Source: a virus
Reading direction: 5' to 3' (one strand)
IMG/VR virus record: IMGVR_UViG_3300043470_000815
Length of the DNA stretch: 64,000 nt
In this document: piece by piece, positions 1 through 64,000 of the stretch
Position numbering within the stretch: position 1 is the stretch's first letter
Layout: the number at the start of each line of letters is the position of its first letter
Translations under genes and position numbers: made by a program
Notes under the pieces: generated by a model
Databases searched by the model: none
Told to the model about the DNA's origin: nothing
The model's input: only the letters and a program-made list of their open reading frames with translations

Positions 1-109
1 AATTATAAATTCAAAAGCACGATCACGTGATTCCATCAAGAAATCTATTTGCGTAATTAATGGTTCGATTAATTCCCGAACTTCTTCTTTGGTATATTCT
101 TTTTGCATA

Positions 110-547
110 CTAATAACTAAAAACCAACGTTGTCGAATATGATTCATTGTAGCCGGGAACGTCCACAGCGACTTTCCAACCTTTTTGTTCAAACACCTCT
201 TTAATTGTGTACGCATTCCATGAACCATCCGACTTTGGTAATTGATCCATTGTAATGTTGCGTTTTTGAATCAGCAATTTTTGAATCGCTTCACAAATAT
301 CAGGTGGTAAAGTAGCCAACGCAAATAATTCGGCGGGTGTTAATGGTTGTTGTAAATTTGGTTGCATTGTATTTGTAGTTTTAGTTAAATGATTGATTAA
401 TTCTTGGACTTGGGTGGGAGAAAGATATATTCCAGCGTCGTTACCGGAATTATCAGAAATGTAAACGAATCTATATTCGGGTTGGTGACTCACTGGCTCT
501 ACGACTAATACATCATTATTGTTCGTAAGTTTAAAAACATCACTCAT
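110..547 (-). CDS. hypothetical protein
   Basis: 145 aa ORF with its own upstream promoter (609-659). Confidence 0.6.
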   Translation of the reverse strand: MSDVFKLTNNNDVLVVEPVSHQPEYRFVYISDNSGNDAGIYLSPTQVQELINHLTKTTNTMQPNLQQPLTPAELFALATLPPDICEAIQKLLIQKRNITMDQLPKSDGSWNAYTIKEVFEQKGWKVAVDVPGYNESYSTTLVFSY

Positions 548-608
548 AATTTTTTATTGTTTAATTGTGTTTTAAATTATATGTGGTAAATGAAATTCAT
601 TTCCTTAG

Positions 609-659
609 CAAATATAAGGGTATTCAATTCATATAAAAAAATCTTTAACAATCTATTAA
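609..659 (-). promoter_or_regulatory. Bacteroidota-type promoter (TATATTTG) with upstream TTAAC-N5-RTTAA palindrome
   Basis: -7 box at 609-616 on minus strand; palindrome TTAACAATCTATTAA at 645-659, 28 nt away; one half overlaps a stop codon. Confidence 0.55.
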
Positions 660-1702
660 CAATAACCATACCCATCCAACCGTTCAAATAACCCATGAAT
701 ATATTCTACTAACTTTTCATCGTTATATTCGATATTAAAAGCACGTTTAAGATTTTCAACGAAGTATTGTTGATGGTGATGAAAATTGGGTAGTAACATA
801 TCAATTACAAAGTTTAAATCGCTAAAATCCCATTTACAATTCATAAAGTTTTTGGAATCGGAATAAATATTTGGTAAAGTTTGGATATGTTCCATATCAC
901 TTTTTATTAAAACACATCCTAACATTGCACTTTCAATATCCCTTGGTGCAATTTCACCATATCCAAACGGTGCAACTACAATTTTTGAACGGGACATTAA
1001 ATTGTAATATTGATCTATTGGAACTTTACCATTTTCAGCCGTTACGATTTTTACTTTATCCGTGATTTTATGTAATTGTTCAATACATTTACGACGGTGT
1101 TCTGTATAATATTGTGCGGTATTAATTTCCCATTCGGAATTTGGGGAGGCTGGATATTGAAACATTGCAAATACATCAATATCTTTTTTATATTTGGAAT
1201 AATCATACCATTGTGGTGTTACAGTTGATAACCAATTAGTTCCTGACAATTTAATATCGTGAAACTTTGGATTGACAAAATTATTAGATGAAATAGAATA
1301 ACCATCTTTTAACGAATGATTCCAATAAATCCGTCCGTTGGGTGTTCGTTTAGAATAATTCTGTACATTTTTATACATTGTATTCTTTAACAATAATTTA
1401 GCATCAGTTTCTTTAAAAACGTCCCAACTACCCATTAATGTTGCACTGTCTTGACCATCAATCAGTATAATATCCTGACCTTTAAACTTTTCTACAAATT
1501 TAATTCCATTTTTAACACTTTCATCGTATGGTTTAGATTTATCCATAAAACTTGCTTGTGCAATCCAAACCATGTCGTAGTCATTGCCGTGATCGGTGAA
1601 ATTTATACCAACCTCATTAAATAAATTATTCAGTTGAATATATTTTCGGAATGTCGTTTCATTTCGATGCTTTTCAACTTCTATTAGTTTAATTTTTAGC
1701 AT
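656..1702 (-). CDS. GT-B fold glycosyltransferase
   Basis: C-terminal SRSKIVVAPFGYGEIAPRDIESAMLGCVLIK nucleotide-sugar-binding-like segment; lies in GT cluster. Confidence 0.7.
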   Translation of the reverse strand: MLKIKLIEVEKHRNETTFRKYIQLNNLFNEVGINFTDHGNDYDMVWIAQASFMDKSKPYDESVKNGIKFVEKFKGQDIILIDGQDSATLMGSWDVFKETDAKLLLKNTMYKNVQNYSKRTPNGRIYWNHSLKDGYSISSNNFVNPKFHDIKLSGTNWLSTVTPQWYDYSKYKKDIDVFAMFQYPASPNSEWEINTAQYYTEHRRKCIEQLHKITDKVKIVTAENGKVPIDQYYNLMSRSKIVVAPFGYGEIAPRDIESAMLGCVLIKSDMEHIQTLPNIYSDSKNFMNCKWDFSDLNFVIDMLLPNFHHHQQYFVENLKRAFNIEYNDEKLVEYIHGLFERLDGYGYC

Positions 1703-2117
1703 TTTTATGATTAGGTTCAGATTTTAATATACCCAAACGTTCACTCATGTCAATTTGATCGTCGTTATTGTTTGGTGCTGGAACATTGAATAATGGTTTA
1801 AATAAATTTAATCTAAATAAACGATCTTTATAATTTTTATTATTCAATACTTTCAACGTTTTCAATATAGATTGATTTAAATATTCAACATTCGCCTTGG
1901 AGCAAAAATCCATTAGTTCTTCATAAGTGAAATTTTCAATATCACCTTTTAGATAATCTTCAATAGTAAATGTCGTAACCGTAACATTTACATTCGGATC
2001 GTCTTCTATTACTGGAGTTTCGGGTATGTCTTGAGCATAATCAATTTGGACAGGTGGTGTAATCTTTTTAAATTCAAATCCGAACCACCCCAACAATTTA
2101 TTCAATAAGTTTATCAT
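1689..2117 (-). CDS. hypothetical protein
   Basis: 142 aa ORF overlapping both neighbours in the operon. Confidence 0.6.
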   Translation of the reverse strand: MINLLNKLLGWFGFEFKKITPPVQIDYAQDIPETPVIEDDPNVNVTVTTFTIEDYLKGDIENFTYEELMDFCSKANVEYLNQSILKTLKVLNNKNYKDRLFRLNLFKPLFNVPAPNNNDDQIDMSERLGILKSEPNHKNAKN

Positions 2118-2751
2118 AAAAATTATTTTGTTTTATTTGACGTTCAATTGTTTTTGGATGATACAGGCAATAGTCAAAAGTATATCCATCATTTTTCCAA
2201 ATCGGTAAAGCCGTTTCCCAATCGTATCCATTTAAAGATTCGTGAACCGTGTTTATATACTTAATTTTCTTATTGTTCTTAAAAATTCGACACTGATTGT
2301 CGGGAAAATTTATGACATCAATACCGTTAATATTGTGCATTGACCACCCACACTGTTTTAAATATTCAGGTGTAATGCCTTCAACCGTATTCACACGTGG
2401 AACTTTAAAAACATCAATGTCTTTATTATCGGTTAATATCACTTTTAAGTATTTTAACAAAAATTCATCACAGTATTCATCGGCATCAATAACGAAAATA
2501 TAATCTTTAGTACAATGTTTAATCGCATTATTTTTAAATGTCGCAAAATCATTATTCAATGGATATTCAACATAAACAAATCGTTCATCTTTTTTATATT
2601 TGGATAAAACGGAAATTACTTCATCGGTAACGTTTCCTTGATCTCCTTGAACAACTATTTGATCGTGTTCATCAATATAACCAAACAATTGTTTCAATAA
2701 ACGATTTAATTCCAAATGTTCATTACAAACTGTTATACAAAAACTAATCAT
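2098..2751 (-). CDS. glycosyltransferase family 2
   Basis: N-terminal ISFCITVCNE, DYIFVIDADE (DxD) and VHE motifs. Confidence 0.85.
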   Translation of the reverse strand: MISFCITVCNEHLELNRLLKQLFGYIDEHDQIVVQGDQGNVTDEVISVLSKYKKDERFVYVEYPLNNDFATFKNNAIKHCTKDYIFVIDADEYCDEFLLKYLKVILTDNKDIDVFKVPRVNTVEGITPEYLKQCGWSMHNINGIDVINFPDNQCRIFKNNKKIKYINTVHESLNGYDWETALPIWKNDGYTFDYCLYHPKTIERQIKQNNFYDKLIE

Positions 2752-3184
2752 TAGTATGTTTAAAATTTAAAATATGATTAAAATTATTCAAGGCATCGAC
2801 AAATACATCAAAAACTAATTCAGTAGTGGTATCTAAAACATATACATCTTCACCGTTTAACAATGTTACTTCGTCGTTTGTAATATCTTCATCAACCGTT
2901 ATTTTACGAACTCCAACCACTTTCCATTCCGACTGGTTGGTGGGAATTAATACTAAATTTGGACTTACAATAATTAATTTGTACCACGTCTGACCTTTTT
3001 CATCGACATATTTGGTGTCTTTGATTATTTGTGGACAAACTTGTTCAAATGTTTCATCATAATTTTCACAATATTGATAACCCGTTTCCATACAAAGTTT
3101 TGTATTTCCATACAGATCATCAAATTCTTCAATGACACATAAATTTCCCGTGATGGGTGAAATTGAGTCAAACGATAACTTCAT
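2744..3184 (-). CDS. hypothetical protein
   Basis: 146 aa ORF in operon; SPITGNLC and CMETGY motifs. Confidence 0.6.
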   Translation of the reverse strand: MKLSFDSISPITGNLCVIEEFDDLYGNTKLCMETGYQYCENYDETFEQVCPQIIKDTKYVDEKGQTWYKLIIVSPNLVLIPTNQSEWKVVGVRKITVDEDITNDEVTLLNGEDVYVLDTTTELVFDVFVDALNNFNHILNFKHTND

Positions 3185-3229
3185 TATTTTATTCTTTTTA
3201 AAATTAAAAAATTTGGGTGGATGGGATTT

Positions 3230-4471
3230 TTACAATTTAACCAATTTTGGTAAATTCAACGTTATTGGTTTTTTATCATAAGCATCTAAGATACTTAATA
3301 ATCCTTCTTCCATTTTTGATAAACTGAAATTATCCTTGGTATATTTCGGATGTTTGCGGGATTTTTCTAAATATTTATCATAATATTCATACACATTATT
3401 CAATGTTTGACCAGCAAATTGATAATTGACGGTGAACCATTCCGAACCTTTAATTAACCATCGGTTGGCAGCCGAATCGTGTATTTTTGTCATCGAACCG
3501 GGCAATAATACAGCACCATGTTCTTTACTTAAAAAATCTAAATGTCCCGAATAATTACTTGCAATAACAGGCTTACCAGTGGTTGTAAATTCCAACAACG
3601 GAATCCCGAATCCTTCCGCGTGTGTTAAACTAACCATTGCCTTTATTTTTGGGTGATTATACAAAGCGTTCATTTCTTCATCACTTAAATCACCGTTCAA
3701 TAAATAAACATTTGGTAATGATCCACCAACCGTTTCCTGAATATAACGAATTTTTTCAATAATTTCATATTGTTCAACTTCACTAAATCCAGCACTGTTC
3801 ACTTTTAAAACTAAAGCAGGTCTATTTTTTACACCTTTACGTTTAAAAGTTTCAAAGAATAGTTGAATAGTCGCACCAATATTTTTACGATCTTCGCCAA
3901 TTGCACCCGCCAACCAAGTACCACAAACCAAAAAACAAAAATCTTCTTTGATCGCAGATAATTGTTTAAACGCAATTACATTGTTTTTATTGAAAATTTC
4001 TGTATCTACCCCTTCAAACAAAACTTTAATTGGAACTTTACATTTAATAACTTCTATTGTTTGGTTGGTATTTCGGTCTTTCTTTTCGATTTCAGTTTCT
4101 TCTAAAACTTTTTTCGTAAATTCCGATGGAACAATGACCAAATCCATTTTATTCGCACCTTCGATAAATTCCATACTGCAAACCGAACTTTCAGTTACAG
4201 CCGAAATTCCGATAGATACCTTTCCAAATCGTTGAAATTCGTTTGGAATACCAATTTGAATTGAAATATCGGGTTGTGATGTTACATTTCCGATATATTT
4301 GGCATATTTTTCTTTATTTGAAATTTGGGGGGTAGTTCCCCACCGGGTGGGATTGATCGTAATATCAAATTTATCCGTATGATTCAATAAAGAATCTACA
4401 ATTAATCGCGAATGTTGCCCGTAACCGCTTCTCGAAAAAATGGGCGAAGTAACAAAAATACTTTTTTTCAT
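3230..4471 (-). CDS. glycosyltransferase family 4 (RfaB-like)
   Basis: SRSGYGQHSR and HAEGFGIPLLEFTTTGKPVIASNYSGHLDF (EX7E). Confidence 0.9.
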   Translation of the reverse strand: MKKSIFVTSPIFSRSGYGQHSRLIVDSLLNHTDKFDITINPTRWGTTPQISNKEKYAKYIGNVTSQPDISIQIGIPNEFQRFGKVSIGISAVTESSVCSMEFIEGANKMDLVIVPSEFTKKVLEETEIEKKDRNTNQTIEVIKCKVPIKVLFEGVDTEIFNKNNVIAFKQLSAIKEDFCFLVCGTWLAGAIGEDRKNIGATIQLFFETFKRKGVKNRPALVLKVNSAGFSEVEQYEIIEKIRYIQETVGGSLPNVYLLNGDLSDEEMNALYNHPKIKAMVSLTHAEGFGIPLLEFTTTGKPVIASNYSGHLDFLSKEHGAVLLPGSMTKIHDSAANRWLIKGSEWFTVNYQFAGQTLNNVYEYYDKYLEKSRKHPKYTKDNFSLSKMEEGLLSILDAYDKKPITLNLPKLVKL

Positions 4472-5898
4472 TATAATAATCCTATATCGGTTTTAGGTGC
4501 TGGTTTAGTAATTTGTGTAATGGTAAATTTAGACTTTGGTTGAAACTTAGAAAACATTTCATTTACCGAATCTATAAATTTTTCACGCATAACATCCTGA
4601 TTCATAAAAGTATTCATATAATTTCTCCCCGCCAATCCACATACATTTCGTTCTTCTTTAGACTTTTGATAAACTTCCAGCAAATTATTTGCTAAATCTT
4701 CGGCATCAACAACATAATCAAAAATATACGGTGTTGGAATCGAACCCTGCAATTGTCTTGCACGTGGAATCATTGGTAACACCCATTTTCCGTATATATT
4801 ACAAGTTCCATTACTGTTTGACGGTTGTTGGTTGGTTGGTATCCAATATTGACCTGTTTCACCATCAATAATTCCCATTTGATCTTGTAAACCACCATGA
4901 ACAGGTGCAATTATCATAGTTTCAGCCATTAATGATTCGGCTGTTGATAATCCAAAACCTTCCGCCGAGGACATACTGACCGTTACATCTGCTAAATTAT
5001 AAAAATAATTCATTACTTGAACAGGTAATACTTCTTCATTGAAAATTACTTTGTAATTTGGACAAATATGTTTCTTAACAGCCATTAAATCCGTTCCATT
5101 TTGGTCAAGAATATGGGTTTTCATCAATAAGCAACATTTACTTGCTTGGTCGGGTGGTAACTCGTCGCAAAATTTCTTAAATCCCAAAATGACATCGGCT
5201 GGTTGTTTTCGCCTGATATTTCGACTATTCCAAAACACTACAAAATCAACATTGTGACGGCTTTTAAAATCTTGCCGCATTGCCGCAAAATCCAAATCGG
5301 TATCGGGTATTTTAAAGAATTTTGTATTATTTATTCCGTGTGGAACATAAGTACAAATTGTCTGTTCGCCTGTGATAACCTTATGAATAATATCGGTTTG
5401 TTTATTGATAGCCATTAATAAATCACACGATTTATAAAAAGGTTCATTCCAAAACGGTATTAGTTCACTATCCCAAATTGACCAATAAATGATTGGAATT
5501 TTATATTCCGCCCGAATTGTATGCTCATGTGGCCAAAATTCCATAAAATGTCTTGGATCGGTGAATAACATAACAGCGTCAGGTTTTTCAATTTCAAGTA
5601 CTTTGAAAAATCCATCATACGAAAAATAACCATTATGTTTATATTGTTTAACATATAAATCGGTCTTTCCCGTTTCTTTTTCTATCTGCTCGCTAATATC
5701 CACCGCCCTACCATGTTCGGGATGTGACAGTGCGGCTGCTAATTGAACCCAATCAAACTCCCCACACGTTTCATAAATTAACTCCTTGGCCATTGTTCCA
5801 ACGCCTGATGGAGAAAATATGTCATCGGTTAATATAAAAATCTTCTTTTTATTGCGATTTACGTTAATTTTTCGCAATTTCGGTAATTGTATCTGCAT
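4471..5898 (-). CDS. glycosyltransferase family 4 (RfaB-like)
   Basis: SGVGTMAKE, SRNIRRK and SSAEGFGLSTAESL (EX7E). Confidence 0.9.
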   Translation of the reverse strand: MQIQLPKLRKINVNRNKKKIFILTDDIFSPSGVGTMAKELIYETCGEFDWVQLAAALSHPEHGRAVDISEQIEKETGKTDLYVKQYKHNGYFSYDGFFKVLEIEKPDAVMLFTDPRHFMEFWPHEHTIRAEYKIPIIYWSIWDSELIPFWNEPFYKSCDLLMAINKQTDIIHKVITGEQTICTYVPHGINNTKFFKIPDTDLDFAAMRQDFKSRHNVDFVVFWNSRNIRRKQPADVILGFKKFCDELPPDQASKCCLLMKTHILDQNGTDLMAVKKHICPNYKVIFNEEVLPVQVMNYFYNLADVTVSMSSAEGFGLSTAESLMAETMIIAPVHGGLQDQMGIIDGETGQYWIPTNQQPSNSNGTCNIYGKWVLPMIPRARQLQGSIPTPYIFDYVVDAEDLANNLLEVYQKSKEERNVCGLAGRNYMNTFMNQDVMREKFIDSVNEMFSKFQPKSKFTITQITKPAPKTDIGLL

Positions 5899-5942
5899 TC
5901 AATTTTTTAAAGTTTGATTAAATTGATAAGGTATGGTAATTT

Positions 5943-6188
5943 CTACCAACTAATCCTAAATGATTCATTTTCGGTAACTTCAATTTGAAAACCATAAGCA
6001 TGTAAAGAATCACCAACCGTCCGATTAACGAACGCTCCCGTAAATTTTAAAAATGACACGTTTGGTTGTTTGAGAACTTCTGCCAAATCAACTAATACTT
6101 CGTGTAATGTCCATAGTTTGACAGGTATTTTGTTGTTGTTAATTGCTAAAAGTTTTGATCTTAATCGTTGTTGTGAATTAGTTTCCAT
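5943..6188 (-). CDS. hypothetical protein (possible paralog of 6188-6436)
   Basis: 81 aa ORF; C-terminal GFQIEV..F.ISW resembles neighbour. Confidence 0.55.
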   Translation of the reverse strand: METNSQQRLRSKLLAINNNKIPVKLWTLHEVLVDLAEVLKQPNVSFLKFTGAFVNRTVGDSLHAYGFQIEVTENESFRISW

Positions 6189-6436
6189 TAGTTTATCCAG
6201 TTTATTGTTAAATTAAATTTGTTATTTTTTTCTGCTACATTGACTCCAAATCCATCCTGCCTAAGTCTTTCTAAAGTGGATGGGTTAAATGGCTTATTCC
6301 CAACAATACCCAATGAGTATTTTCCTTTTTCGGCTTCGGCAAAGCATAATTTTTCAACAGTTAGAAATTCTAATGGATAATAGCCATTTTTTTCGTTAAC
6401 CTTATCCGCAATTTCTTTTAATTTTAGTTTTAGCAT
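6188..6436 (-). CDS. hypothetical protein
   Basis: 82 aa ORF; C-terminal GFGVNV..F.LTINW. Confidence 0.55.
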   Translation of the reverse strand: MLKLKLKEIADKVNEKNGYYPLEFLTVEKLCFAEAEKGKYSLGIVGNKPFNPSTLERLRQDGFGVNVAEKNNKFNLTINWIN

Positions 6437-6478
6437 GTTTTTTTATTGTTTAAATTGTTGAGATCAAATTATTCAATC

Positions 6479-6901
6479 CTACAAAAATATTATTTTTTTA
6501 TTCTTTTTGGCTGCTTTTATCAATAATTGCTGATAAATTTCACCAACTGCTACTCCGTCGTCATTTCCAAATACAATTGAATCACAATAGTTTAGTAATC
6601 GGTCATATCGGGAAATTATATATGTAAAATGATATGGTTTTCCATATTTAGTTTCATTTTCAACTGAAAAAATATTATGTTCAGTACAAAACGGATTATG
6701 TTCGGCATACATCATTTTTAAATCCAAAGCAGCCCGTTTTACATCATTTTCAAAACCAGTAGTATTTCCCCCACCCACAATTTCAATTGGAAAATTACAT
6801 TCAGTCTTAATCTTAAAAAGTAATTTTTTAACTTTTTGCGACTTAGTGATGCAATCGGGCGAACCTATAAATCCAATTTTTCTAAAATTATTTCGCTTCA
6901 T
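6479..6901 (-). CDS. SLOG/YspA-like (DUF2493-like) protein
   Basis: KIGFIGS, EIVGGG..G.E...K..A pattern and DSIVF. Confidence 0.55.
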   Translation of the reverse strand: MKRNNFRKIGFIGSPDCITKSQKVKKLLFKIKTECNFPIEIVGGGNTTGFENDVKRAALDLKMMYAEHNPFCTEHNIFSVENETKYGKPYHFTYIISRYDRLLNYCDSIVFGNDDGVAVGEIYQQLLIKAAKKNKKIIFL

Positions 6902-7823
6902 TTAAACGTTTACTTTTAGGACATTTATCTTCATCGTCTGCAAATTCACAGAAACGACAATTATAATTGTTATTTCCAGTTACAGCCAAATATTCACGGG
7001 TGGTATTGTATTTTCCATCGGTGAACGCATTGTCAATAAATGAATTAAACATTTTATTTACTTTATTTTGTGTTATTTTTCCGCTGGTTGGTTTGAACGT
7101 TGATACTCGTGGGTTTGGATATGCAGTATCAGTCATTACTTTCCGTTTCAAAATTATGTATTCAACACTAATATTATCTATTGGTACATTATATTGTTTG
7201 GCAAAATACAATTTATACAAAATCAATTGACTGATTTTTATTTCATCTTCTTTTTCCCATTTCGACCAACCTTTAGTAGATGTTTTCAGGTCTTTAATAA
7301 TAATTTCTTTGGTAAACTTATTTCTAAAAACAAGGTCTAAATAACTTATCAAACAAATTCCTTTTTCAACTACGAACAGCGGCAATTCGACTCCAATTAG
7401 TTCTTCATTTTTTCGATCAAAATACTTTGTTCGGTGCTTTCGCAAATATTCTAAAGTATTTAATCCATCAGTATAAAAATCTTTCATTTCTTCAACGCTA
7501 GAATAATGCACATTCGATTGTTGAAATCCTTTTAAGTATTCACTTCGTAGTTCTTCTTTTAAACGATGGGCAAAATCGTATTGATCCGATTTTTTTACCG
7601 TTTCTAAGTAAACAATTTTAATCCATTCCTGAATAACGGTGTGCATTGCTGTACCGAAAATAGCATGGATTGTTGATTCTTTTTTCTTAATTTTATCTAT
7701 GTAACATAATTTCCAATAATTTGGACATTTCATGTAAGATGAAAATTGCGAATAAGAAATATAAATTAGGTTGGTTGGTTTTTCATCAGTTTTAAATTCG
7801 GGTAAAACATAATTTATTTCCAT
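6888..7823 (-). CDS. PD-(D/E)XK nuclease, Cas4/AddB-like
   Basis: ISYSQF..Y.KCP, FGTAMH, LDLVF...DLKTS and C-terminal CRFCEF-x6-CP (4-Cys cluster). Confidence 0.85.
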   Translation of the reverse strand: MEINYVLPEFKTDEKPTNLIYISYSQFSSYMKCPNYWKLCYIDKIKKKESTIHAIFGTAMHTVIQEWIKIVYLETVKKSDQYDFAHRLKEELRSEYLKGFQQSNVHYSSVEEMKDFYTDGLNTLEYLRKHRTKYFDRKNEELIGVELPLFVVEKGICLISYLDLVFRNKFTKEIIIKDLKTSTKGWSKWEKEDEIKISQLILYKLYFAKQYNVPIDNISVEYIILKRKVMTDTAYPNPRVSTFKPTSGKITQNKVNKMFNSFIDNAFTDGKYNTTREYLAVTGNNNYNCRFCEFADDEDKCPKSKRLNEAK

Positions 7824-8278
7824 TCCCCCTTATTTACAATGATTGAAATATTTGAATAATTAGATAAATCATTTAATGTATCGTTTAGCGATTCATCAGC
7901 CGACCCATCCGAGTTTGTTAAAATTAATTGTCGCATCCGTGCCAACTTGTCACGCATTCTAAACCACAATCCGTATAACGCTTCTTTTTTATTTTCGGGA
8001 ATTTCCAAATCGACTTCTTCACCACCCGAAATATTAGTCATTCCATAACTTTTATTTTTTTCTTGGAAAAGTAAAAATTGTTCGGTTTGTTGTGTCGTAA
8101 AATGTGTTTCAATATTGGTAGGTTCAAAAATCATTCGCAAATCTTCTGCCAAAATTTCTTGGTCGGTGGAAGGTTGATTTTCTAAAGAATTGAACCATTC
8201 GATGGTTGGTTGGGTTGTATAATTTTTATTATTAGTCATTTTTAAAATCGTTTTTAATTTGTTTATCGGTAAATCCAT
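7814..8278 (-). CDS. DUF1599 / nucleotide-modification-associated domain 1 (Nmad1) protein
   Basis: KNKSYG..NI, GLWFRMRDKLAR, DESLNDTL.DLSNY; start probably 8239. Confidence 0.75.
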   Translation of the reverse strand: MDLPINKLKTILKMTNNKNYTTQPTIEWFNSLENQPSTDQEILAEDLRMIFEPTNIETHFTTQQTEQFLLFQEKNKSYGMTNISGGEEVDLEIPENKKEALYGLWFRMRDKLARMRQLILTNSDGSADESLNDTLNDLSNYSNISIIVNKGEWK

Positions 8279-8663
8279 ACCGTTTAAGTTCGTTATTTAT
8301 TTCCTGTTTGGTGGAACGCTTTAATATTTCAACAACTTCGTCGTCATTCATTTCAAATTGTTTAGATAGAAAATCAATGATTTTTTGTTGCTTATTTACC
8401 GTATTATTATTGATATATTTGTTATAAGATTTTTTCTTAGGTAGTATATCCAAATAAACATTATAAGTCATTTCATTGCCCAATGTAGGTGTATATTGCT
8501 GGATATAATTTACAAGTTCAATCATGTTATGATCCATAGACAAAAGTCGATTAATCATATATGGACTGAATTGCTTTTTATCATGGTCAGTCTGTTTATC
8601 CCACCCAACCTTATTAAAAGTTACATCAGTCAATAAGTCAAATATTGTTTTAGGCTTACTCAT
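8232..8663 (-). CDS. clamp loader small subunit (T4 gp62-like)
   Basis: IFDLL..V...K, FSPYMINRLLSM; close to the clamp loader ATPase. Confidence 0.7.
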   Translation of the reverse strand: MSKPKTIFDLLTDVTFNKVGWDKQTDHDKKQFSPYMINRLLSMDHNMIELVNYIQQYTPTLGNEMTYNVYLDILPKKKSYNKYINNNTVNKQQKIIDFLSKQFEMNDDEVVEILKRSTKQEINNELKRYGFTDKQIKNDFKND

Positions 8664-8871
8664 AAAATTTATGGATATTGTTTCGTAAAAAAATATATGA
8701 CATATATAGGCATATAAATAGTATCGGAAAATTCAAATACATCATATTGTAGTCATAATAGTCAAAAAGTTCAAATATTTGTTTGATTATCGACTTTACA
8801 AAATAAAATGATGTGAATGTTGCTGAAACTATAAAAACCCACCCTAATGTATTCGGCTTAAAAGTTTTCAT
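8656..8871 (-). CDS. hypothetical membrane protein
   Basis: two hydrophobic segments. Confidence 0.55.
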   Translation of the reverse strand: MKTFKPNTLGWVFIVSATFTSFYFVKSIIKQIFELFDYYDYNMMYLNFPILFICLYMSYIFLRNNIHKFYE

Positions 8872-9134
8872 TATACAATAATATTTCCGCTGCTTATTTT
8901 AGTCAATCCTAAACGTTGTTCCACATCCGTCATTCCCTCGGGAAAAAATTCTTTCATTGGTTCACCACAGTCAACGCACCTGAAAAACATAACAGGTACT
9001 ACCTGATCTGTTGGTGTCATTGTGTAAAGTTTACTAAACTTTCTAAGTATCATGGATTGCTCAAAAAATAATCCATTGCATGAAGCACATACAATTCCAG
9101 TGCTTTTTGATAAGTCAATTTGAGGTTGTTGCAT
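8871..9134 (-). CDS. zinc-ribbon hypothetical protein
   Basis: CASC...CVDC pair. Confidence 0.65.
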   Translation of the reverse strand: MQQPQIDLSKSTGIVCASCNGLFFEQSMILRKFSKLYTMTPTDQVVPVMFFRCVDCGEPMKEFFPEGMTDVEQRLGLTKISSGNIIV

Positions 9135-9136
9135 AT

Positions 9137-10072
9137 TTAAGTCTTAATAATATTTAAAATGTTTACAATAGTTGCCATTGCGTTAATTTCTTTATCAATT
9201 ACAAGTCCATCCCTGTATTGTCCTTCCGCCAAAGCCAAAATAACCAATCCCTTTTTTCCGTCTCCACAATATTTATCTAATTCATCGAATAAATAACGAT
9301 ACAAATCATTAAAATATTTAATTTTAGAATCTGCAATAGTTTGTCGAACGTCGTTGAATATTTGTTTAACTGTTGCTTTACTATTGAAAATTTCGACTAT
9401 TTTATTACAATAATCATTTACAATAATATTTTGTGTCGATAAAACTAATTCATTATTTAGTGAATTATCCTGTAAATAATTTATAATAGATCGTTGGTCG
9501 GGATAAAATTCTGTTATTACGACTGCTAAATCTTTTGTTGAAAATTTGACATTTTCCGATTCCAAAATAAATTTCATCCGTTTGGCAATTTCTATTTTGG
9601 GTGGACTTTCAATTTGAAATTGGGTGCAACGTGACCGTATGGCTGGATGAATGCGTTCTACATGGTTACACGTGAATATAAACCGTGATGATTTAGAAAA
9701 TGACTCAATGATGTTACGCAAAGATGCTTGGGCATTTATCGTAAGGTAATCTGACTCGTCACATATTACAATTTTCCAACGTTTAAATCCAATAGTGCTT
9801 ACAAATGATGTTATTTTTTCACGTACCATGTCCACATTGTTTTCACTGGAAGCATTGATATATAATACATCGGCATCTAATTTATTTGCAATTAGTTTAG
9901 CAATTGTGGTTTTACCAGTACCGGGTTTTTCGGAAAATAACAACAAATGATTGATTTCACCAACCTCCAGCCAATGTTCAATTTTCCGTTTAAATTCGTC
10001 ATCGGATACATATTCAGATAACTCGGTTGGGCGATATTTTTCAGCCCACCAACTGTTCTTTAAATTTGACAT
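9137..10072 (-). CDS. clamp loader AAA+ subunit (RFC small subunit / T4 gp44-like)
   Basis: WAEKYRP, GTGKTT, DESD, SRC motifs. Confidence 0.95.
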   Translation of the reverse strand: MSNLKNSWWAEKYRPTELSEYVSDDEFKRKIEHWLEVGEINHLLLFSEKPGTGKTTIAKLIANKLDADVLYINASSENNVDMVREKITSFVSTIGFKRWKIVICDESDYLTINAQASLRNIIESFSKSSRFIFTCNHVERIHPAIRSRCTQFQIESPPKIEIAKRMKFILESENVKFSTKDLAVVITEFYPDQRSIINYLQDNSLNNELVLSTQNIIVNDYCNKIVEIFNSKATVKQIFNDVRQTIADSKIKYFNDLYRYLFDELDKYCGDGKKGLVILALAEGQYRDGLVIDKEINAMATIVNILNIIKT

Positions 10073-10998
10073 AATTTGTTTATAAATTTTTGTGGTTCTG
10101 AATAATATGTTTTATACGAATTTTCAAAATCTATGAATGTTTGAAGTTCGTAAATCCAATAATCTTCCATAATTCCTTTAATGTGAAACTTTATTTTGTC
10201 TGAAAGTTTGAACATCATTGCGGGTCTTTTCCATTTTTTACTTTTTTGTATTTTTTCAAAATCAGTAAAAAGAACACTATACCTATAACGTCCCGGCAAC
10301 CTAGTAAACATACCTTTGTTTGGAACAAACGGAACACAACCTGCTTGTAATGCTAATGTATAAAGTTCAGTATTAATGTTCATATCTAAAGATGCACAAA
10401 AAACGATCTTACTTTCAGACATATATCTAAATAAATCAAATGAAGATAAATTTGGAATTGTCGATAAATCTATAAAATCATATTGTGGAAAATCTACCTT
10501 AAACTGTTCAACGAAAAAATATTGTTGCTTTTTATCCTGCGAATCATCAATAAATAATATTTGATCTTTTCGTTGTACGTTTAATTTTGGAAATCGAATA
10601 AGTGGTAATTTTAAATTAACAACATTTGGTCGATCACCATCAATCCATTTCGTATAAATCGCACCTGAATAATTTTTTCGTAGTTTTTTTCGTCGTACCC
10701 ATTTTTGCATATTATCATCAACAAACGTTATATATTTAGCCTTAACAGAAAAATCATTGAAATTTTCCCGATCTTCGACAATTATATAATCGGTTGGTTG
10801 TAATTTACCCATAACTTCATATTCATACAAAGTCATTACTTGTCTCTTCAAATATAATGCGTTGGAATTAGATATGGTAGATGGATTAATGTTAATAACT
10901 TCTACGTTTTCCAACTCCAACACACTATCCCAATAATCATATTTATACTTCATATAAATTGTATCCTTTTTATACGAAGGTAGTATGAAAATTCGCAT
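10060..10998 (-). CDS. divergent glycosyltransferase-like protein
   Basis: SKIVF...E.Y..ALQAGCVPFVP resembles a GT-B C-terminal motif but is degenerate. Confidence 0.4.
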   Translation of the reverse strand: MRIFILPSYKKDTIYMKYKYDYWDSVLELENVEVININPSTISNSNALYLKRQVMTLYEYEVMGKLQPTDYIIVEDRENFNDFSVKAKYITFVDDNMQKWVRRKKLRKNYSGAIYTKWIDGDRPNVVNLKLPLIRFPKLNVQRKDQILFIDDSQDKKQQYFFVEQFKVDFPQYDFIDLSTIPNLSSFDLFRYMSESKIVFCASLDMNINTELYTLALQAGCVPFVPNKGMFTRLPGRYRYSVLFTDFEKIQKSKKWKRPAMMFKLSDKIKFHIKGIMEDYWIYELQTFIDFENSYKTYYSEPQKFINKLCQI

Positions 10999-11195
10999 TA
11001 ATAAACCTTCAAAATCTTTGTTTCGGTAACACTGATAACCTCACGATCAATTCCATCGGCAGAAAATTCTTCTTTAACGACAATGGATTCGGCATCGGTT
11101 ACTGATACGGCATCGACTAAAAAGACTTCTGTTACCTTTTTGATTTTGCCTTTTTCATCTTCAATTTTTACTTTGACTTTAACTTGGTAATACAT
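10998..11195 (-). CDS. DUF4494 family protein
   Basis: YYQVKVK...E.G..KKVTE.FLVDA.S.T.AE pattern, as recalled for this Bacteroidota-associated family. Confidence 0.75.
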   Translation of the reverse strand: MYYQVKVKVKIEDEKGKIKKVTEVFLVDAVSVTDAESIVVKEEFSADGIDREVISVTETKILKVY

Positions 11196-11305
11196 ATTTT
11201 AAAATAATTTATAGAGTTTAAAAACTCCGGTTGTGAAATAATAATATTTATTAGGGTTGGATGTGGTTCGCCACACAATCCAAGTGTATGAAATAATTCT
11301 AACAT

Positions 11306-11950
11306 TTAATTATTCTTTTTTGCATATTCATTGTATTTATTTATTACATTTATCTCGTCTTTTACCTGTTCAAAAATTTCTTCATAAGAATTAGTACGAT
11401 TAAAATCCAAACATACCAATTGACATATTGTTTTAGGATCATCGGTTAAAAATTCACGTGAAATAACTTTTTTACCTTCTTTGACTGTTAAATAAACGCC
11501 TGAATGTAAAATTACTGATAATTGTGAATGTTTAGTTTCGCTTATTTTTCGTGTTGACCTTGAAACAATTGTAGCCATTAATAATTGATTACGTTCCCGA
11601 CCGCTGAATAATGAATTTTTAGGTACATGAAATATCCACTTTGCCCAATCCATGTTTTCTACTAAAATCAAGTCTAACTGAATAAAATAATCACCAATTG
11701 GAAATTTAACAGATATTTGATTAAATCCAGTCGTAATGACATATTCAACTCCGACACTATCCAAAAATTCTTTCATTTCAGTTAGGTTGGACTTTACAAT
11801 TAAATCAACATCGTTTGACGTTTTTTCGGAATTGAATGAACCAATAATTTGCCAATCAAATTGTCCAAAAACATTATAGATTTCATCATAAACTTCGGAT
11901 TTATTATCTTTTGGTATTTTAGAAATACCTTTTACTGCTTTACCACCCAT
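11306..11950 (-). CDS. Pol-beta superfamily nucleotidyltransferase-like protein
   Basis: MGG.A start, IIGS...SNDVDLIV (GS/DxD) and QLDLI third acidic strand. Confidence 0.65.
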   Translation of the reverse strand: MGGKAVKGISKIPKDNKSEVYDEIYNVFGQFDWQIIGSFNSEKTSNDVDLIVKSNLTEMKEFLDSVGVEYVITTGFNQISVKFPIGDYFIQLDLILVENMDWAKWIFHVPKNSLFSGRERNQLLMATIVSRSTRKISETKHSQLSVILHSGVYLTVKEGKKVISREFLTDDPKTICQLVCLDFNRTNSYEEIFEQVKDEINVINKYNEYAKKNN

Positions 11951-11955
11951 CCTAA

Positions 11956-12681
11956 TTAAATTTCAAGTTTAGAAACTAAGTACTTGGTATTCCACCCATC
12001 CCCTTGGAATGTTAATGTCAATAGACCAATATTAGACACTTCAAATTTGCCACTGGACGCATTTTTATTCGCAATGAATATGTCACGTACAACATCAGCG
12101 TTAAAACCCAAAGGATCGGAAATTTGACTAACTACTTCACCATCTACAACCATTTGAATGTGGTTGGTTGGGTTATCGCTGTAATTAATGATTAATTTAA
12201 TTTTATCACCGTCCGTTAAAACCGCAAAGATAACTGCATCTTTGACCGCGTTTTTAGATCGAATAAAACGATCCATTGTTTCACGATCCAGTTCAAATGA
12301 AACGTGTGTGTCGGGATACATTTTTTGGGGGGCGGGTTTTTCAAAGATTTTCAGGTTTAAGTCTGCGAGCATGAACTGAATATCAATAGCCGAATCGGAT
12401 AATTCTAAAGCAACTGGAGTATCACGTTCAACACGTAGTTTCATTTGAAATTCATTGTCAACGGCACTTAGAATCTTTGAAAGACTTTCCGTGTCGAAAA
12501 TACCAACCTCACATTCCTGTAAATCAAACATTTCAAATGTTCCACTCATGTAATATTGACCAACATCCTGACGGACTACAATTGATAATTGTTTTTCATC
12601 ATTTACAACCAGTCGAACTGAATTACAACGACCGCTAACTGAATATTTGGAAATAATGTCTAATAGTTTATTTTTTTGCAT
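11956..12681 (-). CDS. sliding clamp (T4 gp45-like)
   Basis: GIFDTE.L.KILS, F.LAD; 241 aa; next to clamp loader and PolB. Confidence 0.8.
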   Translation of the reverse strand: MQKNKLLDIISKYSVSGRCNSVRLVVNDEKQLSIVVRQDVGQYYMSGTFEMFDLQECEVGIFDTESLSKILSAVDNEFQMKLRVERDTPVALELSDSAIDIQFMLADLNLKIFEKPAPQKMYPDTHVSFELDRETMDRFIRSKNAVKDAVIFAVLTDGDKIKLIINYSDNPTNHIQMVVDGEVVSQISDPLGFNADVVRDIFIANKNASSGKFEVSNIGLLTLTFQGDGWNTKYLVSKLEI

Positions 12682-12713
12682 ATTTAAAATTTTAATTTTA
12701 ACCTTGTTATTTT

Positions 12714-12983
12714 TTATTTATTTTTTAATTGGTTTAATTTTTCATAACAACGTTCTAATGTCAATAATTGCCACGCCCAAACGCCAAAGGCATTACCACC
12801 GGGAATTGTTTCACAATTAAACATTGTATTTATTTTTCGTTTGAATAGTTCATATCCAGCATCGTAACCGTCATGGGTGTGTGTTTTTTTATAGATATAA
12901 TATTCACCGTCCATATATTGTTTGGTCAAAGTAAAACCCTTTAAACCTTTTGGACTTTTAATCGTGTCAGATAATAGTTTCAT
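12714..12983 (-). CDS. hypothetical protein
   Basis: 89 aa ORF; PGGNAFGVWAW motif. Confidence 0.6.
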   Translation of the reverse strand: MKLLSDTIKSPKGLKGFTLTKQYMDGEYYIYKKTHTHDGYDAGYELFKRKINTMFNCETIPGGNAFGVWAWQLLTLERCYEKLNQLKNK

Positions 12984-13305
12984 ATATATTTCCTACTTTA
13001 TTTACAATTTGATTGAATTTTGGATGAAATCTATAATGTGATTCACTTGAAAGTTTTTCAAAGCCTCCTACCTGTGTAACACGTGCAAGAAATATTTGTT
13101 CTTTTCGGCTTTTTGTTCCGCTTCCATGTGTACCAAATGGGACATTAACAATATCATTTTCATAAATTTCCTGACCATTTATTTCACCAATATATAAGTC
13201 GTATTTTAGGTCGGGCGGAAATTCATTTGAAATATCTAAGATCGGATAACATCGTTTATAGTTAGATTCCACCAATTTCCAACATCTAAATTTTACATTT
13301 TTCAT
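12967..13305 (-). CDS. YopX family protein
   Basis: VKFRCW, GQEIYENDIV, VGNIYE. Confidence 0.7.
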   Translation of the reverse strand: MKNVKFRCWKLVESNYKRCYPILDISNEFPPDLKYDLYIGEINGQEIYENDIVNVPFGTHGSGTKSRKEQIFLARVTQVGGFEKLSSESHYRFHPKFNQIVNKVGNIYETII

Positions 13306-13309
13306 ACTA

Positions 13310-13360
13310 ACAAGATATGTATTTTTTGTGAACTAAACAAGTGTATTAACATTTTATTCA
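13310..13360 (-). promoter_or_regulatory. promoter ACTTG-N20-TATCTTGT with proximal TTAAC half-site
   Basis: CAAGATA at 13311-17, CAAGT at 13338-42, TTAAC at 13346-50. Confidence 0.65.
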
Positions 13361-13392
13361 CATTATTAATGAGATCAAATTGAAAATTTGAT

Positions 13393-13848
13393 TTACCAAT
13401 CAAACGTGAACCCAACTATTTTATTTTCAATACAATGGTCAAAAATAATATCAATTATTTCATCTTTAGTTTTAAAGATTTTATCATCGGTATCATTCGA
13501 TTCACAAATAGGATATAGGGTGGTTGGATCATTTACTAATTCTTCATCGTAATTATCGTCAAAATAATCTTCTAAAAAATCCACAAATGTAACCTTTCTA
13601 TATCGTTCAAATGTATCTGTTATTATATTTCTAACAGTCGAAAAAGTTTTACCAGTTTTTTCATGTACCGATAATTCCAAAGTTTTTTCATATTCTTTAA
13701 ATGGATTACTGTAATACGGATCAAATTGAAATAGTCGTTCTTTTTGTAAAATCCTAAGTTTTTCTAACTTATCAATTGTTGGATCGCTGATAATTTCATT
13801 AATCCGTTCTTTTTGTAATTCCGCGATTTGTTGTTTTATATTATTCAT
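13393..13848 (-). CDS. hypothetical protein
   Basis: 151 aa ORF. Confidence 0.6.
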   Translation of the reverse strand: MNNIKQQIAELQKERINEIISDPTIDKLEKLRILQKERLFQFDPYYSNPFKEYEKTLELSVHEKTGKTFSTVRNIITDTFERYRKVTFVDFLEDYFDDNYDEELVNDPTTLYPICESNDTDDKIFKTKDEIIDIIFDHCIENKIVGFTFDW

Positions 13849-13988
13849 TTTATTTTAAAATTCCTAAAAAAGTTAATTATGTCTTTAATTGCCCACCAAC
13901 CAGTTTTGAATAACCAGTATAACACAAATAAGATAAGTGTTAATCTCATAACGGTAAATTGGCCTAATTCAGTATAAGTGTAATTCAT
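13845..13988 (-). CDS. small membrane protein (47 aa, not in ORF track)
   Basis: MNYTYTELGQFTVMRLTLILFVLYWLFKTGWWAIKD...; ATGA overlap with next gene. Confidence 0.5.
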   Translation of the reverse strand: MNYTYTELGQFTVMRLTLILFVLYWLFKTGWWAIKDIINFFRNFKIK

Positions 13989-13989
13989 A

Positions 13990-14043
13990 CAAGTAATATC
14001 GGTTAAATTTTTGAATTTTACAAGTGTATTAACATATAGTTAA
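13990..14043 (-). promoter_or_regulatory. promoter with perfect TTAAC-N5-GTTAA palindrome and ACTTG box
   Basis: TTAACATATAGTTAA at 14029-43, CAAGT at 14021-25; -7 box imperfect. Confidence 0.55.
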
Positions 14044-14238
14044 CTTATAATCGCTATCATCATCGGTTGATAGGTTTAATCTAGTTTTACATTTTGGGCA
14101 TTTGAACTCGTGTGGGAGTTCATCTTGTTTCCACCAAATATTTGTATCCGAAACGAATGAATCACAGTTGGGACAAACGAAATCAAATGTTCCCAAATCA
14201 CAACTGTAATCATCGCAATGTCTAATAAATTCTGCCAT
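14029..14238 (-). CDS. zinc-finger hypothetical protein
   Basis: CPNC...CPKC. Confidence 0.6.
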   Translation of the reverse strand: MAEFIRHCDDYSCDLGTFDFVCPNCDSFVSDTNIWWKQDELPHEFKCPKCKTRLNLSTDDDSDYKLTIC

Positions 14239-14244
14239 ATAATT

Positions 14245-14442
14245 TTATTCAAAATGTTTAATATATTCAGTCATATCTAATTTTAATGTTGACCGATATA
14301 ATCTTGTATAAAATTCACTTTCCGTAATCAGTTCTTCGTAAAAAGAATATTGATAATTGGTTCTATCCCACCCATCAGGGTCTAAAATTTTATGGTTAGT
14401 ATTTTTTAACCATTCATCGGAGGTTTTTAATATATTTTCCAT
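14245..14442 (-). CDS. hypothetical protein
   Basis: 65 aa ORF; ILDPDGWDR motif. Confidence 0.6.
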   Translation of the reverse strand: MENILKTSDEWLKNTNHKILDPDGWDRTNYQYSFYEELITESEFYTRLYRSTLKLDMTEYIKHFE

Positions 14443-14443
14443 T

Positions 14444-17400
14444 CTAAAAAAAGTTATTTTGTTCTGTTAATTGTACTTTATCCCACCCCAAGTCATACCA
14501 AATAGTATCTAACTTAGATATTAATGAAGTTTCAAATACTTTATCTTTGTCCATATATTGTTCTACGAATTTTACAATTCTTGGATCATCTTCACCTTGT
14601 CCTTTTAATGCAATTGTTTCAAATCCATACGAATTTTGCTTGACATACGCATATAAAATTTTATCACCATCAACAATAGGCGAAACATCATCAATATTGA
14701 AAAGTGTTAATAATTGATTATAGTTTTGAGCAGATTTTACGTGAATCGGTGTTCCTTTTTGATTATATTCAAACTTGGAAATTTCCTTAACGCTGCTTGG
14801 TAACATTATATCAAAAATTGAATTTGTCTTATAAATTCGCTTGAAATCGCGTACTGTTTGATTTAATTCATCAACGTCTTTGTCATGTAAAATATCAACA
14901 ATAAGTTCTTTCATTATTTTGCGGAATGATTTCGGGAACGATGAACGCACCACATCAAAACCTTTAATGTCCACTTTTTCTTTAACTTCACCATTGACAA
15001 TTTCAACTGATAATTGTGCGTATCGTTTTTTGGCTTGTCCCCAAAATGCACGTTTTGACACTTTTTCTTCGTTGAACTTTAACCGATTATTGTTAGAATG
15101 AAAACAATGGGTAGTGAACCATTTAATTGATTTATTTATAAATTGTGTAACGTCGTTAGATACTTTTTCGGCTGCTAAAATACATTCGATGTCGGTTAAA
15201 CTATCTATCTTTTCGATTAAGGGTTTAGCATCAAGATAGCACGAATTATGTACCAAAATATTATTAGCGAAAAACGTGTGTGGTGTATCAACCATCCCAA
15301 CATCATACATTTCAGATACTTCAAATGGAAGTTCTTCAATTTCAACTATTTCATCAAGAAATTTGTCAAGGTTTGAATTAAACGCTATAATTGTATCACC
15401 CACCCAAAGATTCTTACTTAAAGTTTTGGTCACGTTTCCATCCAAATCACTAAGCATGATGGAATGATCTTCACTGACAATTATTTCTTTTCCCGATTTA
15501 GTTTTTATTTTAAATCGTTTTTTACGAACATTATGTTTTTCTATATATTTGACAAAACCGTATTTAATATCTTTAGTTGTTTCATCATAATACGGGAATT
15601 TACAGTTTTCAGGGAATGTAAATTCTTTACCCAATGGATCAATATATAACGACGTATTAGAATATTCATCAAATAGCGTTTGAATAGATTTATATTCACC
15701 ATTTTCTAATCTTACAACCGATTCACCTGCCACCGAATCCGAATCTTGATATACAACACAATTTGTTTTATATTGATCTTTTAGTTTATTTTTATAATAC
15801 AAATTGATTATAAAGTCTGAAAACTTAATCACACTTTGACCCGACAAAGTAACACTTTCCCCCGACAACCTAGAATAATACCTAAAGGATGGTAATAACA
15901 AAACACCATAAAGACTGTTCAGCAAGATTTTGGTTATCAACTGTTTACGATCTAAATCAGCGTATTCAATTGAACCTTCTTTGTAGTCTTTCATTCGATT
16001 TTTATACAAAATACGTTCGTTAAACCACTCCTCCAGTATTTCGGGAATAATACCTTTGGTTCGTGTATCAAAAATTACACCAGCCGATGATATAGACGCA
16101 TCATATTTTCCAACAAAATCAATAAATTCAGTTTTATTTAATTTTAATATGTTATCGGTTGGTTGTCCGTATTTTATTTCATTAACTTCTAATATTGCGT
16201 CGTCTGCTAAATATCCAAAATTTTCAATTGATTTTAAATCATTAGACAGTTTGGATGGAAAATGTAGTTGATCCCAATTATTAATTACACCGATCTGCAT
16301 TTCTATACTATTATTCTGTGTAATGATTAGATTCGGATATAAACTTTGTAAGTCAATCGAATAAACCCAACTATGTTTTCCTACCTTGGGTGGTTTGACG
16401 AATGCTCCTTGAGCCTTTCCCGAACTAACAATTATTTTATTTTTTAATGACTTTTTCTGTTTTTTTAACAGATATGAACCAATTTCTTCATATACCTGTT
16501 CGATAAAATCAAAAATATAAATTTTCGCTTTATCTTTTATCGTTTTTAAAATTTTATCAACTGAAATGAACGCACTTTTAACTTTCACAAAAACTTCATC
16601 AGTTCGCATTTCGTAATCTGTCATTTTATTCAGATTACTAATCGTCACTAAACCTTTACGCTTGCATCGGGTAGCAATTGCACCATCCAAGTAACGGCTG
16701 GAAAATTGATAATCATCATAGGGTACGTGTCCTTTGTGGCATATACCGCGAGCAATGGCGATTAAATCCATTTTCTTATCCAATGCAACCATCAACTCCA
16801 CGTCGGTAACGTTGTACGCTATAAAGGCATTTATATCGTTTTTATAAAGTTCATCAAGTGTTCCTGTATATTGGACTTTTCCACGCCCAAGTTCCTTTTT
16901 GGCAATTGAATCCAACGAATAAGAACTTTCTTCATTGTATGTGAATTTTTTATACAATTGAAGATAATCCATCTGCGAAACACCTGCGATTTTAATAAAT
17001 GTTTCTTTTCCAACCTGCCTATTTTCGACTATCCCGATTGGACTTAATTTTTTAGCATAAGTCCATCCAAGCACGTTTTTTAACCGATTAACCAAATACG
17101 GAATATCAAAATAGTCACCATTGTAAGCAGAAACAATCGTTGGTTTAATTTTATTCCAGCGTGAAAGAAAATCCATTAACAGTTTTTCTTCTGTTTGGAA
17201 TGTAACTACATTAACGTCGCTATTGGTCTTTATTTTGTGTTCTTTATCCAGCAGTAGAACATAATACTTTTCATCGAAATAATAGGCAATAGATGTGATT
17301 GTATTCAAAGCCTCGGTTGGTGTTGAATATCGTTTACCCTTTTCAATTTCAATGTCAAAAAATAAAATATTATGTTGGGTGGAAGGTTCGTCACTTTCGT

Positions 17401-17656
17401 AATAACGATCAATTAAAACACGTGTTGCAATTGGAATGTCATGTTCAAATATTTGACCTTCTTTTTCCCGTTGTTTATCCCAATCGTAAACTTTTGTAAC
17501 ATTCCGACCTGTTAGGGTTTTATATGTTCCTTCGTCGTCTAATTGATATGCGTATGGTTCATATCTAAACTTTTCATATAAAGATTCACCATGTAGTCCA
17601 TCTGACCACAAATGACACATATTATCTTTACGATTAAAAAAGAAGTTTTTGTACAT
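14444..17656 (-). CDS. polB: family B DNA polymerase (T4 gp43-like) containing an intein
   Basis: exonuclease FFDIE, YNGDYFDIPY, YNVTD; motif A DLQSLYP; motif B KILLNSLYG; motif C YQDSD-[intein]-SCY; KKRYA. Confidence 0.95.
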   Translation of the reverse strand: MYKNFFFNRKDNMCHLWSDGLHGESLYEKFRYEPYAYQLDDEGTYKTLTGRNVTKVYDWDKQREKEGQIFEHDIPIATRVLIDRYYESDEPSTQHNILFFDIEIEKGKRYSTPTEALNTITSIAYYFDEKYYVLLLDKEHKIKTNSDVNVVTFQTEEKLLMDFLSRWNKIKPTIVSAYNGDYFDIPYLVNRLKNVLGWTYAKKLSPIGIVENRQVGKETFIKIAGVSQMDYLQLYKKFTYNEESSYSLDSIAKKELGRGKVQYTGTLDELYKNDINAFIAYNVTDVELMVALDKKMDLIAIARGICHKGHVPYDDYQFSSRYLDGAIATRCKRKGLVTISNLNKMTDYEMRTDEVFVKVKSAFISVDKILKTIKDKAKIYIFDFIEQVYEEIGSYLLKKQKKSLKNKIIVSSGKAQGAFVKPPKVGKHSWVYSIDLQSLYPNLIITQNNSIEMQIGVINNWDQLHFPSKLSNDLKSIENFGYLADDAILEVNEIKYGQPTDNILKLNKTEFIDFVGKYDASISSAGVIFDTRTKGIIPEILEEWFNERILYKNRMKDYKEGSIEYADLDRKQLITKILLNSLYGVLLLPSFRYYSRLSGESVTLSGQSVIKFSDFIINLYYKNKLKDQYKTNCVVYQDSDSVAGESVVRLENGEYKSIQTLFDEYSNTSLYIDPLGKEFTFPENCKFPYYDETTKDIKYGFVKYIEKHNVRKKRFKIKTKSGKEIIVSEDHSIMLSDLDGNVTKTLSKNLWVGDTIIAFNSNLDKFLDEIVEIEELPFEVSEMYDVGMVDTPHTFFANNILVHNSCYLDAKPLIEKIDSLTDIECILAAEKVSNDVTQFINKSIKWFTTHCFHSNNNRLKFNEEKVSKRAFWGQAKKRYAQLSVEIVNGEVKEKVDIKGFDVVRSSFPKSFRKIMKELIVDILHDKDVDELNQTVRDFKRIYKTNSIFDIMLPSSVKEISKFEYNQKGTPIHVKSAQNYNQLLTLFNIDDVSPIVDGDKILYAYVKQNSYGFETIALKGQGEDDPRIVKFVEQYMDKDKVFETSLISKLDTIWYDLGWDKVQLTEQNNFF
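15245..15736 (-). mobile_element. mini-intein (164 aa, no homing endonuclease) in PolB motif C
   Basis: starts SVAGES, block B SEDHS, ends MYDVG...FFANNILVHN, +1 Ser. Confidence 0.92.
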
Positions 17657-17671
17657 TAATTGTTAAATTAT

Positions 17672-17983
17672 TTAAAAGAAAATATTTGTATTTGTTTCGG
17701 TAATAGTTTCAATTTTTATGTTTAATCCGTATGGGTTGGATGTTTCTCGAAACTTTTCTAATGTATATGATGGATCGTTATAGTTTCGATTACCGATAGT
17801 ATATTGACCATTATATAAATGCTTATCTTGGAAGGTTGGCATTTCTTTTTTATAAGTTTTCATATCAACATTACTTTCCTGCTGCAATTTTAATTGCTTT
17901 AGGTATTTTTCAACTTCGACATCATTACCAATAAAAACATTATTTACAAAACCTGTAACTGTTACTTTTATTTTTTTATTCAT
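17672..17983 (-). CDS. hypothetical protein with C-terminal NIFF tail
   Basis: 103 aa ORF between PolB and the MTases. Confidence 0.55.
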   Translation of the reverse strand: MNKKIKVTVTGFVNNVFIGNDVEVEKYLKQLKLQQESNVDMKTYKKEMPTFQDKHLYNGQYTIGNRNYNDPSYTLEKFRETSNPYGLNIKIETITETNTNIFF

Positions 17984-17986
17984 CTT

Positions 17987-18670
17987 TTAAAAAAATTTAT
18001 TATTTATTGTATTTTTAACCCGATCATTCCCGATTTTAAAATATTCATCGGACAATTCACAACTTACACAATTTCGATTTAAACTTCTTGCAGCCAACCA
18101 AGTCGAAAAAGAACCACCAAACGGATCAAATATTAATTCATTTTCACTTGAAATAGACATTATTAATTTTTGTAATAGTCCAATTGGCTTTTCGTTTGGA
18201 TGAATTAGTTTATCAGCACTAACACGATTTACACGGATTAGGGTGGTTGGGCGTTTGTCTTTAAATTCGTAACGTCCTTTTGTGGCATAAATAATTGACT
18301 CGTGTTGGGGAGCAAATTCACCTTTTAAATCGCCCATCCCGTGTATTCCTTTATCCCAAATTATTTGCGATTTTACAGTAAATCCAGCGTCGATTATTTC
18401 ATTTAGAAATTCATTTTGAACGTCCCAACGGTAGAAACATAACAAACGTCCTCCGTCTTTCATTTTTGGAAATAATGGTTTAATCCAGTCAGTAAATGGA
18501 CGTTCATCGTTTAGGATTTTAGGCTTTTGTACACCCGTGGCCGATGGTCGGCCACTTTGGAAGTCGATACCATACGGCGGATCAGTTAAACAAACATCAA
18601 TAGATTCATTTTCAAATTGATTGATTACGTTTAGACAATCGTCGTGGATTATTTTGGAAATTATATCCAT
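17987..18670 (-). CDS. DNA amino-methyltransferase (N6A/N4C, beta class)
   Basis: TDPPYG ... HPNEKP ... DPFGGSFST. Confidence 0.92.
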   Translation of the reverse strand: MDIISKIIHDDCLNVINQFENESIDVCLTDPPYGIDFQSGRPSATGVQKPKILNDERPFTDWIKPLFPKMKDGGRLLCFYRWDVQNEFLNEIIDAGFTVKSQIIWDKGIHGMGDLKGEFAPQHESIIYATKGRYEFKDKRPTTLIRVNRVSADKLIHPNEKPIGLLQKLIMSISSENELIFDPFGGSFSTWLAARSLNRNCVSCELSDEYFKIGNDRVKNTINNKFF

Positions 18671-19419
18671 TATTTATCAATAACAACTATACATGATTCA
18701 ATCATTGTTCCACTTTCTTTAAACGCACCTTTTTGAATCGGATAAATTGACGCATCAATATTTTCCAACCACCCACGAAATATAGTTTCCTTTTTATTTG
18801 AAGATTGTTTCCAATGTGTTGACATTATAGAAACCAACCTACCACCCGTATTTAACGATTCGTACATTTTATAAACGTGGTCAATGTCTTGATTTTTACT
18901 AAATGGTGGATTTGCAATGATTCGGTCAAATAATGCAGAACCTTCAATCCATTCCACCGATAAAAAATTATTACCAATATGCTGTGCGGTTGGAATTTTT
19001 TCTAAAAATGTTCGGTTAATATCCATTAATTCAAAATAATCAACGTTCAAGGTAGGAAATTTTCGATTAATTGCATGTATAATCGCTCCTTGTCCGGCGG
19101 ATGGTTCTAATATCATTTGTCCTGCATTTTCGTCAATTTCCGCTAATTCGACTAAGTAATCAGCAATTTCAGATGGTGTTGCAAAGAATTGAAATTCTTT
19201 TTTAAGATTACGTTTTTCACCCGATGCGATTTGTTCTAAAAGGTCGGATGGATCACTTTTAAAAACAAAGCCTTGAATTTTACCACTTTTCCACTCCCCG
19301 CCAATTAATTCCAATGATTTTTTGACTTCTGTATAAACTTTTCTGTCCAATTGGGTGGGAGGTAAATATACAATATTATTTTTAACTGTACAATTTTTTA
19401 ATGTTTCTAATGCTGTCAT
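18670..19419 (-). CDS. SAM-dependent DNA adenine methyltransferase-like (gamma order)
   Basis: QFFATP, LEPSAGQG, IIANPPF. Confidence 0.85.
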   Translation of the reverse strand: MTALETLKNCTVKNNIVYLPPTQLDRKVYTEVKKSLELIGGEWKSGKIQGFVFKSDPSDLLEQIASGEKRNLKKEFQFFATPSEIADYLVELAEIDENAGQMILEPSAGQGAIIHAINRKFPTLNVDYFELMDINRTFLEKIPTAQHIGNNFLSVEWIEGSALFDRIIANPPFSKNQDIDHVYKMYESLNTGGRLVSIMSTHWKQSSNKKETIFRGWLENIDASIYPIQKGAFKESGTMIESCIVVIDK

Positions 19420-19436
19420 TTATTTTTTTTTAAATT

Positions 19437-20546
19437 TTAATAAAATGTGTTAATATGTAAAAACGGTGAAATCCGTTTATTTGCAATTTCTATTGATTCG
19501 GGATTTAATTCAATTCCGATAAATTCTCTACCAAGTTTCAAAGCAACCACCCCCGTTGTTCCACTGCCCATGAACGGGTCAAAAATTAAGGATGGTTTAA
19601 TTTCATCGGTTAAACACTTACATGATTTTTTCCACCCAACCGATCTTTGAATTGAAATATTATCAGTTTTAAAAACGGAACTATCAGATACATTATTGGT
19701 ATTTGCTATTTTTCGATCACTTCGTGAATTAGATTCAATTATTTGTTTTTCTAATATCCGAACCCAAGGTTTTCCACATTCAACACAACAACCTTTTTCA
19801 GAACTACCAGTTTTTATACACGGTTCGACTAATTTTTCAGGATAACCAGCAATATGTTCACCAGCCGCCCCGGGTTGTAAATTTATCCGCCAAACATTAC
19901 GCATGTTAACTACTCCGTCATCGAATTTACCCAAATGGTCTGTTTTTTCCTTAACACTAAATTGATCGAAAAAGTAATTTTCATTTTTAGTAAACATGAA
20001 AACATATTCAAAACTTTTTGAAAATCTATCCGTACACGATTCAGGCATAACACTACCTTCACGGACTTGTCCACTCGTTGCCTTTGCCCAAATAATTGTA
20101 TCACGGTGATACCAACCAGCCTCGGACAAAGCAATTGCTAGGCGGTGTGGAACATTCATTAATTCTTTGCGTTTAATGCCGTTTGGCTTATATCCCGAAT
20201 TTTTTATAATACCTTTTTCGCTATTATTCGTAACTTGAATGGATGAAGTATTACGATTTGATACTGTACCATCGGGATTTCGCCCTTTTCCTGATCCCGA
20301 ATAAGAATCAGCGATATTTAAAAAGAAAACTCCAGTGGGTTTTAATACACGACGGACATCTTCAAAAACTTCGACTAGATTGTTAATATAGGCGGTTAAT
20401 GTCGTTTCATTTCCAATTTCCCGTGCATCGTCCAAGTAGTTTCTAAGTCCGAAATAGGGTGGACTTGTAACGCAACAATCGACCGAATTATCAGCAAGTT
20501 TTTTTATTTCCGTCTTGACATCACCTAAATGTATTATATTTTTCAT
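19437..20546 (-). CDS. DNA N4-cytosine methyltransferase (beta class)
   Basis: [20 protein letters not shown]; CVEC...CKC insertion; start trimmed to MKNIIHLGD at 20546. Confidence 0.9.
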
Positions 20547-20547
20547 A

Positions 20548-21000
20548 TTAACGCCCACTACTCCCAAACCCACCAGTACCGCGAATAGTTTCAGAAAGTT
20601 CAGTAACTTCTTCAAATTCGATTTGGGGGAAAGGTAAAATGATTAGTTGAGCAATGCGTTCGCCTACTTCATATATATCATAATCAAAATTTAATTCATT
20701 TTGTAGATGATAAACATATTTAAACCGAGCCTTTATCTCCCCTCGAAATTTTGAATCAATTATCCCTACATGATTGGTAAGTAATTGATTTACATTACTT
20801 TGTGAACTTCGTGGAAATAATAAACCTACATACCCATCAGGTATTTCGATTGATAAACCAGTACCATATTCATAATAACCACCACCATCAGAATATTTCC
20901 AAGTTCGTGATATAGCAGTTAAATCCATTCCAGCATCGCCTATATGGGCATAAGTGGGAATAACAGCGTCAGGGTGTAATTTTTTTATTTTGATTTTCAT
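20548..21000 (-). CDS. dut: trimeric dUTPase
   Basis: [33 protein letters not shown]. Confidence 0.97.
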
Positions 21001-21209
21001 TATTTATTAATAAATTCATCTACACAACATTCAATTTCACGTTGTGTTGTACATGGGTTAATATCATATTCAAGTGAAAATTGAACTAAGACATCTTTAA
21101 TAATATCAACAATGTCCTGACCTACAAAATTATCAAGATGTGTCATTGACGGGTTAAAGTTGTATTTTTCAAATATATGGGATATACCATATTGAGTAGT
21201 TTCTTCCAT
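21000..21209 (-). CDS. hypothetical protein
   Basis: 69 aa ORF, coupled to neighbour. Confidence 0.5.
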   Translation of the reverse strand: MEETTQYGISHIFEKYNFNPSMTHLDNFVGQDIVDIIKDVLVQFSLEYDINPCTTQREIECCVDEFINK

Positions 21210-21224
21210 TTCGATTTTTAAATT

Positions 21225-21443
21225 TTATTCGTGTGGTGGGTTTGGTATTTGATTAAATTGTGTTTCATTTATTAAAACTTGACCAATATCATCCATCCAA
21301 AAATGATGTGTACATCTTTCTTTATATTGTTCCAAGTACCATTCGGCATATTCTTTCATCATATTTTCCACTGATTTTGTTTGAATTAAATTTCTATCAT
21401 AAAATTCTAAACCCGATTCAATAATTTCTTTAATTTTAGACAT
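21225..21443 (-). CDS. hypothetical protein
   Basis: 72 aa ORF. Confidence 0.5.
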   Translation of the reverse strand: MSKIKEIIESGLEFYDRNLIQTKSVENMMKEYAEWYLEQYKERCTHHFWMDDIGQVLINETQFNQIPNPPHE

Positions 21444-21444
21444 T

Positions 21445-21720
21445 TTATTTTAATCGGTTTACAGTGAAACATGTGGTTGGATTTTTTGATTGAATTATAT
21501 CAAGTAAACAATCATATTTATCAAGAATTTCTTGGGATTTTTTAATATCTTCTTTCGTTAATATAATATCAACGATTGGTATTAATTCATCAGTTACAGA
21601 TTTAGCCTGTTCAGTTATCATTTTAGTTTCATAAGACAAAACCCATTCGAGTAAGTCTTCCTTAGTTAAGGAAAACAACATTCTGTCAAATTCATTAGAA
21701 AGTTCGTCTATATTTAGCAT
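21445..21720 (-). CDS. hypothetical protein
   Basis: 91 aa ORF. Confidence 0.5.
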   Translation of the reverse strand: MLNIDELSNEFDRMLFSLTKEDLLEWVLSYETKMITEQAKSVTDELIPIVDIILTKEDIKKSQEILDKYDCLLDIIQSKNPTTCFTVNRLK

Positions 21721-21732
21721 AATTTATTATTT

Positions 21733-22197
21733 TTAGACATAGTACAATCTATGTCTTTTTATTTGATTACAAAATTCATCCATATTTTCAATTGGTTTTC
21801 CATAATATCTATGAAATGTACCATTCGCCTTTAATGGATTTTTAAGACGTTCAATTACACGTTGTCGGATTAAACACGTATCTTTGAATTTTACAGTCCA
21901 CCCTGTCTTTAAATTTTCAGATTCAATTTCAGTTAAATCTATTTGGGTGGATGGATTGAAACCACGTTCACGCATTTCATTATTAACTTCTTCCAACCTA
22001 TCCTTTAAATACAGAATTTTTGGTTTGAAAAAATTAATATGACCTTGACCCAAACAAAATTCGGTTGGAACTTGACCTTTAATTTTCCACCCATCCTTCC
22101 GTAATGAGCCAACAATCATTGTAATTTCAACAGATTCCGCAATTAAATGCTGGTCAGATAAGTATTTGGGTTCAATTCCACAGTTAACTCGTGCCAT
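21733..22197 (-). CDS. denV: pyrimidine dimer DNA glycosylase (T4 endonuclease V family)
   Basis: MARVN..I.P..LSDQHLIAE..E, FCLG.GHINFF, EMRERGF. Confidence 0.9.
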   Translation of the reverse strand: MARVNCGIEPKYLSDQHLIAESVEITMIVGSLRKDGWKIKGQVPTEFCLGQGHINFFKPKILYLKDRLEEVNNEMRERGFNPSTQIDLTEIESENLKTGWTVKFKDTCLIRQRVIERLKNPLKANGTFHRYYGKPIENMDEFCNQIKRHRLYYV

Positions 22198-22209
22198 ATT
22201 TTTTTATTG

Positions 22210-22260
22210 CAAAGATAAACGCAAAAATTGAATTAGTGTGATGAATTAACATTCTAATAA
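22210..22260 (-). promoter_or_regulatory. promoter TATCTTTG with TTAAC half-site 28 nt upstream
   Basis: CAAAGATA at 22210-17; TTAAC at 22246-50 (overlaps a stop codon). Confidence 0.6.
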
Positions 22261-22512
22261 CAAATACAATTCATTCAAGGCATCAATTAGGCAATTTTCG
22301 TATGTGGTTGGGGGATTTGAATAAAATGAATTACCAGTTGCCATAAAAAACGGTGACATACAATCTTCCATGTAAATTCTATAAAACCACCCACTCCAGT
22401 CATCAATTGGACGAATTTCAATGTAAATTTTTTTATTTACAATTAACCAATTATGTAATTCAAAGATGGATAAATCTACGTTAAATAATTCGTTTAATTT
22501 ATTGTTTTTCAT
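22246..22512 (-). CDS. hypothetical protein
   Basis: 88 aa ORF. Confidence 0.55.
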   Translation of the reverse strand: MKNNKLNELFNVDLSIFELHNWLIVNKKIYIEIRPIDDWSGWFYRIYMEDCMSPFFMATGNSFYSNPPTTYENCLIDALNELYLLLEC

Positions 22513-22753
22513 TTTGTAAATGATTTAATATTTTTTTTAATGAATTTAGATCATTCCATCTTTTGGATGATAATATATATCCACCCGACATATCTTTTAG
22601 AAAACATTGTACATTTACATATACACCATCCTTCACAACTTTAAAAATAACTCCTTTATGTTCATCCAACACAATATCCTTACTTACTAACGAACCATGA
22701 ATAAGTTCGTATTCGGTAATAAGTTCACTGATTTGCTTCGCGTAACTTTTCAT
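22499..22753 (-). CDS. hypothetical protein
   Basis: 84 aa ORF. Confidence 0.55.
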   Translation of the reverse strand: MKSYAKQISELITEYELIHGSLVSKDIVLDEHKGVIFKVVKDGVYVNVQCFLKDMSGGYILSSKRWNDLNSLKKILNHLQNEKQ

Positions 22754-23171
22754 TATTCTTTAAAAATTTTAAAAAATTTACAACATTATAAAACGTACTT
22801 TGGACTTTAGTTTCAAAAATAGCGTTTGGGTCAGAAATGTAAGATTTAACATTGTTATCAGATAAATACGCATATTTAGATCGAATATCACATTGATTTG
22901 CGTTTATATAAACCTGAAACCACCCAAAGTCTTCATCGCGAGTACTTTCAATCTTTTCAACAACCAACATCAGTAAATTCCAGTCCCAATGAAAAGCCAT
23001 TTCTTTAGCAGTTCGACCAAGATAATAATAACGATCTTTTGGTTGTTTTTTAGTATGAATCCATCCACCACTTAGGTTGTTTGGAATATCTTTATCCGTC
23101 CATTTGTAATATTTATAGCCTAAGTAATCGGCACATAATTTATTACCTTCGTTTATAAATTCGACATTCAT
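22725..23171 (-). CDS. hypothetical protein
   Basis: 148 aa ORF; FHWDWNLLM.VVEKIE motif. Confidence 0.6.
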   Translation of the reverse strand: MNVEFINEGNKLCADYLGYKYYKWTDKDIPNNLSGGWIHTKKQPKDRYYYLGRTAKEMAFHWDWNLLMLVVEKIESTRDEDFGWFQVYINANQCDIRSKYAYLSDNNVKSYISDPNAIFETKVQSTFYNVVNFLKFLKNNEKLREANQ

Positions 23172-23183
23172 AAGTTTAAATTT

Positions 23184-23564
23184 TTATTTTTTTCGGTCTA
23201 ATAATTTATCCTTAACAGTTCGCATAAAGTTATATATTTGAACAAATTGTATTCGATTTTCTTTGAAAAATTCTAAATCAAGTACATCTGTGTATTCAAT
23301 CAAATCCCACCTTTCGTAAAAAATATTATCAAAGAAATTATAAATATAACTTGGATTGTCCCAACATTCAATTGTTTCACTATATGTATAAACACCGTCT
23401 TTAAAATCTAAAAACATTGGTTTAAATATAAATCGCAAATTTTCATCGGTGCTAATTTCAAATGATGATTTAATTAAAAATCCATTGGTTGCCTCAAACC
23501 ATGAATCAAATGAATGATACGTTTGGTTTGGTAAAGGCATTTCTTCAAATCTTTCTGTGTTCAT
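23184..23564 (-). CDS. hypothetical protein
   Basis: 126 aa ORF. Confidence 0.55.
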   Translation of the reverse strand: MNTERFEEMPLPNQTYHSFDSWFEATNGFLIKSSFEISTDENLRFIFKPMFLDFKDGVYTYSETIECWDNPSYIYNFFDNIFYERWDLIEYTDVLDLEFFKENRIQFVQIYNFMRTVKDKLLDRKK

Positions 23565-24073
23565 TATTCTTCGATTACAGTCCCATCGGACTTTATTTTA
23601 ATTGTTACAAATTTATATTGTTCATTTTCGACACATTGCCTAATTGACTCTTGTATAGGGTCATTTTCCTTCTTAGAATCTAACAGAACAATGTTTTTTA
23701 TTACGGGGTTGGTTGGATCGTTCATTCCATTGAATACCACAAAATCTATTGGGTGGAAGTGAACTTTCACATCGTTTGGACTGTAACCTAATGGTTTAAA
23801 AATCGTATCATATTCGGCAATATGTTCATCGGCAGCAATTCTACCCGCCAAAGTTGCATCTTGCTTAACTTTAATTAATTTAGTTCGCATTATATCTTCA
23901 CGAATTTCTAATTTCTTAATTTCGCGATTAAGTTTGTCCAAGAAATCTAGGGTTGGGCGAACATCGTCATAAGTAACAGTATCGGATTGCCGAAAAAAAT
24001 GGTTACATTCAGAGCATTGGCAAAAAGTATTTCTAGTTATTTGATCCATCTTAATAAGTTCTAAATTTGACAT
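23564..24073 (-). CDS. endonuclease related to archaeal Holliday-junction resolvase (Endonuc_Holl-like), copy 2
   Basis: CSEC, coiled coil, HPIDFVVFNG...LLDSK. Confidence 0.65.
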   Translation of the reverse strand: MSNLELIKMDQITRNTFCQCSECNHFFRQSDTVTYDDVRPTLDFLDKLNREIKKLEIREDIMRTKLIKVKQDATLAGRIAADEHIAEYDTIFKPLGYSPNDVKVHFHPIDFVVFNGMNDPTNPVIKNIVLLDSKKENDPIQESIRQCVENEQYKFVTIKIKSDGTVIEE

Positions 24074-24485
24074 TCTTTTTTTCGTTAATAATCGCTTGAA
24101 TTTCTTTTTGTCGTTTGGTTAATATCGCACCACCCGTTTTAACATCTACGAATAAAATTTCAGTTACTTTACCATTAGCCATCCCATCGAAAATAATATA
24201 ATCAATTGGATCACCTCCAGTATGTCTGCAATTTTTGTGGTCAAAGTTAAACGTATCCATTGCTGGAATAAGTCGTTCGGCAATAAAACCAATATTGATT
24301 GATTTTGTAGATGTATAAATTCGATTATACAGTTCGTCTTTGGCAGTATTTAACGCTTTTTTGCGTTTTTCAATCAATTCGAGTTGTTTTTGATAATATT
24401 CTATTTTATTTAATTTAGAAGTATCAACAATTACACTTTCCAATTGTAACTCCGAATAACAGTTCGGACATTCTATTTTTTTCAT
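24051..24485 (-). CDS. endonuclease related to archaeal Holliday-junction resolvase (Endonuc_Holl-like), copy 1
   Basis: CPNC, G.IAERL.P, DPIDYIIFDG...FVDVKTGGA.LT.RQ. Confidence 0.8.
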   Translation of the reverse strand: MKKIECPNCYSELQLESVIVDTSKLNKIEYYQKQLELIEKRKKALNTAKDELYNRIYTSTKSINIGFIAERLIPAMDTFNFDHKNCRHTGGDPIDYIIFDGMANGKVTEILFVDVKTGGAILTKRQKEIQAIINEKKNVKFRTY

Positions 24486-24856
24486 TATTTAATAAGTTTT
24501 GGATTTTCATATATATTTCCAATGATAATAATATCAAGATGATTACTGACAATATAATCAATAGATTTAGTATTAGATTTAAATTTACATTCAAATGATG
24601 CCATATATCTATTATATTCTACAACGCCAAATTCATCACAACATAATAAAATATCACCTTCATAAACTTCTTCACCGTTTTTGTCATAAACACCAGTGAA
24701 AATCATTAATTTACAAGATGGGTGGGTTGGTTCAAGTTTGTCATTTTCAAATTGATAAAAATAACCATTTGGAGATACAAAGAAATCGGTATATTGCATT
24801 GATATACCAGTCCAAAGTCTAAATTCGTTAGTCATTTTTTTCGTATATATTACCAA
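24485..24856 (-). CDS. YopX family protein
   Basis: FRLW, TGVYDKNG.EVYEGDIL, IIGNIYENP. Confidence 0.85.
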   Translation of the reverse strand: MVIYTKKMTNEFRLWTGISMQYTDFFVSPNGYFYQFENDKLEPTHPSCKLMIFTGVYDKNGEEVYEGDILLCCDEFGVVEYNRYMASFECKFKSNTKSIDYIVSNHLDIIIIGNIYENPKLIK

Positions 24857-25205
24857 TTATTTCACAATCATAATCAATCCACCGATACGCATGAAAATAA
24901 TCATCAACCGTTATCCGAAATGAACCATCTGCGAAGTTTACAATTCCTGTTTTTATTTTAAGATCATCAAATGAGTTGAAACGGACAATATCGCCTTCGT
25001 AAATTTCTTTATCGTATTTATCACAGATACCAGTATATTGCATTAATTTCCAATCCACATAAACCAACCTACCTTCATTATAATCTGTTGAATTTAAAAT
25101 TAGAACATCACCATCAGAATCGACATAAAATTCATCTTTTTGCATGTATTTTCCGTCCCATGCTCTAAATTTTATTTCTCGTTTGTTTTTCATATTCGTT
25201 ATCAT
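24828..25205 (-). CDS. YopX family protein
   Basis: EIKFRAWD, LMQYTG..DK..KEIYEGDIV, IIGNIYE; start probably 25193. Confidence 0.9.
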   Translation of the reverse strand: MITNMKNKREIKFRAWDGKYMQKDEFYVDSDGDVLILNSTDYNEGRLVYVDWKLMQYTGICDKYDKEIYEGDIVRFNSFDDLKIKTGIVNFADGSFRITVDDYFHAYRWIDYDCEIIGNIYEKND

Positions 25206-25217
25206 TTTTTATTATGA

Positions 25218-25268
25218 CAAAGATAAGTCAAATATTTGGATTACACAACCTTATTAACATTTAGTTAA
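25218..25268 (-). promoter_or_regulatory. promoter GTTG-N20-TATCTTTG with perfect TTAAC-N5-GTTAA palindrome
   Basis: CAAAGATA at 25218-25, CAAC at 25246-49, TTAACATTTAGTTAA at 25254-68. Confidence 0.7.
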
Positions 25269-25822
25269 CGAGCAATCCACCCACTGTATCTTTTACGCCA
25301 CACAATTGGACTGATTTTATTTCCACCCAAAGCCCACAAACCTAATTTATTTTTACGTGCGGTACGGTGAAGATCGTTATAAAGTTTAAATTCAGACTTT
25401 GGTTGATTCGGTTCATTTCTTGACCACGCATTACCATTTACCAATTGATAAACAGATAAATCAACACTATCACGCGTATAAACTTTACAGACCATCCTAT
25501 CAAATTGGTCGGTGTATATTGGAACAACTTTTAATGTGTCTTTTCGTACTAATAACCGTAAAAATTCAGCAGATTCTTTATTGTAAGGTTGTGGTTTTGT
25601 AACGTATAAAGATTGGTGTTCAGGTGCATCAATTCCGTATAACCTTAATCGTTGGATAGAATCACTTCCAAAGAATTTAAAAGACGGTGAATCACCATCG
25701 TAAGCACCGACCCCAATGACATAAAAAGCACCGGGTTCTAATAATGTTTTTACAACTGGTTTGGTAGTTGTACAAGATGTTGCAAATAATATTGCAGTAA
25801 GATAAAATAATAAGTTTTTCAT
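25265..25822 (-). CDS. thermonuclease (SNase family) with lipoprotein signal peptide
   Basis: MKNLLFYLTAILFATS-C; YDGDS, RLYGIDAPE, DQFDR, QLVNGNAW, ARKNKLGLW. Confidence 0.9.
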   Translation of the reverse strand: MKNLLFYLTAILFATSCTTTKPVVKTLLEPGAFYVIGVGAYDGDSPSFKFFGSDSIQRLRLYGIDAPEHQSLYVTKPQPYNKESAEFLRLLVRKDTLKVVPIYTDQFDRMVCKVYTRDSVDLSVYQLVNGNAWSRNEPNQPKSEFKLYNDLHRTARKNKLGLWALGGNKISPIVWRKRYSGWIAR

Positions 25823-25828
25823 TAATTT

Positions 25829-26734
25829 TTAAGTATTTTTAATAAACAATTCAGCAGGGTTTAGTTTAAATTGTAACATTTTGGCCGTATCTCGTCCAGC
25901 GTCCCCACCCTTCCGTTGTACTGTTATTCGACCAATTTTAAAGTTTCCTTGTGATGTTGTTGTTACGTCGCCCTGACTAAAATGATTCATAGCGACATTC
26001 ATTGGTTCTAACAACCATTTTACATCATCATTTACATTCAACGCTACCAATATCCATTCAGCCGCGAATTTACCGCGACCTTTCATAATATCCGATATAA
26101 TTAAAAATTTATTTTCCCGAAACCAATCCAACACGTGATTAAATTCTAATTCATCAGTAAACATTCGACGTTCATCTTTAGGATTTTCAATGGTTGGTGG
26201 AAGTTCACCAGTATAATGCTTGAGGGTGGTTGTGACATTTTCAGGAATATCCCACATTTGTTTGTACGTGTCAACCCACCTTTTATCAACTTGATTAAAA
26301 CCTTTCGGATTACTGACCAATTTAACTTGTAAATTTTGAGCATCAATTAAGTTTTTTAATTTAATGGTTACTTGTACCTGAACATCGGTTTTAAATCCAT
26401 GTAAAGTTTCCGCCGTCACATATTCAATTTCGTTTAAATCGTAACCCATTTGTGATAACCACCCAACCACGTCCGTATCATTTTGCCAATTGATGAATTT
26501 TTCAACTACTAATTTTTCATTTAAAAACCCATCCTTTGCGGTTTTTGATCCTTTATTGACAATTGAATTACAAATGGTTGGTTGATTATTGTATTCAATA
26601 ACTGGTAAAATTGTGGATTTAAGTCTTTTCCATTCTACCTTGTCTAATTCATAATTACCTGTTAATTCGGGATGAAATTCCCAAAACATTCCACTATTTA
26701 AGACGGAATTATAATCTTGTTCTAGTTTGTCCAT
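25829..26734 (-). CDS. type II restriction endonuclease, R.HinP1I-like (GCGC family)
   Basis: GSKTAKDGF.NE, GFKTDVQVQV, QVKLVSN.KGFNQVDK.W, GRGKFAAEWILV, TVQRKGGD.GR.TA.MLQFK match R.HinP1I as I recall it. Confidence 0.85.
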   Translation of the reverse strand: MDKLEQDYNSVLNSGMFWEFHPELTGNYELDKVEWKRLKSTILPVIEYNNQPTICNSIVNKGSKTAKDGFLNEKLVVEKFINWQNDTDVVGWLSQMGYDLNEIEYVTAETLHGFKTDVQVQVTIKLKNLIDAQNLQVKLVSNPKGFNQVDKRWVDTYKQMWDIPENVTTTLKHYTGELPPTIENPKDERRMFTDELEFNHVLDWFRENKFLIISDIMKGRGKFAAEWILVALNVNDDVKWLLEPMNVAMNHFSQGDVTTTSQGNFKIGRITVQRKGGDAGRDTAKMLQFKLNPAELFIKNT

Positions 26735-27054
26735 TTAGATAAAATTTCAGTTTTTAATTTTTCAAATTCGATATAATCTGCTTTATCCGTTGATAAACAT
26801 TCAATACGTGTTGATTCACGAACGGGACAAACAATGTGCAACCAACCATGATTCTTTAAAAATGATAATGATTCATAAGTTTCATTAATAGTTTCATTGA
26901 ATATATCATTGGGAATTTCACGAACATCTAAATATACAATCAAAACTGGAGTTGGGTGGGTGGATGGAACAAATATTGTTTTATTATCAACCGTTGTTGA
27001 TAATTTTTCAAATGGTGCGTTCACATTAAACGGATTTTTATTAAAGTCTATCAT
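26722..27054 (-). CDS. hypothetical protein
   Basis: 110 aa ORF between MTase and REase. Confidence 0.55.
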   Translation of the reverse strand: MIDFNKNPFNVNAPFEKLSTTVDNKTIFVPSTHPTPVLIVYLDVREIPNDIFNETINETYESLSFLKNHGWLHIVCPVRESTRIECLSTDKADYIEFEKLKTEILSKWTN

Positions 27055-27060
27055 TTAATT

Positions 27061-27855
27061 TTAAAAAAAGTTATTTGTTGTATTTACTGTTATTTGTGTG
27101 TGCTGTTTTATACGTTCGTTAATAATATCATAATATTTTTCTTCTTTTTCCATTAAGATATAATTCCGTTTGGTGTTTAAACAAGCAATTCCCGTCGTTC
27201 CTGAACCAGCACAATTATCCAAAACCACATCACCTTCATTGGTGTAAGTTTTAATTAGATATTCAAATAATGCAACTGGTTTTTGGGTTGGGTGTAATCT
27301 ATGATGTGAATTTACACCGTTGAATTTTTTTACCGTTTTCGGGTAACTCATATCCACATCTTCGGGAATATATTGAATTTTCTTAATTCCATTTTGCTGC
27401 TCATTTATTCCCGATTCGGTAGTAAATTTATATTTCATCCGTGACTTACTTTTATCAGACATATCACGTTCTTCTTTTATAGGATTATAAGTACATTGAT
27501 TTTTATAAAAAACCAAAACATTTTCGTGATTTCTAAGCGGTTGCTTTTTAACTAACGCAAACCCACTGGTCATATTTTTACTCCAAACCCATTCATATTT
27601 AAACATCTTTGGATTACTCATTACCAACGCACTTGTAAACGGTTGGATGGAAGTTAGTACAATAGCACCATTATCCTTTATAATCCTATTATATTGTTCC
27701 CATAATTTATCAAACGGAATAATCGTATCCCATGAACAAGCAGTCGATCCGTAAGGTAAATCACACAAAATCATGTCTATTGATTTATCGGGAATTAATG
27801 GCATACCAACCTCCCCCAAACAATCACAATTTAGTACTGTATTTACATACTCCAT
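27061..27855 (-). CDS. DNA amino-methyltransferase (N6A/N4C, beta class)
   Basis: LCDLPYG, HPTQKP, LDNCAGSGTTG. Confidence 0.92.
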   Translation of the reverse strand: MEYVNTVLNCDCLGEVGMPLIPDKSIDMILCDLPYGSTACSWDTIIPFDKLWEQYNRIIKDNGAIVLTSIQPFTSALVMSNPKMFKYEWVWSKNMTSGFALVKKQPLRNHENVLVFYKNQCTYNPIKEERDMSDKSKSRMKYKFTTESGINEQQNGIKKIQYIPEDVDMSYPKTVKKFNGVNSHHRLHPTQKPVALFEYLIKTYTNEGDVVLDNCAGSGTTGIACLNTKRNYILMEKEEKYYDIINERIKQHTQITVNTTNNFF

Positions 27856-28022
27856 GATTCGTTCATTAATTTTTGTATTTCGGTAATTCCTTCCAAGATT
27901 TTACTGAAAGGTTCATCTAATCGTTCGGGTGAAAGATGATAGATGTGTCCATAATCTTGTAACCCTTCCAAGAAATCATAAATTTCCTGTATTTCGTTAG
28001 TTTTTATATTTTTAATATCCAT
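27843..28022 (-). CDS. small hypothetical protein (59 aa, not in ORF track)
   Basis: MDIKNIKTNEIQEIYDFLEGLQDYG...; fills the gap with overlaps. Confidence 0.5.
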   Translation of the reverse strand: MDIKNIKTNEIQEIYDFLEGLQDYGHIYHLSPERLDEPFSKILEGITEIQKLMNESWSM

Positions 28023-28023
28023 T

Positions 28024-28299
28024 TTATATTTTGGTTTTTAATTGATCCATTAAAGTAGTTCCTTCCAACATATTAGTATTAGAATAATATTCTTTTAAAA
28101 ATTTATCCATTGGATAGACTTCGTTGACAGTTTTTTGTTCAAATGATGCACCATCCGCAAACATATCAATTTGTTCTTTAGTGTAATTTTCAACATTTTC
28201 GTGCCATTCTTCAATATATTCGTCAATTTCAGTCCAATTTAAATAGACGTATCTTGAAGGTATTTGAAATTCACTTTGAAATATTTTTTTAATATCCAT
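28024..28299 (-). CDS. hypothetical protein, paralog of 28674-28997
   Basis: F.IP...W.EN.ENYT.EQI.MFAD.ASF.QK.V..VY..DKFL.E.Y shared. Confidence 0.65.
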   Translation of the reverse strand: MDIKKIFQSEFQIPSRYVYLNWTEIDEYIEEWHENVENYTKEQIDMFADGASFEQKTVNEVYPMDKFLKEYYSNTNMLEGTTLMDQLKTKI

Positions 28300-28312
28300 T
28301 TTATTTTATTTT

Positions 28313-28690
28313 TTAAACGCTAATACTTATCAATTCACAATTATCATCAATAGTATTACTAATAATTGCAAATAATGTTTTTAAAATATATTCGTTATCG
28401 AAATTTTCTACAAATAAAACTGAATCTTTTTTCTTATTTGCTAACTTATTACAATATTCAATAAATTCAGTATTATTATCACTTGAATGTGCAAGAAATT
28501 TATCAAAAATCAAAAAAAACCAATCCTGTACATCTTTTCCACCAATGGACGGTTTACCGTGCCGACATAAAATTTCAACCGCGAATTTGTACTGACCGGG
28601 TACAATTGATAAATCGGAATAAACCCAAGCCGTCATAATGGGTTCAATTTTTATGGTATGAATTATACCATCTTTAGTTATTTTTTTCAT
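28313..28690 (-). CDS. hypothetical protein, possible degenerate QueD/T-fold
   Basis: weak pattern GQYKFAVEI...FDK...H..D...EN...E.I...LF; catalytic His residues not evident. Confidence 0.3.
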   Translation of the reverse strand: MKKITKDGIIHTIKIEPIMTAWVYSDLSIVPGQYKFAVEILCRHGKPSIGGKDVQDWFFLIFDKFLAHSSDNNTEFIEYCNKLANKKKDSVLFVENFDNEYILKTLFAIISNTIDDNCELISISV

Positions 28691-28997
28691 TTTCGCTTAT
28701 TAAGTTAAAATCAATTAAACATGGATTGTTTTCTTTATAAAATTCCAATAAAAATTTGTCGTGATTATATACATATCGGACATCTTTTTGTTGAAAAGAC
28801 GCAACATCGGCAAACATATTAATTTGTTCCAATGTATAATTTTCTATATTGTCGTACCATTTGACGACAAAATCTTCACTATCTACTCCAGTTTCATAGT
28901 AACCGAATTGATATGGGATAGTGAATTTAGTTTCAAAGTCTGAAATCATTGTTTTTTCCATAATATAAAGTTTTGTTATCCAATCATCGTATCTCAC
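28674..28997 (-). CDS. hypothetical protein, paralog of 28024-28299
   Basis: same shared motif as 28024-28299. Confidence 0.65.
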   Translation of the reverse strand: MRYDDWITKLYIMEKTMISDFETKFTIPYQFGYYETGVDSEDFVVKWYDNIENYTLEQINMFADVASFQQKDVRYVYNHDKFLLEFYKENNPCLIDFNLISENEKNN

Positions 28998-30840
28998 AGT
29001 TTCCTCCGGAACATGCTAATTCGCCCTGTAATTGTGTTTCATCTTGCATTTCAATTACTTTGGTCAAATCTATATCGTTAAGATTTTTTGATAGCGTATT
29101 AAATTCTTCTTCGGTAATATCGGTAAATGGTGCTTGTATGTACGAACCGTTATCAAATGGTAAAACTGACAATCCATTATAAAAATTTCTATTTTCCCAC
29201 ATCCATTCACCTACTGAATCCCATTCGTCTTCTTTAATTGATACGGTTGCAGAAACATTATGCGTATTTTGACCATCAATGTGACCATTTGCAATCCATG
29301 TTGTATAAAATAATTTAATACGTTCTAATAAATCAAATGGTGATTCGGTTCTAATAATTGAACCTTGGGGGGCAGACTGTGGAATACAAATAATTGCGGT
29401 ATCGTGTGGTCTAAAATAGTCATCTTCTAATAATTCAGGATGATAAATAGACAAATATGTATATATTGCTTCATTTTTATTAACACGGATTCGTCTTGTA
29501 TAAAAATCATTGTGCCACGCATGAATACCTGATGATGCACCCAATACTAAACTACTTGTACCAGCAGGTTTAATGGTTGTTTGCCGAGCAGCGGCGTTTA
29601 TTCCTATTTTTTCGGCTACGATTTTATTTACATTAACAACTACTTTTGCGGCTTTGGCTAGATCGTAATTTAAAATTTTACCACTACCAATACCAGTCAT
29701 TGATACACCGATTAACGCATCTTTTTCAGTAGTTTTTTTCCAAATTGGACGAAGGTAATGAAAATCTGTATAACTTGCTTGTATTGTACCGATTAGGGTG
29801 GCGGCAGCAACTCGTTCTTCTAAATCTTGCTGTGATTCTATATCGGATACATTGACTTCACATAAATTACAAAATTGAAATGGACGAAGAGCGATTTCAC
29901 AACAGGGGTTTGAACCATAATCCTTATCATTTGTGAAGTAAAATCCCGGCTCACCAGCATTTGACATTTCAACACGTTTCCATAAATCTAAAAAATATTC
30001 TTTTGTAATTTTATGACGAAGTAATACAGCCGAATTATTTGCCCTACCACGCTGTGGGTTTAATTCCCACCAATTTCCACTTTTACATGAAATCATATCA
30101 TCATCATCGGCATTGAACAATGAAATAAGAGCCGCCCGTCTAATCCCACCAGCCAAAACGGAATCGGCAATATGACAAATTATATCATGGACTTCAACTG
30201 ATGCTAATTTTTCACCATTGTTTTTGTTTTCTAAAATACCTTCAATTTTTAATAAACATTCTTTCAATGGTTGTGGGCCGGGTGCTTTCCCACCACTTGT
30301 AATTAATCGCATTCCCTTGGCACGAATATCACTGAAATCAAAATTAATTTTTGATCCACCATAAAAATATGATTTTATTAAAATTTTAACGGCATCTGCC
30401 CAACCTTCGATGCTGTCATTTACCAACCAGCGGCGTTGTCTGTCTTGTCGTGGCTTATTTATTTCAGGTAATTTTTCAATATGATGGTTTTGAACAGAAA
30501 ATCCTACACCAGTTCCACCTAACAATAAAAACATTACTTCCGAAAATGAACGCCAATCGTCAATCGGTAAATACCCGCAGTTGTAGATACGGGCTGGATT
30601 CATTTTTATTGGTTTACCCGCAAATTGTAAAGACCGCATGGATGGTAAAACCTTTTTATCATATACCAACTTATATGCAAGTTCTATATCATCTACCAAT
30701 TCGGGAAATTTGTCAATGTGCATCTGTTTATTCCGATCCACCAATTCAATCCAAGTTTCACGACGGTTTTTTTCGGGTAGATATTTAGCATATTTCATAA
30801 AAATTGTAATATCCGATAATATTTTTTGGTTTAAATTCAT
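28984..30840 (-). CDS. nrdJ: class II (B12-dependent, monomeric-type) ribonucleotide reductase
   Basis: LPSMRSLQFAG, GGIRRAALISL, NPCCEI, QFCNLCEVN, TIKPAGTSS, C-terminal ACSGGNC. Confidence 0.93.
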   Translation of the reverse strand: MNLNQKILSDITIFMKYAKYLPEKNRRETWIELVDRNKQMHIDKFPELVDDIELAYKLVYDKKVLPSMRSLQFAGKPIKMNPARIYNCGYLPIDDWRSFSEVMFLLLGGTGVGFSVQNHHIEKLPEINKPRQDRQRRWLVNDSIEGWADAVKILIKSYFYGGSKINFDFSDIRAKGMRLITSGGKAPGPQPLKECLLKIEGILENKNNGEKLASVEVHDIICHIADSVLAGGIRRAALISLFNADDDDMISCKSGNWWELNPQRGRANNSAVLLRHKITKEYFLDLWKRVEMSNAGEPGFYFTNDKDYGSNPCCEIALRPFQFCNLCEVNVSDIESQQDLEERVAAATLIGTIQASYTDFHYLRPIWKKTTEKDALIGVSMTGIGSGKILNYDLAKAAKVVVNVNKIVAEKIGINAAARQTTIKPAGTSSLVLGASSGIHAWHNDFYTRRIRVNKNEAIYTYLSIYHPELLEDDYFRPHDTAIICIPQSAPQGSIIRTESPFDLLERIKLFYTTWIANGHIDGQNTHNVSATVSIKEDEWDSVGEWMWENRNFYNGLSVLPFDNGSYIQAPFTDITEEEFNTLSKNLNDIDLTKVIEMQDETQLQGELACSGGNCEIR

Positions 30841-30864
30841 TGTTGTCCTTTGTTTTTATTTTTA

Positions 30865-32241
30865 TTAAATTAAATTCGTTATATTTTTTTGTTTTGTGTA
30901 AATTGTTTCTAGTTCCCTTCTTTGATACTCGTTATCGCTAATCATATCGGATTTAACTTTTTGGCCAAGTTCAGACCGTTCATCCAAAATTTGTATTTCG
31001 GCTTTTGCTGTATTGATATATTCAGGGAATGTCATACCATCCGGCCCAAGTCGATTTTTAATAATATGAACACGTGCCGAATTATTAAGTTTATCTTTAC
31101 TTTTACGGCTGATTGACGCAACAAAATCGGCTGTGAACATTTTACCAAATGATTCCGCAATACCACCACTTTCAATAACATCATCATTGCTGAATTGTCG
31201 ATTCACCTGCGAAGCGGTATGTATGGGAACTCCAAATTCTCCAGCCATCCCACGCATTTCTTCATATAATTCCTGTAATAATTCATCTTTCCGCATATTT
31301 TGATTTGTTCCCAATTTTAACAAATCTGCATAATCTATAATCACAAGGTCAGGTTTTCCGTATAACATTATAGTTTTTTCTATATGTGACCTAATACCTT
31401 GCAAAGAAACACTTTTAGTCGGGAAGAATTTAATTGTCATTTTTCCAGCATCTTTGTACTGTTTAATACCCGCCTTAATATCTGAAATATGATATTTCAA
31501 ATCATCTAAATTTATTCCCGTCAAACACGCATCATAACGTTGTGCCACATAATGTTCACCCAATTCTAAAGTATAATGTAATACTTTTTTACCGTTTTTT
31601 AAAGCAGCCGCACCTAAATGAACCAAATGGAAACTTTTCGATCCACCCGGCCCTGCTATCCAAACACATAAATGACCCGGTGGAATACCTCCCCCCGTAA
31701 TATCGTCAATTACCTGCCAACCCGTACTAATCGGAACTCCATTTGAATTTTCCTTATAACGTTCTTCAACATCCATCAAATAATCATGCCCAATATTTTC
31801 AGACATGCCTTTTTTCATAGCATTATCAACAACCCGCTTAATTTCTTCATATTTACCTTCCAACAATAAATCCGCACTTTTTAAAATAGCACGTTTTAAT
31901 TCTTGGTTTTTGCAAAATTCGACAATTGTATTTTTTACAAATGTTAAATCGTCACTTTCAATCGACTTCCAAATATCTTTTAAACTATTGATTATTTCTT
32001 TACGATCCAGTTCAATTTTAACATCATTGACTTTTACTTTAAATACGTCTAAGGTTGGGATGTTTTTATATTCATTGAAATAAGATAATGTATTTTCACA
32101 TAACCATTTTAATGACTTTGAATCGAAATATTCAACTAATAAAATATCATAAATACTGTTTATAAAAGGTTTATCCGTTAATAGCAGCGATAACACTTTA
32201 ACCTGAAAATTGTACCCATATTCTTTTAAGTTTTCGACCAT
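30865..32241 (-). CDS. replicative DNA helicase (DnaB / T4 gp41-like)
   Basis: ISTGW..ID....GG, AGPGGSKS, YTLEL, IIDYADL, HTASQVNR, KNRLG.DG. Confidence 0.92.
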   Translation of the reverse strand: MVENLKEYGYNFQVKVLSLLLTDKPFINSIYDILLVEYFDSKSLKWLCENTLSYFNEYKNIPTLDVFKVKVNDVKIELDRKEIINSLKDIWKSIESDDLTFVKNTIVEFCKNQELKRAILKSADLLLEGKYEEIKRVVDNAMKKGMSENIGHDYLMDVEERYKENSNGVPISTGWQVIDDITGGGIPPGHLCVWIAGPGGSKSFHLVHLGAAALKNGKKVLHYTLELGEHYVAQRYDACLTGINLDDLKYHISDIKAGIKQYKDAGKMTIKFFPTKSVSLQGIRSHIEKTIMLYGKPDLVIIDYADLLKLGTNQNMRKDELLQELYEEMRGMAGEFGVPIHTASQVNRQFSNDDVIESGGIAESFGKMFTADFVASISRKSKDKLNNSARVHIIKNRLGPDGMTFPEYINTAKAEIQILDERSELGQKVKSDMISDNEYQRRELETIYTKQKNITNLI

Positions 32242-33266
32242 GAATTTAGTGTATTAAATGTGTTGTACAACCACCTACCAGTATCAGTTGCAATTGAACT
32301 ACTAATTGAATCTTCGTTTAATAATTCTAAGAATTTTAATTTGTTTAATTTGTTATTTTCTTTAGTTATAACGTCGGTAATACATTTAATACTTTCATCC
32401 GAAATGTCCGTCTTTGCCAGTTGCATTATTTGATGATTAATGTCCAATTGTTCTTTGGAATTTAAAATCAATTTATATAATTTATTTTTAATTAGTCTGT
32501 TTCGTGCATACTCAAAAATATCATCATAATTTAATTTAGTATGTACAATGTCAGGAAATAATTTAATAATAGTTTTTAATTTCAAACCAGCAATTCCTTT
32601 AATGTTGTCGGACGCATCACCTGTTAATGTTCGATATAATAAATAATTTTCAACAATTATTCCTAGTTCGGCTTTAATTTCTGATGGATAATATATTTTT
32701 TTCTTAACTGGTGAATAGACTTCAATTCGATCATTGACCAATTGTAAAAAATCACGGTCAGTTGAAACAATTCTAATCTTATTGGAACTATGTTCAAAAT
32801 ATTGTTTGGTAATGAATGCAATTACATCGTCTGCTTCAATATTATTGACACGAACAACCTGTAATGGTAAACAATCCAAATAAGTTAAAATACGTTCAAA
32901 TTGTAATTTAATATTTTCCTTGATTTCATCATCCGATAATTCCCCATCTTCCGTACCTTTATGTTTAACAGTTCCCGTGCGGTTGGCTTTATATTCGGGA
33001 AATATTTCTTTTCGCCTTACAGAACCCCCAACCCCATCGAAAACCAAAATACATCGGGAGGCTTTAAAATCGCGAATGTTCATACCAATTGACCGCAAAA
33101 ACGCAATGATAATTCCCGTATTTTGTTTTTTAACATCAAAAATTGGAACTGATGTGATTATGCGTATAAACGAATTGGTACAGTCTATTATTAAAACCCG
33201 ATCATTTAGATCAAATGATTTTTCCGATTTTGACTTTTCAAAAATTGCTTGGAGATTTGTCATCAA
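32226..33266 (-). CDS. 5'-3' exonuclease / T4 RNase H-like (FEN family)
   Basis: LIIDCTN, VFDG, YKANR, EADDVI, STDRDFLQL, GDASDNIKG. Confidence 0.93.
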   Translation of the reverse strand: MMTNLQAIFEKSKSEKSFDLNDRVLIIDCTNSFIRIITSVPIFDVKKQNTGIIIAFLRSIGMNIRDFKASRCILVFDGVGGSVRRKEIFPEYKANRTGTVKHKGTEDGELSDDEIKENIKLQFERILTYLDCLPLQVVRVNNIEADDVIAFITKQYFEHSSNKIRIVSTDRDFLQLVNDRIEVYSPVKKKIYYPSEIKAELGIIVENYLLYRTLTGDASDNIKGIAGLKLKTIIKLFPDIVHTKLNYDDIFEYARNRLIKNKLYKLILNSKEQLDINHQIMQLAKTDISDESIKCITDVITKENNKLNKLKFLELLNEDSISSSIATDTGRWLYNTFNTLNSWSKT

Positions 33267-33754
33267 AAATTATAAATTTGTTTTAATTGTATCAATGTTT
33301 CATCCAACCTACCAAGTTGATTACGACCATTTAAATCACATTCAATAAACTCATCGGCTGTCATTTCAGACGTAACATCTGTACAATGTTTTTTAACCCA
33401 ATCATTCTCAAATAAAACTTCACCGGGCATAAATAAAAAATGTTTATTTAAAACATCCGATAAAGATTTACCAACCAAAGTTTTAACATAAACATGTGGA
33501 ATAACTCGCCGTAAAGAATTATGATAAACACGATTTATACTTGAATGATATTGATAAATTTCACCCGTAAACTGTTTATTTTCAAACTTAATGTAAAGTC
33601 GTATTCCGTCTTTATTAGTATGAATGCGAAATTCACCTTGATTATTATTGTAAACTGTTTCTATTAGAAATGCCCACGCATCAGTATCATTATTTACTTT
33701 ATATTTCATCAGTAAGTAAAACTTTAAAACATTCATATTCAGCCAATGCACCAT
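33263..33754 (-). CDS. hypothetical protein
   Basis: 163 aa ORF; true start probably MKYKV at about 33709. Confidence 0.55.
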   Translation of the reverse strand: MVHWLNMNVLKFYLLMKYKVNNDTDAWAFLIETVYNNNQGEFRIHTNKDGIRLYIKFENKQFTGEIYQYHSSINRVYHNSLRRVIPHVYVKTLVGKSLSDVLNKHFLFMPGEVLFENDWVKKHCTDVTSEMTADEFIECDLNGRNQLGRLDETLIQLKQIYNF

Positions 33755-34214
33755 TTAACGCATTGTGTGGTTTAACTTCACGGACAATACCTAATTTATC
33801 ACAAATAACAGGTAATGAATAAGACTTTTTAAACTTACCAAACGCGACTGAATGTAAATCTATAAATGCAAATCTAAAAGGAAATTTAGATTCATTACGA
33901 CCGCGTTTATGCAATTCCTGTAAAAACAAAACATCAAAACTCCCCACATGTTGACCTGCCAACATACTACTTCTAGGTTCAGCCCATTTTACAAATTTTT
34001 TGTATAAATCATAAGCCGTTTGTTTTTTAGGATCGGTAATTTGTTCCAATGTAAAGCCATTAATATCCAATGCTTCTTGTTCCCAATCGTCCGTTTTATA
34101 AATTCTACATTCATCATAAAACGTTTCACTTGTTTCAAAATCAACCGCACCAAGTGAAACCATCTGATGTTTTTTGGGATCAGTACCCGTTGTTTCTATG
34201 TCTAAGATTATCAT
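33699..34214 (-). CDS. DEDDh 3'-5' exonuclease (DnaQ-like)
   Basis: ILDIETTG, QHVGSFD, HNALNGA. Confidence 0.9.
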   Translation of the reverse strand: MIILDIETTGTDPKKHQMVSLGAVDFETSETFYDECRIYKTDDWEQEALDINGFTLEQITDPKKQTAYDLYKKFVKWAEPRSSMLAGQHVGSFDVLFLQELHKRGRNESKFPFRFAFIDLHSVAFGKFKKSYSLPVICDKLGIVREVKPHNALNGALAEYECFKVLLTDEI

Positions 34215-34286
34215 TTTTAATTTATTTGATTATAAAGTCAAATTTTGCCCAACCCACCAAACAAGATAGGTTGGGACAAAAATGGA

Positions 34287-35156
34287 TTAATTTTCTTCTT
34301 TAAATAAATTATCGAAATCAACATCAACGTCTTCACCGATTGGATCATGTGGTGTAACGGGTGCGTTCATTTCCTTTAAAAAAGAATCTTCTTTAACAAC
34401 GGGTTTTTCGGTAACAGGTGTTTTAGGATACAAATACGATTGAATCATTTCCTGTGTTTCGGCATAGGTTGGTTTTGTATGAAGATCAACAATATTTGGC
34501 ATATTCTTAATCATTTCCAAAACGTCTTTGTCATTTGACACTGGAGTTTCCTTTGGTTTAGGCAAAATCGAAATTTGTGGATAACCAGTTGCCGTCTTTT
34601 CCTTGGGCGTATATTCCATTGTAATATCACGACCAGTTTTCAAATCGAAAATGTTTCCATAATCGGGATCATTGGCAATTGCTTCTAAATCACGATACGT
34701 CTTTGGTGAAAACCACCAAAATTTAACACCTTCCAATTCAAGTCCGTTAGTTGTTTTACCATTAATATCCGTGTAAGAACGGACAATAATAGGCACACAA
34801 ATCCTTTGTTGTGGCTTGAATTTCAACGATGATTGCCAAAGGGTGCGATTTTTTTCTTTGTCCTTTTCACGGGTATATTCCGTTACTAAAGTTTGATAAA
34901 ATTCGGCAATGGCATCAGGTTCTTCAAATTGAACGGGAGCAAGTACCGTCCTACCAAACTCGTAATAAAAATCCAGCGGTAAATAAGGTTTACGATCCTT
35001 TCCCAAATGAAAATTAGGCAAAACACGAAAAACATATTTACCCTCCTGTGGAACAAATTTAACTTTGTTCGCTTCTGAAACCGTCCGTTCGGTCTTTGGT
35101 GTGTTAGCGGAATTTAAGGCATCCAACTTAGCCTGAATTTTTTGTGCAAAATCCAT
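34287..35156 (-). CDS. single-stranded DNA-binding protein (T4 gp32-like)
   Basis: FRVLP, YYEFG, G.IFDLKTGRDI, acidic C-terminal tail. Confidence 0.8.
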   Translation of the reverse strand: MDFAQKIQAKLDALNSANTPKTERTVSEANKVKFVPQEGKYVFRVLPNFHLGKDRKPYLPLDFYYEFGRTVLAPVQFEEPDAIAEFYQTLVTEYTREKDKEKNRTLWQSSLKFKPQQRICVPIIVRSYTDINGKTTNGLELEGVKFWWFSPKTYRDLEAIANDPDYGNIFDLKTGRDITMEYTPKEKTATGYPQISILPKPKETPVSNDKDVLEMIKNMPNIVDLHTKPTYAETQEMIQSYLYPKTPVTEKPVVKEDSFLKEMNAPVTPHDPIGEDVDVDFDNLFKEEN

Positions 35157-35219
35157 ACGATAAAAAATTAAAAAAAGTGTTTAAAAAATACCCTTTCGGG
35201 CGATTAAAAAAGTATAAAG

Positions 35220-35270
35220 ACAATATAAGTAAAGTTTTTGTAAAAACAAAATCAATTAACCGTTCATTAA
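35220..35270 (-). promoter_or_regulatory. promoter TTTG-N19-TATATTGT with TTAAC-N5-ATTAA palindrome, upstream of SSB
   Basis: -7 box at 35220-27, CAAA at 35247-50, palindrome at 35256-70 (28 nt). Confidence 0.6.
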
Positions 35271-36412
35271 CAAATAACATTGTAATTTTTACCAACCTTG
35301 AGTGTATTTGGTAATTCATTAAAAATGTTTTTTAGTCCAATAAGCGTTTCTTTTCCATCAGTTCTACATAAATCTATCAAAAACGAATCATAAGTGTAAA
35401 GTATCAATTTACTTTCACGGGTATATAAGTAGGCATTAATTTCAAAAATCAACAGGGCATTAAATTCCGTTTCAAAGTTCTGTAAAATGTAATTTAAAAC
35501 TTTGGTTTTGTTTAAATTTGGAATATTCATATCCCGTTCAAACATCAAACTTTTTAGATTATTTTCATTATACAATTGGAACAAATTGTTTGTTAAATTA
35601 TCAATCTTTTGGAAAAACTCAAACGACATGTATTTATCATCTATACCCCCATAAATCTGTTTAAATGTTTCGCCTTTAGGATCAATACCATCACCATACA
35701 AAGTTCCAAAATAGCCGTATATATCAGTGGTAGGCCAATCATATTTCACTATCCTAGAAAGTAGATAAATGTGAAATGCTTTTAGATCAAATTCAATTAA
35801 AATTCCATTATTACCGAACCGACTTACAAACCGTTCACGTGAATTATTCGATTTATTTAAAGCCGCGTAATTGATGTTATTGAAACTATTGGATGGACGA
35901 CCAGTTAATGTAAATAAATTGTATTCAGAATATTCGTAACCATTGATGGTATAAAGTCCATTACTTTCAATTGTTGCTAGATTTTGTTGTAATTTGGAAT
36001 ATTCATTTAGTGCTGACCATTGATTGAAATTATTATAAGCGAATAAAAATTCGTCTTTAATTGCCCTGACATAATAAAATAATTTTGTAATCGGAAAACA
36101 ATCTAAATTTTTGACTTGGGGGAGTGGATGTTTGATTACTTTATGATTTTGCATCCAAATTAAAATCTTTGCATCCAAGCAAGGTTGTTTTAAAATCTTT
36201 GAATTATAAACAAAATCGGTTGGGTAAATGGTTGGGAGTTGACCAGCCAAAGTATCATTGTGATTAATTCCAATAATATATTCAAGTTGCGTTTTTGGTT
36301 GGTAGGCATAAATAAAAGAAACATTATTCAACACCCAATGCTTCGCTGTGTATGAAAGCACGGGTATAAATAATGTTTCTTCGTCGTTTATTCTTTCTGT
36401 TACAAATTTCAT
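35267..36412 (-). CDS. family A DNA polymerase-like protein (short, divergent)
   Basis: TLTGRPSN, LIEFDLKAFH (motif A), K...FKQIYG (motif B), LYTYDSF (motif C). Confidence 0.75.
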   Translation of the reverse strand: MKFVTERINDEETLFIPVLSYTAKHWVLNNVSFIYAYQPKTQLEYIIGINHNDTLAGQLPTIYPTDFVYNSKILKQPCLDAKILIWMQNHKVIKHPLPQVKNLDCFPITKLFYYVRAIKDEFLFAYNNFNQWSALNEYSKLQQNLATIESNGLYTINGYEYSEYNLFTLTGRPSNSFNNINYAALNKSNNSRERFVSRFGNNGILIEFDLKAFHIYLLSRIVKYDWPTTDIYGYFGTLYGDGIDPKGETFKQIYGGIDDKYMSFEFFQKIDNLTNNLFQLYNENNLKSLMFERDMNIPNLNKTKVLNYILQNFETEFNALLIFEINAYLYTRESKLILYTYDSFLIDLCRTDGKETLIGLKNIFNELPNTLKVGKNYNVIC

Positions 36413-36416
36413 AGTC

Positions 36417-36467
36417 GCATTATACGACTTATTTTTGAAACGATCTATGTAATTAACTAATTGTTAA
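36417..36467 (-). promoter_or_regulatory. promoter-like TATAAT with perfect TTAAC-N5-GTTAA palindrome
   Basis: TTAACTAATTGTTAA at 36453-67; TATAATGC starts 28 nt downstream on minus strand. Confidence 0.55.
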
Positions 36468-36469
36468 CT

Positions 36470-36712
36470 TTAATTTAAAAACCGATCTATATGGTCGTTA
36501 GAAGTTCCTTTTCTAATATATTGCCCCGATGCGATATAATATATAAATTTATAACTCGATCCAATGGAATTTCCGATCAAAGTTTTTTCACTTATTAATG
36601 TCGCATCTAAGGTTTTACCCGAAGGGGATATTTTAACTACTTTATATACATTACCATTCCACGTTTCAAACTGGTCATTTGGTTTAATTAAACTTTCTTC
36701 TATGTGTGTCAT
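36470..36712 (-). CDS. hypothetical protein
   Basis: 80 aa ORF with its own promoter. Confidence 0.55.
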   Translation of the reverse strand: MTHIEESLIKPNDQFETWNGNVYKVVKISPSGKTLDATLISEKTLIGNSIGSSYKFIYYIASGQYIRKGTSNDHIDRFLN

Positions 36713-36750
36713 ATTTTAAAAAATTTATTGTATTTTTAATGATTACAGAA

Positions 36751-36801
36751 CAAAGATACAGGTTTGGTTGGGAGTGTACAAGTACATTAACAATTGGTTA
36801 A
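36751..36801 (-). promoter_or_regulatory. promoter ACTTG-N20-TATCTTTG with perfect TTAAC-N5-GTTAA palindrome
   Basis: CAAAGATA at 36751-58, CAAGT at 36779-83, palindrome at 36787-801. Confidence 0.75.
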
Positions 36802-36802
36802 C

Positions 36803-37372
36803 TTATCTATAATATTCCAATTTATTAGTTAAATATTCATTGATATGTGGAAATTTGATTAACACTTGGTTAATGCTTCTAGTATTTAAATACAAAGTAT
36901 CTTCTTTGGGTATTTTACTAATTACCCAATTTATCAAACATTTGTTCCAAATAACACCATTGATTCCGGGTTTATTTGTTGTATTGACCGAATTATATTG
37001 ATTCGCATCGACTTCAATTATCGAATTTTTCGGACTATTTCGTTTTTGTAAAAAAAACCGTTGGATTGTACCACGTTGATAATCAGACATTTCAGGAATT
37101 GGTGCAATTAACACAGGACTGACATAGGTTGGATTAACATTTGCCGTGACTTTATTATATAACAACGTTTCAGGTGTCTGATTAAACCGTTTAACTGTTA
37201 ATAGTTGGGTAGTCTTTTCAGGTCTTGCTCCAGTAAAACGCTGGCCGTTTGGATTAATATGATATAAACCAACATAATCCATACCATTATCCAATACAAA
37301 TTCATTGCCATTGGTATAAAGACCTTTAGTTAATTGATGTAATCCGAAATATGGTTGTTCTATTTGTGGCAT
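36803..37372 (-). CDS. baseplate-region hypothetical protein
   Basis: LYTNGNEF...YVGLYH, G.IQRFF motifs; position after hub-like gene. Confidence 0.5.
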   Translation of the reverse strand: MPQIEQPYFGLHQLTKGLYTNGNEFVLDNGMDYVGLYHINPNGQRFTGARPEKTTQLLTVKRFNQTPETLLYNKVTANVNPTYVSPVLIAPIPEMSDYQRGTIQRFFLQKRNSPKNSIIEVDANQYNSVNTTNKPGINGVIWNKCLINWVISKIPKEDTLYLNTRSINQVLIKFPHINEYLTNKLEYYR

Positions 37373-37406
37373 TTATTTAAACTAAATAACAATTTTATGT
37401 ATGTAA

Positions 37407-39413
37407 TTACAAAGGAATATAATCAATATTATTATAATACGAAAGTATGCCCTCCAGCGAAGTCTCCCAATCCGAGTTACTAAATGTGTGGGTGACTTTT
37501 ACAACCATGAAGTACGAATTATATTCATTTCGCCACGCAGACGGTACTTGTGTTGTTGAAATAGCATTTCCCGGTTCAATTCCCCACACCCCATTTATTG
37601 TTATATTCATCGAAAGTCCCGGATAATGGACTGTGGAATGTTCAACCGTTTTTTCATCATTTTTATTTAAACGTCCCATCACTGATTTCAAGGCATTTAT
37701 TTCGGTATCATTGAAATAGTTTGTTCCAAGATTTCCCGGATTTTTAATAATTGAAAATCTATCTGTTCGGGCTTTTTCGTGTTCATTTGACCGTTGTGCT
37801 TTTAATTTAGGTGAACAACCACGCAGGGTAGAAATAGCATCACCTTTTTTACTTGTACCAACAAACATTGATGCTTTATATTCTTCCGACCCAACATTAC
37901 TTTGTACCTCACAAGTTCTAGTATTTCCATCGCCGTCAATAGGATCAAAAATAATACATTTTAATGTTCCAGTAACACCGTAATTCTGATCCACAACAAT
38001 TAAAGTACTGTTATTGTCGGGGTTTTCAACTAATCGCAATGAAATAGCACCACCAGTACAAGATGATATTTGGTCACTTATTTTTTCAAAAAAGTGAATT
38101 ATATTTACGACCTGCTCTTGTGTATCTTTGACATCCGTATTATCCGATTCAGATTTGCGGGGTTGAGTTGCTGCTGTATAAGCAGACGAAATAACGTCAC
38201 GATGTAATAAAATATTTTGTAGATGAATATTTCCTTGTCCTAAATTACACTTAACAGCCGCTAAATTCTTACAATCTTTATCAAAATCTTTACCTTTATT
38301 TTTAACATTAAGGTAATTTGCCTGACCCAACATCAACATATGTATCGGATCACCTGAAATTATACCATCGGCCACTCGACATTTGGAATATTTTGGATGA
38401 AATTCTACTTTTACTTTATTAAATTTATCGCGTTCGTGGGCAACGTGACAAGTGAAAGAACGTAATAATTGATCGTTAATTATTCGATTAACAATGTAAC
38501 CCAATGAAACATAAACTTGGTTGTTAGCCACTTCTACTTCACTTTTACCACCAACCACTCCCTTCATAATTCCGCCCACCCAAGCCATACCACGTTCCGC
38601 TAAATTGCGTAAATGATCTCCAGTGTAAACTACTATTGCGGCACTGTTATCAAATGAACCGGGATTATAATCCACGAAATTTGTTATTACCTGCCCATCT
38701 TCTATATCATCAATACTTGTTTGCCCGTTCCCTTGTGCGTCCGATGCAATTAATTGGGCAACACCTTTAACAGCATTTATTTCATTATCAATACCTGTTT
38801 TATATTTTAACGGCCCTGAATCACCCGATTGTCCCGACCCACCCAAAGCATTACAACCATTACAAATAACCAATTGCATTTCTAAATTTTCAATTGCCGT
38901 TGATGCACTCACAGCGGTAAATGAACAAATCCAAAAACCTTCACTTGTAGTATTGAATGAAAATGTCGCAACTTTAAAACCATCCAACCTTGTTGAACTG
39001 TTATTTGCCCAACTATTTTTGTAACCAAATGTAACATCTATTTCGTTTCCCGGTAATAAAAAATATTTTTGTATTGCTTCAAAATCATATACCGTAAAAC
39101 ACCTGATACTTGCAGATATTCTACGTGCTAAACCCCAAGTTCCAGCATATTCCAATTTAACAGTTTCTAATTGCGGTTTGGGTTTAAATGAATTTCCATA
39201 ATTAGATTGCCAAGTATCCCGTTCGGCTGGTAAAGTTCGTGAACCCCCACCACCACATGATTTATTATGACCCGTTATTTTTACAAAACATGGATTTCGA
39301 TCTTGAACCGATTTACCACCAATTGTTTGCGTTCCATTCAATAATCCACGACGCTGTTTGATTATTTCAAATACGTTATTGGTTGGATTTCGTCGGTATA
39401 ATGATTCTGACAT
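37407..39413 (-). CDS. putative baseplate hub-like structural protein
   Basis: 668 aa; C-terminal MNITINGVWGI.PGN...FMVVKVTH.FS..DWET. Confidence 0.55.
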   Translation of the reverse strand: MSESLYRRNPTNNVFEIIKQRRGLLNGTQTIGGKSVQDRNPCFVKITGHNKSCGGGGSRTLPAERDTWQSNYGNSFKPKPQLETVKLEYAGTWGLARRISASIRCFTVYDFEAIQKYFLLPGNEIDVTFGYKNSWANNSSTRLDGFKVATFSFNTTSEGFWICSFTAVSASTAIENLEMQLVICNGCNALGGSGQSGDSGPLKYKTGIDNEINAVKGVAQLIASDAQGNGQTSIDDIEDGQVITNFVDYNPGSFDNSAAIVVYTGDHLRNLAERGMAWVGGIMKGVVGGKSEVEVANNQVYVSLGYIVNRIINDQLLRSFTCHVAHERDKFNKVKVEFHPKYSKCRVADGIISGDPIHMLMLGQANYLNVKNKGKDFDKDCKNLAAVKCNLGQGNIHLQNILLHRDVISSAYTAATQPRKSESDNTDVKDTQEQVVNIIHFFEKISDQISSCTGGAISLRLVENPDNNSTLIVVDQNYGVTGTLKCIIFDPIDGDGNTRTCEVQSNVGSEEYKASMFVGTSKKGDAISTLRGCSPKLKAQRSNEHEKARTDRFSIIKNPGNLGTNYFNDTEINALKSVMGRLNKNDEKTVEHSTVHYPGLSMNITINGVWGIEPGNAISTTQVPSAWRNEYNSYFMVVKVTHTFSNSDWETSLEGILSYYNNIDYIPL

Positions 39414-39414
39414 T

Positions 39415-40104
39415 TTATTTTAAATTTTTATTTACTAAAACAATTTTATCGGGATCATCAACTATTCCAAGTTTTAAAGTTTTTGCCGAATCCCTAAATT
39501 GTTGGGGTGGTGTTTTGAACCATGAATCATTGGTTGAAAAATAAAATGGTTTATCTTTAGTACTCATATATTTTTCTAATTTTTCCGATGGTTTAACAGT
39601 CCACATATAAACTGGACGACTGCCATGAAAATATCCATATATATGTATAGTATCCTTGGATGGTGGTTGACCATGTGTACTTACATTATGCGTAGGTGTG
39701 ACATAATCATTACCTTCCACCGCGTTTATTTTATTCATTTTTTCGATAAAATATGCGTCATGTACAACCCGCCACTTACCATCTAAATATGGTTTTATTC
39801 GACGTGCAACAATATTTGCCTGAACATAATGAATTGTTTCATGGAACACCACTGGTCTTAAAAATTTATCATCATCTACAAAATCTTTATTTATTTTTAA
39901 AACGGGATTAACAATATGACCAGTACGTGGTTGATATACAAACAATCCAGCCTTAGTTGGCATACTTGTAATTGAAAACTTAGGAATACCCCATTCTTGT
40001 ATATCAGAATAATATTCGGGAAAGTATTTTTGCATACATTCCTTGAAAAAATATTCTAATTTTGAAGTAGATGTAACTTCATTTAAGATTGTTTTTAATT
40101 TCAT
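39415..40104 (-). CDS. SprT-like zinc metalloprotease with MKLKTILNE leader
   Basis: VFHETIH...HDAYF; start reassigned to 40104. Confidence 0.75.
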   Translation of the reverse strand: MKLKTILNEVTSTSKLEYFFKECMQKYFPEYYSDIQEWGIPKFSITSMPTKAGLFVYQPRTGHIVNPVLKINKDFVDDDKFLRPVVFHETIHYVQANIVARRIKPYLDGKWRVVHDAYFIEKMNKINAVEGNDYVTPTHNVSTHGQPPSKDTIHIYGYFHGSRPVYMWTVKPSEKLEKYMSTKDKPFYFSTNDSWFKTPPQQFRDSAKTLKLGIVDDPDKIVLVNKNLK

Positions 40105-40105
40105 A

Positions 40106-40624
40106 TTACGAATAAATATTTGCATCATTTTCATCCCATGACCCATCATTTTTTACTGATTTGATTTGACTTGGATTAAACGTGACTACCCAATTTCCCC
40201 AAATAAAACCATCATAACCATTTTTTTCTAATAAATCACTAACATCCTCCCAAGGTACACCTTTGGCATCGGGAATAATTTCAAATATTTGTTCTTTTTT
40301 TTCCTTTGCCCATTCTACTGTACCATCCGAATTTGCTATATCACTTTTTATAATAAACGGATTTTTAACAGATAAATAAACTGATAATATTTTACTACCA
40401 TAAGTTTTTGCATCATTTTTATGTTCTGTGAAATAAAAACCTTTTGACAACCATCCCGATCTTTTTTTAGATATGTCAAATTTATCAAAATCTATATTAG
40501 TTCCATGATAATAAATCATTGGTTTACTACCATTGGTTACTTTACTATTCCCAAACCATTTTTTGAAATTAGCGTTTAAATTAGATTCACGCAAAACTTC
40601 ATTTAAGATTTTTTTTAATTTCAT
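40106..40624 (-). CDS. ADP-ribosyltransferase-fold (ART-PolyVal-like) protein with MKLKKILNE leader
   Basis: FKKWFGNSKV, YYHGT, GFYFT, YLSVKNP, YDG, FNPSQIKS. Confidence 0.7.
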   Translation of the reverse strand: MKLKKILNEVLRESNLNANFKKWFGNSKVTNGSKPMIYYHGTNIDFDKFDISKKRSGWLSKGFYFTEHKNDAKTYGSKILSVYLSVKNPFIIKSDIANSDGTVEWAKEKKEQIFEIIPDAKGVPWEDVSDLLEKNGYDGFIWGNWVVTFNPSQIKSVKNDGSWDENDANIYS

Positions 40625-41166
40625 ATAAAATACCTCGAATTAATTGACGGACGTTTACCCTGACTATCCCCCAACACCCGAATTGAAACGGAACAATCGG
40701 TTAACATTGGACGACCATCAATCCAAACATTATCACCCGTCCAATTATAATTAACGGCTGTTAAAACGCCATAACCTTTGTATAATTGACCAATTTGGAA
40801 ATAAACGTGCGGAGCATTGTAACCATAACCATTTTTATAAATTGGATATGTCATTTTGCCCAACCTAGCAAGTTTGTATTCGTGATTTTGTTCCTGTTCT
40901 TCTTTATTCATTGCGATAACCTGAAATGAAACACTTAAACTTCGATTCATTGAAGTGTACATCATGGTTGGATCGGCACGACCCATATCAAAATTTTCAG
41001 ACCAAGCAGGGCTGGATGAATCATCAATAGAAACAATATGTGCTTCAAACTGAATTTTCCAATTATCAGCGTCGTTTGAAGATGCAACATCCAAACCAGT
41101 TTCGGGGTTGGCACGGTGGAAATAAAACGTTTCGGGTAAAAATTGATTATTGCGAGGTCTTGGCAT
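40621..41166 (-). CDS. tail tube initiator / baseplate (gp48/gp54-like) protein
   Basis: FEAHI.SI.D...W....MGRADP..Y....RS.SVSF, P.V.FQIG.LY. Confidence 0.6.
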   Translation of the reverse strand: MPRPRNNQFLPETFYFHRANPETGLDVASSNDADNWKIQFEAHIVSIDDSSSPAWSENFDMGRADPTMMYTSMNRSLSVSFQVIAMNKEEQEQNHEYKLARLGKMTYPIYKNGYGYNAPHVYFQIGQLYKGYGVLTAVNYNWTGDNVWIDGRPMLTDCSVSIRVLGDSQGKRPSINSRYFI

Positions 41167-41181
41167 ATTTTGAGCATTAAT

Positions 41182-41397
41182 TTATAATGATGAAATTATT
41201 TTCTTAAATGCTGTAATATCTTCCGAATGAATTGTTATTTCCGTATTATTTTCGGTATCAGTAATTCTTAGACTATTATCATTGAAAGTTGTTACTTTAT
41301 AACGACCATTTGGTAAACGTACTGTTCGCAATTCACCTATCTCATTTAAAATTTTTTTATAGATTTTTCGTACACGTTCTTCTAATTGTTTTTTCAT
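41182..41397 (-). CDS. hypothetical protein with KKILNE leader
   Basis: 71 aa ORF. Confidence 0.55.
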   Translation of the reverse strand: MKKQLEERVRKIYKKILNEIGELRTVRLPNGRYKVTTFNDNSLRITDTENNTEITIHSEDITAFKKIISSL

Positions 41398-41418
41398 AAT
41401 TTGTTTAATTTTTAAATA

Positions 41419-44400
41419 TTAATTGTTAAACTGTTTCTTCACAATTTTACCAACCGAGTAGCCATCCAAAGTGATTTCTTGACTGGTTTGTTGATTTGAT
41501 AAAATTGTTATCATTTGTTGCATTAATTGTTCTAATCGCTTAGTGGATAAATTACTCAAACTATCCGAACTATATTCCAATTCGTCTTTGATATTGTTTT
41601 GACGGGTTATTTCGAGTTCTTTTTGACGATCTACAATTTTTGTTATATTAACATTTTGTGCCGTTGATTCACGTGGTGGATTTAACGGTTGAACAGTTGG
41701 TTGTTTAATCGGTTTTAAGTTCTGATTAACTTCAATTTGGTCGGTTGGGTTGTTTAATAAATTAACTTTCTTATCAATGTTGATATTAATATCATCTGAT
41801 AATTTACTAAAATCAATTTCCGATGAAATTTTGTTTAATCGTTCAATTGAACTGGTCAATATAAGTATAGAGTCACTGACCATTTTCAACGGTTCGGCTG
41901 ATTCTGCGATTTTTTCAAGATCACCAACAATCCCACCACCCATTATAGACGAAAATCCTTTAGAAATATTACCAAATGTTTGGGAGGTTGATAATGTAAA
42001 TAAAGCCGCCGAAATAGCAGTTATTCCCAATGCAACGTCAAACATATTAATTAATGTTAATTTTTCTAATTCATTGGTTAATTGTGCAATTGTATCAAAC
42101 TTTATATTGGCAATTGTTCCTGACAACATAGAAACTACTGAATTTACCGCTATTAAACTAACAGATAAAACTCCAATAGCAGCAGCACCCATAATAATCA
42201 TTGGTGAAACAGTACCTAATACAGTACCAACCACCCCAATTCCAGCCAACCCAACAATACCTTTTAAGATACTTGACCATTCCACATCATTTAACATTTT
42301 TAATGAATAAGCAAGTGGAATAATTGATGCACCTAACAATGCAATTCCAACCGATGCTCCTACTAATAAAGGTGTTAAGGGTGCTAATACATTACCAATA
42401 ACAGCCAACCCAATTAAAGCAGCCGCACCTTTCGCTAAAGACGACCATTCAATGTCGTTAAACATTTTCATTGCATAAGCCATTGGAATTAACGATGCAC
42501 TTAATATACCAAGTGATATTGCACCCATTATCATTGAACCTGACATCTTACCAAGTGCCATTCCAGCGAGTGATAATGCCCCCAATGTGACTATTCCTTT
42601 ACCAACATCCGACCAACTAACACTTGCAAAATTTTGCATTGCTTTTGATGTTACCCATAATGCACCCGAAACAATTAATAACGATGCAGCACCTTTAACA
42701 GCACTTGTATTAAATTTGTTTAAACCTTTGGCAATTCCCGATAAAATATTTTCAATAACCGAACCAATTCCTTTACTTAATTTTACAAAAGAACTGGTTA
42801 TGAAGTTGATAATTTCATTAAGGGTGGATTTTAAGCCTTTCCAAACATTTTTAATTGTCGTTGAAAGTTTAGTGAAAATAGATTCAACTTTATCAACACC
42901 TTTAGGAGTTTCAACTTTTTGTGTTGTTAATTTGTCAAATTTAGCGGTAGATTTCTTTGTATTTTCAATTTCAGTTTTTTTGGTTGTCGTTATTTCTTCA
43001 ACTTTTTTAGGAATTTCTACATCCGATGATAATTTTTTAATCGGTTCAACTTTCCCAATTTCCTTTGGTATTTCTGATTTATTCGGAAGTTCCAAATCTT
43101 GGGGGGAAGGCATTTCAATTTCAGGTGTTATTTTTTTAGAAAACAATCCTTTTATTTTGTCCTTTAATGGTGTAAGACCTTTTTCAAATTTAGATTCCAG
43201 TTTCTTTTCAAAAACCTTTGAAATTGCCGTGTCTAAATAACCACCCAACAGTACACCACCCACCGAAAATACATCGGACATTGCACCTTTAATACCACTT
43301 GAATTATCCGTTATTCCGTTTTCAATTGTTTTACCAAAACCACTTAATTTTCGTGCTTGGTCAATTGCCATCATTGCGACTGCTTTAGTTCCGATTTGTG
43401 TAACCGTCTTAAATCCTTCACTTGCACCTAAATTTGAAAATAATGATTTGGATTTAGTTTTTATTTTATCAATATTTGTTGATGCTGTATTTGTAGCAGA
43501 AACAATTTCACCAGTTGCCGCAACAGTTTGTTTTGAAACTTCTTTAACAATTTGTTTTGAATTATTGGTAACTGAATCAATGGTTGGATTAATAGCGGCA
43601 ATTGATTTATTAACTTCTTCAATGGCAGGTTTATTATCACCCGCTTTTGAAAACATATTCCCAATTGACGAAGATAAATCAGTCGTTTTGTCTTTAATAG
43701 ATGAAATACCATTGAATAATTTTTTTCCTATATACAATGAACCTAATATTGTACCAATATATTGAAGTGGCGTTTTTAGTGATTCTAATGAATCGTTGAT
43801 ACCTTTAACAGAATCCGATGTTCCAAAGAAATAATCTGTTATTCGTTGTATTCCATCCCCAATCCACTTTAAAGGTGTTAAAAATCCTTTAATTAAAAAC
43901 GCGATTGGTTTAATAACAGTTCCAACCACTTTAAAAGCACCGATAATAATGTCAATTAATGGCATTATTGCGTCAATTCCATCGGCAAATGATTCGATTA
44001 ATGGTATTAATGATTTAATTAATACACCTTTAATTTTATCCCATGCAATTGATAACCGATCCGTACTTTGAAGTTGTTCTAATCGTTGACGAATTTGATC
44101 TTTATTTAATTTACTAATATCACCAAGTCGATCAATATTTGCTTCTAGGTTATCCTTTTCAACACCACTAAAATCAGCCATTTGTTCGTGCATCCTAACA
44201 GATTTCGTTAAATCTTCATTAGTCATTCCTAAAGTTTTAGCAATTTTAGTACGTGTCAAATAGTCCATTTTACTAAACTCTTCAACTGTTCCAATATTTT
44301 CCATGATGGATTTTGTCATACCTTCAATGTCACCCGAAAGTCCTAAATCAAATGCTTCACTAAAATCAATACCCCGATTAGACATTGCATTTAATTCATA

Positions 44401-46407
44401 CATATCGGTCATAAACTCATCCAAGGATAGCATTTTTTGTGCAATTTGACCAGCCTGCTTTAACGACATTCCCATCCTACGGACGTTAATTGCCGCTTTT
44501 GCCGCTTGTTCAGGCATTCCTAAGAAATAAGTAAATACTTCTTCACTTGCATCGACTAAATCTTTATTTATTATTTGTGGACTTAAACCAACCAATTCGG
44601 ACATTAGTCCTAAATTAGTCTGTAAATTGACAGCCATTGAATCATCAGCACCAATTCCAGCAAATACTTTATGAATTTTAGTTGCCTCGGTTGCACTATA
44701 ACCAAATGCTTTACCCATTTCGGAAATACTTAACATAAGGTCACTATTTCCCTTTTCCATTGCCGAAAATACTTTACCGCTGCTACCAATTAATTCGGTT
44801 TGAATATCCTGAATATCACGTAACGTTGTAAATTGGTTGGAACTGGTCGTTAAAATATCTAATTGAACATCTAATAACTGTTTGGATTGAAGTAATGAAA
44901 CATTCATTTCAGAACTCATACTTTTTAGTTTATCAGTCATTCCAGCCACGTATTTGAATAACAATGCTGTACCAACCACCATTAAGTTCAAAGGATTTAA
45001 AACCGACTTTAGGGCGGGAGTCATTTCTTTGTAATACGTTTTTAGTGCCGATGCCCTTGTTCCACCCTCAATTAATTTATTTGTTAATGCTTCAATTCCT
45101 TTTTGATGACTGTTCATCAAAATTGTAGAAATATTTGAAAATCCTAATAAGTTAGAAACACCTTGTGGTAAAATTGACGAAATATAATCAAACCCATCCC
45201 CGATTTTACGGACAGATTGTTCGGTGGATTTCAACAAATCTAGGTTTTTCATTATAATATTGGCTTTAGCCTGTTCACCTAGAATAGCAGATTTAATTAA
45301 ATCAATATCATCATTTTTTAATTTTATTTGTTCGATTAGGATTTGGGTGGAAAGTCCCATCGGTTTAATTAATTCAGCCAACCTAGCATTTTGTTCTTCC
45401 GTCCTACCAATACCAATTCCCAATAATGAATTTAATTCACCAAATCCAGCCGTTAAACTTTCCGAAATATTATTTTTTAAAACAATTGTGTCAAGTTCTT
45501 CAATTGTTTTTTTATATTCATCGGCTGTTAATTTTAAATTTGTAACGGAATTAGTTATTTCTCCAGTATCAACATTTATTTTAATGGAAATATCACCAAA
45601 ATCAGCAGCCATTTGACGTGCTAAATTTTCCTGTAATTTTGTGTTTTTATTGAAAAATTCGGTTAAACCCGCCAACCTTGTACTATTTTCTAAATCAATT
45701 GCTTTTACAACTTTTTCAATTTCATTATTTAAATCATCGGTTAATGGATTAAAATGAAATGGAATATCAATTAAGTTTGTGTTTAAATTTTTAATTAGTG
45801 AATTAGTATCATCCTTTATTTTTCTAACCAAAGTTTCAGCATCAAAAAACGCATCATTCATTCCTGTGAATAAATTATCAAAATCGACGCGTTTTTTAAC
45901 GATTTTGGTTAATGTTTCGTCAATGTTGATAGAAGTTCCACCAATCTTTTCGTAAACTCTGCGATTGTCACCAATAACCTTTAAAATATCTTTTTGTGAA
46001 CGCAATAATGATTTGGTAATATCATATTCACTTTCAACTAAATCATAACGATCTGATAATAAATCCAAATAATCTTCGGCGTTATCAATTTCATCTTCTT
46101 GAATCTTTTCTAATTCACGAAATTTATCAAGAATTTTATCAATATCCTTTTGTTCGGCTTTACGTGCCTTTGCCCATTTGACCGCGTAATCATCTTGAAT
46201 TTCTAAACCTTCGCGAACATCGTCAATTAACTTTCGTGCATCTTCTTCATTTTTGACAAAACCCGATTGTAACAACGACATTACCTTTAGTAATTCCCTG
46301 TTAATTTTTATTTGTTCCTGCGATGAAGCATTGGTCGTTTGAACTACCTTATATAAGCCATCTAACAGTTTTTTTATCTCACTTGAATCGTCACGTTGCT
46401 TTGCCAT
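41419..46407 (-). CDS. tail tape measure protein
   Basis: 1662 aa helical protein with Ala/Gly/Leu hydrophobic repeats, upstream of baseplate genes. Confidence 0.85.
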   Translation of the reverse strand: MAKQRDDSSEIKKLLDGLYKVVQTTNASSQEQIKINRELLKVMSLLQSGFVKNEEDARKLIDDVREGLEIQDDYAVKWAKARKAEQKDIDKILDKFRELEKIQEDEIDNAEDYLDLLSDRYDLVESEYDITKSLLRSQKDILKVIGDNRRVYEKIGGTSINIDETLTKIVKKRVDFDNLFTGMNDAFFDAETLVRKIKDDTNSLIKNLNTNLIDIPFHFNPLTDDLNNEIEKVVKAIDLENSTRLAGLTEFFNKNTKLQENLARQMAADFGDISIKINVDTGEITNSVTNLKLTADEYKKTIEELDTIVLKNNISESLTAGFGELNSLLGIGIGRTEEQNARLAELIKPMGLSTQILIEQIKLKNDDIDLIKSAILGEQAKANIIMKNLDLLKSTEQSVRKIGDGFDYISSILPQGVSNLLGFSNISTILMNSHQKGIEALTNKLIEGGTRASALKTYYKEMTPALKSVLNPLNLMVVGTALLFKYVAGMTDKLKSMSSEMNVSLLQSKQLLDVQLDILTTSSNQFTTLRDIQDIQTELIGSSGKVFSAMEKGNSDLMLSISEMGKAFGYSATEATKIHKVFAGIGADDSMAVNLQTNLGLMSELVGLSPQIINKDLVDASEEVFTYFLGMPEQAAKAAINVRRMGMSLKQAGQIAQKMLSLDEFMTDMYELNAMSNRGIDFSEAFDLGLSGDIEGMTKSIMENIGTVEEFSKMDYLTRTKIAKTLGMTNEDLTKSVRMHEQMADFSGVEKDNLEANIDRLGDISKLNKDQIRQRLEQLQSTDRLSIAWDKIKGVLIKSLIPLIESFADGIDAIMPLIDIIIGAFKVVGTVIKPIAFLIKGFLTPLKWIGDGIQRITDYFFGTSDSVKGINDSLESLKTPLQYIGTILGSLYIGKKLFNGISSIKDKTTDLSSSIGNMFSKAGDNKPAIEEVNKSIAAINPTIDSVTNNSKQIVKEVSKQTVAATGEIVSATNTASTNIDKIKTKSKSLFSNLGASEGFKTVTQIGTKAVAMMAIDQARKLSGFGKTIENGITDNSSGIKGAMSDVFSVGGVLLGGYLDTAISKVFEKKLESKFEKGLTPLKDKIKGLFSKKITPEIEMPSPQDLELPNKSEIPKEIGKVEPIKKLSSDVEIPKKVEEITTTKKTEIENTKKSTAKFDKLTTQKVETPKGVDKVESIFTKLSTTIKNVWKGLKSTLNEIINFITSSFVKLSKGIGSVIENILSGIAKGLNKFNTSAVKGAASLLIVSGALWVTSKAMQNFASVSWSDVGKGIVTLGALSLAGMALGKMSGSMIMGAISLGILSASLIPMAYAMKMFNDIEWSSLAKGAAALIGLAVIGNVLAPLTPLLVGASVGIALLGASIIPLAYSLKMLNDVEWSSILKGIVGLAGIGVVGTVLGTVSPMIIMGAAAIGVLSVSLIAVNSVVSMLSGTIANIKFDTIAQLTNELEKLTLINMFDVALGITAISAALFTLSTSQTFGNISKGFSSIMGGGIVGDLEKIAESAEPLKMVSDSILILTSSIERLNKISSEIDFSKLSDDININIDKKVNLLNNPTDQIEVNQNLKPIKQPTVQPLNPPRESTAQNVNITKIVDRQKELEITRQNNIKDELEYSSDSLSNLSTKRLEQLMQQMITILSNQQTSQEITLDGYSVGKIVKKQFNN

Positions 46408-46421
46408 ATATTTTTACTTTA

Positions 46422-46495
46422 AATGACCAATACTAAACTTTGTTTTTTAATAATGGTAATTATCTAAATTTTTTTAATGACCAATACTAAACTTT
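46422..46495. repeat. 20 bp exact direct repeat AATGACCAATACTAAACTTT (2 copies, 54 bp period)
   Basis: copies at 46422-41 and 46476-95. Confidence 0.9.
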
Positions 46496-46517
46496 TATTT
46501 TTTTAATACTGACAATT

Positions 46518-46739
46518 TTATTTAACCGTTTTTGTATAATTTTTACACAATGTACTGTTTGGATGACGTTTACAATAATCGGGCAACCGATCTTTCACCT
46601 GTTTCAAATGAAATTGTGCCGTATCAATGTACGATTGCAATTCAGGATCATTATCCATTATTTTTTCCGCACGTTTAAGATTGGACATAACGCTTGGTAA
46701 TGCCAATAGTTTTGCTATTTGAACAAAAAAAGTTTCCAT
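46518..46739 (-). CDS. hypothetical protein
   Basis: 73 aa ORF upstream of the tape measure. Confidence 0.55.
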   Translation of the reverse strand: METFFVQIAKLLALPSVMSNLKRAEKIMDNDPELQSYIDTAQFHLKQVKDRLPDYCKRHPNSTLCKNYTKTVK

Positions 46740-46792
46740 TGTTATAAATAGTTTATTTGTTAAATTATCTTACCTACCTAACGGATAATTTA

Positions 46793-46863
46793 TTAAATAG
46801 TGTTAATGTAATGTTAATCAGTATTAAAAATTAGGTAGAATAGGTTGGGTGGGTGTATCTTTG
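46793..46863 (+). promoter_or_regulatory. promoter TATCTTTG at the strand switch, with phased TTAA half-sites
   Basis: TATCTTTG at 46856-63; TTAA at 46793, 46803, 46814, 46824; TTAATGTAATGTTAA at 46803-17. Confidence 0.65.
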
Positions 46864-46905
46864 TACTGTTAATAAAAAACATTTCAAAATTAAAACTAAA
46901 ATATT

Positions 46906-47100
46906 ATGAACTATAACGAATTAGAACAAAAAGCAGACCTTGTTTGGTCAACATTAAATAGCATCGAAAACCAAGATAAATCAAAACGTGAACAAATGAA
47001 TTTGATTAAAACCATTTTACTTCAAATGGCAGAAGAACAACGCGAGGTTGGTAGAAATCAAATAAAAAACTTAATTTCAGAAACTATTAAAAATGTCTAA
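46906..47100 (+). CDS. hypothetical protein
   Basis: 64 aa ORF, first after the promoter. Confidence 0.6.
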   Translation: MNYNELEQKADLVWSTLNSIENQDKSKREQMNLIKTILLQMAEEQREVGRNQIKNLISETIKNV

Positions 47101-47179
47101 AAATCTATTAAAACTCGCCGCAATTATATTTGTGGCTGCATTCTTTATATTATTAACTTATAACGCAATTTTTGAATAA
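47093..47179 (+). CDS. small membrane protein (28 aa, not in ORF track)
   Basis: MSKNLLKLAAIIFVAAFFILLTYNAIFE. Confidence 0.45.
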   Translation: MSKNLLKLAAIIFVAAFFILLTYNAIFE

Positions 47180-47182
47180 CTT

Positions 47183-47401
47183 ATGAAACTTACAAAGGAA
47201 ATATTACTTAAACTTGGTTTTGATGAAAATGGTAAAATTTATACAAGATGGAAGTTAGACCTACATGAACATGAACAAGGAATTTTTTCTTTTCACGAAG
47301 GACGTATTTATTTTGATGTCGAAACTGTTGAAAAATTACATCAACTTTGGATAATGATTAACGCAGAAGATCAAATGCCATTACCAATAAACGAAATATA
47401 A
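47183..47401 (+). CDS. hypothetical protein
   Basis: LTKEILLKLGF...LHQLW motif. Confidence 0.6.
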   Translation: MKLTKEILLKLGFDENGKIYTRWKLDLHEHEQGIFSFHEGRIYFDVETVEKLHQLWIMINAEDQMPLPINEI

Positions 47402-47415
47402 ATTATTATAAAAAA

Positions 47416-47757
47416 ATGAATATTAAAATAAAATTAGAACAACGGGTTTACCGTAAAAGTCAAAAACCCGATCCACAGGATTTAATTAATAATATTATTT
47501 ATACATTTTGTAACAGGTCGGTTGGGGGAGTTTATCGGAACAATGATAATATGTATATGTTTCACTACGAAAAACACAATAAAAAAGTTATCAGTAGGAA
47601 ACGAACCAAAGACAAAACTGGTAAATATCCAAGTAAAACGGTTTCTATAATCGTTCCTGCCTACTGGAAGATCACAGTTACAATTATTCCACACGAAGTA
47701 TTGAAATTGATGAATAAAAAAGTCAAGCAGAATTTACGGAATTGGGAGTTCGTTTGA
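47416..47757 (+). CDS. hypothetical basic protein
   Basis: 113 aa, Lys-rich. Confidence 0.55.
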   Translation: MNIKIKLEQRVYRKSQKPDPQDLINNIIYTFCNRSVGGVYRNNDNMYMFHYEKHNKKVISRKRTKDKTGKYPSKTVSIIVPAYWKITVTIIPHEVLKLMNKKVKQNLRNWEFV

Positions 47758-47895
47758 TAAATCAAATGGACAGTTAATTTATTTAATTTATTAAATAAAC
47801 TTTTTAGTTCGTTTAATTTTAAAAATTAGGTAGGGTGGTTTACCAACCCAACGATTAAATATAATCATTCTATGGATAAATATTAATAATTAATG

Positions 47896-47946
47896 TTAAC
47901 ACAAAGTTAATAAATTAATTGTTTGGTGGGTAAGAATATACTTATA
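47896..47946 (+). promoter_or_regulatory. perfect TTAAC-N5-GTTAA palindrome with imperfect -7 box upstream of candidate ncRNA
   Basis: TTAACACAAAGTTAA at 47896-910; TACTTATA at 47939 (28 nt). Confidence 0.5.
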
Positions 47947-47949
47947 AGT

Positions 47950-48460
47950 AACCGTTGTTCCACAGCACAATACAGCGGACGGATGTTGACTACTTAATCC
48001 GTGAATCAAAAGGCTTGTTACATCATGGCTTTGAAAAATAAGAGGTTTTGTAACGTTGGATATAGTCAATTTAAAAAATATCCATTTTCCGTAGGGAACT
48101 AATAATTCCTGATAATCAAACATGCAATGCTTTCCAAATGTGGGCGGCGTTGCATTTATTGTTTTATTTTCCCTTTGGGTTAACAAAGGGTACAAGCCAC
48201 AATACCGTATTATATAGATCACTCTCGCACTGTTTCTAACGGGATAACAACGAGGACTGCATGTTTACTTAATGTTTCATTTATCTATATAATATGTTAA
48301 AACCGAATTATAGCAGGGCGGAACGTATTGTTGGTTGGTGGGTTAGATTTATATTCCATCTAACAACCTAGTGTATTTTACCTTAAAAGATTGATTATTC
48401 TTTCTTTTTTCTTAAATGGGTAAATATGCAGGGATAAATCCCGTATTATACCATATTTAA
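47950..48460 (+). ncRNA. candidate large structured non-coding RNA (unclassified)
   Basis: no plausible plus-strand ORF; eight or more stems plus long-range GGCTTGT/ACAAGCC pairing; strand inferred from the promoter and G-U pairs. Confidence 0.5.
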
Positions 48461-48463
48461 GTG

Positions 48464-48514
48464 TTAATTAGTTGTTAACAGACTTGTATAATACCAACCA
48501 ACCACCTATCTTTG
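48464..48514 (+). promoter_or_regulatory. promoter ACTTG-N20-TATCTTTG with TTAAT-N5-GTTAA palindrome
   Basis: palindrome at 48464-78, ACTTG at 48482-86, TATCTTTG at 48507-14. Confidence 0.75.
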
Positions 48515-48591
48515 TAATGTAAAATTAAAGGATCGAATATGAAATTCGATTTAATATTTTACTTTTTGTAATCAAAATCAATTATAAAGAT

Positions 48592-48885
48592 ATGACAAGT
48601 CAAGAAATTTGTTTAGAAACATTGAAACAGTTGGGTGGTAATAAGTTCATCGTTATGACTGGAGCAAAATGTATTAGTGATGGTAATACACTCATTGTAA
48701 AATTCAAAATGTGTCCAAAGGCGAATATTATGTACATCACATTGAACGGTAAAGATTTATACGACGTGAAAATATGTAAATTTCGCGGTATGGAAGTCAA
48801 AACCGTTGCCGAACTTAACGATGCGTATTCTGATATGTTACGCCCATTTTTCACCGAAACAACTGGATTATATACCAGTTTGTAA
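48592..48885 (+). CDS. hypothetical phage protein
   Basis: LKQLGGNKFIVMTGAK...Y.D.L...F...TGLYTSL motif. Confidence 0.7.
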   Translation: MTSQEICLETLKQLGGNKFIVMTGAKCISDGNTLIVKFKMCPKANIMYITLNGKDLYDVKICKFRGMEVKTVAELNDAYSDMLRPFFTETTGLYTSL

Positions 48886-48909
48886 TTAATTTAAAAATAT
48901 TAAAAATAA

Positions 48910-49173
48910 ATGAAGAAATTTACACAAGCACCCATTGGTTTGGGTTTTCATTGTTTAGAACACGAAACATCTATTGCGTACATTTGGAACGAATTAGTTG
49001 ATAAAAACCTCCCACCCAATTCTTTATGGGAATGTACGCCAATTCGATTACATAATATACAATGGGCAAAAGATGGTGTAACATTGTTAAGTATGGGAGC
49101 AGTTATTCGAGAAGGTGATATGTATAAACTGTCGGATTGGGCAATAGAAAAAATTAATAAATTTTTAGCATAA
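48910..49173 (+). CDS. hypothetical protein
   Basis: 87 aa ORF. Confidence 0.55.
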   Translation: MKKFTQAPIGLGFHCLEHETSIAYIWNELVDKNLPPNSLWECTPIRLHNIQWAKDGVTLLSMGAVIREGDMYKLSDWAIEKINKFLA

Positions 49174-49174
49174 T

Positions 49175-49486
49175 ATGAATTTTAAAAATTTCAAATTATA
49201 TAGATGGTTACTTGGGGGTGGTTGGTCACAAAAGTCCGATAAAACATGGGTTTGGTGGCCAATAATCGGTCAGGCAATTGCATACCAACAGGAAATCGAA
49301 AAGTTTCAACGCTTTGAAAAATATACTTGGTGGTTGAAAATAAAATATAAATTTTACAATCACAAACAAAAACGTGTATTTTGGAAAAAACAAGGTTATT
49401 TACCGCAATGTTGGACTGAAAATGAAGCACATTTATATACACCTGAATCGTTTGTACGTTTTGAACGACATTTTTTTGAATTATAA
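49175..49486 (+). CDS. hypothetical Trp-rich protein
   Basis: 103 aa ORF, coupled to neighbour. Confidence 0.55.
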   Translation: MNFKNFKLYRWLLGGGWSQKSDKTWVWWPIIGQAIAYQQEIEKFQRFEKYTWWLKIKYKFYNHKQKRVFWKKQGYLPQCWTENEAHLYTPESFVRFERHFFEL

Positions 49487-49914
49487 TGAAAAATAAAGAT
49501 ATTATCCGAAAAATAAATTATTTAGTTTACAATTCCCGATGTTCGCATTTGGGGAGGTGGGATTCTGATAAATTCTTTAATCCTGAATATTTAAAAACAT
49601 TTACTGATGATAAATTTCATGGCAGGTTAAATTTTAATTGTCACGAATTGTATGATTTATTCAAATTATCGGGAATGACACATAATGAATTTCGGGAAAT
49701 GGTGGAAGGAATTTCTTTAACCAAAAATGAAAATAAAAATTTATTAAAAGGTTCACCACCCAAGGAATCTCGTGACAATAAAACTGTTAGGGTCGGGAAT
49801 GGTCGAAACAAAAATCCAAACACAATTCGATTTCCAAAAAAGTGTAGGAAAACTGCTTGGAAACGATTTTATAAACTTTTTCCAAATTTAGAAAATGAAA
49901 AAAATATATCTTAA
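49486..49914 (+). CDS. hypothetical protein
   Basis: 142 aa; C-terminal IRFPKKCRKTAWKRFYKLFP. Confidence 0.6.
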   Translation: MKNKDIIRKINYLVYNSRCSHLGRWDSDKFFNPEYLKTFTDDKFHGRLNFNCHELYDLFKLSGMTHNEFREMVEGISLTKNENKNLLKGSPPKESRDNKTVRVGNGRNKNPNTIRFPKKCRKTAWKRFYKLFPNLENEKNIS

Positions 49915-50323
49915 TTACAGTTCCAAAGACCGCCATTTAGTCGATAAATGTATTCCACATCTAAAATCATTGGGTGAATTATGGTCAGTTGACAACTTAA
50001 ACGCTGGAGACATTATTGACAAAACAATCACAAAAAAATGGAACGAATCTGATTTTATATTGGAATTTATTTCAAGTGATTTTATAAATGAACCTTGCTT
50101 TAATATAGAGCCAAATAACAAATTATTAATTGGAATCTATCTTAGACCTTGTTCATTTGAAGACGTGGAAGGTAGGTGGGAATGTGTACTGCCATTTGAC
50201 GCGTTAAATTCAAGTACTGACTTTGATTCATCGTTGAATGAAATTATTAAGTATTTAAAAGATAATATCAATTCAATTGATACAGAGTTCCGATTAAAAA
50301 ATTACCTAAACGAAAATGTATAA
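49895..50323 (+). CDS. TIR domain protein (TIR_2-like)
   Basis: KIYLNYSSKD, W....LNAGD...I....ESDFIL.FISSDF...C..IE, I.I.LRPC. Confidence 0.8.
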   Translation: MKKIYLNYSSKDRHLVDKCIPHLKSLGELWSVDNLNAGDIIDKTITKKWNESDFILEFISSDFINEPCFNIEPNNKLLIGIYLRPCSFEDVEGRWECVLPFDALNSSTDFDSSLNEIIKYLKDNINSIDTEFRLKNYLNENV

Positions 50324-50807
50324 ATATTTAGCAATATTTTTATTATCAATTATCATTATATTTTACGATTATATATGTGTATTGATCTATAAAAAATCAC
50401 ATCATATTGCCATTGAAAATGCTATAAGAAAAATTGATAAACGGAATATTCAAATAAAATATATTTTCGATAAAAGTACATTAGTAGCAGCAACCAACCT
50501 AGTTGATAATAAACCATTTTATTATATCAATGTGACACAAGATTCGTTTTTAACAGCGGAATTAATCGCATACCATGAATATATGCACCAAAATATGTAT
50601 CCTAAAAAATATTCTAAACGTGTCGAAGAAGCAATTGTTGGGATTGGAACATATTATTATTCAATGGTCGAATATGATACAGCAATGCAACGACAATGTT
50701 TATTGGCATCTTATCCAGCGTTTGAAAAATTAACCAAAATCGAAAAAGATACAGTTTTAGCCTACAATTATTACAATTACACTCACACTTTTATTCAATC
50801 AAATTAA
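50316..50807 (+). CDS. membrane-anchored HExxH metallopeptidase-like protein
   Basis: N-terminal TM helix; IAYHEYMH...EE. Confidence 0.5.
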   Translation: MYKYLAIFLLSIIIIFYDYICVLIYKKSHHIAIENAIRKIDKRNIQIKYIFDKSTLVAATNLVDNKPFYYINVTQDSFLTAELIAYHEYMHQNMYPKKYSKRVEEAIVGIGTYYYSMVEYDTAMQRQCLLASYPAFEKLTKIEKDTVLAYNYYNYTHTFIQSN

Positions 50808-50817
50808 TTTAACAACA

Positions 50818-50934
50818 ATGATTTTAACCGCAATTATTATTTTCGGTGCATTAGCACTCGTTTGGTATTTATCACCAACCAACCCATCCAAACCAAATGA
50901 TGACTGGAATCACTATAACGACATGAACAACTAA
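50818..50934 (+). CDS. small membrane protein (38 aa, not in ORF track)
   Basis: MILTAIIIFGALALVWYLSPTNPSKPNDDW... Confidence 0.45.
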   Translation: MILTAIIIFGALALVWYLSPTNPSKPNDDWNHYNDMNN

Positions 50935-50961
50935 ACCAAAACTTAAAAATTTTAAAAAAAA

Positions 50962-51321
50962 ATGACAAAATTAACATTTAAAGAACTGGAAGAAATTATC
51001 AATTCGGATTTATTTGAAGAAAATGATTTATACCCACGTGCATGGATGCACGAAGAAGTGTATGAAAATGCCGATCAAATTGACGACAATCCTGAACTGT
51101 TTACCGAATATTCAAAATTGGGTAAATATGAAATGGTCGAACATCATGGCGGGATGGATGAAGGTAGTGATTATTACACGATTTACCATTTTATTGACCA
51201 TGATATTTACATTCAGTTCCAAGGTTGGTACGCAAGTCATCATGGATCAGAATACAATGAAATGTTTGAAGTTAAACCTTACGAAGAAGTTGTTACGAAA
51301 TATAAACAGGTTGGTGAATAA
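50962..51321 (+). CDS. hypothetical acidic protein
   Basis: GGMDEGSDYY...G.Y.SHHG...F.EVKP.E.VV..Y motif. Confidence 0.65.
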   Translation: MTKLTFKELEEIINSDLFEENDLYPRAWMHEEVYENADQIDDNPELFTEYSKLGKYEMVEHHGGMDEGSDYYTIYHFIDHDIYIQFQGWYASHHGSEYNEMFEVKPYEEVVTKYKQVGE

Positions 51322-51357
51322 TTAATAGGAATTTATCATTATAATGATAAGTTCTTG

Positions 51358-51408
51358 TTAACAGTTAGTTAATGGACTTGTGGGATAGGTTGGGAGGTCG
51401 TATCTTTG
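51358..51408 (+). promoter_or_regulatory. promoter ACTTG-N20-TATCTTTG with perfect TTAAC-N5-GTTAA palindrome
   Basis: palindrome at 51358-72, ACTTG at 51376-80, TATCTTTG at 51401-08. Confidence 0.78.
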
Positions 51409-51439
51409 TATCATTAATAAACAACTAAATAATTTAATT

Positions 51440-51955
51440 ATGATTTTTTTAAAAAATAAGTACGAAGATAATGGCGTTATATACGCTACTAACAATGAAA
51501 TTGAAACATTAAACGTTTCTGATTGTTACGATTCAAATGGTCAACAAATTGGTCACGATGATGCTGGTGATTATATCGAATTGACTGATGAATCACACGC
51601 CGATTTTGCAAATGAATTTACTGAAAGTAGTGAATACGTGGTTGGTGATTATGTCCATGCGTTCGATTCGTGGCAATTATTCAACGCTTTAAATGAAAAT
51701 TTTGAAGATGTTGTTGAACACACAACCTGCCAAGGTTTTAATGTGTGGGATGGACATAATTGGAAATCAATTATTGTTAATACCCAAATCGGTGAACCTG
51801 AATGGTCTATTGTGGATTTTGACGAAAATGAATTAGAAGATATGGAAGAAGTTCGTACTGGTAATGGTTTCACTGTTTATGAAACTGATAAGTACGAAAT
51901 CACATCTAGTCAATTTGTAGATGCTTGGGAAACATATTCAATAATTGAAAAATAA
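51440..51955 (+). CDS. hypothetical acidic protein
   Basis: 171 aa ORF after the promoter. Confidence 0.6.
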   Translation: MIFLKNKYEDNGVIYATNNEIETLNVSDCYDSNGQQIGHDDAGDYIELTDESHADFANEFTESSEYVVGDYVHAFDSWQLFNALNENFEDVVEHTTCQGFNVWDGHNWKSIIVNTQIGEPEWSIVDFDENELEDMEEVRTGNGFTVYETDKYEITSSQFVDAWETYSIIEK

Positions 51956-51970
51956 AATAAATAAAAAAAA

Positions 51971-52192
51971 ATGATATTAGTTAACACTGATGAAATGATG
52001 TACTTTAAGGATTTTGAATCTTTAAAAGATACATATCCCAATGCGTATAATGTACCTGACAAATACCCTTGCTATGGGTGGTTTATTTGTACAAATTATG
52101 ACGGTAATGGTATTGGACGACCAGTTCTAGGATATGTTTATCCCGAATCAAATTTTGATGGTATAACGATTAATAACGCTGTATTTTTGTAA
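51971..52192 (+). CDS. hypothetical protein
   Basis: 73 aa; NVPDKYPCYGW...NG..RPVLGYVY. Confidence 0.6.
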   Translation: MILVNTDEMMYFKDFESLKDTYPNAYNVPDKYPCYGWFICTNYDGNGIGRPVLGYVYPESNFDGITINNAVFL

Positions 52193-52395
52193 TGACTAAC
52201 ATTGAAGCATTGAATTGTAATTTACGAATTGACAGTTTGGAATCATTCAAATAGTTTAAATTCTATTTTGATGGTATTAATTTACCAACCAAGTTTCCGT
52301 GTTGGGCATGGATTATAAATTACGAACAGATAAATGGGGAACGTCGTCCGTATTTGGGATATTATTACGAAGAGTTTTTGGAAGAATTAAAATAA
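52192..52395 (+). pseudogene. paralog of 51971-52192 interrupted by an in-frame TAG (52252-54)
   Basis: MTNIEALNCNLRIDSLESFK*FKFYFDGINLPTKFPCWAWIINYEQINGERRPYLGYYYEEFLEELK. Confidence 0.65.
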
Positions 52396-52396
52396 A

Positions 52397-52434
52397 AAAA
52401 ATGGTCAAAGGTTTTTACACCAATGACCATTTTT
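52397..52434. terminator. intrinsic terminator between convergent transcription units
   Basis: 11 bp stem AAAAATGGTCA/TGACCATTTTT; U-tracts on both strands. Confidence 0.7.
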
Positions 52435-52454
52435 CATACACATACTACTTAAAA

Positions 52455-52859
52455 CTAAGCAGGAACTTCTTCGGTTGGTGGTGTCAACGCATCAATGGCA
52501 GCATTAACTTGTAACAAAGCAGCCGTCAAATCCAAATTAGCATCTGCAAACGCTTCCAATGCCAATTCGACATCTTCATCTTCATTAACGATAACTTTTT
52601 TCAAAGAATCGCGATATGCTTGAACTTGGGCTGGTGTTAGAACGCTTAAAAACGCTCCTATCTGCTGTGTTAAACCCGCAATACCCGATACATACGTATC
52701 CAATTCGGCAGTAGGTTCAGAAGTTTCCAATGTGTAAAGTGCGTCCATTGCTTTAGCACCTGCCACAAAAGCGGTTTCGACGAGTTTTTCAACTGCATCA
52801 TTTTTAAATTCAAATCCTGTTAAGATTTGTTCGACGATAAGATTTAATCGTTGCGACAT
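52455..52859 (-). CDS. hypothetical helical protein
   Basis: 134 aa, Ala/Glu-rich. Confidence 0.6.
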   Translation of the reverse strand: MSQRLNLIVEQILTGFEFKNDAVEKLVETAFVAGAKAMDALYTLETSEPTAELDTYVSGIAGLTQQIGAFLSVLTPAQVQAYRDSLKKVIVNEDEDVELALEAFADANLDLTAALLQVNAAIDALTPPTEEVPA

Positions 52860-52896
52860 TTTAAGTAACCTTTTGATTAATAATTACGGAATGTAA

Positions 52897-53229
52897 TTAC
52901 TTTTTATTTGTGATTTCAAATTCCTTTAGGGAATCTTTGCGATTTTCATTAGCGATTTTCAAAAATTCAGGTGCGGCTTTAAATGTTACGACCATCCTAG
53001 CAGGAGTTTCCCATTTAGCACCAGTTGGGGCAAATGTTCCACTTCGCTTTTGACGCGATTCGATATTAAATGTACCTAAACCTTTGTATTCGACACGTCC
53101 TTCACTTGCTGTATGTTTAGCAGTCAATTTTAAAAATGTTGAAAAAACTTCTTCAATAACATCTATATCAATGTTAGTTTCGTTTACAATATCTTTAAAT
53201 AGGTCTTTTTTATTATATTCAGTTTTCAT
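52897..53229 (-). CDS. HU/IHF-family histone-like DNA-binding protein
   Basis: V.Y.GLGTF....R..R.G..P.TG....PAR.VV.FK. Confidence 0.85.
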   Translation of the reverse strand: MKTEYNKKDLFKDIVNETNIDIDVIEEVFSTFLKLTAKHTASEGRVEYKGLGTFNIESRQKRSGTFAPTGAKWETPARMVVTFKAAPEFLKIANENRKDSLKEFEITNKK

Positions 53230-53482
53230 TGTTTATGTTAGTTTGTGGATTAAGTGTTTGATATGTACTTGGATTATTAAATGACAAGTATAATGATGTC
53301 AATGTAATCAAAATTTTATTTATATTTGATGGAATTTCTAATCCAAGTTCCTGTGCAAATAAAAATACACCAACCAACCCCATTCCGATAATTGTAATAA
53401 GTGTAGCAGTTTCAGGATTCTTCTGCTTAAAAGAATCCCAAAACTTTGCTAATATAATGTTTAATTGTAGTCGGTTATTCAT
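53219..53482 (-). CDS. holin-like membrane protein
   Basis: two TM segments; adjacent to a second small membrane ORF. Confidence 0.45.
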   Translation of the reverse strand: MNNRLQLNIILAKFWDSFKQKNPETATLITIIGMGLVGVFLFAQELGLEIPSNINKILITLTSLYLSFNNPSTYQTLNPQTNINNEN

Positions 53483-53697
53483 TATTGTCCTTTGCCAAAA
53501 CCAGCGGGACGACCTTTAAAGTAGCCGAATATGGTAGTAACCACACCAACCAATACCAAAACTGCATCCCAAATGGTATCTAAATTTTGAGTAATGTAAT
53601 CCAAAAGTCCAGTGAATCGGCCTAAACCGATAAATGTAAATGCAAAACCCAACGCTGTGAGTATGTGACGGATAATTGATTTAGTTTGTTCGTTCAT
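53482..53697 (-). CDS. holin-like membrane protein
   Basis: SIIRHILTALG; two TM segments; basic C-terminus. Confidence 0.55.
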   Translation of the reverse strand: MNEQTKSIIRHILTALGFAFTFIGLGRFTGLLDYITQNLDTIWDAVLVLVGVVTTIFGYFKGRPAGFGKGQ

Positions 53698-53722
53698 GTT
53701 TTTTATTTGTTTAAATTGTTAT

Positions 53723-54196
53723 TTATGCGTATAAAGCATAATCATAAGAAATTGTTATTGTGGCTTGTGTAACATCATCTGTTCCACGATCCATATCACC
53801 CCACGCAACCGAGGTGTAAAATGCACCAACCAATGTCCATGTACCAATCGGAACTTCGGCTGGATTTAGAACCATGATTTTTAAGTCATGTTTGTAAACT
53901 GGTGCATAGGTATCAGTGGCACTTGAAACTGCTTGATGTTGTTGGAGATATTGCCATAATTGTAAAGATGTTATTCCTTCAAACTTATAGGCTTGTAATG
54001 TAATATCATCCCAACGCAATTTTCCTTTAACTTTAAAATATGAGTTAACATATTCAACTGTTACTGGAGCAGATTGGGCGGTTGGTTGTTGGGCAGAACG
54101 GCAATAAAACGCCGCACCTGCTAATTTTGAAGTCGTGACCATATACCGAAATTGTAATTCGGGGTGGAACGCTTCGGGTACAAGTAATCTTGGCAT
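53723..54196 (-). CDS. tail tube protein (T4 gp19-like)
   Basis: VKGKLRWDDITL, YKHDL, W.LVGA, ITISYDYA; downstream of sheath. Confidence 0.88.
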   Translation of the reverse strand: MPRLLVPEAFHPELQFRYMVTTSKLAGAAFYCRSAQQPTAQSAPVTVEYVNSYFKVKGKLRWDDITLQAYKFEGITSLQLWQYLQQHQAVSSATDTYAPVYKHDLKIMVLNPAEVPIGTWTLVGAFYTSVAWGDMDRGTDDVTQATITISYDYALYA

Positions 54197-54205
54197 GTTT
54201 TAATC

Positions 54206-56053
54206 CTATTCTTGTGCATCCACTGGAAATAAAGCACCTGTTGGTAATACTACGAAGTCAACGATGATAAATTCCGCAGTTTTAGCGGGTTTTAAGTAAA
54301 TTTGTGCTCTCATTTCGTTACGATCCACCACATCGGGGGTATTGTTACGTTCATCAATGATTATACGGTAATCGTACAAACCCTGTTGGTTTTGAACCCT
54401 ACGGAAATACGGATCGACTAATTCTAAGAACCTAGCACGTGTTTCAATTGTATTGTTTTCAAATACTAAATATTTTGTAGTAAATGCAACAAAACGTTTT
54501 GCGTCAATCAATAAACGACGTACATTGATACGATCTAATGCCGAACGTTTTTTCTGTAATGTTTTTTGACCCCACACACAGATTCCAGTTCGTGGGAATG
54601 TAGCGATTGGATTAACCGATTTAATATATAAATTATCACGATCATTTGGAGTCATTAAACGTTCTGTTTGTAGAACTGTATCCAACACACCACGATTTAA
54701 ACCTGCTGGTGCGTACCAAGGATGTGCAACCGCATCATTAAATGAATAAACGGCTGATACAACGGCGGAGGGTGGAAGCCAAATGTTTCTACCTAAATCG
54801 GGGTCGGGTATTTGACACCAAGGGTAGTACATAGCCGCGTAATTTGTATTACGTTGTTCGGCTGCTATTTGTGCCTGTCCAACTGTTGAACCCTTGTATG
54901 TCGGATCAATAACATACATTGTGTCACCACGATCTTCACAAAGGTTAATACCACGCGTAATCAATGAACTATGGGCTGTTAGGTTGTCCATCAAACCCGG
55001 TGTAAATAACAAGTCAACGTCGTATTGGTCGCGATTAGATAAAATATCAAAAGCGTCTTGGTATGCTGATGCACCACTGGCGGGTTGTGCTAAGTTAAAA
55101 CCTTGGGTGTTGTTATTCCAAATCTTTTCATTCATTGCACGTGGATGAACTACGTTACCATCACTACCACCACTAAATGTACCCGAAACTGCTGCTGGTA
55201 ATGAACCTGATAACGAAGCATCACGAACCTGACCATTTGAATTTAGGTAATTTAATGTATTACGAACATTTTCAATTCGTATAAAGCGTGAACGATTTGG
55301 ATATGAACCCGACCGTTCCAAATAAGGCGAACCACCCGAATCATAACGTAAAGTATTAACTTGATCGCCAATAACTTTAGTAATATAATTTGATGTATTT
55401 GGGTCTAATGAAATTCCCGTATATTGTTCAATTATAATTTTACGATTGGAAATATCATCGGCACGACGAATATATAAATCAAATGTACCGCGATTTGGAT
55501 CAACATTGGCAATTTCCCACCTAATTCCATATTGTGAACCTGATAGCAATACACCACCCGTTGATTCATCGGCTGCTACACCTGACCCCGAAATACTTGC
55601 ACTTGCACGACCACTGTTTGTAATTTCACCATCGGTTAAGGCAACAATTTTGAATGCCATTTCGTTTGCCGAATACGTCACTGAACCTGAACTTGCAGTA
55701 CCCAATAACGCATACGAACTAGATTGATGTACAAAAGAACTGGCTGGTTGATAATTACCCGCCAAAATACGTGTCACAGTACACGTTTTACCATACCTTA
55801 AATATTCTTGAACACACGTAGTTGTTAAATATTTATACATTTGTTCACTCGCACCTGAACCCGATGTGAACACGTCACCAAACCACCTAATATATTCTGA
55901 ATATGTAGAAACAGGGGTTGGTACTAATGCAGGGCCTCTAACTGTTGGGCCGATAACCGCTGCTCCAACCGCTTGAATTTCTAGCGGTAAGAAAGAAAGG
56001 TCAAATTCCCTTGTAAAGACACCCGCCGAAAGAAATACATTCGCATTTGCCAT
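54206..56053 (-). CDS. contractile tail sheath protein (T4 gp18-like)
   Basis: SAGVFTRE.D, W.APAG.NRG, NPI..FP..G..VWGQKTL, R.NVRRL, P.KTAEFI. Confidence 0.95.
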   Translation of the reverse strand: MANANVFLSAGVFTREFDLSFLPLEIQAVGAAVIGPTVRGPALVPTPVSTYSEYIRWFGDVFTSGSGASEQMYKYLTTTCVQEYLRYGKTCTVTRILAGNYQPASSFVHQSSSYALLGTASSGSVTYSANEMAFKIVALTDGEITNSGRASASISGSGVAADESTGGVLLSGSQYGIRWEIANVDPNRGTFDLYIRRADDISNRKIIIEQYTGISLDPNTSNYITKVIGDQVNTLRYDSGGSPYLERSGSYPNRSRFIRIENVRNTLNYLNSNGQVRDASLSGSLPAAVSGTFSGGSDGNVVHPRAMNEKIWNNNTQGFNLAQPASGASAYQDAFDILSNRDQYDVDLLFTPGLMDNLTAHSSLITRGINLCEDRGDTMYVIDPTYKGSTVGQAQIAAEQRNTNYAAMYYPWCQIPDPDLGRNIWLPPSAVVSAVYSFNDAVAHPWYAPAGLNRGVLDTVLQTERLMTPNDRDNLYIKSVNPIATFPRTGICVWGQKTLQKKRSALDRINVRRLLIDAKRFVAFTTKYLVFENNTIETRARFLELVDPYFRRVQNQQGLYDYRIIIDERNNTPDVVDRNEMRAQIYLKPAKTAEFIIVDFVVLPTGALFPVDAQE

Positions 56054-56131
56054 TAATTTTCATCCTTTTTTTAATTTTAGTCGGGTAAACCGATCTTTTT
56101 AATAATAAATATACTTTAAAAAATTAAAACC

Positions 56132-56437
56132 TTATTTTGACATATAGTTTCCTTGCTGAACTGCCCTCCAAACGGAAGCGGCTGAATCATACGCACCCAT
56201 ATATTCATCCTTTCCACGTAATTTAAAATACATTATAAATTTTCCTTGTGTGGATACTTCTATTTTCATTGTATCACTAAGTATAAATTCAATTGGGTAG
56301 GCTTTAGAATTGGTTGGTTGGGGTGTAAGTCCTGATAATTTAGCAAATTTACCAACTATTGTATCGAATGCTGATTCTTTCAATACTTTTCTTACAATAG
56401 TCCTGATTTTATTTTCTATCAATTGTTTTTTGGTCAT
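56132..56437 (-). CDS. hypothetical protein with RKVLKE leader
   Basis: 101 aa ORF. Confidence 0.55.
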   Translation of the reverse strand: MTKKQLIENKIRTIVRKVLKESAFDTIVGKFAKLSGLTPQPTNSKAYPIEFILSDTMKIEVSTQGKFIMYFKLRGKDEYMGAYDSAASVWRAVQQGNYMSK

Positions 56438-57285
56438 AATCTAATCTTTTTTCGTAATTTATTATCTATATTTGTTGTATCTGCTATATTAGCGGTATTT
56501 TTCGTGACTTCAATTTCTTCGTCCGTTTCCGCTATGAAGTTTATTCGTTTAACAGAATATGATTTTTGAATTGAACTTTCATTATAAACAAATTCATTGC
56601 GTAAATATCCATCGACCAGTAATGAAATTGTAGTTTTTATTAACCGATCTTCACCCGGTACATTTACATTGTCATGGGTAATACTTTGTATTTGTGTTCT
56701 AAACGTATAATAATCTCCCCACATGTGATTACTGGTTGGGAGTATCATTTGGACTAATTGATTCATTTGTTCCTGTAAATCTGTCCAAATTACCATTTCA
56801 TAATTAACCCTAACATATTCGGGAACGGTCAATAAATAATATTCAAATGAATCTTTAGTTAAATATTGTCCAACCGTCCGATCATATTGCATTCCCGTCG
56901 TTTTCATTGGAACAAATGTCATCGAATTTCCACCCCACAATTGACCAGCGGCCAAAGAAATTCGGTCGTCGGGAGTAACATCAACCCTTCGTAAAATAAT
57001 AATTGGTGTTAATATTTTTTTATTATTATCACGTAAAAATCCATGTTGACGTATTTGTGACCACTTTTCACCATTCCCAAACATTACGGGAACTGCAATT
57101 TTAGTCGAATTACTTATTACAAATAATCCTGTTTTTTCAGTTAAATGATAAAAAATTGCGTAATCAATATCATATAAGCCTATATTCGGAACAACAACAT
57201 CGTCATTATCCCGTCTTGTTTGTTGTGAACGATCAATTTGCCCTTCACTAACGCCTTGCTGATATGGTCTGATTTCGGGGTTCAT
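56434..57285 (-). CDS. tail terminator / sheath stabiliser (T4 gp15-like)
   Basis: IGLYDID.AI, VPVMFG..EKW, VPEYV.V.YE..IWT...EQMN. Confidence 0.7.
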   Translation of the reverse strand: MNPEIRPYQQGVSEGQIDRSQQTRRDNDDVVVPNIGLYDIDYAIFYHLTEKTGLFVISNSTKIAVPVMFGNGEKWSQIRQHGFLRDNNKKILTPIIILRRVDVTPDDRISLAAGQLWGGNSMTFVPMKTTGMQYDRTVGQYLTKDSFEYYLLTVPEYVRVNYEMVIWTDLQEQMNQLVQMILPTSNHMWGDYYTFRTQIQSITHDNVNVPGEDRLIKTTISLLVDGYLRNEFVYNESSIQKSYSVKRINFIAETDEEIEVTKNTANIADTTNIDNKLRKKIRL

Positions 57286-57297
57286 AAATTAATAATT

Positions 57298-57840
57298 TTA
57301 CAAATTATTTATTTTTTTAACTTTTGGTGAAATATTTGTTCCTGACCGCGTATTGACTAAATTTAATTGGGATACACGTGTTAAGTGTGTTGAAACGATA
57401 ACCGATATATTTTTACCGAATCCACGATCCCTGTTTTCCGTTGTTATTAGATGTGTATCATTATTTCTACCCATGAAATATTGGTTGGAATATGAATTAT
57501 CAATTTCCCAATATTTTTGATCGAATTTAATAATATCACCTTCACTTAACACTATATTTGAATCAATTAAATCATCACGTAAAAATGAAAATGTAACGGC
57601 TTGTGTAATGTCCATCCCCGTATCATTGTCATTCATTGATTGATCTTCTTTGTTAATGTTACAAAACAGGCGGATTGGTTGAAAATACGTTTTATTGTCA
57701 CTTTCGTTATATAAATTTATTTCAGTATTATTCAATGCAAGTTTAAATACTTCAACTTCATTTGAAATATAACTATGAAAAAGTTCACGTGTTAGCGAAC
57801 TTATCAACCGAGCATCTTTTACCGAACCGAATAGTGGCAT
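57298..57840 (-). CDS. neck / head-closure protein (T4 gp14-like)
   Basis: N.Y.ES..K, F.FLRDDL, EGDII.F...YWEI. Confidence 0.65.
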   Translation of the reverse strand: MPLFGSVKDARLISSLTRELFHSYISNEVEVFKLALNNTEINLYNESDNKTYFQPIRLFCNINKEDQSMNDNDTGMDITQAVTFSFLRDDLIDSNIVLSEGDIIKFDQKYWEIDNSYSNQYFMGRNNDTHLITTENRDRGFGKNISVIVSTHLTRVSQLNLVNTRSGTNISPKVKKINNL

Positions 57841-57853
57841 TTAATTTAAAATA

Positions 57854-58105
57854 TTAAATAAACTTAGTTATTCCCAAAAATGTTTTTTGAGTTTGTGATA
57901 ATTGTTGAATAGTATTTTGAATTATCGTTTCAGCACCGCTTTCGGGTGGAAAATCTGCCTGAATAGCCTTCAAAATTTGTTTGGCAGCGGATAAACTTTG
58001 TGCGATTTTACGAATTTCTTCCGTGTTTTTATTTTTAACTTTTACGGGTTCTGCTTCGGTAATTTCGCTTAGAATTTTACGAACTCTACTTTCTAATTTA
58101 TTCAT
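57854..58105 (-). CDS. hypothetical protein with RKILSE leader
   Basis: 83 aa helical ORF. Confidence 0.55.
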   Translation of the reverse strand: MNKLESRVRKILSEITEAEPVKVKNKNTEEIRKIAQSLSAAKQILKAIQADFPPESGAETIIQNTIQQLSQTQKTFLGITKFI

Positions 58106-58106
58106 T

Positions 58107-58769
58107 TTAAATATATTGTTTTAATGTTAAACTAATTTGTGCGTTATTTTTCTTAAAAAATGTTTCCATTCGTTCAACAATCATATTATCAACAATTACA
58201 AATCCTTCCCTAAGTCTTAATTGCTTGTTTGGATACTGATGTTGAAATGATTTTTGAATATTTGAAAACCGTAATTGTTCTTTTTCGGTTAATGAATTTG
58301 CGACGGGAGTTTTAATCCGTTGTCCCAATTTGTTTTCAACAATCATTTTACCAAACAACCGTTCGTAATTTTCTTTTAAATTTACAGTGTTTTCGTTTAT
58401 TTGAACGTTCTTAAATCCAGTCCGTTTCAACTCATCAACCCCCTCATCAAAATCATCAAATTCACCTGATATTACACCATCGACCGTTACTTGAAATGTT
58501 TTCCAGTAGTCATTCCATTTGACCGTGCCTTTTATTTTACCATCGGGCGTTTGCATTGTTGCTGTTGCTGTTTTATTATTCATAGTGTTTTCCTGTAATG
58601 GATTACCAAGTAATTTCTTAATTGTCGCTTGGTTGGTTGATGATAATTCTGTAATATCAAATATAATAGTTTCATCATCTAATGTATATGATACATCCGT
58701 TGAATCTAAAAAATTTAATAGTTGTTTTAAATCACTTCGCGAGCAGTTTTTTGTTGAATAAGTATTCAT
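58107..58769 (-). CDS. hypothetical virion-region protein
   Basis: 220 aa; internal LQE, INE and LKE motifs. Confidence 0.55.
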   Translation of the reverse strand: MNTYSTKNCSRSDLKQLLNFLDSTDVSYTLDDETIIFDITELSSTNQATIKKLLGNPLQENTMNNKTATATMQTPDGKIKGTVKWNDYWKTFQVTVDGVISGEFDDFDEGVDELKRTGFKNVQINENTVNLKENYERLFGKMIVENKLGQRIKTPVANSLTEKEQLRFSNIQKSFQHQYPNKQLRLREGFVIVDNMIVERMETFFKKNNAQISLTLKQYI

Positions 58770-58787
58770 ATTTTTTTCCTTTAATGT

Positions 58788-59933
58788 TTATCTGATATAA
58801 ATCTTCATTGGTGACCATTGCAACTGATTATTAAGATTTTCTGCTTCCGCTGATTTTCTTTCCAATTGTGCCTGTTTTGACATGGTATCCAAAAGTTCTT
58901 TTAATTCTGTTGTTAGTGCGTCTTTTTCTTCTTTTCCAGCCGTTAATAAATCAGCGGCGTTTAATGTTACTTCACCATCCGCAATTGGAACTGACGCGTA
59001 TTTACCACGTATATAACCTAATATTTCCTTACAAATTGCCAATGCGTACTTTCGTATCCATTGTTTACCAATTGAATTAATTTGCTTATATGTTATGTTA
59101 TAATATGGTATATTTGAGTGATCTGATATTTTTCCATTTGACGAACCGTTTGAATTTAAATCACTTGAAATCGTATAGTGAAAAAATAATTTAACTTGCT
59201 CGGTGGGTGGTGGAAAAATCCGTAACCTATTATTTGTTAATTGAAATGAATAAGCACTACGACGAATTTCATCTGTAAATTCAATTGCTTGCATCCGTAA
59301 TACATCGTAATGTAAAGGCATTAACAAATAACTGCCCGGAAGGTTCAAACCATCAAACCCAAATTGTTCCGCTGCATAATACCCACCCCCCAACGACGGG
59401 TCTAAATACCTATTTGCCGCTGGAGTTCTATTGTGAAATATTTTACGAATAATAAATTTATCCGTTGTAAATGAACCAAATTCAACCTCGGCATCTGTCG
59501 TAAAATCATACACCTGTTTACCAGTCGATAACATTATACTACCTGTGTACCATGTTAATGTCCCACCACTCGGTATATCGTTACCATATTCACGTGCTAA
59601 ATCGAAAATTCCTTGCAGGGTGGATGGAATATAAGCCTGTGATAAATTAACATTTGAACCAGTGGACATTCCTAATAAATTAATAAGATTGTCACGTGCT
59701 GAATAAGAATTTACTAAATTTCCATATTCATTTACCGCTTCTTCAAATGCTGCAAAAAAATGTTTATCTTGAAGTTCAACATCAGATAGTCCATAACCCA
59801 ACCGTTTGGCAATCCATTCCGCCGTTGCTTCAATGTCACATTGAAACTGCGAATCATAGTCATAAATTCCAAAAGGTGTATCCCCCGGAAAGAATGAACT
59901 TGAACCCTGCCAAATTGGTAAAATTATACTCAT
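58788..59933 (-). CDS. neck / head-tail adaptor protein (T4 gp13-like)
   Basis: RLG..L.DVEL, W..KYALA..K..LG..RGKY, G..TLN..DL. Confidence 0.75.
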   Translation of the reverse strand: MSIILPIWQGSSSFFPGDTPFGIYDYDSQFQCDIEATAEWIAKRLGYGLSDVELQDKHFFAAFEEAVNEYGNLVNSYSARDNLINLLGMSTGSNVNLSQAYIPSTLQGIFDLAREYGNDIPSGGTLTWYTGSIMLSTGKQVYDFTTDAEVEFGSFTTDKFIIRKIFHNRTPAANRYLDPSLGGGYYAAEQFGFDGLNLPGSYLLMPLHYDVLRMQAIEFTDEIRRSAYSFQLTNNRLRIFPPPTEQVKLFFHYTISSDLNSNGSSNGKISDHSNIPYYNITYKQINSIGKQWIRKYALAICKEILGYIRGKYASVPIADGEVTLNAADLLTAGKEEKDALTTELKELLDTMSKQAQLERKSAEAENLNNQLQWSPMKIYIR

Positions 59934-59936
59934 ATC

Positions 59937-60098
59937 TTAAAATGTGAATGTTTTAAATCCACTTGATGTTAATGTTAAATTTGATATTAATTCGACATCA
60001 AACATTATATTATAAATAGTTCCTACATTTCCATTTAATCGTTTATTAAAAAATAAACCGTGTGAACTTGATGGAAATAGTATGTTTGTTAATGGCAT
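59937..60098 (-). CDS. small hypothetical protein (53 aa, not in ORF track)
   Basis: MPLTNILFPSSSHGLFFNK...; fills the gap. Confidence 0.4.
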   Translation of the reverse strand: MPLTNILFPSSSHGLFFNKRLNGNVGTIYNIMFDVELISNLTLTSSGFKTFTF

Positions 60099-60154
60099 AT
60101 AAAATAAAAAATATCAACCAAATAATTTGATCTGTATGTATATATGTGTTAAAT

Positions 60155-62275
60155 CTATAATTGCGTCAACAACGCTCTGACTTGAATATTATCTGCCAAA
60201 CTAACAGGTGTATATCTAATAAATGTTGTATCATTTGCTTTATCAGTTGTATTATATGCTATCCAATTTGCACCACTATCAATGCTTTTTTCCCATGTTC
60301 CTGCTTGTGTGTCTGAATTATCATCATCCAATAAACCATTCGTTATTGCGTTGTATAATCGTACTTGGAGGGGTGGCACACTTGATCCAAACGCTGTACT
60401 AAATTTCCACGCAAACCGTTTAGAAGTCGTGCTGGATAGGTCGGCACATGGTTCATAATGTGAATCTGTTGATAAATCATCGTAAACAACACATAAACCT
60501 AAAATTTTGGCTGGAATATGCGTAATACCCGTTATCATTATAAATTCAATTTTAAACTGAATTGACGTTGTACCTGTGATATTTAAATCACCCGAATCAT
60601 TGACCAATGTCCACCCACCCGAATTATCCGTTATTCCAGTTGTTCTATAATATAAAACAAATTGTTCGGTTGCTACTTCACTAAATCCACTACCTTCATT
60701 TTTAACATTGTTAACGTAAACCCTGACAAATTTATTATTGTTTGGTGTTAATATTTCGGGACTAATTAAAACTTGACCCGATGTACTAGCAAAATTTGTA
60801 TCAGCCGCCAAAGGAACTGCATACATTTGATTTAAAATAGCAGTTGTACCTGTTCTAACAATATGCGTTATTCCATTTTCAGACCAAACCGCGAATGCAG
60901 TTGCTATATTATTAACTGGTAATCGAACTGTATTATCGGAAGTTGCTTGATTATTTAAGTTTATATTACTTCCAATATTAAAATCAAACGCATCGCCTGA
61001 TGTGACTGGATAACGTGTAATATATTGCTTTATTGCCGTTGTATTTGTTATAATAAACCGATCAATTGTTCCAATGTATTCAATACTACTCATTACACTT
61101 GTAGCGGCGTTTGTATTTGCCGATCCGGGTGGAATTTCAATACGAACATCACTTTGCCAGTTGGTATTTCCCGTTGTAACGCCACTAATTGCGGCTCGAT
61201 AAATACGGGTGGTTGTTACAAAATATAATGATTTGATTCCCGATCCAACCCCATGATTTGTAGTCGCAATTCGCCCATTATTTGTTTGTGATATTGTACC
61301 CGTAACCGTTTGTGTACCCGTTAATGTAATATTTGCACCAGTTAGAACCATTTGTCCTGTTGTTATTGTATCAGCGGATCGTAAATTCATCCTAACAATA
61401 CGAACGTTGGTAGTTCCTTCAATCAAATAAATATCGTGTGATGTTTTTGATACTTCTTCATCCAATCCTAAACCGCAACTTGCAATTAATGTAGTTGTTG
61501 ACGCATCACTTAATTTATATATAAGTTTTAAATTATCTGTACCAGCCGCACTAGCAGCAATTGTCGTTCCACCCAATGTAAAATCGTTGTAATCTATACC
61601 TTTACCAATAAAAACTCCACCGTTAGCGGCTGTTGCATTCGTTGTAACTAATAATGGACGTAATTCATCAATAACATAAGCCGTTCCAGTTGAAATTGTA
61701 CCAGCCGATGTATTAATTGTTATGCCTGTATCAGAACCAATTGCGGTAATTTCATACCAAGTTGTTATTTGTGTTGGATCGGTTGAACCAAAACCAATTC
61801 GTGAACCTACCCCAATTCTTTCTGCTGAAAATTGTGTACTTGTGCCTGTTACTGCTGTACCTGATACGCCAACCGTTCCAGTTGTATGTAAATATCTTAA
61901 CATACGAAATGCACGGGTGGTATGTGCCGTAGCAGTTGGTAAAGTAATAGTAATAAAACCTTTCCAGTTATATTCAGATGTAATTTTATTATATTCGTAT
62001 AAAAATATACGGCGGGTTGCCACTGCTACTGCTGTGTTTTCAGTCAAAAATACCCAATCAATTGTATCACTAAATGTCTGAACATGTGGATAAAACATTG
62101 CAATTGGGGTAGATTCTTCCATCGGTCGAGCCATTGCGACGGATAACGGCCCGATAAAATTATCAAAACTATTACTTCCAGTTCGCTGTTGAATCAACGA
62201 CCCACCATACCATTTACTTGATGTATAACTACCAGTTAGTGGTGTATTGCATAATTGTTCAACTGCTATTTTCAT
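60155..62275 (-). CDS. Thr/Gly-rich virion structural (tail-fibre-like) protein
   Basis: 706 aa beta-rich composition; GTVGVSGTAVTG.ST motif. Confidence 0.55.
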   Translation of the reverse strand: MKIAVEQLCNTPLTGSYTSSKWYGGSLIQQRTGSNSFDNFIGPLSVAMARPMEESTPIAMFYPHVQTFSDTIDWVFLTENTAVAVATRRIFLYEYNKITSEYNWKGFITITLPTATAHTTRAFRMLRYLHTTGTVGVSGTAVTGTSTQFSAERIGVGSRIGFGSTDPTQITTWYEITAIGSDTGITINTSAGTISTGTAYVIDELRPLLVTTNATAANGGVFIGKGIDYNDFTLGGTTIAASAAGTDNLKLIYKLSDASTTTLIASCGLGLDEEVSKTSHDIYLIEGTTNVRIVRMNLRSADTITTGQMVLTGANITLTGTQTVTGTISQTNNGRIATTNHGVGSGIKSLYFVTTTRIYRAAISGVTTGNTNWQSDVRIEIPPGSANTNAATSVMSSIEYIGTIDRFIITNTTAIKQYITRYPVTSGDAFDFNIGSNINLNNQATSDNTVRLPVNNIATAFAVWSENGITHIVRTGTTAILNQMYAVPLAADTNFASTSGQVLISPEILTPNNNKFVRVYVNNVKNEGSGFSEVATEQFVLYYRTTGITDNSGGWTLVNDSGDLNITGTTSIQFKIEFIMITGITHIPAKILGLCVVYDDLSTDSHYEPCADLSSTTSKRFAWKFSTAFGSSVPPLQVRLYNAITNGLLDDDNSDTQAGTWEKSIDSGANWIAYNTTDKANDTTFIRYTPVSLADNIQVRALLTQL

Positions 62276-62778
62276 GTTTTTTGTATATAATTTACCGTTA
62301 AAATTGTGTTGGTTATTGTATCGTTATTTATTACATAAAAATCTATTTTATCATCAAATAAAATATCTTTATTCCACCCAACCAATGTATTATTAAATGT
62401 AGTATTTGAATTACTTAATGATGCACTACCTAAAAAATTATTATTTTTAAATAATGTAAAAACAATACTTCCACTTAATTCATTTCCAATATTATCTATT
62501 GAATCTATACGATAACTAACAATATTACCATTAGACTCTATCCGTTTAGAATTATAATAACCAGTTTCAATAACAGTTGTGTTACCAAAAATACCACAGC
62601 CAAAACTTTTTAATTGTTCGGTGTAACTTGCTGTTAATGCAGATTGAACATTTGTAATTCCACTACCATCTCCTACAAAAGAACCACTAAAAATTGAACC
62701 CGATGTTATTCCATCAATTTTCAATGCTGATAATTCAGCATTGCTCCCACTTAATATTATTTTATTCCAAGTTGGCAT
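62272..62778 (-). CDS. fibre-associated structural protein
   Basis: N-terminal MPTW.KI..SGSNAEL...SGSF.GDGSGIT module shared with 63094-63774. Confidence 0.55.
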   Translation of the reverse strand: MPTWNKIILSGSNAELSALKIDGITSGSIFSGSFVGDGSGITNVQSALTASYTEQLKSFGCGIFGNTTVIETGYYNSKRIESNGNIVSYRIDSIDNIGNELSGSIVFTLFKNNNFLGSASLSNSNTTFNNTLVGWNKDILFDDKIDFYVINNDTITNTILTVNYIQKT

Positions 62779-62893
62779 TTATTTTTTCGATTATTTTTGC
62801 AACTAATAATATATGTTTACCGTCAAATTTACACGCATAAATACATTGAAGTATTATTTGTAATTCTTCATCGGTTAATTCAACCTTTTTCAT
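62762..62893 (-). CDS. small helical protein (43 aa, not in ORF track), possible fibre chaperone
   Basis: MKKVELTDEELQIILQCI...; similar to 62880-63032. Confidence 0.45.
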   Translation of the reverse strand: MKKVELTDEELQIILQCIYACKFDGKHILLVAKIIEKINANLE

Positions 62894-63032
62894 GTAATTT
62901 TTGAAGTTTAATTATTAAATTGTATAAAAGTTCTATATCTTTAACGGGAAATGATGTTTGTCCAATTAATGTTAAAATTAATTGAATTTCATCTTTTGAT
63001 AATTTTTCCTGATTAATTGTATTTATTGCCAT
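62880..63032 (-). CDS. small helical protein (50 aa, not in ORF track), possible fibre chaperone
   Basis: LSKDEIQLILTLIGQTSFPVKDIELLYNLIIKLQ. Confidence 0.5.
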   Translation of the reverse strand: MAINTINQEKLSKDEIQLILTLIGQTSFPVKDIELLYNLIIKLQKLHEKG

Positions 63033-63093
63033 AAATTCATAATACTTTTTAAGTACGTTCGTTTTTCTGAAATAAATTAAAAAATGTTATGTG

Positions 63094-63774
63094 TTACGAG
63101 TATATAAAAACATCACCCGATTCGATTTTGATATTTCCATTCCGCCTGTAATTAATTAAATCGGTTAAACCTCCATCCACGTCGATCACATAAGATAAAT
63201 ATGCTTCGGGTGCTAAAGTTACAGCATTTGACGCTAATTTTGTAACCTGTTGAACACCCCACCTATCCGCACTATTATCCCAACCCAACGCAACACCTTG
63301 ACCAACACTTCCACTAGATGCAATTATACCAGCATCACCAGTCGTTGAACCACTATTTAATAAAATAAATTTATCTTCAATATTAACGTTCGTAACTTGT
63401 AATTCAACAACCGAACCCAACACTGTTAAATCACCACTTACTGTTAAATTTGTAAATGTAGGGCTATCTGTTGTCCGTAAACCTTGTGGGGTTGTTAATG
63501 TAATTGTCTTTTCAGTCGTTCCACTAACACCAAACGAAAAGCCGTGTTGTGATGCAGTTGTAAATAATTGGGTATTTGTCGCTGGGTTGAATGTAATTGT
63601 AGAATTATCGTTACCCTTTATTTGGTAGGATGGAGCGGCTGTTATACCAGTTATTCCACTGCCATCACCCACAAACGAACCACTAAAAATTGAACCCGAT
63701 GTTACTCCAGTAATTTTTAATGAACCCAATTCGGCGTTACTACCCGATACTACTATTTTTTTCCACGTTGGCAT
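63094..63774 (-). CDS. tail-fibre-like structural protein
   Basis: MPTWKKIVVSGSNAEL module; PTFTNLTVSGDLTV.G...VEDKFILLN motif. Confidence 0.6.
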   Translation of the reverse strand: MPTWKKIVVSGSNAELGSLKITGVTSGSIFSGSFVGDGSGITGITAAPSYQIKGNDNSTITFNPATNTQLFTTASQHGFSFGVSGTTEKTITLTTPQGLRTTDSPTFTNLTVSGDLTVLGSVVELQVTNVNIEDKFILLNSGSTTGDAGIIASSGSVGQGVALGWDNSADRWGVQQVTKLASNAVTLAPEAYLSYVIDVDGGLTDLINYRRNGNIKIESGDVFIYS

Positions 63775-63775
63775 T

Positions 63776-64000
63776 CTAAAGTCCTATATAAAATTCACTT
63801 CCACTTACAATTAATCCACCCAAATTCGGGGTTGGTAAATTTTCAAAATTACTGATTAAAAAAATACCATTTGAATTAAATGAAGCAGACACCGATCCCG
63901 ATGTAATTAAAAAAGTTTGTTGATTATTTGTTAATCTTTGTATAACTAAATTTTCAAAGCCAAATCCACCACTATTAATAAGCGTATTTTGGACTTTTAT
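63776..64000 (-). CDS. partial structural protein (5' end beyond the window)
   Basis: open frame ...ITSGSVSASFNSNG...LIVSGSEFYIGL*. Confidence 0.55.
   Translation of the reverse strand: MKVQNTLINSGGFGFENLVIQRLTNNQQTFLITSGSVSASFNSNGIFLISNFENLPTPNLGGLIVSGSEFYIGL

Follow-up and report, generated by a model that had tools for sequence, protein, structure and literature searches.

Peptides that bring enzymes to sliding clamps

Among known clamp-binding peptides, the canonical PIP box reads Q-x-x-[ILM]-x-x-[FY]-[FY], the bacterial beta-clamp motif is of the QL[SD]LF class, and the PIP-type motif of the methyltransferase DNMT1 does not lie at the C-terminus. For the T4 and RB69 phages, the relevant passages of two accounts describe how the aromatic C-terminal tail of the polymerase binds the gp45 clamp (PMC2988020), and how the C-termini of gp43, gp55 and gp33 all bind gp45, are interchangeable and sit on variable, unstructured linkers (PMC2988020, PMC9690074); in solution, the T4 gp43 tail is reported to prefer the open subunit interface over the crystal pocket (PMC2988020). 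In the passages concerned, tethering of DNMT1 to the PCNA sliding clamp leads to methylation of new DNA (PMC9690074), and the plasmid methyltransferases M.EcoGIX and M.BceJIII are functionally coupled to DNA polymerase during replication, a coupling that, in their authors' suggestion, might run through a host factor, with the sliding clamp as one candidate (PMC7736820). Use of the host clamp by phage Mu (PMC12867686) and a transposase-clamp interaction (PMC4549789) have likewise been reported.

Here we compare these systems with a viral stretch of 64,000 nucleotides (IMG/VR record IMGVR_UViG_3300043470_000815; hereafter the window), in which the family B DNA polymerase (PolB) and several DNA methyltransferases share an N-x-F-[FY] C-terminus. 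The likeness to gp43, gp55 and gp33 is that of a short hydrophobic or aromatic peptide that forms the very end of the protein, follows a variable linker and is carried by polymerase and non-polymerase proteins alike, which in T4 are clients of the trimeric gp45 clamp. The carriers differ, being DNA-modifying enzymes here and, beside the polymerase, transcription factors in T4; so does the peptide, which in the window is N-x-F-F with polar N, T and K neighbours and no acidic D/E, and for which clamp binding is predicted. Set against the hydrophobic and acidic, LDFL-type composition of T4 epitopes, the window tails offer an aromatic pair among N, T and K, and the F-x-F tails of a second lineage described below (LFEF, LFDF) come nearer to the T4 type. 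The bacterial beta-clamp motifs of polymerases, MutS, Hda, transposases and Mu MuC similarly represent a portable pentapeptide bringing diverse enzymes to a clamp. DNMT1-PCNA, which couples maintenance methylation to replication in animals, has no homology to the present system and serves epigenetic inheritance, whereas the purpose here is presumably protection from nucleases; M.EcoGIX and M.BceJIII differ in their co-purification with Pol I and their single-strand action, and the passages describing them mention no clamp tail (PMC7736820).

Two other motif classes were tried on the tails and rejected. With FF taken as positions 7-8 of a PIP box, positions 1 and 4 are L and Q in PolB, and V and T in the methyltransferase at 27061. 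The beta-clamp motif was set aside since the window tails lack Q-x-x-L-F and the clamp is gp45/PCNA-like, not DnaN.

Clamp, loader and tail carriers of the window

Both a gp45-type clamp and a gp44/62-type loader are encoded in the window (Table 1). The gp45-like clamp that an earlier sequence-only reading placed at 11956 is confirmed by a match to phrog_223, processivity factor (E 6e-6), by matches of its family profile to the solved clamps of RB69 (1b77/1b8h, E 3.5e-6) and T4 (gp45, 1czd, 2.7e-4), and by a predicted structure (pLDDT 96.4) whose best Foldseek matches are PCNA chains (TM 0.69-0.78). The clamp has 655 relatives in a representative protein library; one relative, P0121, encoded on a 188-kb contig, is 95% identical. 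The Gp44_lid match in the loader subunit at 9137 is weak.

Table 1. Replication and methylation genes of the window considered here
Feature	Position	Strand	Evidence or C-terminus
Clamp-loader A subunit, gp62-like	8232..8663	-	Pfam Phage_clamp_A E 2.7e-9
Clamp-loader AAA+ subunit, gp44-like	9137..10072	-	Pfam AAA E 3e-15, DNA_pol3_delta2 E 1e-11
Sliding clamp, 241 aa, gp45/PCNA fold, presumed docking hub	11956..12681	-	phrog_223, profile, fold
PolB, family B DNA polymerase, 1070 aa, with intein	14444..17656	-	ends TEQNNFF
103-aa conserved protein, candidate small clamp client	17672..17983	-	ends TNTNIFF
DNA methyltransferase, 227 aa, PF01555	17987..18670	-	ends INNKFF
Fourth DNA methyltransferase, 249 aa, N6_Mtase/Eco57I type	18670..19419	-	ends VVIDK, without tail
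DNA methyltransferase, 392 aa, TTG start, PF01555 with insertion	19437..20615	-	ends HINTFY
DNA methyltransferase, 264 aa, PF01555	27061..27855	-	ends TTNNFF

Greedy selection of non-overlapping ORFs (40 aa or longer) gave 104 in the window, of which exactly five carry the tail: PolB, three PF01555 methyltransferases and the 103-aa ORF. No other ORF of this set ends in F[FY], and N stands at position -4 in each of the five. By chance, 0.52 F[FY] ends (binomial P 1.9e-4) and 0.04 N.F[FY] ends (P 5e-10) would be expected, or 0.07 of the latter when the internal rate of the motif is used; the P values are indicative only, since the motif was defined post hoc. As a control for AT bias, 182 window ORFs not chosen as genes yielded three F[FY] ends and one N.F[FY] end. 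The genome is 31% G+C, and F, N and Y are common residues in it.

The five C-termini that the sequence-only reading quoted (EQNNFF, TNTNIFF, INNKFF, HINTFY, TTNNFF) all read as it gave them, and the condition under which it would have withdrawn its idea, a tail equally common on unrelated ORFs through AT-rich codons, is at odds with five of 104 genes against one of 182 non-gene ORFs. The scan of C-termini that it proposed, carried out in the window and its relatives, finds the tail enriched on PolB and DNA-modifying enzymes; the shared tail is specific to these. Its description of the methyltransferases as unrelated fares differently in the two settings: it is wrong for the window, where all three tailed enzymes are PF01555 members and distant paralogues (24% identity, or just a local match), and it holds when the comparison is widened to relatives, in which such tails are found on D12, EDM2-like and Eco57I-type methyltransferases and also on DpdA-like enzymes, a DUF6884 protein and a Tet/JBP dioxygenase.

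PolB is identified by Pfam matches to DNA_pol_B (E 3e-26) and exo1 (E 1e-24), with an Intein_splicing match at aa 649-804 that falls below the Pfam cut-off; its final six codons (14447-14464) give EQNNFF, the stretch presumed to bind the clamp. The 103-aa ORF has no match in Pfam, PHROG or NCBIfam, and shares 42% identity (E 3e-17) with an 83-aa ORF of the related genome G001 that ends HINTFF; an 89-aa ORF of locus L013 ends TDKFF, and the residues before it resemble those of the 103-aa ORF (IKIE...). The methyltransferases at 17987 (N6_N4_Mtase E 2.5e-28; phrog_67 E 8e-54), 19437 (N6_N4_Mtase E 1e-41) and 27061 (Pfam E 3.4e-29) are PF01555 members. Size, family and likeness of the C-terminal residues point to likely counterparts of the enzyme at 19437 in a 406-aa methyltransferase of G001 (ending NVHKFY) and a 399-aa one of L013 (ending KSKNLF).

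For the enzyme at 27061, the tail TQITVNTTNNFF comes after the last conserved helix. Three relatives (P0001, P0004, P0018) retain VNTTNNFF and a fourth (P0033) has NKINNKFF, and the linker before the tail varies among them (TQITVNTTNNFF versus TQ-TNKINNKFF). The predicted structure has a pLDDT of 89, which over the last 14 residues drops to 79 and then 64; the tail is drawn, with moderate confidence, as a continuation of the last helix, and the model has no clearly disordered arm. In this the tail agrees with the T4 class: it extends past the folded part of the enzyme, and the linker that carries it varies; here the pLDDT falls along it.

A number of window proteins that act on DNA do without the tail. 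They include two kinds of classical clamp client, the FEN/5'-3' exonuclease encoded at 32226 and the subunits of the loader, and other DNA enzymes such as DnaB, a DenV-like glycosylase and several nucleases. The fourth methyltransferase, at 18670 (N6_Mtase E 5e-5; phrog_9133 E 1e-59), serves as an internal negative case, and its likely L013 counterpart, judged by size and a similar C-terminus alone, is also tailless.

Conservation in relatives and co-variation with the polymerase

Single-protein scans for close relatives found neither PolB nor the clamp in viral contigs, nor PolB in metagenome contigs; the clamp alignment A1 was too divergent for a locus scan, and a smaller one, A2, yielded one locus in each collection (viral and metagenome). 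The tail is retained even where the clamp of a relative shares only about 41% identity with that of the window, and all five other tail-bearing records tested encode a clamp of this family. Of 80 related PolB loci read to the stop, 79 end the enzyme with an aromatic pair some 8-12 residues past a conserved LGW, and the tail of the window PolB aligns with these 79 C-termini. By this alignment, the PolB tail occupies the position of the aromatic C-terminal tail of T4-family polymerases.

A census of six genome pieces of the clade (the window, G001, L003, G003, G004 and G005; 439 ORFs) identified 18 ORFs ending in F[FY], every one a PolB (5), a PF01555 methyltransferase (6), a DpdA/TGT-like DNA transglycosylase (3), a DUF6884 protein (1) or the 83-103-aa ORF (3). 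The sixth PolB of the clade, in G005, is split, and reading it by hand gives an SNFF end. Within G001 the tail is carried by 4/138 genes versus 2/390 control ORFs, and two of its four PF01555 methyltransferases lack it. Pooled, the tail is found on 12/15 PF01555 methyltransferases versus 18/1324 other ORFs (Fisher P 6e-19). The DpdA-like identity of the three transglycosylases (A7) is suggested by a sub-threshold PF01702 match, protein-atlas neighbours and gene context; searched by sequence against solved structures, their profile gave no meaningful match. At the codon level, the PolB tail reads AAC TTT TTT in the window and L013 and AAT TTC TTT in L002 and L003, and Phe codons over all listed tails comprise 47 TTT and 11 TTC. 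Because synonymous codons change while the tail residues are kept, this comparison indicates that selection on the tail acts at the protein level.

A second lineage has tails of F-x-F form. In G002 (174 kb, 22% GC), PolB ends FFGF and all five PF01555 methyltransferases end F-x-[FY] plus at most one residue, with similar ends on a D12 methyltransferase, an Eco57I-type methyltransferase and the intact EDM2-like methyltransferases. The EDM2-like family there comprises four paralogues, one of them split in two. The loose pattern is nearly as common on non-gene ORFs (12/256) as on genes (17/268) of G002, so the case there rests on the identity of the carriers and their clustering around PolB. The cultured Agrobacterium phage Atu_ph07 has a PolB ending DLFGF and three PF01555 methyltransferases, all of which carry such a tail (GLFEF, DLFSF or GLFDFGDD); the strict pattern is weakly enriched in this phage (4/829, 1.4 expected, P 0.054). 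At the T4-like locus L019, the polymerase terminates in SSLEDFFG and a Tet_JBP dioxygenase in SNSLEGFF. Since PolB and methyltransferases of several families are both F-x-F in the second lineage, comparison of these C-termini indicates that the form of the tail co-varies with the polymerase tail across lineages; the independent lineages number perhaps three or four, so the counts are not independent events. Five T4-like IMG/VR contigs hold no PF01555 gene and thus fall outside the test set of this rule. Among the best 120 relatives of the methyltransferase at 27061, 18 end [LIMF]F (1.1 expected), and many of these ends read Q-x-x-L-F, which we take to resemble the bacterial beta-clamp motif; this C-terminal site thus also accommodates clamp-type motifs of another form.

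A proposed tether to the phage clamp, and competing explanations

Taken together, these comparisons make it probable that the N-x-F-[FY] tail is a docking peptide for the phage's own gp45/PCNA-type clamp. The comparative tests all agree with this prediction, which is supported by the specificity of the tail, its conservation, its co-variation, its position in PolB and the nearby clamp and loader. Counting against it are the lack of acidic residues and of a PIP box, the tailless classical clamp clients and tailless methyltransferases, the high background of the loose pattern in G002, the weak enrichment in Atu_ph07, the helical course of the tail in the model and the small number of independent lineages. 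That the receiving protein is deduced from sequence leaves some room for a docking partner other than the clamp, one that the polymerase would also use: SSB, the helicase, the helicase loader or the polymerase are examples. Docking details differ even in T4, where the gp43 tail is reported to favour the open interface (PMC2988020), and the window tail lacks the acidic residues of T4 epitopes. We nonetheless regard such a hub as unlikely, given that the PolB tail lies where T4 and RB69 have their gp45-binding epitope, that every tail-bearing genome tested, the window included, has a clamp of the same family, and that the T4 review passages describe no other hub for polymerase C-termini.

Less probable still is a signal of another kind, either a C-terminal degron or a nucleotide-level element (translational coupling, T-run termination) that happens to translate as Phe-Phe. 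Hydrophobic C-termini can act as protease tags, T dominates the tail codons (TTT TTT TAA), and the start of the following gene is often 1-16 nt away. A degron would not account for the position of the PolB tail, however, and a DNA-level signal sits poorly with TTC in 11 of 58 Phe codons, with orthologous PolB tails that differ in DNA and keep FF, with the F-x-F form, which interrupts the T-run, and with varying downstream contexts; moreover, 99 of the 104 window genes lack the tail, including tightly packed ones of the same operons. Chance or an AT-rich codon artefact might be favoured by the low G+C content, the common F, N and Y, the post hoc motif and the frequency of the loose pattern on G002 junk ORFs. 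Against it stand five tails in the window where 0.04-0.5 are expected and 1-3 of 182 controls have one, the excess over controls in G001, the restriction of all 18 clade carriers to PolB, DNA-modifying enzymes or one conserved small ORF, and the pooled Fisher test, and this explanation is close to refuted.

Should the tail indeed dock on the clamp, it would insert from the end of a polar, low-complexity linker, much like the gp43, gp55 and gp33 epitopes, and the polymerase would use it for processivity. The methyltransferases would have acquired the polymerase's peptide, as would, in relatives, the DpdA-like, DUF6884 and Tet/JBP dioxygenase proteins. Clamps loaded on phage DNA during or just after its replication would retain the enzymes so tailed, which would modify this DNA while sliding, before nucleases cut unmodified sites. 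Binding of the tail to the clamp, action on nascent DNA and a protective benefit are all points that we infer.

A wider version of this proposal, to which we give even chances, is that the phage clamp acts as a general modification toolbelt, recruiting modifying enzymes via a polymerase-type tail whose form tracks the clamp, with the small ORF as a client. Its chemistries would include methylation (at least four methyltransferase families), 7-deazaguanine insertion (DpdA-like and DUF6884 proteins) and Tet/JBP oxidation, and its peptides would take the forms x-F-F, F-x-F, SLE-x-FF and perhaps Q-x-x-L-F for host beta clamps. The 83-103-aa protein next to PolB could be a further clamp client, either a gp33-like RNA polymerase adaptor or a competitor or regulator at the clamp site.

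Our literature search, conducted mostly outside subscription journals, returned no clamp-binding tails on phage methyltransferases or DpdA. As a sequence rule, comparing a protein's C-terminus with that of its own polymerase can flag DNA-acting proteins; it flags the 103-aa ORF and, in relatives, the DUF6884 protein and EDM2-like methyltransferases. The same pattern in the cultured phage Atu_ph07 opens the idea to direct experiment, and, if it is true, such phages should become more sensitive to restriction when clamp-tail peptides are supplied or the tails are deleted. DNA modification is a main counter-defence of phages against restriction, and it requires that thousands of sites on fast-replicating DNA be modified ahead of nucleases; a polymerase-type tail on the modifying enzymes would, if the proposal is true, be a simple physical answer and a microbial counterpart of DNMT1-PCNA.

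A shared C-terminal peptide in the replication module

The window (31% G+C, from an uncultured phage) carries a T4-like replication module on its minus strand at about 8-33 kb, recognised by Pfam-type family matches, in which clamp loader, sliding clamp and family B DNA polymerase (PolB) genes are accompanied by four DNA methyltransferases (MTases, named here by lower coordinate), a dUTPase, a DenV-like glycosylase, several nucleases, an R.HinP1I-like endonuclease, a ribonucleotide reductase, a DnaB helicase and a FEN-type exonuclease. The sequence-only reading had pointed to an N-x-F-[FY] tail on PolB, three of the MTases and one small ORF, and direct reading of the sequence bears out all five C-termini. 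Among 104 ORFs, a greedy non-overlapping set from the window, only these five end in F[FY], each with N at position -4; amino-acid composition would give 0.52 F[FY] and 0.04 N-x-F-[FY] endings, and the internal rate of the motif 0.07 of the latter. An AT-rich codon artefact had been named beforehand as a refutation, and the C-terminus scan speaks against it: in window ORFs not chosen as genes, F[FY] endings occur in 3 of 182 and N-x-F-[FY] in one. Because the motif was picked after seeing the window, we give more weight to tests in other genomes.

The tailed MTases, previously described as unrelated, in fact all belong to PF01555, though they are only distant relatives of one another. The tail is absent from MTase 18670, which is of another type, from the FEN exonuclease and clamp-loader subunits, both classical clamp clients, and from other DNA enzymes of the window. 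A separate observation is that the PolB gene has been invaded in different ways from relative to relative (Table).

Table. Coordinates of features in the window and related records (L, loci; G, contigs)
Feature	Record	Coordinates	Strand	C-terminus	Remark
Family-2 glycosyltransferase	window	2098-2751	-		KQNNFY six residues short of end
Clamp-loader A subunit	window	8232-8663	-		Phage_clamp_A E 2.7e-9
AAA+ clamp loader	window	9137-10072	-
Sliding clamp	window	11956-12681	-		241 aa
PolB, putatively intein-bearing	window	14444-17656	-	EQNNFF	Intein_splicing E 1e-6, below cut-off
103-aa ORF	window	17672-17983	-	TNTNIFF
MTase 17987	window	17987-18670		INNKFF
MTase 18670	window	18670-19419
MTase 19437	window	19437-20615		HINTFY
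R.HinP1I-like endonuclease	window	25829-26734	-		PF11463 E 2e-81
MTase 27061	window	27061-27855		TTNNFF
ART-PolyVal ADP-ribosyltransferase domain protein	window	40106-46407	-		E 1e-22; near 1662-aa protein without family match
83-aa ORF	L002 (= G001)	1086-1337		HINTFF
233-aa ORF	G001	31408-32109			KQNKFYEIF near end
7-deazaguanine cluster	L003	1485-4930
PolB, 1388 aa	L003	4878-9044		EETNFF	LAGLIDADG domain inside
89-aa ORF	L013	5146-5415		TDKFF
7-deazaguanine cluster	L014	3787-6954
PolB	L014	6954-10768		DSDFF	broken into several ORFs
7-deazaguanine cluster	L016	1757-5955
PolB	L016	5955-9587		SNFF	interrupted by GIY-YIG gene
PolB	L017 (G002)	6372-10843		NQNFFGF	three ORFs; intein match sub-threshold
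D12-class MTase	L017 (G002)	12050-12767		YFDF	two frames, +1 shift; tail on downstream piece
185-aa hypothetical protein	Atu_ph07 (MF403008.1)	99486-100043		ISMFDF	beside tail sheath gene
Tet_JBP dioxygenase	L019	12771-14120		SNSLEGFF	PF12851 E 1e-28

Conservation in kin and recurrence in other lineages

Alignment-based locus scans found kin whose clamps are about 41-42% identical (G001, a 79-kb contig with 138 ORFs, and L003), and PolB C-terminus scans found further kin at 64-46% identity (L013, L014 and L016). Four ORFs end in F[FY] in G001: PolB (EQSNFF), two PF01555 MTases (ERTDFF, NVHKFY) and an 83-aa ORF that shares 42% identity with the 103-aa ORF of the window; two of its four PF01555 MTases have no tail, and its control ORFs end this way in 2 of 390. 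L003 has three such ORFs out of 29 (PolB, a 413-aa protein ending SLNKFF and a DUF6884 protein ending CANLFF), L013 three (PolB, a PF01555 MTase ending SDTNFF and the 89-aa ORF), L014 two (PolB and a 406-aa protein ending SNDFF) and L016 one as called, a 398-aa TGT-like protein ending NENTFF, its split PolB having been read by hand. Across six genome pieces with 439 ORFs, every one of the 18 F[FY]-ending ORFs encodes PolB, a DNA-modifying enzyme or the conserved small protein, and none encodes a structural or metabolic protein. VNTTNNFF is preserved in relatives that are 92-68% identical to MTase 27061, and one at 64% ends NKINNKFF. Related PolB tails are encoded by AAC TTT TTT or AAT TTC TTT with residues unchanged, and TTC makes up 11 of 58 Phe codons across tails overall; these synonymous differences and the use of TTC argue for selection on the peptide rather than the DNA.

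The 83-103-aa protein, conserved in the window and L002 with a putative member in L013 and without a known family, bears the tail in every case; by size and tail it could, speculatively, be a candidate gp33-like adaptor between clamp and RNA polymerase. The KQNNFY of the window's glycosyltransferase, with a similar string in a similar-sized ORF of G001, may be an internal tail variant on a candidate DNA sugar-transferase, or coincidence.

In a second lineage, the 174-kb contig G002 (22% G+C), the PolB C-terminus is 33% identical and tail-bearing proteins end in F-x-[FY] with at most one residue after it. All five PF01555 MTases are tailed (LFEF, LFEF, IFNY, YFNFK, LFQF), as are a frameshifted D12 MTase, an Eco57I-type MTase (LFIY) and a set of paralogues lying closest to EDM2-type methyltransferase clusters in the protein atlas (HFEF, IFKF, YFNF, KFVF). 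In this very AT-rich genome junk ORFs match the loose pattern nearly as often as genes do (12/256 versus 17/268); the argument from G002 rests on the identity of the carriers and their clustering, with 12 of the 17 pattern-bearing genes in the 16 kb surrounding PolB and clamp. The +1 shift in the D12 MTase could be a homopolymer sequencing error or a real frameshift.

The cultured Agrobacterium phage Atu_ph07 has a clamp gene directly downstream of the C-terminal part of PolB, which ends DLFGF, and all three of its PF01555 MTases are tailed (GLFEF, DLFSF, GLFDFGDD); on its own this genome gives a weak enrichment (4/829, P 0.054). Its 185-aa hypothetical protein, ending like its PolB, may, judging by its size, be a gp55-type late-transcription factor. 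In L019, a classical T4-like locus on an IMG/VR contig, the SSLEDFFG end of PolB has a similar counterpart on a Tet_JBP dioxygenase; a 220-aa ORF neighbouring the latter ends QPSLEDFLK. Pooling the window, G001, G002 and Atu_ph07, 12 of 15 PF01555 MTases bear the tail of their own genome, compared with 18 of the 1324 remaining ORFs (Fisher's test, P 6e-19), a value that overstates independence since these genomes represent perhaps three to four independent lineages.

The sliding clamp as putative partner

The gp45-like clamp proposed at 11956 is securely identified by sequence and model comparison: it matches phrog_223, the representative library contains 655 relatives of the protein, a profile built from 132 relatives matches both T4 gp45 and the RB69 clamp (1b77/1b8h, E 3.5e-6), and its predicted model (pLDDT 96.4) retrieves PCNA chains with Foldseek at TM 0.69-0.78. 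The window and each of the five further tail-bearing records examined encode a clamp of this family. PolB ends in an aromatic pair, with at most one residue after it, in 79 of 80 related loci read to the stop; the pair lies about 8-12 residues beyond a conserved LGW, which is where the window's NNFF falls.

Docking of the gp43, gp55 and gp33 C-termini of T4 and RB69 on gp45, invoked in the sequence-only reading, agrees with a review that describes these C-termini as alike, hydrophobic-acidic and interchangeable gp45 ligands, preceded by a variable, probably unstructured linker, and reports the RB69 clamp co-crystallised with 11 C-terminal polymerase residues (Geiduschek and Kassavetis, PMC2988020); the gp55/gp33 motif is given as LDFL in another review, which also names Dnmt1-PCNA as a methyltransferase clamp case (PMC9690074). 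In sequence and model the window's tail has this same architecture: it comes after the final conserved helix, at the end of a linker that is rich in N, T and K and varies among relatives, and confidence of the predicted MTase 27061 structure drops over it. Unlike the T4 and RB69 epitopes, the window peptide is without acidic residues. It fits neither the PIP box nor the bacterial beta-clamp motif. The MTases may act at the fork, as originally proposed, or on clamps remaining on new DNA; both would be compatible with the sequence.

DNA-modifying enzymes as candidate clamp clients

The 413-, 406- and 398-aa carriers share 36-39% identity, two of the three match PF01702 TGT below cut-off, their genes sit among FolE and QueC genes, and the nearest protein-atlas neighbours of the 413-aa protein are viral TGT/DpdA-like clusters, giving moderate support to their being DpdA-like DNA transglycosylases. 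DUF6884 is a YaaA-like domain, probably DNA-binding and base-flipping according to the Pfam paper (PMC11701544). In L003, L014 and L016, a 7-deazaguanine cluster (FolE, QueC, DpdA-like protein, DUF6884 and a Vut_1 transporter-like protein, with an inositol-1-phosphate synthase-like gene additionally in L016) replaces the methyltransferase block upstream of PolB.

Alongside its four methyltransferases, the window (1-64000) strongly avoids restriction sites: AGCT (186 expected), GCGC (40), CCWGG (27), GATATC (21) and GAATTC (21) are all absent, and GATC, GANTC and CGCG counts are near expectation. The R.HinP1I-like endonuclease, two genes from tailed MTase 27061, may be directed at host DNA; its presence together with the missing sites implies that avoidance and modification both operate, and fast self-protection may be relevant not only against host nuclease but also against the one that the phage itself encodes.

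A full-text literature search, largely of papers outside subscription journals, turned up no account of phage DNA-modifying enzymes with clamp-binding tails. Nearest are the T4 late-transcription literature (PMC2988020), Dnmt1-PCNA (PMC9690074), Mu MuC with the beta clamp (PMC12867686), Pol I-associated plasmid methyltransferases, where a mediating role of the clamp is put forward by the authors as a possibility (PMC7736820), and a jumbo-phage comparative review whose clamp passages make no mention of tails on modifying enzymes (PMC7824862). The clamp toolbelt reached through a polymerase-type tail is a known mechanism; what would be new, as far as we found, is the client class, DNA-modifying enzymes.

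An [LIMF]F ending is seen in 18 of the 120 relatives closest to MTase 27061, where 1.1 would be expected, and a further 25 have such a pair inside the last ten residues versus about 10 expected (examples being QLSLF, QINLF, QQKLF, ESLF and QTLFGNEM); across 80 IMG/VR loci of the family, 27 MTases have the pair in the last six residues, a count without a control. Tailless homologues exist, for instance in Salmonella phage S102 and Lactococcus phage 66901. Strings such as QLSLF resemble the bacterial beta-clamp motif. If they are indeed beta-clamp motifs, the same C-terminal position would serve to match whichever clamp the phage uses.

Follow-up and report, generated by a model that had tools for sequence, protein, structure and literature searches.

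A clade of T4-like lake phages appears to carry a restriction endonuclease without a methylase and to be spared by it because its DNA lacks the target word. In the window (the whole stretch of viral DNA that we analyzed, 64,000 nucleotides), a solitary gene of the R.HinP1I family stands in DNA that is free of GCGC from end to end (1..64000), and the same phage holds none in a further 26.3 kb of flanking DNA. We assign a probability of roughly 0.58 to the reading that this gene encodes an active, GCGC-specific, methylase-free enzyme that is vertically inherited, leaves the phage immune, enforces the loss of its own site and cuts non-self DNA.

The gene (25829..26734, minus strand) encodes a 301-aa protein predicted to be a type IIP enzyme cutting G^CGC. 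We found that its product matches the Pfam family PF11463 (R-HINP1I) at 2.3e-81 and 272.7 bits (cut-off 25), with residues 96-297 covering the profile end to end (positions 1-208 of 208). It also matches R.HinP1I in PDB 1YNM at 4.1e-81, phage residues 58-297 corresponding to chain residues 3-245; the nuclease core spans residues 58-301 (25832..26563, minus strand). The original prediction, made from the letters alone, had called the protein HinP1I-like with a KTD...QVK catalytic core, and both motifs are there: K115-T116-D117 and Q136-V137-K138 are invariant across 20 homologues. F146, which aligns with F91, the intercalating Phe of HinP1I, varies only slightly in alignments A1 and A2. The four catalytic residues (E73, D117, Q136 and K138), which align with HinP1I E18, D62, Q81 and K83, are unchanged across the 20 homologues and in both alignments. 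The residues by which HinP1I reads the bases of GCGC are Q93, K96 and K223 (PMC7026639), and their phage counterparts, Q148, K151 and K275, show no variation in the 20 homologues in either alignment. Purifying selection on the gene is strong, with dN/dS of 0.055-0.15 among clade members, and dS between most carrier lineages is saturated (>1.5). Homology and the genomic footprint suggest that the protein would be enzymatically active and specific for GCGC.

Zero GCGC against roughly 30-40 expected, amid many GCGA, GCGT, GCGG and CGCG, had been reported from a manual scan, and our counts agree. On both strands of the window there are 0 GCGC in 64 kb; dinucleotide shuffles predict 35.1 ± 5.1, a second-order Markov model 30.8 and base composition 40.3. 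The near-GCGC words are frequent (GCGA 68, GCGT 87, GCGG 61, CGCG 37), and other CG-containing tetramers are near normal (observed/expected 37/40 for CGCG and 179/186 for ACGT). The count remains 0 over 90.3 kb of the same phage, where 43 (Markov) or 56 (composition) would be expected. Hence, assuming GCGC specificity, it is well supported that the phage DNA is immune to its own nuclease through missing sites and not through modification, as originally proposed.

Carriers of the gene are a clade of T4-like lake-water myophages in which it is well conserved; the window and P0001-P0014 form a single group in a quick tree (SH-aLRT 89). A tblastn search of the nuclease against 50,697 deposited phage records gave no match, and only 5 IMG/VR loci have a member of the HinP1I family. 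A metagenome scan with a clade-specific alignment found no new clade members; its matches were ordinary homologues at 59-67% identity, nearly all with an adjacent methylase, and these served as the bacterial comparator set.

All eight carrier lineages are free of GCGC (195 kb; 87.5 expected by Markov, 121.6 by composition), including the seven besides this phage (105 kb). The chance of zero GCGC in the six longer carrier lineages is 1.5e-19, 3e-7, 1.5e-4, 8e-4, 1e-3 and 1e-2. Loci with zero GCGC make up 6/6 of carriers versus 3/47 of non-carriers (Fisher p = 3.7e-6). G001, a collinear non-carrier control (122 kb, ~48% aa identity), has 28 GCGC versus 22 expected (Markov); this gene-less relative retains the site, and equal depletion without the gene was not seen in it. 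The absence of the gene from four other non-carrier records (G002-G005) is uninformative because these are fragmentary (6-9% complete). These comparisons support the conclusion that GCGC loss tracks the nuclease gene among carriers versus non-carriers. Since the carriers are one clade, gene and site loss are phylogenetically tied by a single event; the argument draws on a loss that has persisted while the lineages diverged to saturation, rather than on the gene having been gained several times.

GCGC is not the only word missing from the window. AGCT is also absent (0 vs 67 by Markov and 186 by composition), as are CCWGG, GGWCC, CCAGA, GAATTC, TTCGAA and ATCGAT, and further sites with zero count are GATATC, ATGCAT, TGATCA, CTGAAG and GGAACC; besides GCGC, at least 13 restriction sites including AGCT are missing, and no matching enzymes are encoded. 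Since AGCT and at least 12 further sites are gone, host restriction pressure acts on the phage too and is by itself able to erase sites in its lineage. A host R-M system of the HhaI/HinP1I type might then have removed GCGC as well, the captured nuclease being just tolerated and playing no part in maintaining the avoidance. Pressure on GCGC should be frequent, as the HinP1I family is widespread in bacteria (4316 proteins). Non-carriers likewise lose sites: G001 has 0 AGCT versus 212-360 expected and no known AGCT nuclease, and in addition to the 3/47 non-carrier loci, an unrelated complete phage without the gene (G006) is nearly without GCGC (observed/expected 1/8), with a general loss of CG palindromes. 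The other avoided sites and the GCGC-poor unrelated phages make this explanation stronger than first thought, at least as an origin, and it is compatible with our preferred reading for the onset of avoidance. As an account of the present state we consider it unlikely. In an unbiased scan of all 4- and 5-mers, GCGC is the sole word that none of the six long carrier loci contains, whereas the other avoided sites vary by carrier lineage and turn over. The carrier L101 avoids no site except GCGC (observed/expected: AGCT 24/24, CCWGG 21/21, GAATTC 11/10; GCGC 0/9), the collinear non-carrier G001 has GCGC at its Markov expectation, and strong purifying selection over saturated divergence is unexpected for a passenger gene.

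The nuclease gene occupies one syntenic position in the clade, in the order NrdJ, small ORFs, nuclease and a staphylococcal-nuclease-like gene (SNase); this position is identical in the window, L005, L099/L201, L100/L202, L101 and L102, and L203 shares YopX and Endonuc_Holl downstream with other carriers. The SNase gene (25265..25822, minus strand; PF00565, 6.5e-14) lies directly downstream of the nuclease gene. Their adjacency is repeated in L101 and L102, the SNase neighbor is kept in several clade members, and G001 has an SNase homologue (37%). By eye, the SNase N-terminus resembles a signal peptide or lipoprotein. Repair and recombination genes also surround the nuclease (Pyr_excise, two Holliday-junction resolvase-like genes and FEN).

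On the upstream side, a lineage-specific insertion shared by the window and L005 alone (26722..28299, minus strand) separates the nuclease gene from a conserved 125-aa protein gene (28313..28690, minus strand). The insertion comprises a 91-aa paralogue, a 59-aa ORF, the methylase MT1 (27061-27855, minus strand; PF01555, N6_N4_Mtase, motif DLPY) and orf110 (26722-27054, minus strand). By blastp, the 125-aa gene is the ancestral upstream neighbor: in L099-L102 its homologue immediately precedes the nuclease gene with no inserted block, at 28-52% identity in L099, L100 and L102, the upstream ORF of L101 being tied to the family solely via L102. In G001 the homologue (56608-56964) adjoins SNase with no nuclease gene between. 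Hence, we rejected the 125-aa protein as a dedicated inhibitor of the nuclease, because the non-carrier G001 encodes it too.

According to the original prediction, the natural partner of such an enzyme is a C5-cytosine methylase, none is present in the window, and the neighboring methylase is of the N6/N4 type. We found no C5 methylase in the window, either by Pfam in the ORFs scanned or by searching all six-frame ORFs of at least 90 aa with an HMM trained on Pfam-confirmed methylases, and the neighbor at 27061-27855 is indeed a PF01555 enzyme. Beyond the window, the HMM found nothing in 90 kb of the same phage, in other carrier loci or in G001. Motif-based C5 matches were dismissed as false positives, being NrdJ with its intein and the restriction enzyme itself. 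The claim about the partner is incomplete: an adjacent methylase is present at all of the judgeable bacterial loci (42/42), but it is C5 in 25 and an SPPY-type N6_N4 enzyme in 17. Since SPPY-type partners exist in bacteria, the neighboring MT1 needed testing as the partner, and it was rejected for its DLPY motif, its 25% identity to the SPPY partner and its place in a lineage-specific insertion. No cognate adjacent methylase of the kind that completes a type II R-M system is thus found over 90 kb of the phage, and the enzyme stands alone with its sites missing from the 90.3 kb read of its own phage and from 105 kb of the seven other carrier lineages.

A complete R-M system could also have its halves apart, with a GCGC methylase that is MT2, an SPPY-type enzyme of L202 or a gene outside the 90 kb read. 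Such a system would work like those of chloroviruses and marseilleviruses, and the site loss would be the under-representation usual in R-M carriers. There is precedent for separated systems (PMC3488263), over 100 kb of genomic sequence lie beyond the 90 kb read, and the SPPY-type pairing of 17/42 bacterial family members gives weight to the fact that the window and L202 each encode a methylase of this type. MT2 (19437..20615, minus strand; 392 aa, PF01555), with an SPPY motif of the N4-cytosine type, is the window's sole observed candidate for a cytosine methylase. Its identity to the bacterial GCGC-partner methylase is 22%, however, with a very different central region; overall, every N6_N4 methylase of the phages shares 22-25% identity with the SPPY-type partner of bacteria and departs from it in length and in its central part, although that partner is conserved (83% identity between L137 and L185). 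MT2 and the L202 methylase have only generic motifs in common. No methylase is conserved clade-wide across the carrier loci, and the carrier DNA examined holds no orthologue of the C5 or the SPPY-type partner. Bacterial loci with the complete pair also have less GCGC (pooled O/E 0.59), several 20-kb loci being at zero; therefore, site loss alone is no proof of a missing methylase. In other viral contigs with HinP1I homologues, a Pfam-confirmed C5 methylase is found alongside, and two such contigs (L104 and L105) keep 43-44 GCGC. With zero sites in 90 kb, the phage offers no substrate, so a methylase would protect the host instead. Taken together, we regard a separated but complete system as quite improbable.

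The window nuclease has a 57-aa extension ahead of its core, made of an N-terminal module of ~35 aa with the motif SGMFWEFHPELTG (26630..26734, minus strand; tblastn and ORF comparison) and a linker of variable length (26564..26629, minus strand; alignment). The module has tblastn matches in 13 unrelated viral contigs and occurs elsewhere as a free-standing mini-ORF of 41-56 aa (L006, L014 and L016); its fusion to the nuclease is confined to the window, P0001-P0003 and L099, and most clade members are without the fusion. No family was found for it in Pfam or PHROG, and its structural neighbors in the Atlas are viral hypothetical proteins. The linker differs in sequence and length across the window and P0001-P0003. 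In P0002 and P0003 a Met stands directly ahead of the core, perhaps the relic of an earlier start codon.

Such an unusual fusion fits a protein that is something other than a double-strand restriction enzyme in vivo: a nickase, a DNA-binding protein, a repair or recombination factor or an enzyme inactivated by its N-terminal module, with GCGC lost for some other reason. HinP1I is of the monomer type and severs a single strand each time it binds (PMC7026639), solitary restriction enzymes can be inactive without their methylase (e.g. PaeR7I; PMC3488263), and the gene lies among the Pyr_excise, resolvase-like and FEN genes. We think such a role very improbable, since every catalytic and base-reading residue is invariant, the clade-wide total loss of the exact predicted target fits a damaging activity on that target, and the fusion is missing in most clade members.

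Our preferred reading, methylase-free restriction by an active enzyme, would work as follows. The gene would encode a GCGC-specific HinP1I-family endonuclease that functions without a cognate methylase and would have been passed down vertically at its one syntenic position in the clade. Phage DNA, holding no GCGC, would be immune; should a GCGC arise anew, the phage's own enzyme would cut it during infection, and it would be selected against. Since its own genome would provide no substrate, the enzyme could act only on non-self DNA, with the host chromosome and/or co-infecting phages and plasmids as the probable targets. Cutting of the host chromosome would feed nucleotides to the neighboring NrdJ/dUTPase functions. 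The phage lineage likely gained the gene either as half of an R-M pair or at a time when host restriction had already depleted its DNA of GCGC, and full site loss and methylase loss would have come after acquisition. We infer both the direction of causation between nuclease and GCGC loss and the offensive, nucleotide-supplying role that the original prediction had put forward. More tentatively, at somewhat less than even odds, the whole virulent T4-like freshwater clade may practice methylase-free offensive restriction, in which self is defined by the enzyme-enforced lack of one 4-bp word in ~180 kb, host and rival DNA are destroyed early, and the mini-protein fusion perhaps targets or regulates the enzyme.

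Among the closest known systems is R.HinP1I of Haemophilus influenzae P1 (type IIP, G^CGC; PDB 1YNM, 2FKC), which belongs to the same family (4e-81 over 240 residues) and whose E/D/Q-x-K catalytic residues and base-reading Q93, K96 and K223 are kept in the phage copy. Unlike R.HinP1I, the phage copy sits in a virulent-type T4-like phage, without a methylase and without GCGC in the DNA read, and in the window it bears the fused 57-aa extension. Bacterial R-M systems of the HinP1I family have a homologous enzyme (59-67% identity) with the methylase gene directly upstream and a GCGC O/E of 0.59, whereas the phage clade has neither methylase class and has lost the site totally. PacI is a nuclease of the HNH fold whose site is the rare 8-bp, AT-only TTAATTAA, so few PacI sites are expected anyway. 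PacI of Pseudomonas alcaligenes is a solitary restriction enzyme in a site-free host genome (cited in PMC3488263), and the likeness lies in the lack of a methylase and a genome protected by the missing recognition site. The phage enzyme differs from PacI in its nuclease fold, in being carried by a phage and not a bacterium, and in having a 4-bp site that would be expected 40-120 times and has been purged from phage DNA and has stayed absent over long divergence.

Virus-encoded restriction enzymes are also used by chloroviruses, for host DNA degradation and nucleotide recycling, and by marseilleviruses, for the exclusion of competing viruses (PMC7253447). Their offensive use is what we propose for the phage enzyme by inference; unlike the phage, whose self-protection would be by sequence composition alone, they use a cognate methylase. 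In T4, endonucleases II (DenA) and IV (DenB) attack host DNA and spare phage DNA, self being told from non-self by hydroxymethylcytosine in place of cytosine. DenA and DenB resemble the enzyme described here as phage nucleases among nucleotide-metabolism genes in a T4-like genome, but neither is a type II restriction enzyme and their families are different. Within our incomplete coverage of the literature, no account emerged of a solitary 4-bp cutter that is encoded by a phage whose DNA has lost the target.

The usual view is that a restriction enzyme is a bacterial defense that is safe only with its methylase, and this clade looks like the opposite: it apparently keeps only the cutting half and is immune by deleting the target word. 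That enzymes of the HinP1I family have partners from two unrelated kinds of methylase (C5 and SPPY-type) is relevant to R-M annotation, and a word missing from all carriers of a nuclease gene may serve as a predictor of specificity from metagenomes. If the enzyme is active, it would be a natural case of a genome whose word content is shaped by its own nuclease and not by that of its host, and a methylation-free phage counterpart to the offensive R-M systems of chloroviruses and marseilleviruses. It would then also offer a simple, testable system for host DNA degradation or competitor exclusion by phages.

The ORF at 25829-26734 (-) encodes a 301-aa nuclease of the R.HinP1I family. We found that it matches PF11463 (R.HinP1I) at 2.3e-81 with all 208 profile positions covered (Pfam), and its residues 58-297 align to chain residues 3-245 of the R.HinP1I structure 1YNM at 4.1e-81. 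With K115-T116-D117 and Q136-V137-K138 both present, the close likeness to R.HinP1I and the KTD...QVK core claimed in the original prediction are confirmed. HinP1I reads G1 by K96 and the G2:C2 pair by K223 and Q93 (PMC7026639); through the 1YNM alignment these correspond to K151, K275 and Q148 of the window nuclease, and the catalytic positions to E73, D117, Q136 and K138. In an alignment of 20 homologues, all seven catalytic and base-reading residues (7/7) are invariant. The phage copies have dN/dS values of 0.055-0.15, with dS saturated in most pairs. Hence, the nuclease protein is under strong purifying selection.

The first 35 residues (26630-26734) form an N-terminal module with the motif SGMFWEFHPELTG, for which family and structural-neighbour searches returned no family or function match. 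The fusion of module and nuclease occurs only in the window, the phage contig L099 and the homologous proteins P0001-P0003, and in the L005/P0001 branch 4 aa are deleted within the motif. Since P0002 and P0003 retain a Met just ahead of the core, the sequences suggest that the extension is a read-through fusion of two adjacent genes. The SGMFWEFHPELTG module (~35 aa) is also widespread as free-standing ORFs of 41-56 aa in unrelated phages of 24-50% GC (L006:9986-10111, L014:9989-10159, L016:~10000-10105).

By exact-protein look-ups, the closest nuclease homologues (75-86% identity) lie on phage contigs L005, L099/L201, L100/L202, L101 and L102, which share the gene order FEN - DnaB - NrdJ - small ORFs - nuclease - SNase/Pyr_excise/dUTPase. 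For a further contig, L203 (6.3 kb), the downstream YopX and Endonuc_Holl genes are all that is shared with this clade. The window protein and P0001-P0014 group together (SH-aLRT 89) in a quick maximum-likelihood tree covering 121 members of the family, and every copy with verified phage context falls in this group. Apart from this group, viruses very rarely carry the HinP1I family: the 2.9 million IMG/VR contigs gave only 5 loci, and we found no homologue among 50,697 deposited phages. A distant homologue (31% identity; L106:3285-5127, from IMGVR GVMAG-M-3300025705-7, 23% GC, labelled a giant-virus MAG) adjoins a Pfam-confirmed C5 methylase; judged by sequence, the two look like a full R-M pair of a putative nucleocytoviricot.

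The window phage is a large T4-like myovirus found repeatedly in lake-water metagenomes of several studies. It encodes a family-B polymerase (PolB) with an intein (14444-17656), clamp-loader subunits, DnaB, FEN, NrdJ, dUTPase and a T4 endonuclease V-like protein, as well as a gp19-like tail tube and a tail sheath. Immediately past the window end come the genes for gp23, portal and terminase. Inteins are common in the clade, occurring in PolB, in NrdJ with a LAGLIDADG domain (L099:5699-9127, L102:1298-4153) and in a 613-aa gene of L101 (L101:12757-14598). Within 2098-5898 and 39415-40624 the window has one GT2 and two GT1 glycosyltransferase genes, conserved in the collinear relative G001, and, among the virion genes, an ART-PolyVal ADP-ribosyltransferase and a SprT-like gene. 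The staphylococcal-nuclease-like SNase gene (25265-25822) adjoins the restriction gene and is also conserved in L101, L102 and G001; its hydrophobic N-terminus, with a lipoprotein-like signal (…LFATSC…; judged by eye), suggests an exported nuclease. Elsewhere in the clade, a Mom-family gene is directly upstream of the nuclease in L203 (L203:3065-3679; Pfam), PTPS and GTP cyclohydrolase I are near it in L100 (L100:13278-14433; Pfam), and PTPS is at the L101 contig end (L101:20374-20735; Pfam). We take the PTPS and GTP cyclohydrolase I genes to resemble those of the 7-deazaguanine pathway.

Counting both strands, we found no GCGC in the 64-kb window, as originally predicted against roughly 30-40 expected; our expectations are 35.1 ± 5.1 (dinucleotide-preserving shuffles), 30.8 (second-order Markov) and 40.3 (base composition). 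Related words are frequent (GCGA 68, GCGT 87, GCGG 61, CGCG 37), and the absence is far past chance. Across eight lineages carrying the gene (195 kb in total), GCGC is likewise absent, with 87.5 (Markov) or 121.6 (composition) expected. The probability of zero GCGC, given per lineage for the six longer carriers only, is 1.5e-19 for 90 kb of the window phage, 3e-7 for L201, 1.5e-4 for L101, 8e-4 for L005, 1e-3 for L100+L202 and 1e-2 for L102. When all 4- and 5-mers were scanned without bias, GCGC was the sole word absent from 6/6 long carrier loci.

Other sites are avoided as well. AGCT is missing from the window (expected 67 by Markov, 186 by composition), as are CCWGG (0/31), GGWCC (0/33), CCAGA/TCTGG (0/33), GAATTC (0/28), TTCGAA (0/22), GGAACC (0/20), ATCGAT (0/17), CTGAAG (0/16), ATGCAT, GATATC and TGATCA; Markov expectations for the zero sites other than AGCT are 12-33. 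CCCAG (1/30) and CATATG (1/15) are nearly absent. We recognised no phage nuclease for AGCT or any other avoided site apart from GCGC. Hence, host restriction pressure clearly shapes this genome, and the possibility that it also drove GCGC avoidance has to be taken seriously. In line with this, G006, a complete 119-kb phage unrelated except for NrdJ, has no nuclease gene and is nearly free of GCGC (1/8). CG palindromes in general are nearly gone from G006 (observed/composition expectation: CGCG 0/75, CCGG 0/75, TCGA 0/347, GCGC 1/75) and AGCT is normal there; unlike in G006, CGCG, ACGT and TCGA are near normal in the window. However, the set of avoided sites differs among related phages and turns over lineage by lineage among carriers, whereas GCGC is missing from every long carrier locus. 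L101 avoids GCGC alone (0/9; AGCT 24/24, CCWGG 21/21, GAATTC 11/10). For AGCT, lost in the window and G001 but normal in L101, the candidate causes are an AluI-type R-M system of the host and a phage nuclease that went unrecognised.

Comparison with non-carriers also weighs against host restriction as the sole driver for GCGC. All 6/6 carriers lack GCGC vs 3/47 loci without the gene, each with at least 4 GCGC expected by the Markov model (Fisher p = 3.7e-6). The best control, G001 (122 kb), runs collinear with the window and shares ~48% amino-acid identity with it. In G001 the homologue of the conserved 125-aa gene is ~257 bp from the SNase gene, and a search checked with positive controls found no nuclease gene between the two or elsewhere in the contig. 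G001 has 28 GCGC vs 22 expected (Markov), even though AGCT (0/212-360) and CCWGG (0/99) are gone; with zero counts in only 3/47 non-carriers, most loci without the gene retain the site, and the equal depletion that the original prediction named as refuting is not seen. Since the carriers are one clade, the association of gene and site loss counts as a single evolutionary event; what carries the case is therefore that the loss has been maintained and is specific to GCGC. Given the dS saturation from lineage to lineage, GCGC sites would have come back many times over absent ongoing selection. The sole factor common to all carrier lineages is the phage's own nuclease. Self-protection through GCGC loss is well supported by the comparative evidence.

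A search with an HMM made from three Pfam-confirmed C5 methylases found no such enzyme in 90 kb of this phage, the other carrier loci or G001, which upholds and extends the earlier statement that the window has none. That a C5 methylase is the natural partner was only partly correct. Among 80 bacterial-type metagenome loci (L121-L200), 42 had enough flank to judge; the adjacent partner was a C5 methylase in 25/42 and a ~262-aa SPPY-motif N6_N4 methylase in 17/42, the latter highly conserved (e.g. L137:9208-9996, L185:5605-6387) and directly upstream and co-oriented in all 17. Bacterial HinP1I-family endonucleases thus pair with two unrelated methylase classes, and the SPPY partner presumably makes m4C at GCGC. 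Dismissing the neighbouring methylase for its class was therefore not valid alone.

The window holds four methylase-like genes (17987-20615 and 27061-27855), with motif IV as DLPY (MT1), SPPY (MT2), NPPF (MT3) and DPPY (MT4), so this phage combines several methylases with site avoidance. We rejected MT1 (27061-27855) as the nuclease partner for its DLPY motif and 25% identity to the bacterial SPPY partner; two such partners, those of L137 and L185, share 83%. The MT1 block (91-aa paralogue, 59-aa ORF, MT1, orf110) is inserted in the window and L005 only, and in L099-L102 the 125-aa gene directly abuts the nuclease gene. MT2 (19437-20615) and the methylase beside PolB in L202 have the SPPY motif, are 22-25% identical to the bacterial partner and are unlike each other. 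No methylase is conserved across the carrier loci examined, and no N6_N4 methylase occurs in 122 kb of G001. GCGC is depleted also in bacterial loci whose R-M pair is complete (pooled O/E 0.59; several zero in 20 kb), so site loss alone is no proof of methylase absence. Judged on 90 kb of a genome with >100 kb unread, the nuclease is quite probably solitary.

The best-supported reading is a solitary endonuclease, predicted to be active and GCGC-specific, whose phage would escape cleavage by having no sites and whose activity would then enforce the GCGC-free state. With self-protection by site loss and a foreign-DNA target, we give this combined explanation a probability of about 0.58. The gene may plausibly have come in as half of an R-M pair, or else have entered a phage that host systems had already depleted of GCGC, with complete site loss and methylase loss afterwards. 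Twelve solitary REases were counted among 831 phage genomes, with no explanation given (PMC4176335). PacI is likewise a solitary REase protected by site absence (PMC3488263), in a bacterium rather than a phage. In the part of the literature covered, we found no account of a phage clade that conserves a 4-bp cutter without a methylase and has fully lost the cutter's site. Chloroviruses and marseilleviruses, whose R-M systems are offensive, protect themselves by methylation (PMC7253447), whereas site absence would protect this phage; the likeness in an offensive role is an analogy, and such a role is plausible here, with the balance slightly in its favour. An enzyme with no substrate in its own genome would have to find its target in foreign DNA inside the infected cell, be it host DNA, co-infecting phages or plasmids. 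It may degrade host DNA for nucleotide salvage, as in chloroviruses, which would fit the NrdJ, dUTPase and other nucleases nearby, or it may exclude competitors, as in marseilleviruses.

Follow-up and report, generated by a model that had tools for sequence, protein, structure and literature searches.

The window analysed here is a 64-kb stretch of viral DNA, in which a block of small genes on the plus strand (the island) is set apart from a genome that otherwise runs on the minus strand. The island holds a gene (49895..50323, plus strand; exact bounds from the ORF list) for a stand-alone, compact TIR_2-type domain of 142 aa with the N-terminus MKKIYLNYS, an assignment that is supported by the open reading frame, homology, fold and purifying selection. 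This TIR gene is the fifth member of a tight six-gene unit (48592..50807, plus strand), whose genes are separated by gaps of 24, 1, -1, -20 and -8 nt. The order of the unit is syntenic in contigs L001-L007, L088 and L089, with insertions and deletions of whole genes. The upstream neighbour (49486..49914, plus strand) encodes an orphan protein, also of 142 aa, and overlaps the TIR start by 20 nt; it matched no Pfam or PHROG family and is conserved in L001, L002, L007 and L088, with genes inserted before the TIR gene in L001 and L088. The downstream neighbour (50316..50807, plus strand) encodes a protein of 163 aa with an N-terminal transmembrane (TM) helix and a HEYMH motif, and shares its first 8 nt with the end of the TIR gene in the window, in L002-L006 and in L089. 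This protein is possibly a minimal zincin peptidase, as suggested by weak Foldseek matches of its predicted model (pLDDT 59) to selecase, jannalysin and BlaR1 (E at least 0.035); it gave no match to Pfam or PHROG families or in the Atlas.

A promoter-like element is located ahead of the unit (48463..48516, plus strand) and consists of GTTAA-N6-GTTAA followed by TTG, N20 and TATCTTTG. The exact 10-mer TATCTTTGTA occurs three times in the 64 kb, each time on the plus strand and within the island. The element fits the Bacteroidota sigma-A consensus TTG-N20-TAnnTTTG, of which TAnnTTTG is the -7 consensus in Flavobacterium (PMC9723704), and thereby supports early transcription by the host RNA polymerase as well as a Bacteroidota host. 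Together with the plus-strand block of small genes, it lends indirect support to the sequence-only reading, which had placed the gene in an "early island". When the island was scanned for sigma-70 promoters and terminators, sites were no more frequent than in shuffled sequences, an uninformative outcome in DNA this AT-rich, and an Rfam scan of the island gave only a snoRNA match at chance level.

With regard to the identity of the 142-aa protein, the Pfam TIR_2 profile (PF13676) scored 23 bits (E 1.2e-4), which does not reach the gathering threshold of 28 bits. The alignment spans only positions 1-71 of the 122 in the profile and ends at a deletion after E72 (see below), so that the protein falls under the cut-off because the deletion breaks the match. 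A weak precomputed TIR_2 match was also present on P0003, a homolog with 80% identity, and the PADLOC ThsB1 model matched residues 1-75 of the phage protein (E 1e-7). A phmmer search of 1.84 billion representatives gave 31 matches at E<1e-3 (best 7e-12), most of them spanning query residues ~3-128, and 16 of the 18 that were scanned proved to be TIR_2 proteins (39-243 bits), indicating full-length homology to accepted members of the family. Three among the 31 (P0006, P0008 and P0011) were repeat proteins and were discarded as spurious. A further 237 relatives were confirmed by tblastn in bacterial genomes. Identity to cellular TIRs is about 25-40%, with none above 40%, and the closest relatives as judged by phmmer and domain scans are effector TIRs of STAND, LRR-Roc-COR and kinase proteins. 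An NCBIfam scan gave no match, and a single-sequence phmmer search of the PDB returned only chance-level matches, whereas a profile search of the PDB gave significant ones. The gene is under purifying selection, with dN/dS values of 0.08-0.30 in lineages with dS up to 0.49. It is thus very nearly certain that the product is a minimal TIR_2-type domain on its own, captured long ago by a large freshwater myovirus lineage, probably one infecting Bacteroidota, from the cellular TIR effector family defined by the motifs SSDF..YCYxIE and LRPC.

The AF2 model of the protein (pLDDT 78.4, pTM 0.76) shows the flavodoxin-like TIR fold, a parallel sheet betaA-E with helices alphaA-E in which beta-E is present as a bridge only. 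Foldseek matched it to TIR structures with probability 1.0, and VIA-align superimposed 119-124 residues on TIR chains with Z 12.7-13.9 and rmsd 2.5-2.9 Å; compared with a subunit of the AbTir-3AD filament, the model gave TM 0.64 and rmsd 3.3 Å. Similar Z values (11.5-12.4) were obtained for DNPH1 and nucleoside deoxyribosyltransferases, so that fold alone does not discriminate, but this identity was dropped because all sequence evidence points to TIR_2. The recognisable TIR_2 core of the sequence-only reading was consequently borne out by full-length homology, by the ThsB1 match and by the structure prediction that it had proposed as a check. Prediction of a homo-oligomer from four copies gave ipSAE values of 0.00, 0.36 and 0.00, which have no bearing on assembly either way.

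The putative catalytic glutamate, which the same reading had seen in the motif CFNIE, is indeed retained as E72 (codon GAG, 50108..50110, plus strand). The corresponding alignment column holds Glu in 76 of 77 cellular relatives, profile alignment places E72 at the catalytic Glu of AbTir (E208), BtTir and Cat1, and it is present in every phage-family sequence that covers the position. Also kept, besides E72, are Y8, S9, D12, G38, S60, F63, C68, R84 and C86, all of which occupy invariant or almost invariant positions among the 77 relatives. G38 lies in the BB-loop region D33-D39 (DNLNAGD; 49991..50011, plus strand), as defined by alignments A2 and A4 and the phage family; it is invariant in both alignments and Gly in 76 of the 77 relatives, and AbTir requires the equivalent G174 for NADase activity. 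No member of the phage family, down to 78% overall identity, varies in DNLNAGD, in beta-D or in residues 93-101 and 107-112. By spacing, position -4 from E72 corresponds to C68, where 68 of the 77 relatives likewise have Cys, and F69 is at -3; HMMER sets AbTir W204, the cyclisation determinant, opposite the -5 column, where the relatives have Tyr and members of the phage family Pro, Phe or Ser. Every cADPR-isomer-producing TIR tested has an aromatic residue at -4 from the Glu, and among tested TIRs a non-aromatic residue there goes with non-cyclic products. If the spacing gives the right column, the Cys at -4 would argue against the phage TIR as a producer of ADPR isomers.

The most distinctive feature of the protein is a 9-aa deletion at P73-K76 (50111..50122, plus strand), seen as a gap in alignment A2 and in the DSSP assignment, which removes the CD loop together with the C-terminal portion of alphaC. 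The spacing from E72 to I79 is 6 residues, compared with 15 in 76 of the 77 relatives and 17 in the remaining one, in good agreement with the sequence-only estimate of a helix about 10 aa shorter; likewise, the spacing from the Glu to beta-D is 3 residues compared with 13 in AbTir. The deletion is specific to the phage lineage, whereas the length of the segment is strictly conserved in the cellular enzymes. A full-length alphaC and CD loop are not found in the phage protein: DSSP of the model assigns only a one-turn helix (67-70) ahead of beta-D (77-82), and E72 is at the end of this turn with a Pro directly after it. Smaller deletions were seen as well: 5 aa are missing where alphaA meets betaB, 1 aa ahead of C68 and 2 aa ahead of alphaE. 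In AbTir, alphaC refolds on assembly and takes in residues of the CC and CD loops, and the interstrand BCD interface is needed for NADase activity, the mutants R178A and Y207A being inactive. The lost segment builds this interstrand interface, which fits a decoy function without proving it.

Compared with the bacterial TIR_2 effectors (PF13676 domains at the N-termini of STAND/NLR-like, LRR-Roc-COR, TPR and kinase proteins), the phage protein is homologous over the whole domain and shares Y-S-x-x-D, A/P-G-D, SSDF, C-x-x-x-E, LRPC and the catalytic Glu. It differs from them in being phage-encoded, stand-alone at 142 aa and sub-threshold in Pfam, in lacking the 9 alphaC/CD-loop residues and about 8 more in three loops, and in having Pro in place of Met at +1 and one of Pro, Phe and Ser in place of Tyr at -5. 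The A2 profile also matches AbTir, BtTir, PdTIR and Cat1, bacterial TIR NADases of characterised structure (E 4e-11 to 4e-5), and both E208 and G174 of AbTir align with their phage equivalents. In contrast, W204, S176, R178 and Y207 of AbTir, required for cyclisation (W204) or for activity and the interface, correspond to C68, I40, D42 and I71, and the phage TIR has no coiled-coil or other accessory domain.

The phage context assumed by the sequence-only reading was confirmed by matches to tail sheath, tape measure, DNA polymerase, RNR and DnaB proteins. The virus is a myovirus-like phage known only from lake-water metagenomes, in contigs of ~174-188 kb; 24 sequencing runs contain the sequence, all of them DNA metagenomes and mostly from lake water. 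The gene content of a large phage with a T4-like tail suggests a lytic lifestyle. Among 50,697 records of deposited phage genomes, blastn with 4 kb, tblastn with the TIR and tblastn with a canonical stand-alone TIR_2 protein (P0023) all gave no match, and searches of the IMG/VR viral contigs with the close-family alignment A1 and the subfamily alignment A4 gave no confirmed relative. TIRs of the same subfamily occur in Bacteroidota, the probable host phylum (8 of 77 matches). In a quick tree with the 77 cellular TIRs, the phylogeny that the earlier reading had called for, the phage sequences form a separate clade on a very long branch near basal Bacteroidota rows; the attachment has no support, and hence no donor can be named.

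A phage TIR that has kept the catalytic residue but lost a helix segment on which assembly depends in bacterial TIRs may work against host TIR immunity. Innate immunity relies on TIR domains in bacteria, plants and animals alike, and the bacterial systems in question become active only once their TIR domains have stacked into two-stranded assemblies. The reading that we favour, with a probability of roughly 0.4, is that the phage TIR is an early, host-transcribed poison subunit for TIR-based defences of the host, and we prefer it to that of an active glycohydrolase directed at NAD+ or ADPR. The gene would be transcribed early by the host RNA polymerase, and the targets would be ThsB, TIR-STAND/NLR-like, TIR-SAVED, TIR-STING or SPARTA-type systems. 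The protein retains the elements of the head-to-tail contact, namely the G38-containing BB loop together with the betaE/alphaE region, but has lost, with the C-terminal alphaC and CD loop, the side-by-side (interstrand) contact of AbTir-type assemblies. With the former kept and the latter lost, it could dock on a growing host TIR assembly and keep it from developing into an active NADase or signal synthase.

Several observations count for the poison subunit: the phage-specific deletion, the invariance of the BB loop and beta-D, the host-type promoter and the presence of TIRs of the same subfamily in Bacteroidota. The island is hyperplastic and accessory, with insertions and deletions of whole genes and a knockout-like allele, a pattern typical of counter-defence genes. 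A self-contained defence system is not indicated, since the unit encodes neither a sensor nor an effector domain, and neither ThsA-like nor other known partners accompany the TIR there. As to Thoeris in particular, the phage protein resembles ThsB in being TIR-only and in its match to the ThsB1 model, but this match is confined to the N-terminal half, the gene belongs to the phage and not to the host, and a ThsA-type effector (SIR2/SLOG, Macro or TM) is absent from all island ORFs scanned with Pfam and PHROGs. Counting against the poison subunit, all family-invariant pocket residues including E72 are kept despite the very long branch, which argues against a pure decoy since a decoy needs no Glu. 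TIR-TIR interactions are usually weak and specific, and no cellular TIR is close enough to the phage protein for mimicry of a particular host protein. No phage TIR decoy was described in the literature searched.

A serious though tentative alternative, which we rate somewhat lower, is an active N-glycohydrolase, in which the compact TIR would bind NAD+ or an ADPR-based molecule with E72 as the catalytic residue. Such an enzyme might convert NAD+ to ADPR without cyclising it, as part of host takeover, or might erase immune signals that derive from ADPR and contain N-glycosidic links (cADPR, N7-cADPR, His-ADPR). The ten near-invariant residues are kept at only about 25-37% overall identity, the dN/dS values indicate constraint, the nearest relatives are effector TIRs with profile matches to the NADases Cat1, AbTir and BtTir, and the Cys at -4 would fit non-cyclic products. 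Several points count against catalysis: the Glu is at the end of a one-turn helix with Pro next to it; the CD loop and the remainder of alphaC, a stretch whose length does not vary in 76 of the 77 relatives, are missing; and in AbTir, activity requires the very interface that the missing region builds. Moreover, an unregulated early NADase would drain the cofactor of the phage's own ART-PolyVal enzyme and of phage replication, and Iyer et al. (PMC9503650) argue that viruses have little to gain from enzymes whose ADPR products can diffuse.

Clearly less probable is an exclusion or abortive module, in which the TIR and the membrane-anchored HExxH protein encoded downstream would kill or arrest cells superinfected by competitors, by analogy with the TIR-SLATT(-zincin) neighbourhoods of Firmicute phages. 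Phage-encoded TIRs are rare but have been reported already, so that the concept is not wholly new: those of Firmicute phages adjoin genes for 2TM SLATT proteins and sometimes a zincin-like peptidase, and limitation of superinfection was proposed for such neighbourhoods (Iyer, Burroughs, Anantharaman & Aravind 2022, PMC9503650). The phage TIR resembles these and the NCLDV TIRs in being virus-encoded and perhaps in having a zincin-like peptidase gene beside it, given the 8-nt overlap of the two genes and the fact that the weak fold matches of the neighbour are all minimal zincins. In contrast to the small Firmicute phages, the virus is a freshwater myovirus of ~187 kb, a truncation of alphaC is not described for the Firmicute-phage or NCLDV TIRs (PMC9503650), and the deposited phage TIRs show no similarity by tblastn. 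Furthermore, Pfam (E<=1) gave no SLATT match among the neighbours, the scanned genes hold no known effector or sensor domain, and the model of the neighbour is poor. Nor is the HEYMH gene an obligate partner of the TIR gene, as it is missing in L007 and separated from it by a 224-aa gene in L001.

It is improbable, too, that the gene is a dispensable remnant, a captured TIR fragment that has no current role and is drifting to loss. The P0036 allele, found in two independent assemblies (L088 and L089), carries a 51-nt in-frame deletion that takes out the conserved NYSxKD loop and most of alphaA, and the island gains and loses whole genes; still, the ORF is intact in every contig seen, the conserved blocks remain invariant, and dN/dS is low in lineages with dS up to 0.49. 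The least convincing alternative is a nucleotide-binding sponge or sensor, with a catalytically inert pocket that would hold back an immune signal derived from ADPR or inform the phage of NAD+ status. In its favour, the pocket residues are kept, inactive members of the TIR/DrHyd/SLOG class bind nucleotides (PMC9503650) and phage sponges against TIR signals are common, though the known ones have other folds. Against it, no sponge is known to have a TIR fold, the retained Glu would tend to turn a bound ligand over, and the truncation takes away part of the pocket wall formed by alphaC. Homology to Tad1, Tad2 or other sponges is not indicated, the phage TIR having no PHROG match and only TIR models among its Pfam and PADLOC matches. 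The sequence-only reading had listed four functions, a decoy, a sponge, a producer of an antagonistic isomer and an anti-competitor toxin; the decoy fits the deleted interface segment and the Cys at -4 tends to disfavour the isomer producer, while computation is unable to separate the four.

With the pocket kept and the assembly surface lost, the protein is a natural experiment on which parts of a TIR serve catalysis and which serve oligomerisation. Should it prove to inhibit host TIR systems, it would represent a new class of anti-defence protein and a compact off-switch for TIR assemblies; should it prove to be an enzyme, TIR function would require hardly any alphaC, and one would have to ask how NAD+/ADPR chemistry benefits a virulent phage. 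To our knowledge, the phage countermeasures to TIR signalling comprise sponges, signal-degrading enzymes and NAD+-rebuilding pathways, none of which is a TIR. It is conceivable, though rather doubtful, that we are dealing with a TIR mimic, the first from a phage, which disarms the TIR immunity of bacteria from within the assembly, a minimal TIR that, devoid of the interstrand (alphaC/CD-loop) surface, caps or poisons host filaments. If true, such a poison subunit would be a prokaryotic counterpart of the viral death-fold and TIR decoys in animals. There is also a likeness to the TIR-mimic virulence factors (TcpB/BtpA, TcpC and others), by which an invader presents a TIR resembling those of host immunity. 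These mimics target animal TLR adaptors and many have proved to be NADases; we know of no phage equivalent shown to act against bacterial TIR immunity. BtpA is itself among the fold matches of the phage TIR model.

The gene at 49895..50323 (+ strand, ATG start) encodes a protein of 142 aa whose sole Pfam match is TIR_2 (profile positions 1-71 of 122, E 1.2e-4), with a score of 23 bits that lies below the gathering score of 28 bits. The PADLOC ThsB1 model matched residues 1-75 (E 1e-7), and no match was obtained in PHROGs or NCBIfam. When 1.84 billion representatives were searched exhaustively with phmmer, 31 proteins scored E<1e-3, down to 7.4e-12 for the best distant match, with alignments mostly covering residues ~3-128 of the phage protein against about 140 target residues. 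True TIR_2 proteins made up 16 of the 18 matches scanned (39-243 bits), and many of these were fusions to STAND NTPases, LRR-Roc-COR, TPR or kinase domains, or tandem TIR arrays. Three proteins among the matches (P0006, P0008 and P0011) are repeat proteins and were discarded as spurious. The AlphaFold2 model, made from a 20-sequence alignment (mean pLDDT 78.4, pTM 0.76), had as its best Foldseek matches in the PDB SPARTA TIR-APAZ, RPS4, BtTir, AbTir, BtpA and TLR1, each with a probability of 1.0, in agreement with the TIR fold proposed in the sequence-only reading. VIA-align gave Z 12.7-13.9 against the Hydra TRR-2, SPARTA and RPPT TIRs (rmsd 2.5-2.9 Å over 119-124 residues), and since DNPH1 and deoxyribosyltransferases scored nearly as high (Z 11.5-12.4), the fold alone cannot tell these related superfamilies apart. 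It is the sequence evidence that separates the protein from the latter and identifies it as a TIR domain.

To compare individual residues we used an alignment with 16 cellular TIRs and a MAFFT alignment with 77 TIRs from named bacterial genomes. The profile of the former matched the bacterial NADases Cat1, AbTir, BtTir and PdTIR (E 4e-11 to 4e-5), and in it E72 (codon 50108-50110) falls on the Glu that is catalytic in AbTir (E208, 'WTNYE' motif). The aligned column is Glu in 76 of the 77 relatives, so that the Glu is indeed retained, as had been read from the sequence. Also retained are all further positions that are invariant or nearly so in the subfamily (Y8, S9, D12, G38, S60, F63, C68, R84 and C86). 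The spacing from E72 to I79, on the other hand, is 6 residues in the phage family compared to 15 in 76 of the 77 relatives and 17 in the remaining one. This is a clean deletion of 9 residues comprising the rest of alphaC and the CD loop, close to the shortening of about 10 aa given in the sequence-only reading. AbTir has 13 residues from the Glu to beta-D, whereas the window protein has 3, and according to DSSP on the predicted model only a single helical turn (67-70) precedes beta-D at 77-82. A phage-specific deletion of 5 residues is also found at the alphaA/betaB junction, where AbTir has equal length, together with smaller ones of 1 residue before C68 and 2 residues before alphaE. Next to the Glu, position +1 is Pro in the window protein compared to Met in 61 of the 77 relatives, and position -5 is Pro, Phe or Ser in the phage family compared to Tyr in 72 of the 77. 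Excision of the alphaC/CD-loop element with retention of the catalytic pocket is specific to the phage proteins and is new.

The evidence on mechanism pulls two ways, for catalysis and against unchanged catalysis. The reading that we rank first, with a probability of roughly 40%, is that the phage TIR would act as a subunit that poisons or caps host TIR assemblies, because it lacks both a sensor and an effector partner and is apparently expressed early from an accessory island. Among the papers found, none describes an inhibitory phage TIR. A tentative second reading is a glycohydrolase that is still active, as an NADase that does not cyclise or as an eraser of ADPR signals with N-glycosidic links. 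All pocket residues including the Glu survive despite the long branch, the closest relatives are NADase effectors, and the Glu is not known to have a structural role. Unchanged catalysis is disfavoured by the fixed length of the deleted segment in the cellular family, and by AbTir, in which alphaC refolds on assembly, taking in CC- and CD-loop residues, mutants of the interstrand (BCD) interface are inactive, and the active site forms in the assembly only. Production of an antagonistic cADPR isomer, a suggestion of the sequence-only reading, is weakened: all cyclising TIRs tested have an aromatic residue at position -4, whereas this position, in an alignment ambiguous by one residue, is Cys in the phage protein. 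The competing mechanisms are directly testable using one small protein.

An orphan gene (50316-50807, +) starts within the end of the TIR gene, with an overlap of 8 nt, and encodes 163 aa with a hydrophobic TM helix at the N-terminus and the motif HEYMH...EE, which is invariant. AF2 modelled this protein poorly (pLDDT 59), although the order of sheet, HExxH helix and Glu helix is as in zincins, and weak Foldseek matches (E>=0.035) were to the minigluzincins selecase and jannalysin and to the BlaR1 protease domain. The rare TIRs of Firmicute phages adjoin a 2TM SLATT gene and at times a zincin-like peptidase (Iyer et al., PMC9503650), and the possible zincin-like neighbour seen here is a notable parallel. 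The TIR-HExxH pairing, however, is not obligate and no SLATT gene is present; an exclusion module formed with the zincin-like membrane neighbour is an unlikely reading. A second NAD+-using enzyme, the ART-PolyVal ADP-ribosyltransferase at 40106-40624 (-; Pfam E 9.5e-23), brings the NAD+-related proteins of this phage to at least two. It sits amid tail and baseplate genes, as does a gene with a weak SprT-like metallopeptidase match (39415-40149, -; E 2e-4).

The phage family consists of nine sequences that are 78-100% identical, all located on contigs from lake metagenomes that reach 188 kb. Pairwise dN/dS was 0.08-0.30 (dS up to 0.49), indicating purifying selection on the TIR gene, and E72 was kept in each sequence covering that site while its neighbours vary (N70D, P73S, E66D, P67F/S). 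One allele, P0036, was found in two independent assemblies of ~183.6 kb (L088:1501-1881 and L089:1501-1881) and lacks 51 nt, in frame, between ATCT microhomologies. Lost with them is NYSSKDRHLVDKCIPHL, which comprises the conserved loop after strand A (NYSxKD) and most of alphaA, and the remaining ORF is intact. This is probably a null allele, and if so, the TIR gene is dispensable in some settings. That the gene as a whole is a decaying remnant appears improbable, and a nucleotide sponge or sensor is the least probable of the readings.

Relatives confirmed in bacterial genomes numbered 237, all with <=37% identity, from Cyanobacteriota, Pseudomonadota, Bacteroidota, Chloroflexota and further phyla; in bacteria, stand-alone TIRs (137-161 aa) are common. 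A quick ML tree did set the phage clade apart on a very long branch, but its attachment beside basal Bacteroidota rows was unsupported, and therefore no donor can be named; either the capture is old or the gene is evolving fast. A motif-seeded search of 2.9 million IMG/VR contigs did not find the subfamily, in line with the under-representation of TIRs reported for viruses, where they are known but rare (PMC9503650). Searches of 50,697 deposited phage genomes with the TIR region gave no match at the DNA or the protein level, and the 4-kb region was present in lake-water metagenomes from many studies.

The phage is myovirus-like (tail sheath, T4 gp19-type tube, tape measure, DNA polymerase, RNR and DnaB helicase genes). 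The TIR gene belongs to an island of about 12 small + strand ORFs (46906-52192), nearly all orphans, flanked by the tape-measure gene and the sheath module, both on the - strand. Gene order is kept in related contigs, but whole genes are gained or lost around the TIR. In the 188-kb relative L001, extra genes of 125 aa and 224 aa directly flank it (L001:5652-6029 and L001:6425-7099), which shows cassette-like turnover at this spot; L088 has additional genes of 127 aa and 94 aa upstream, and contig L007 is without the downstream gene. Such turnover is typical of hyperplastic accessory regions. The 224-aa product is Cys-rich near its C-terminus.

Three intergenic regions of the island (46802-46865, 48463-48516 and 51357-51410, all +) contain a composite promoter-like element consisting of GTTAA-N6-GTTAA, ~5 nt, TTG, ~20 nt and TATCTTTG. 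The exact 10-mer TATCTTTGTA occurs just three times in the 64 kb, at these elements. The same architecture, with TAnnTTTG at an equal offset, recurs at 660, 25269 and 36802 (-), and weaker versions at 14044, 35271 and 36468 (-) and 47895 (+). The GTTAA boxes, in tandem at a distance of 11 bp, are a possible binding site for a regulator. The -7 part, TA(t/c)(c/a)TTTG, fits the Bacteroidota sigma-A consensus TAnnTTTG, recognised as the -7 box in Flavobacterium (PMC9723704). Moreover, a Shine-Dalgarno-like core is seen at only 8 of 53 gene starts, and the sequence just upstream (-20 to -1) is rich in A and poor in G, matching the SD-independent initiation described for Bacteroidota (PMC6847099). 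Together with a GC content of about 31%, the promoter motif and the few SD cores point to a Bacteroidota host. We also infer that host RNA polymerase would transcribe the unit 48592-50807 (+; six tightly packed or overlapping genes, the TIR fifth), which would hence be early. The 'early island' of the sequence-only reading gains indirect support from the host-type element, with early expression as a prediction. New are the lineage, a large myovirus of fresh water that probably infects Bacteroidota, and the placing of the TIR gene behind such an element.

A GTTAA-N6-GTTAA box at 47895 precedes an ORF-free gap of ~830 nt in the island (47772-48591), which may hold a non-coding RNA; Rfam gave no family for the gap, and only a chance-level snoRNA match elsewhere in the island. 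A small hydrophobic ORF of 38 aa (50818-50934, +), called in the related contigs L002-L004, L088 and L089, contains the repeat ACCAACCAACC, which recurs in either orientation within promoter-like elements.
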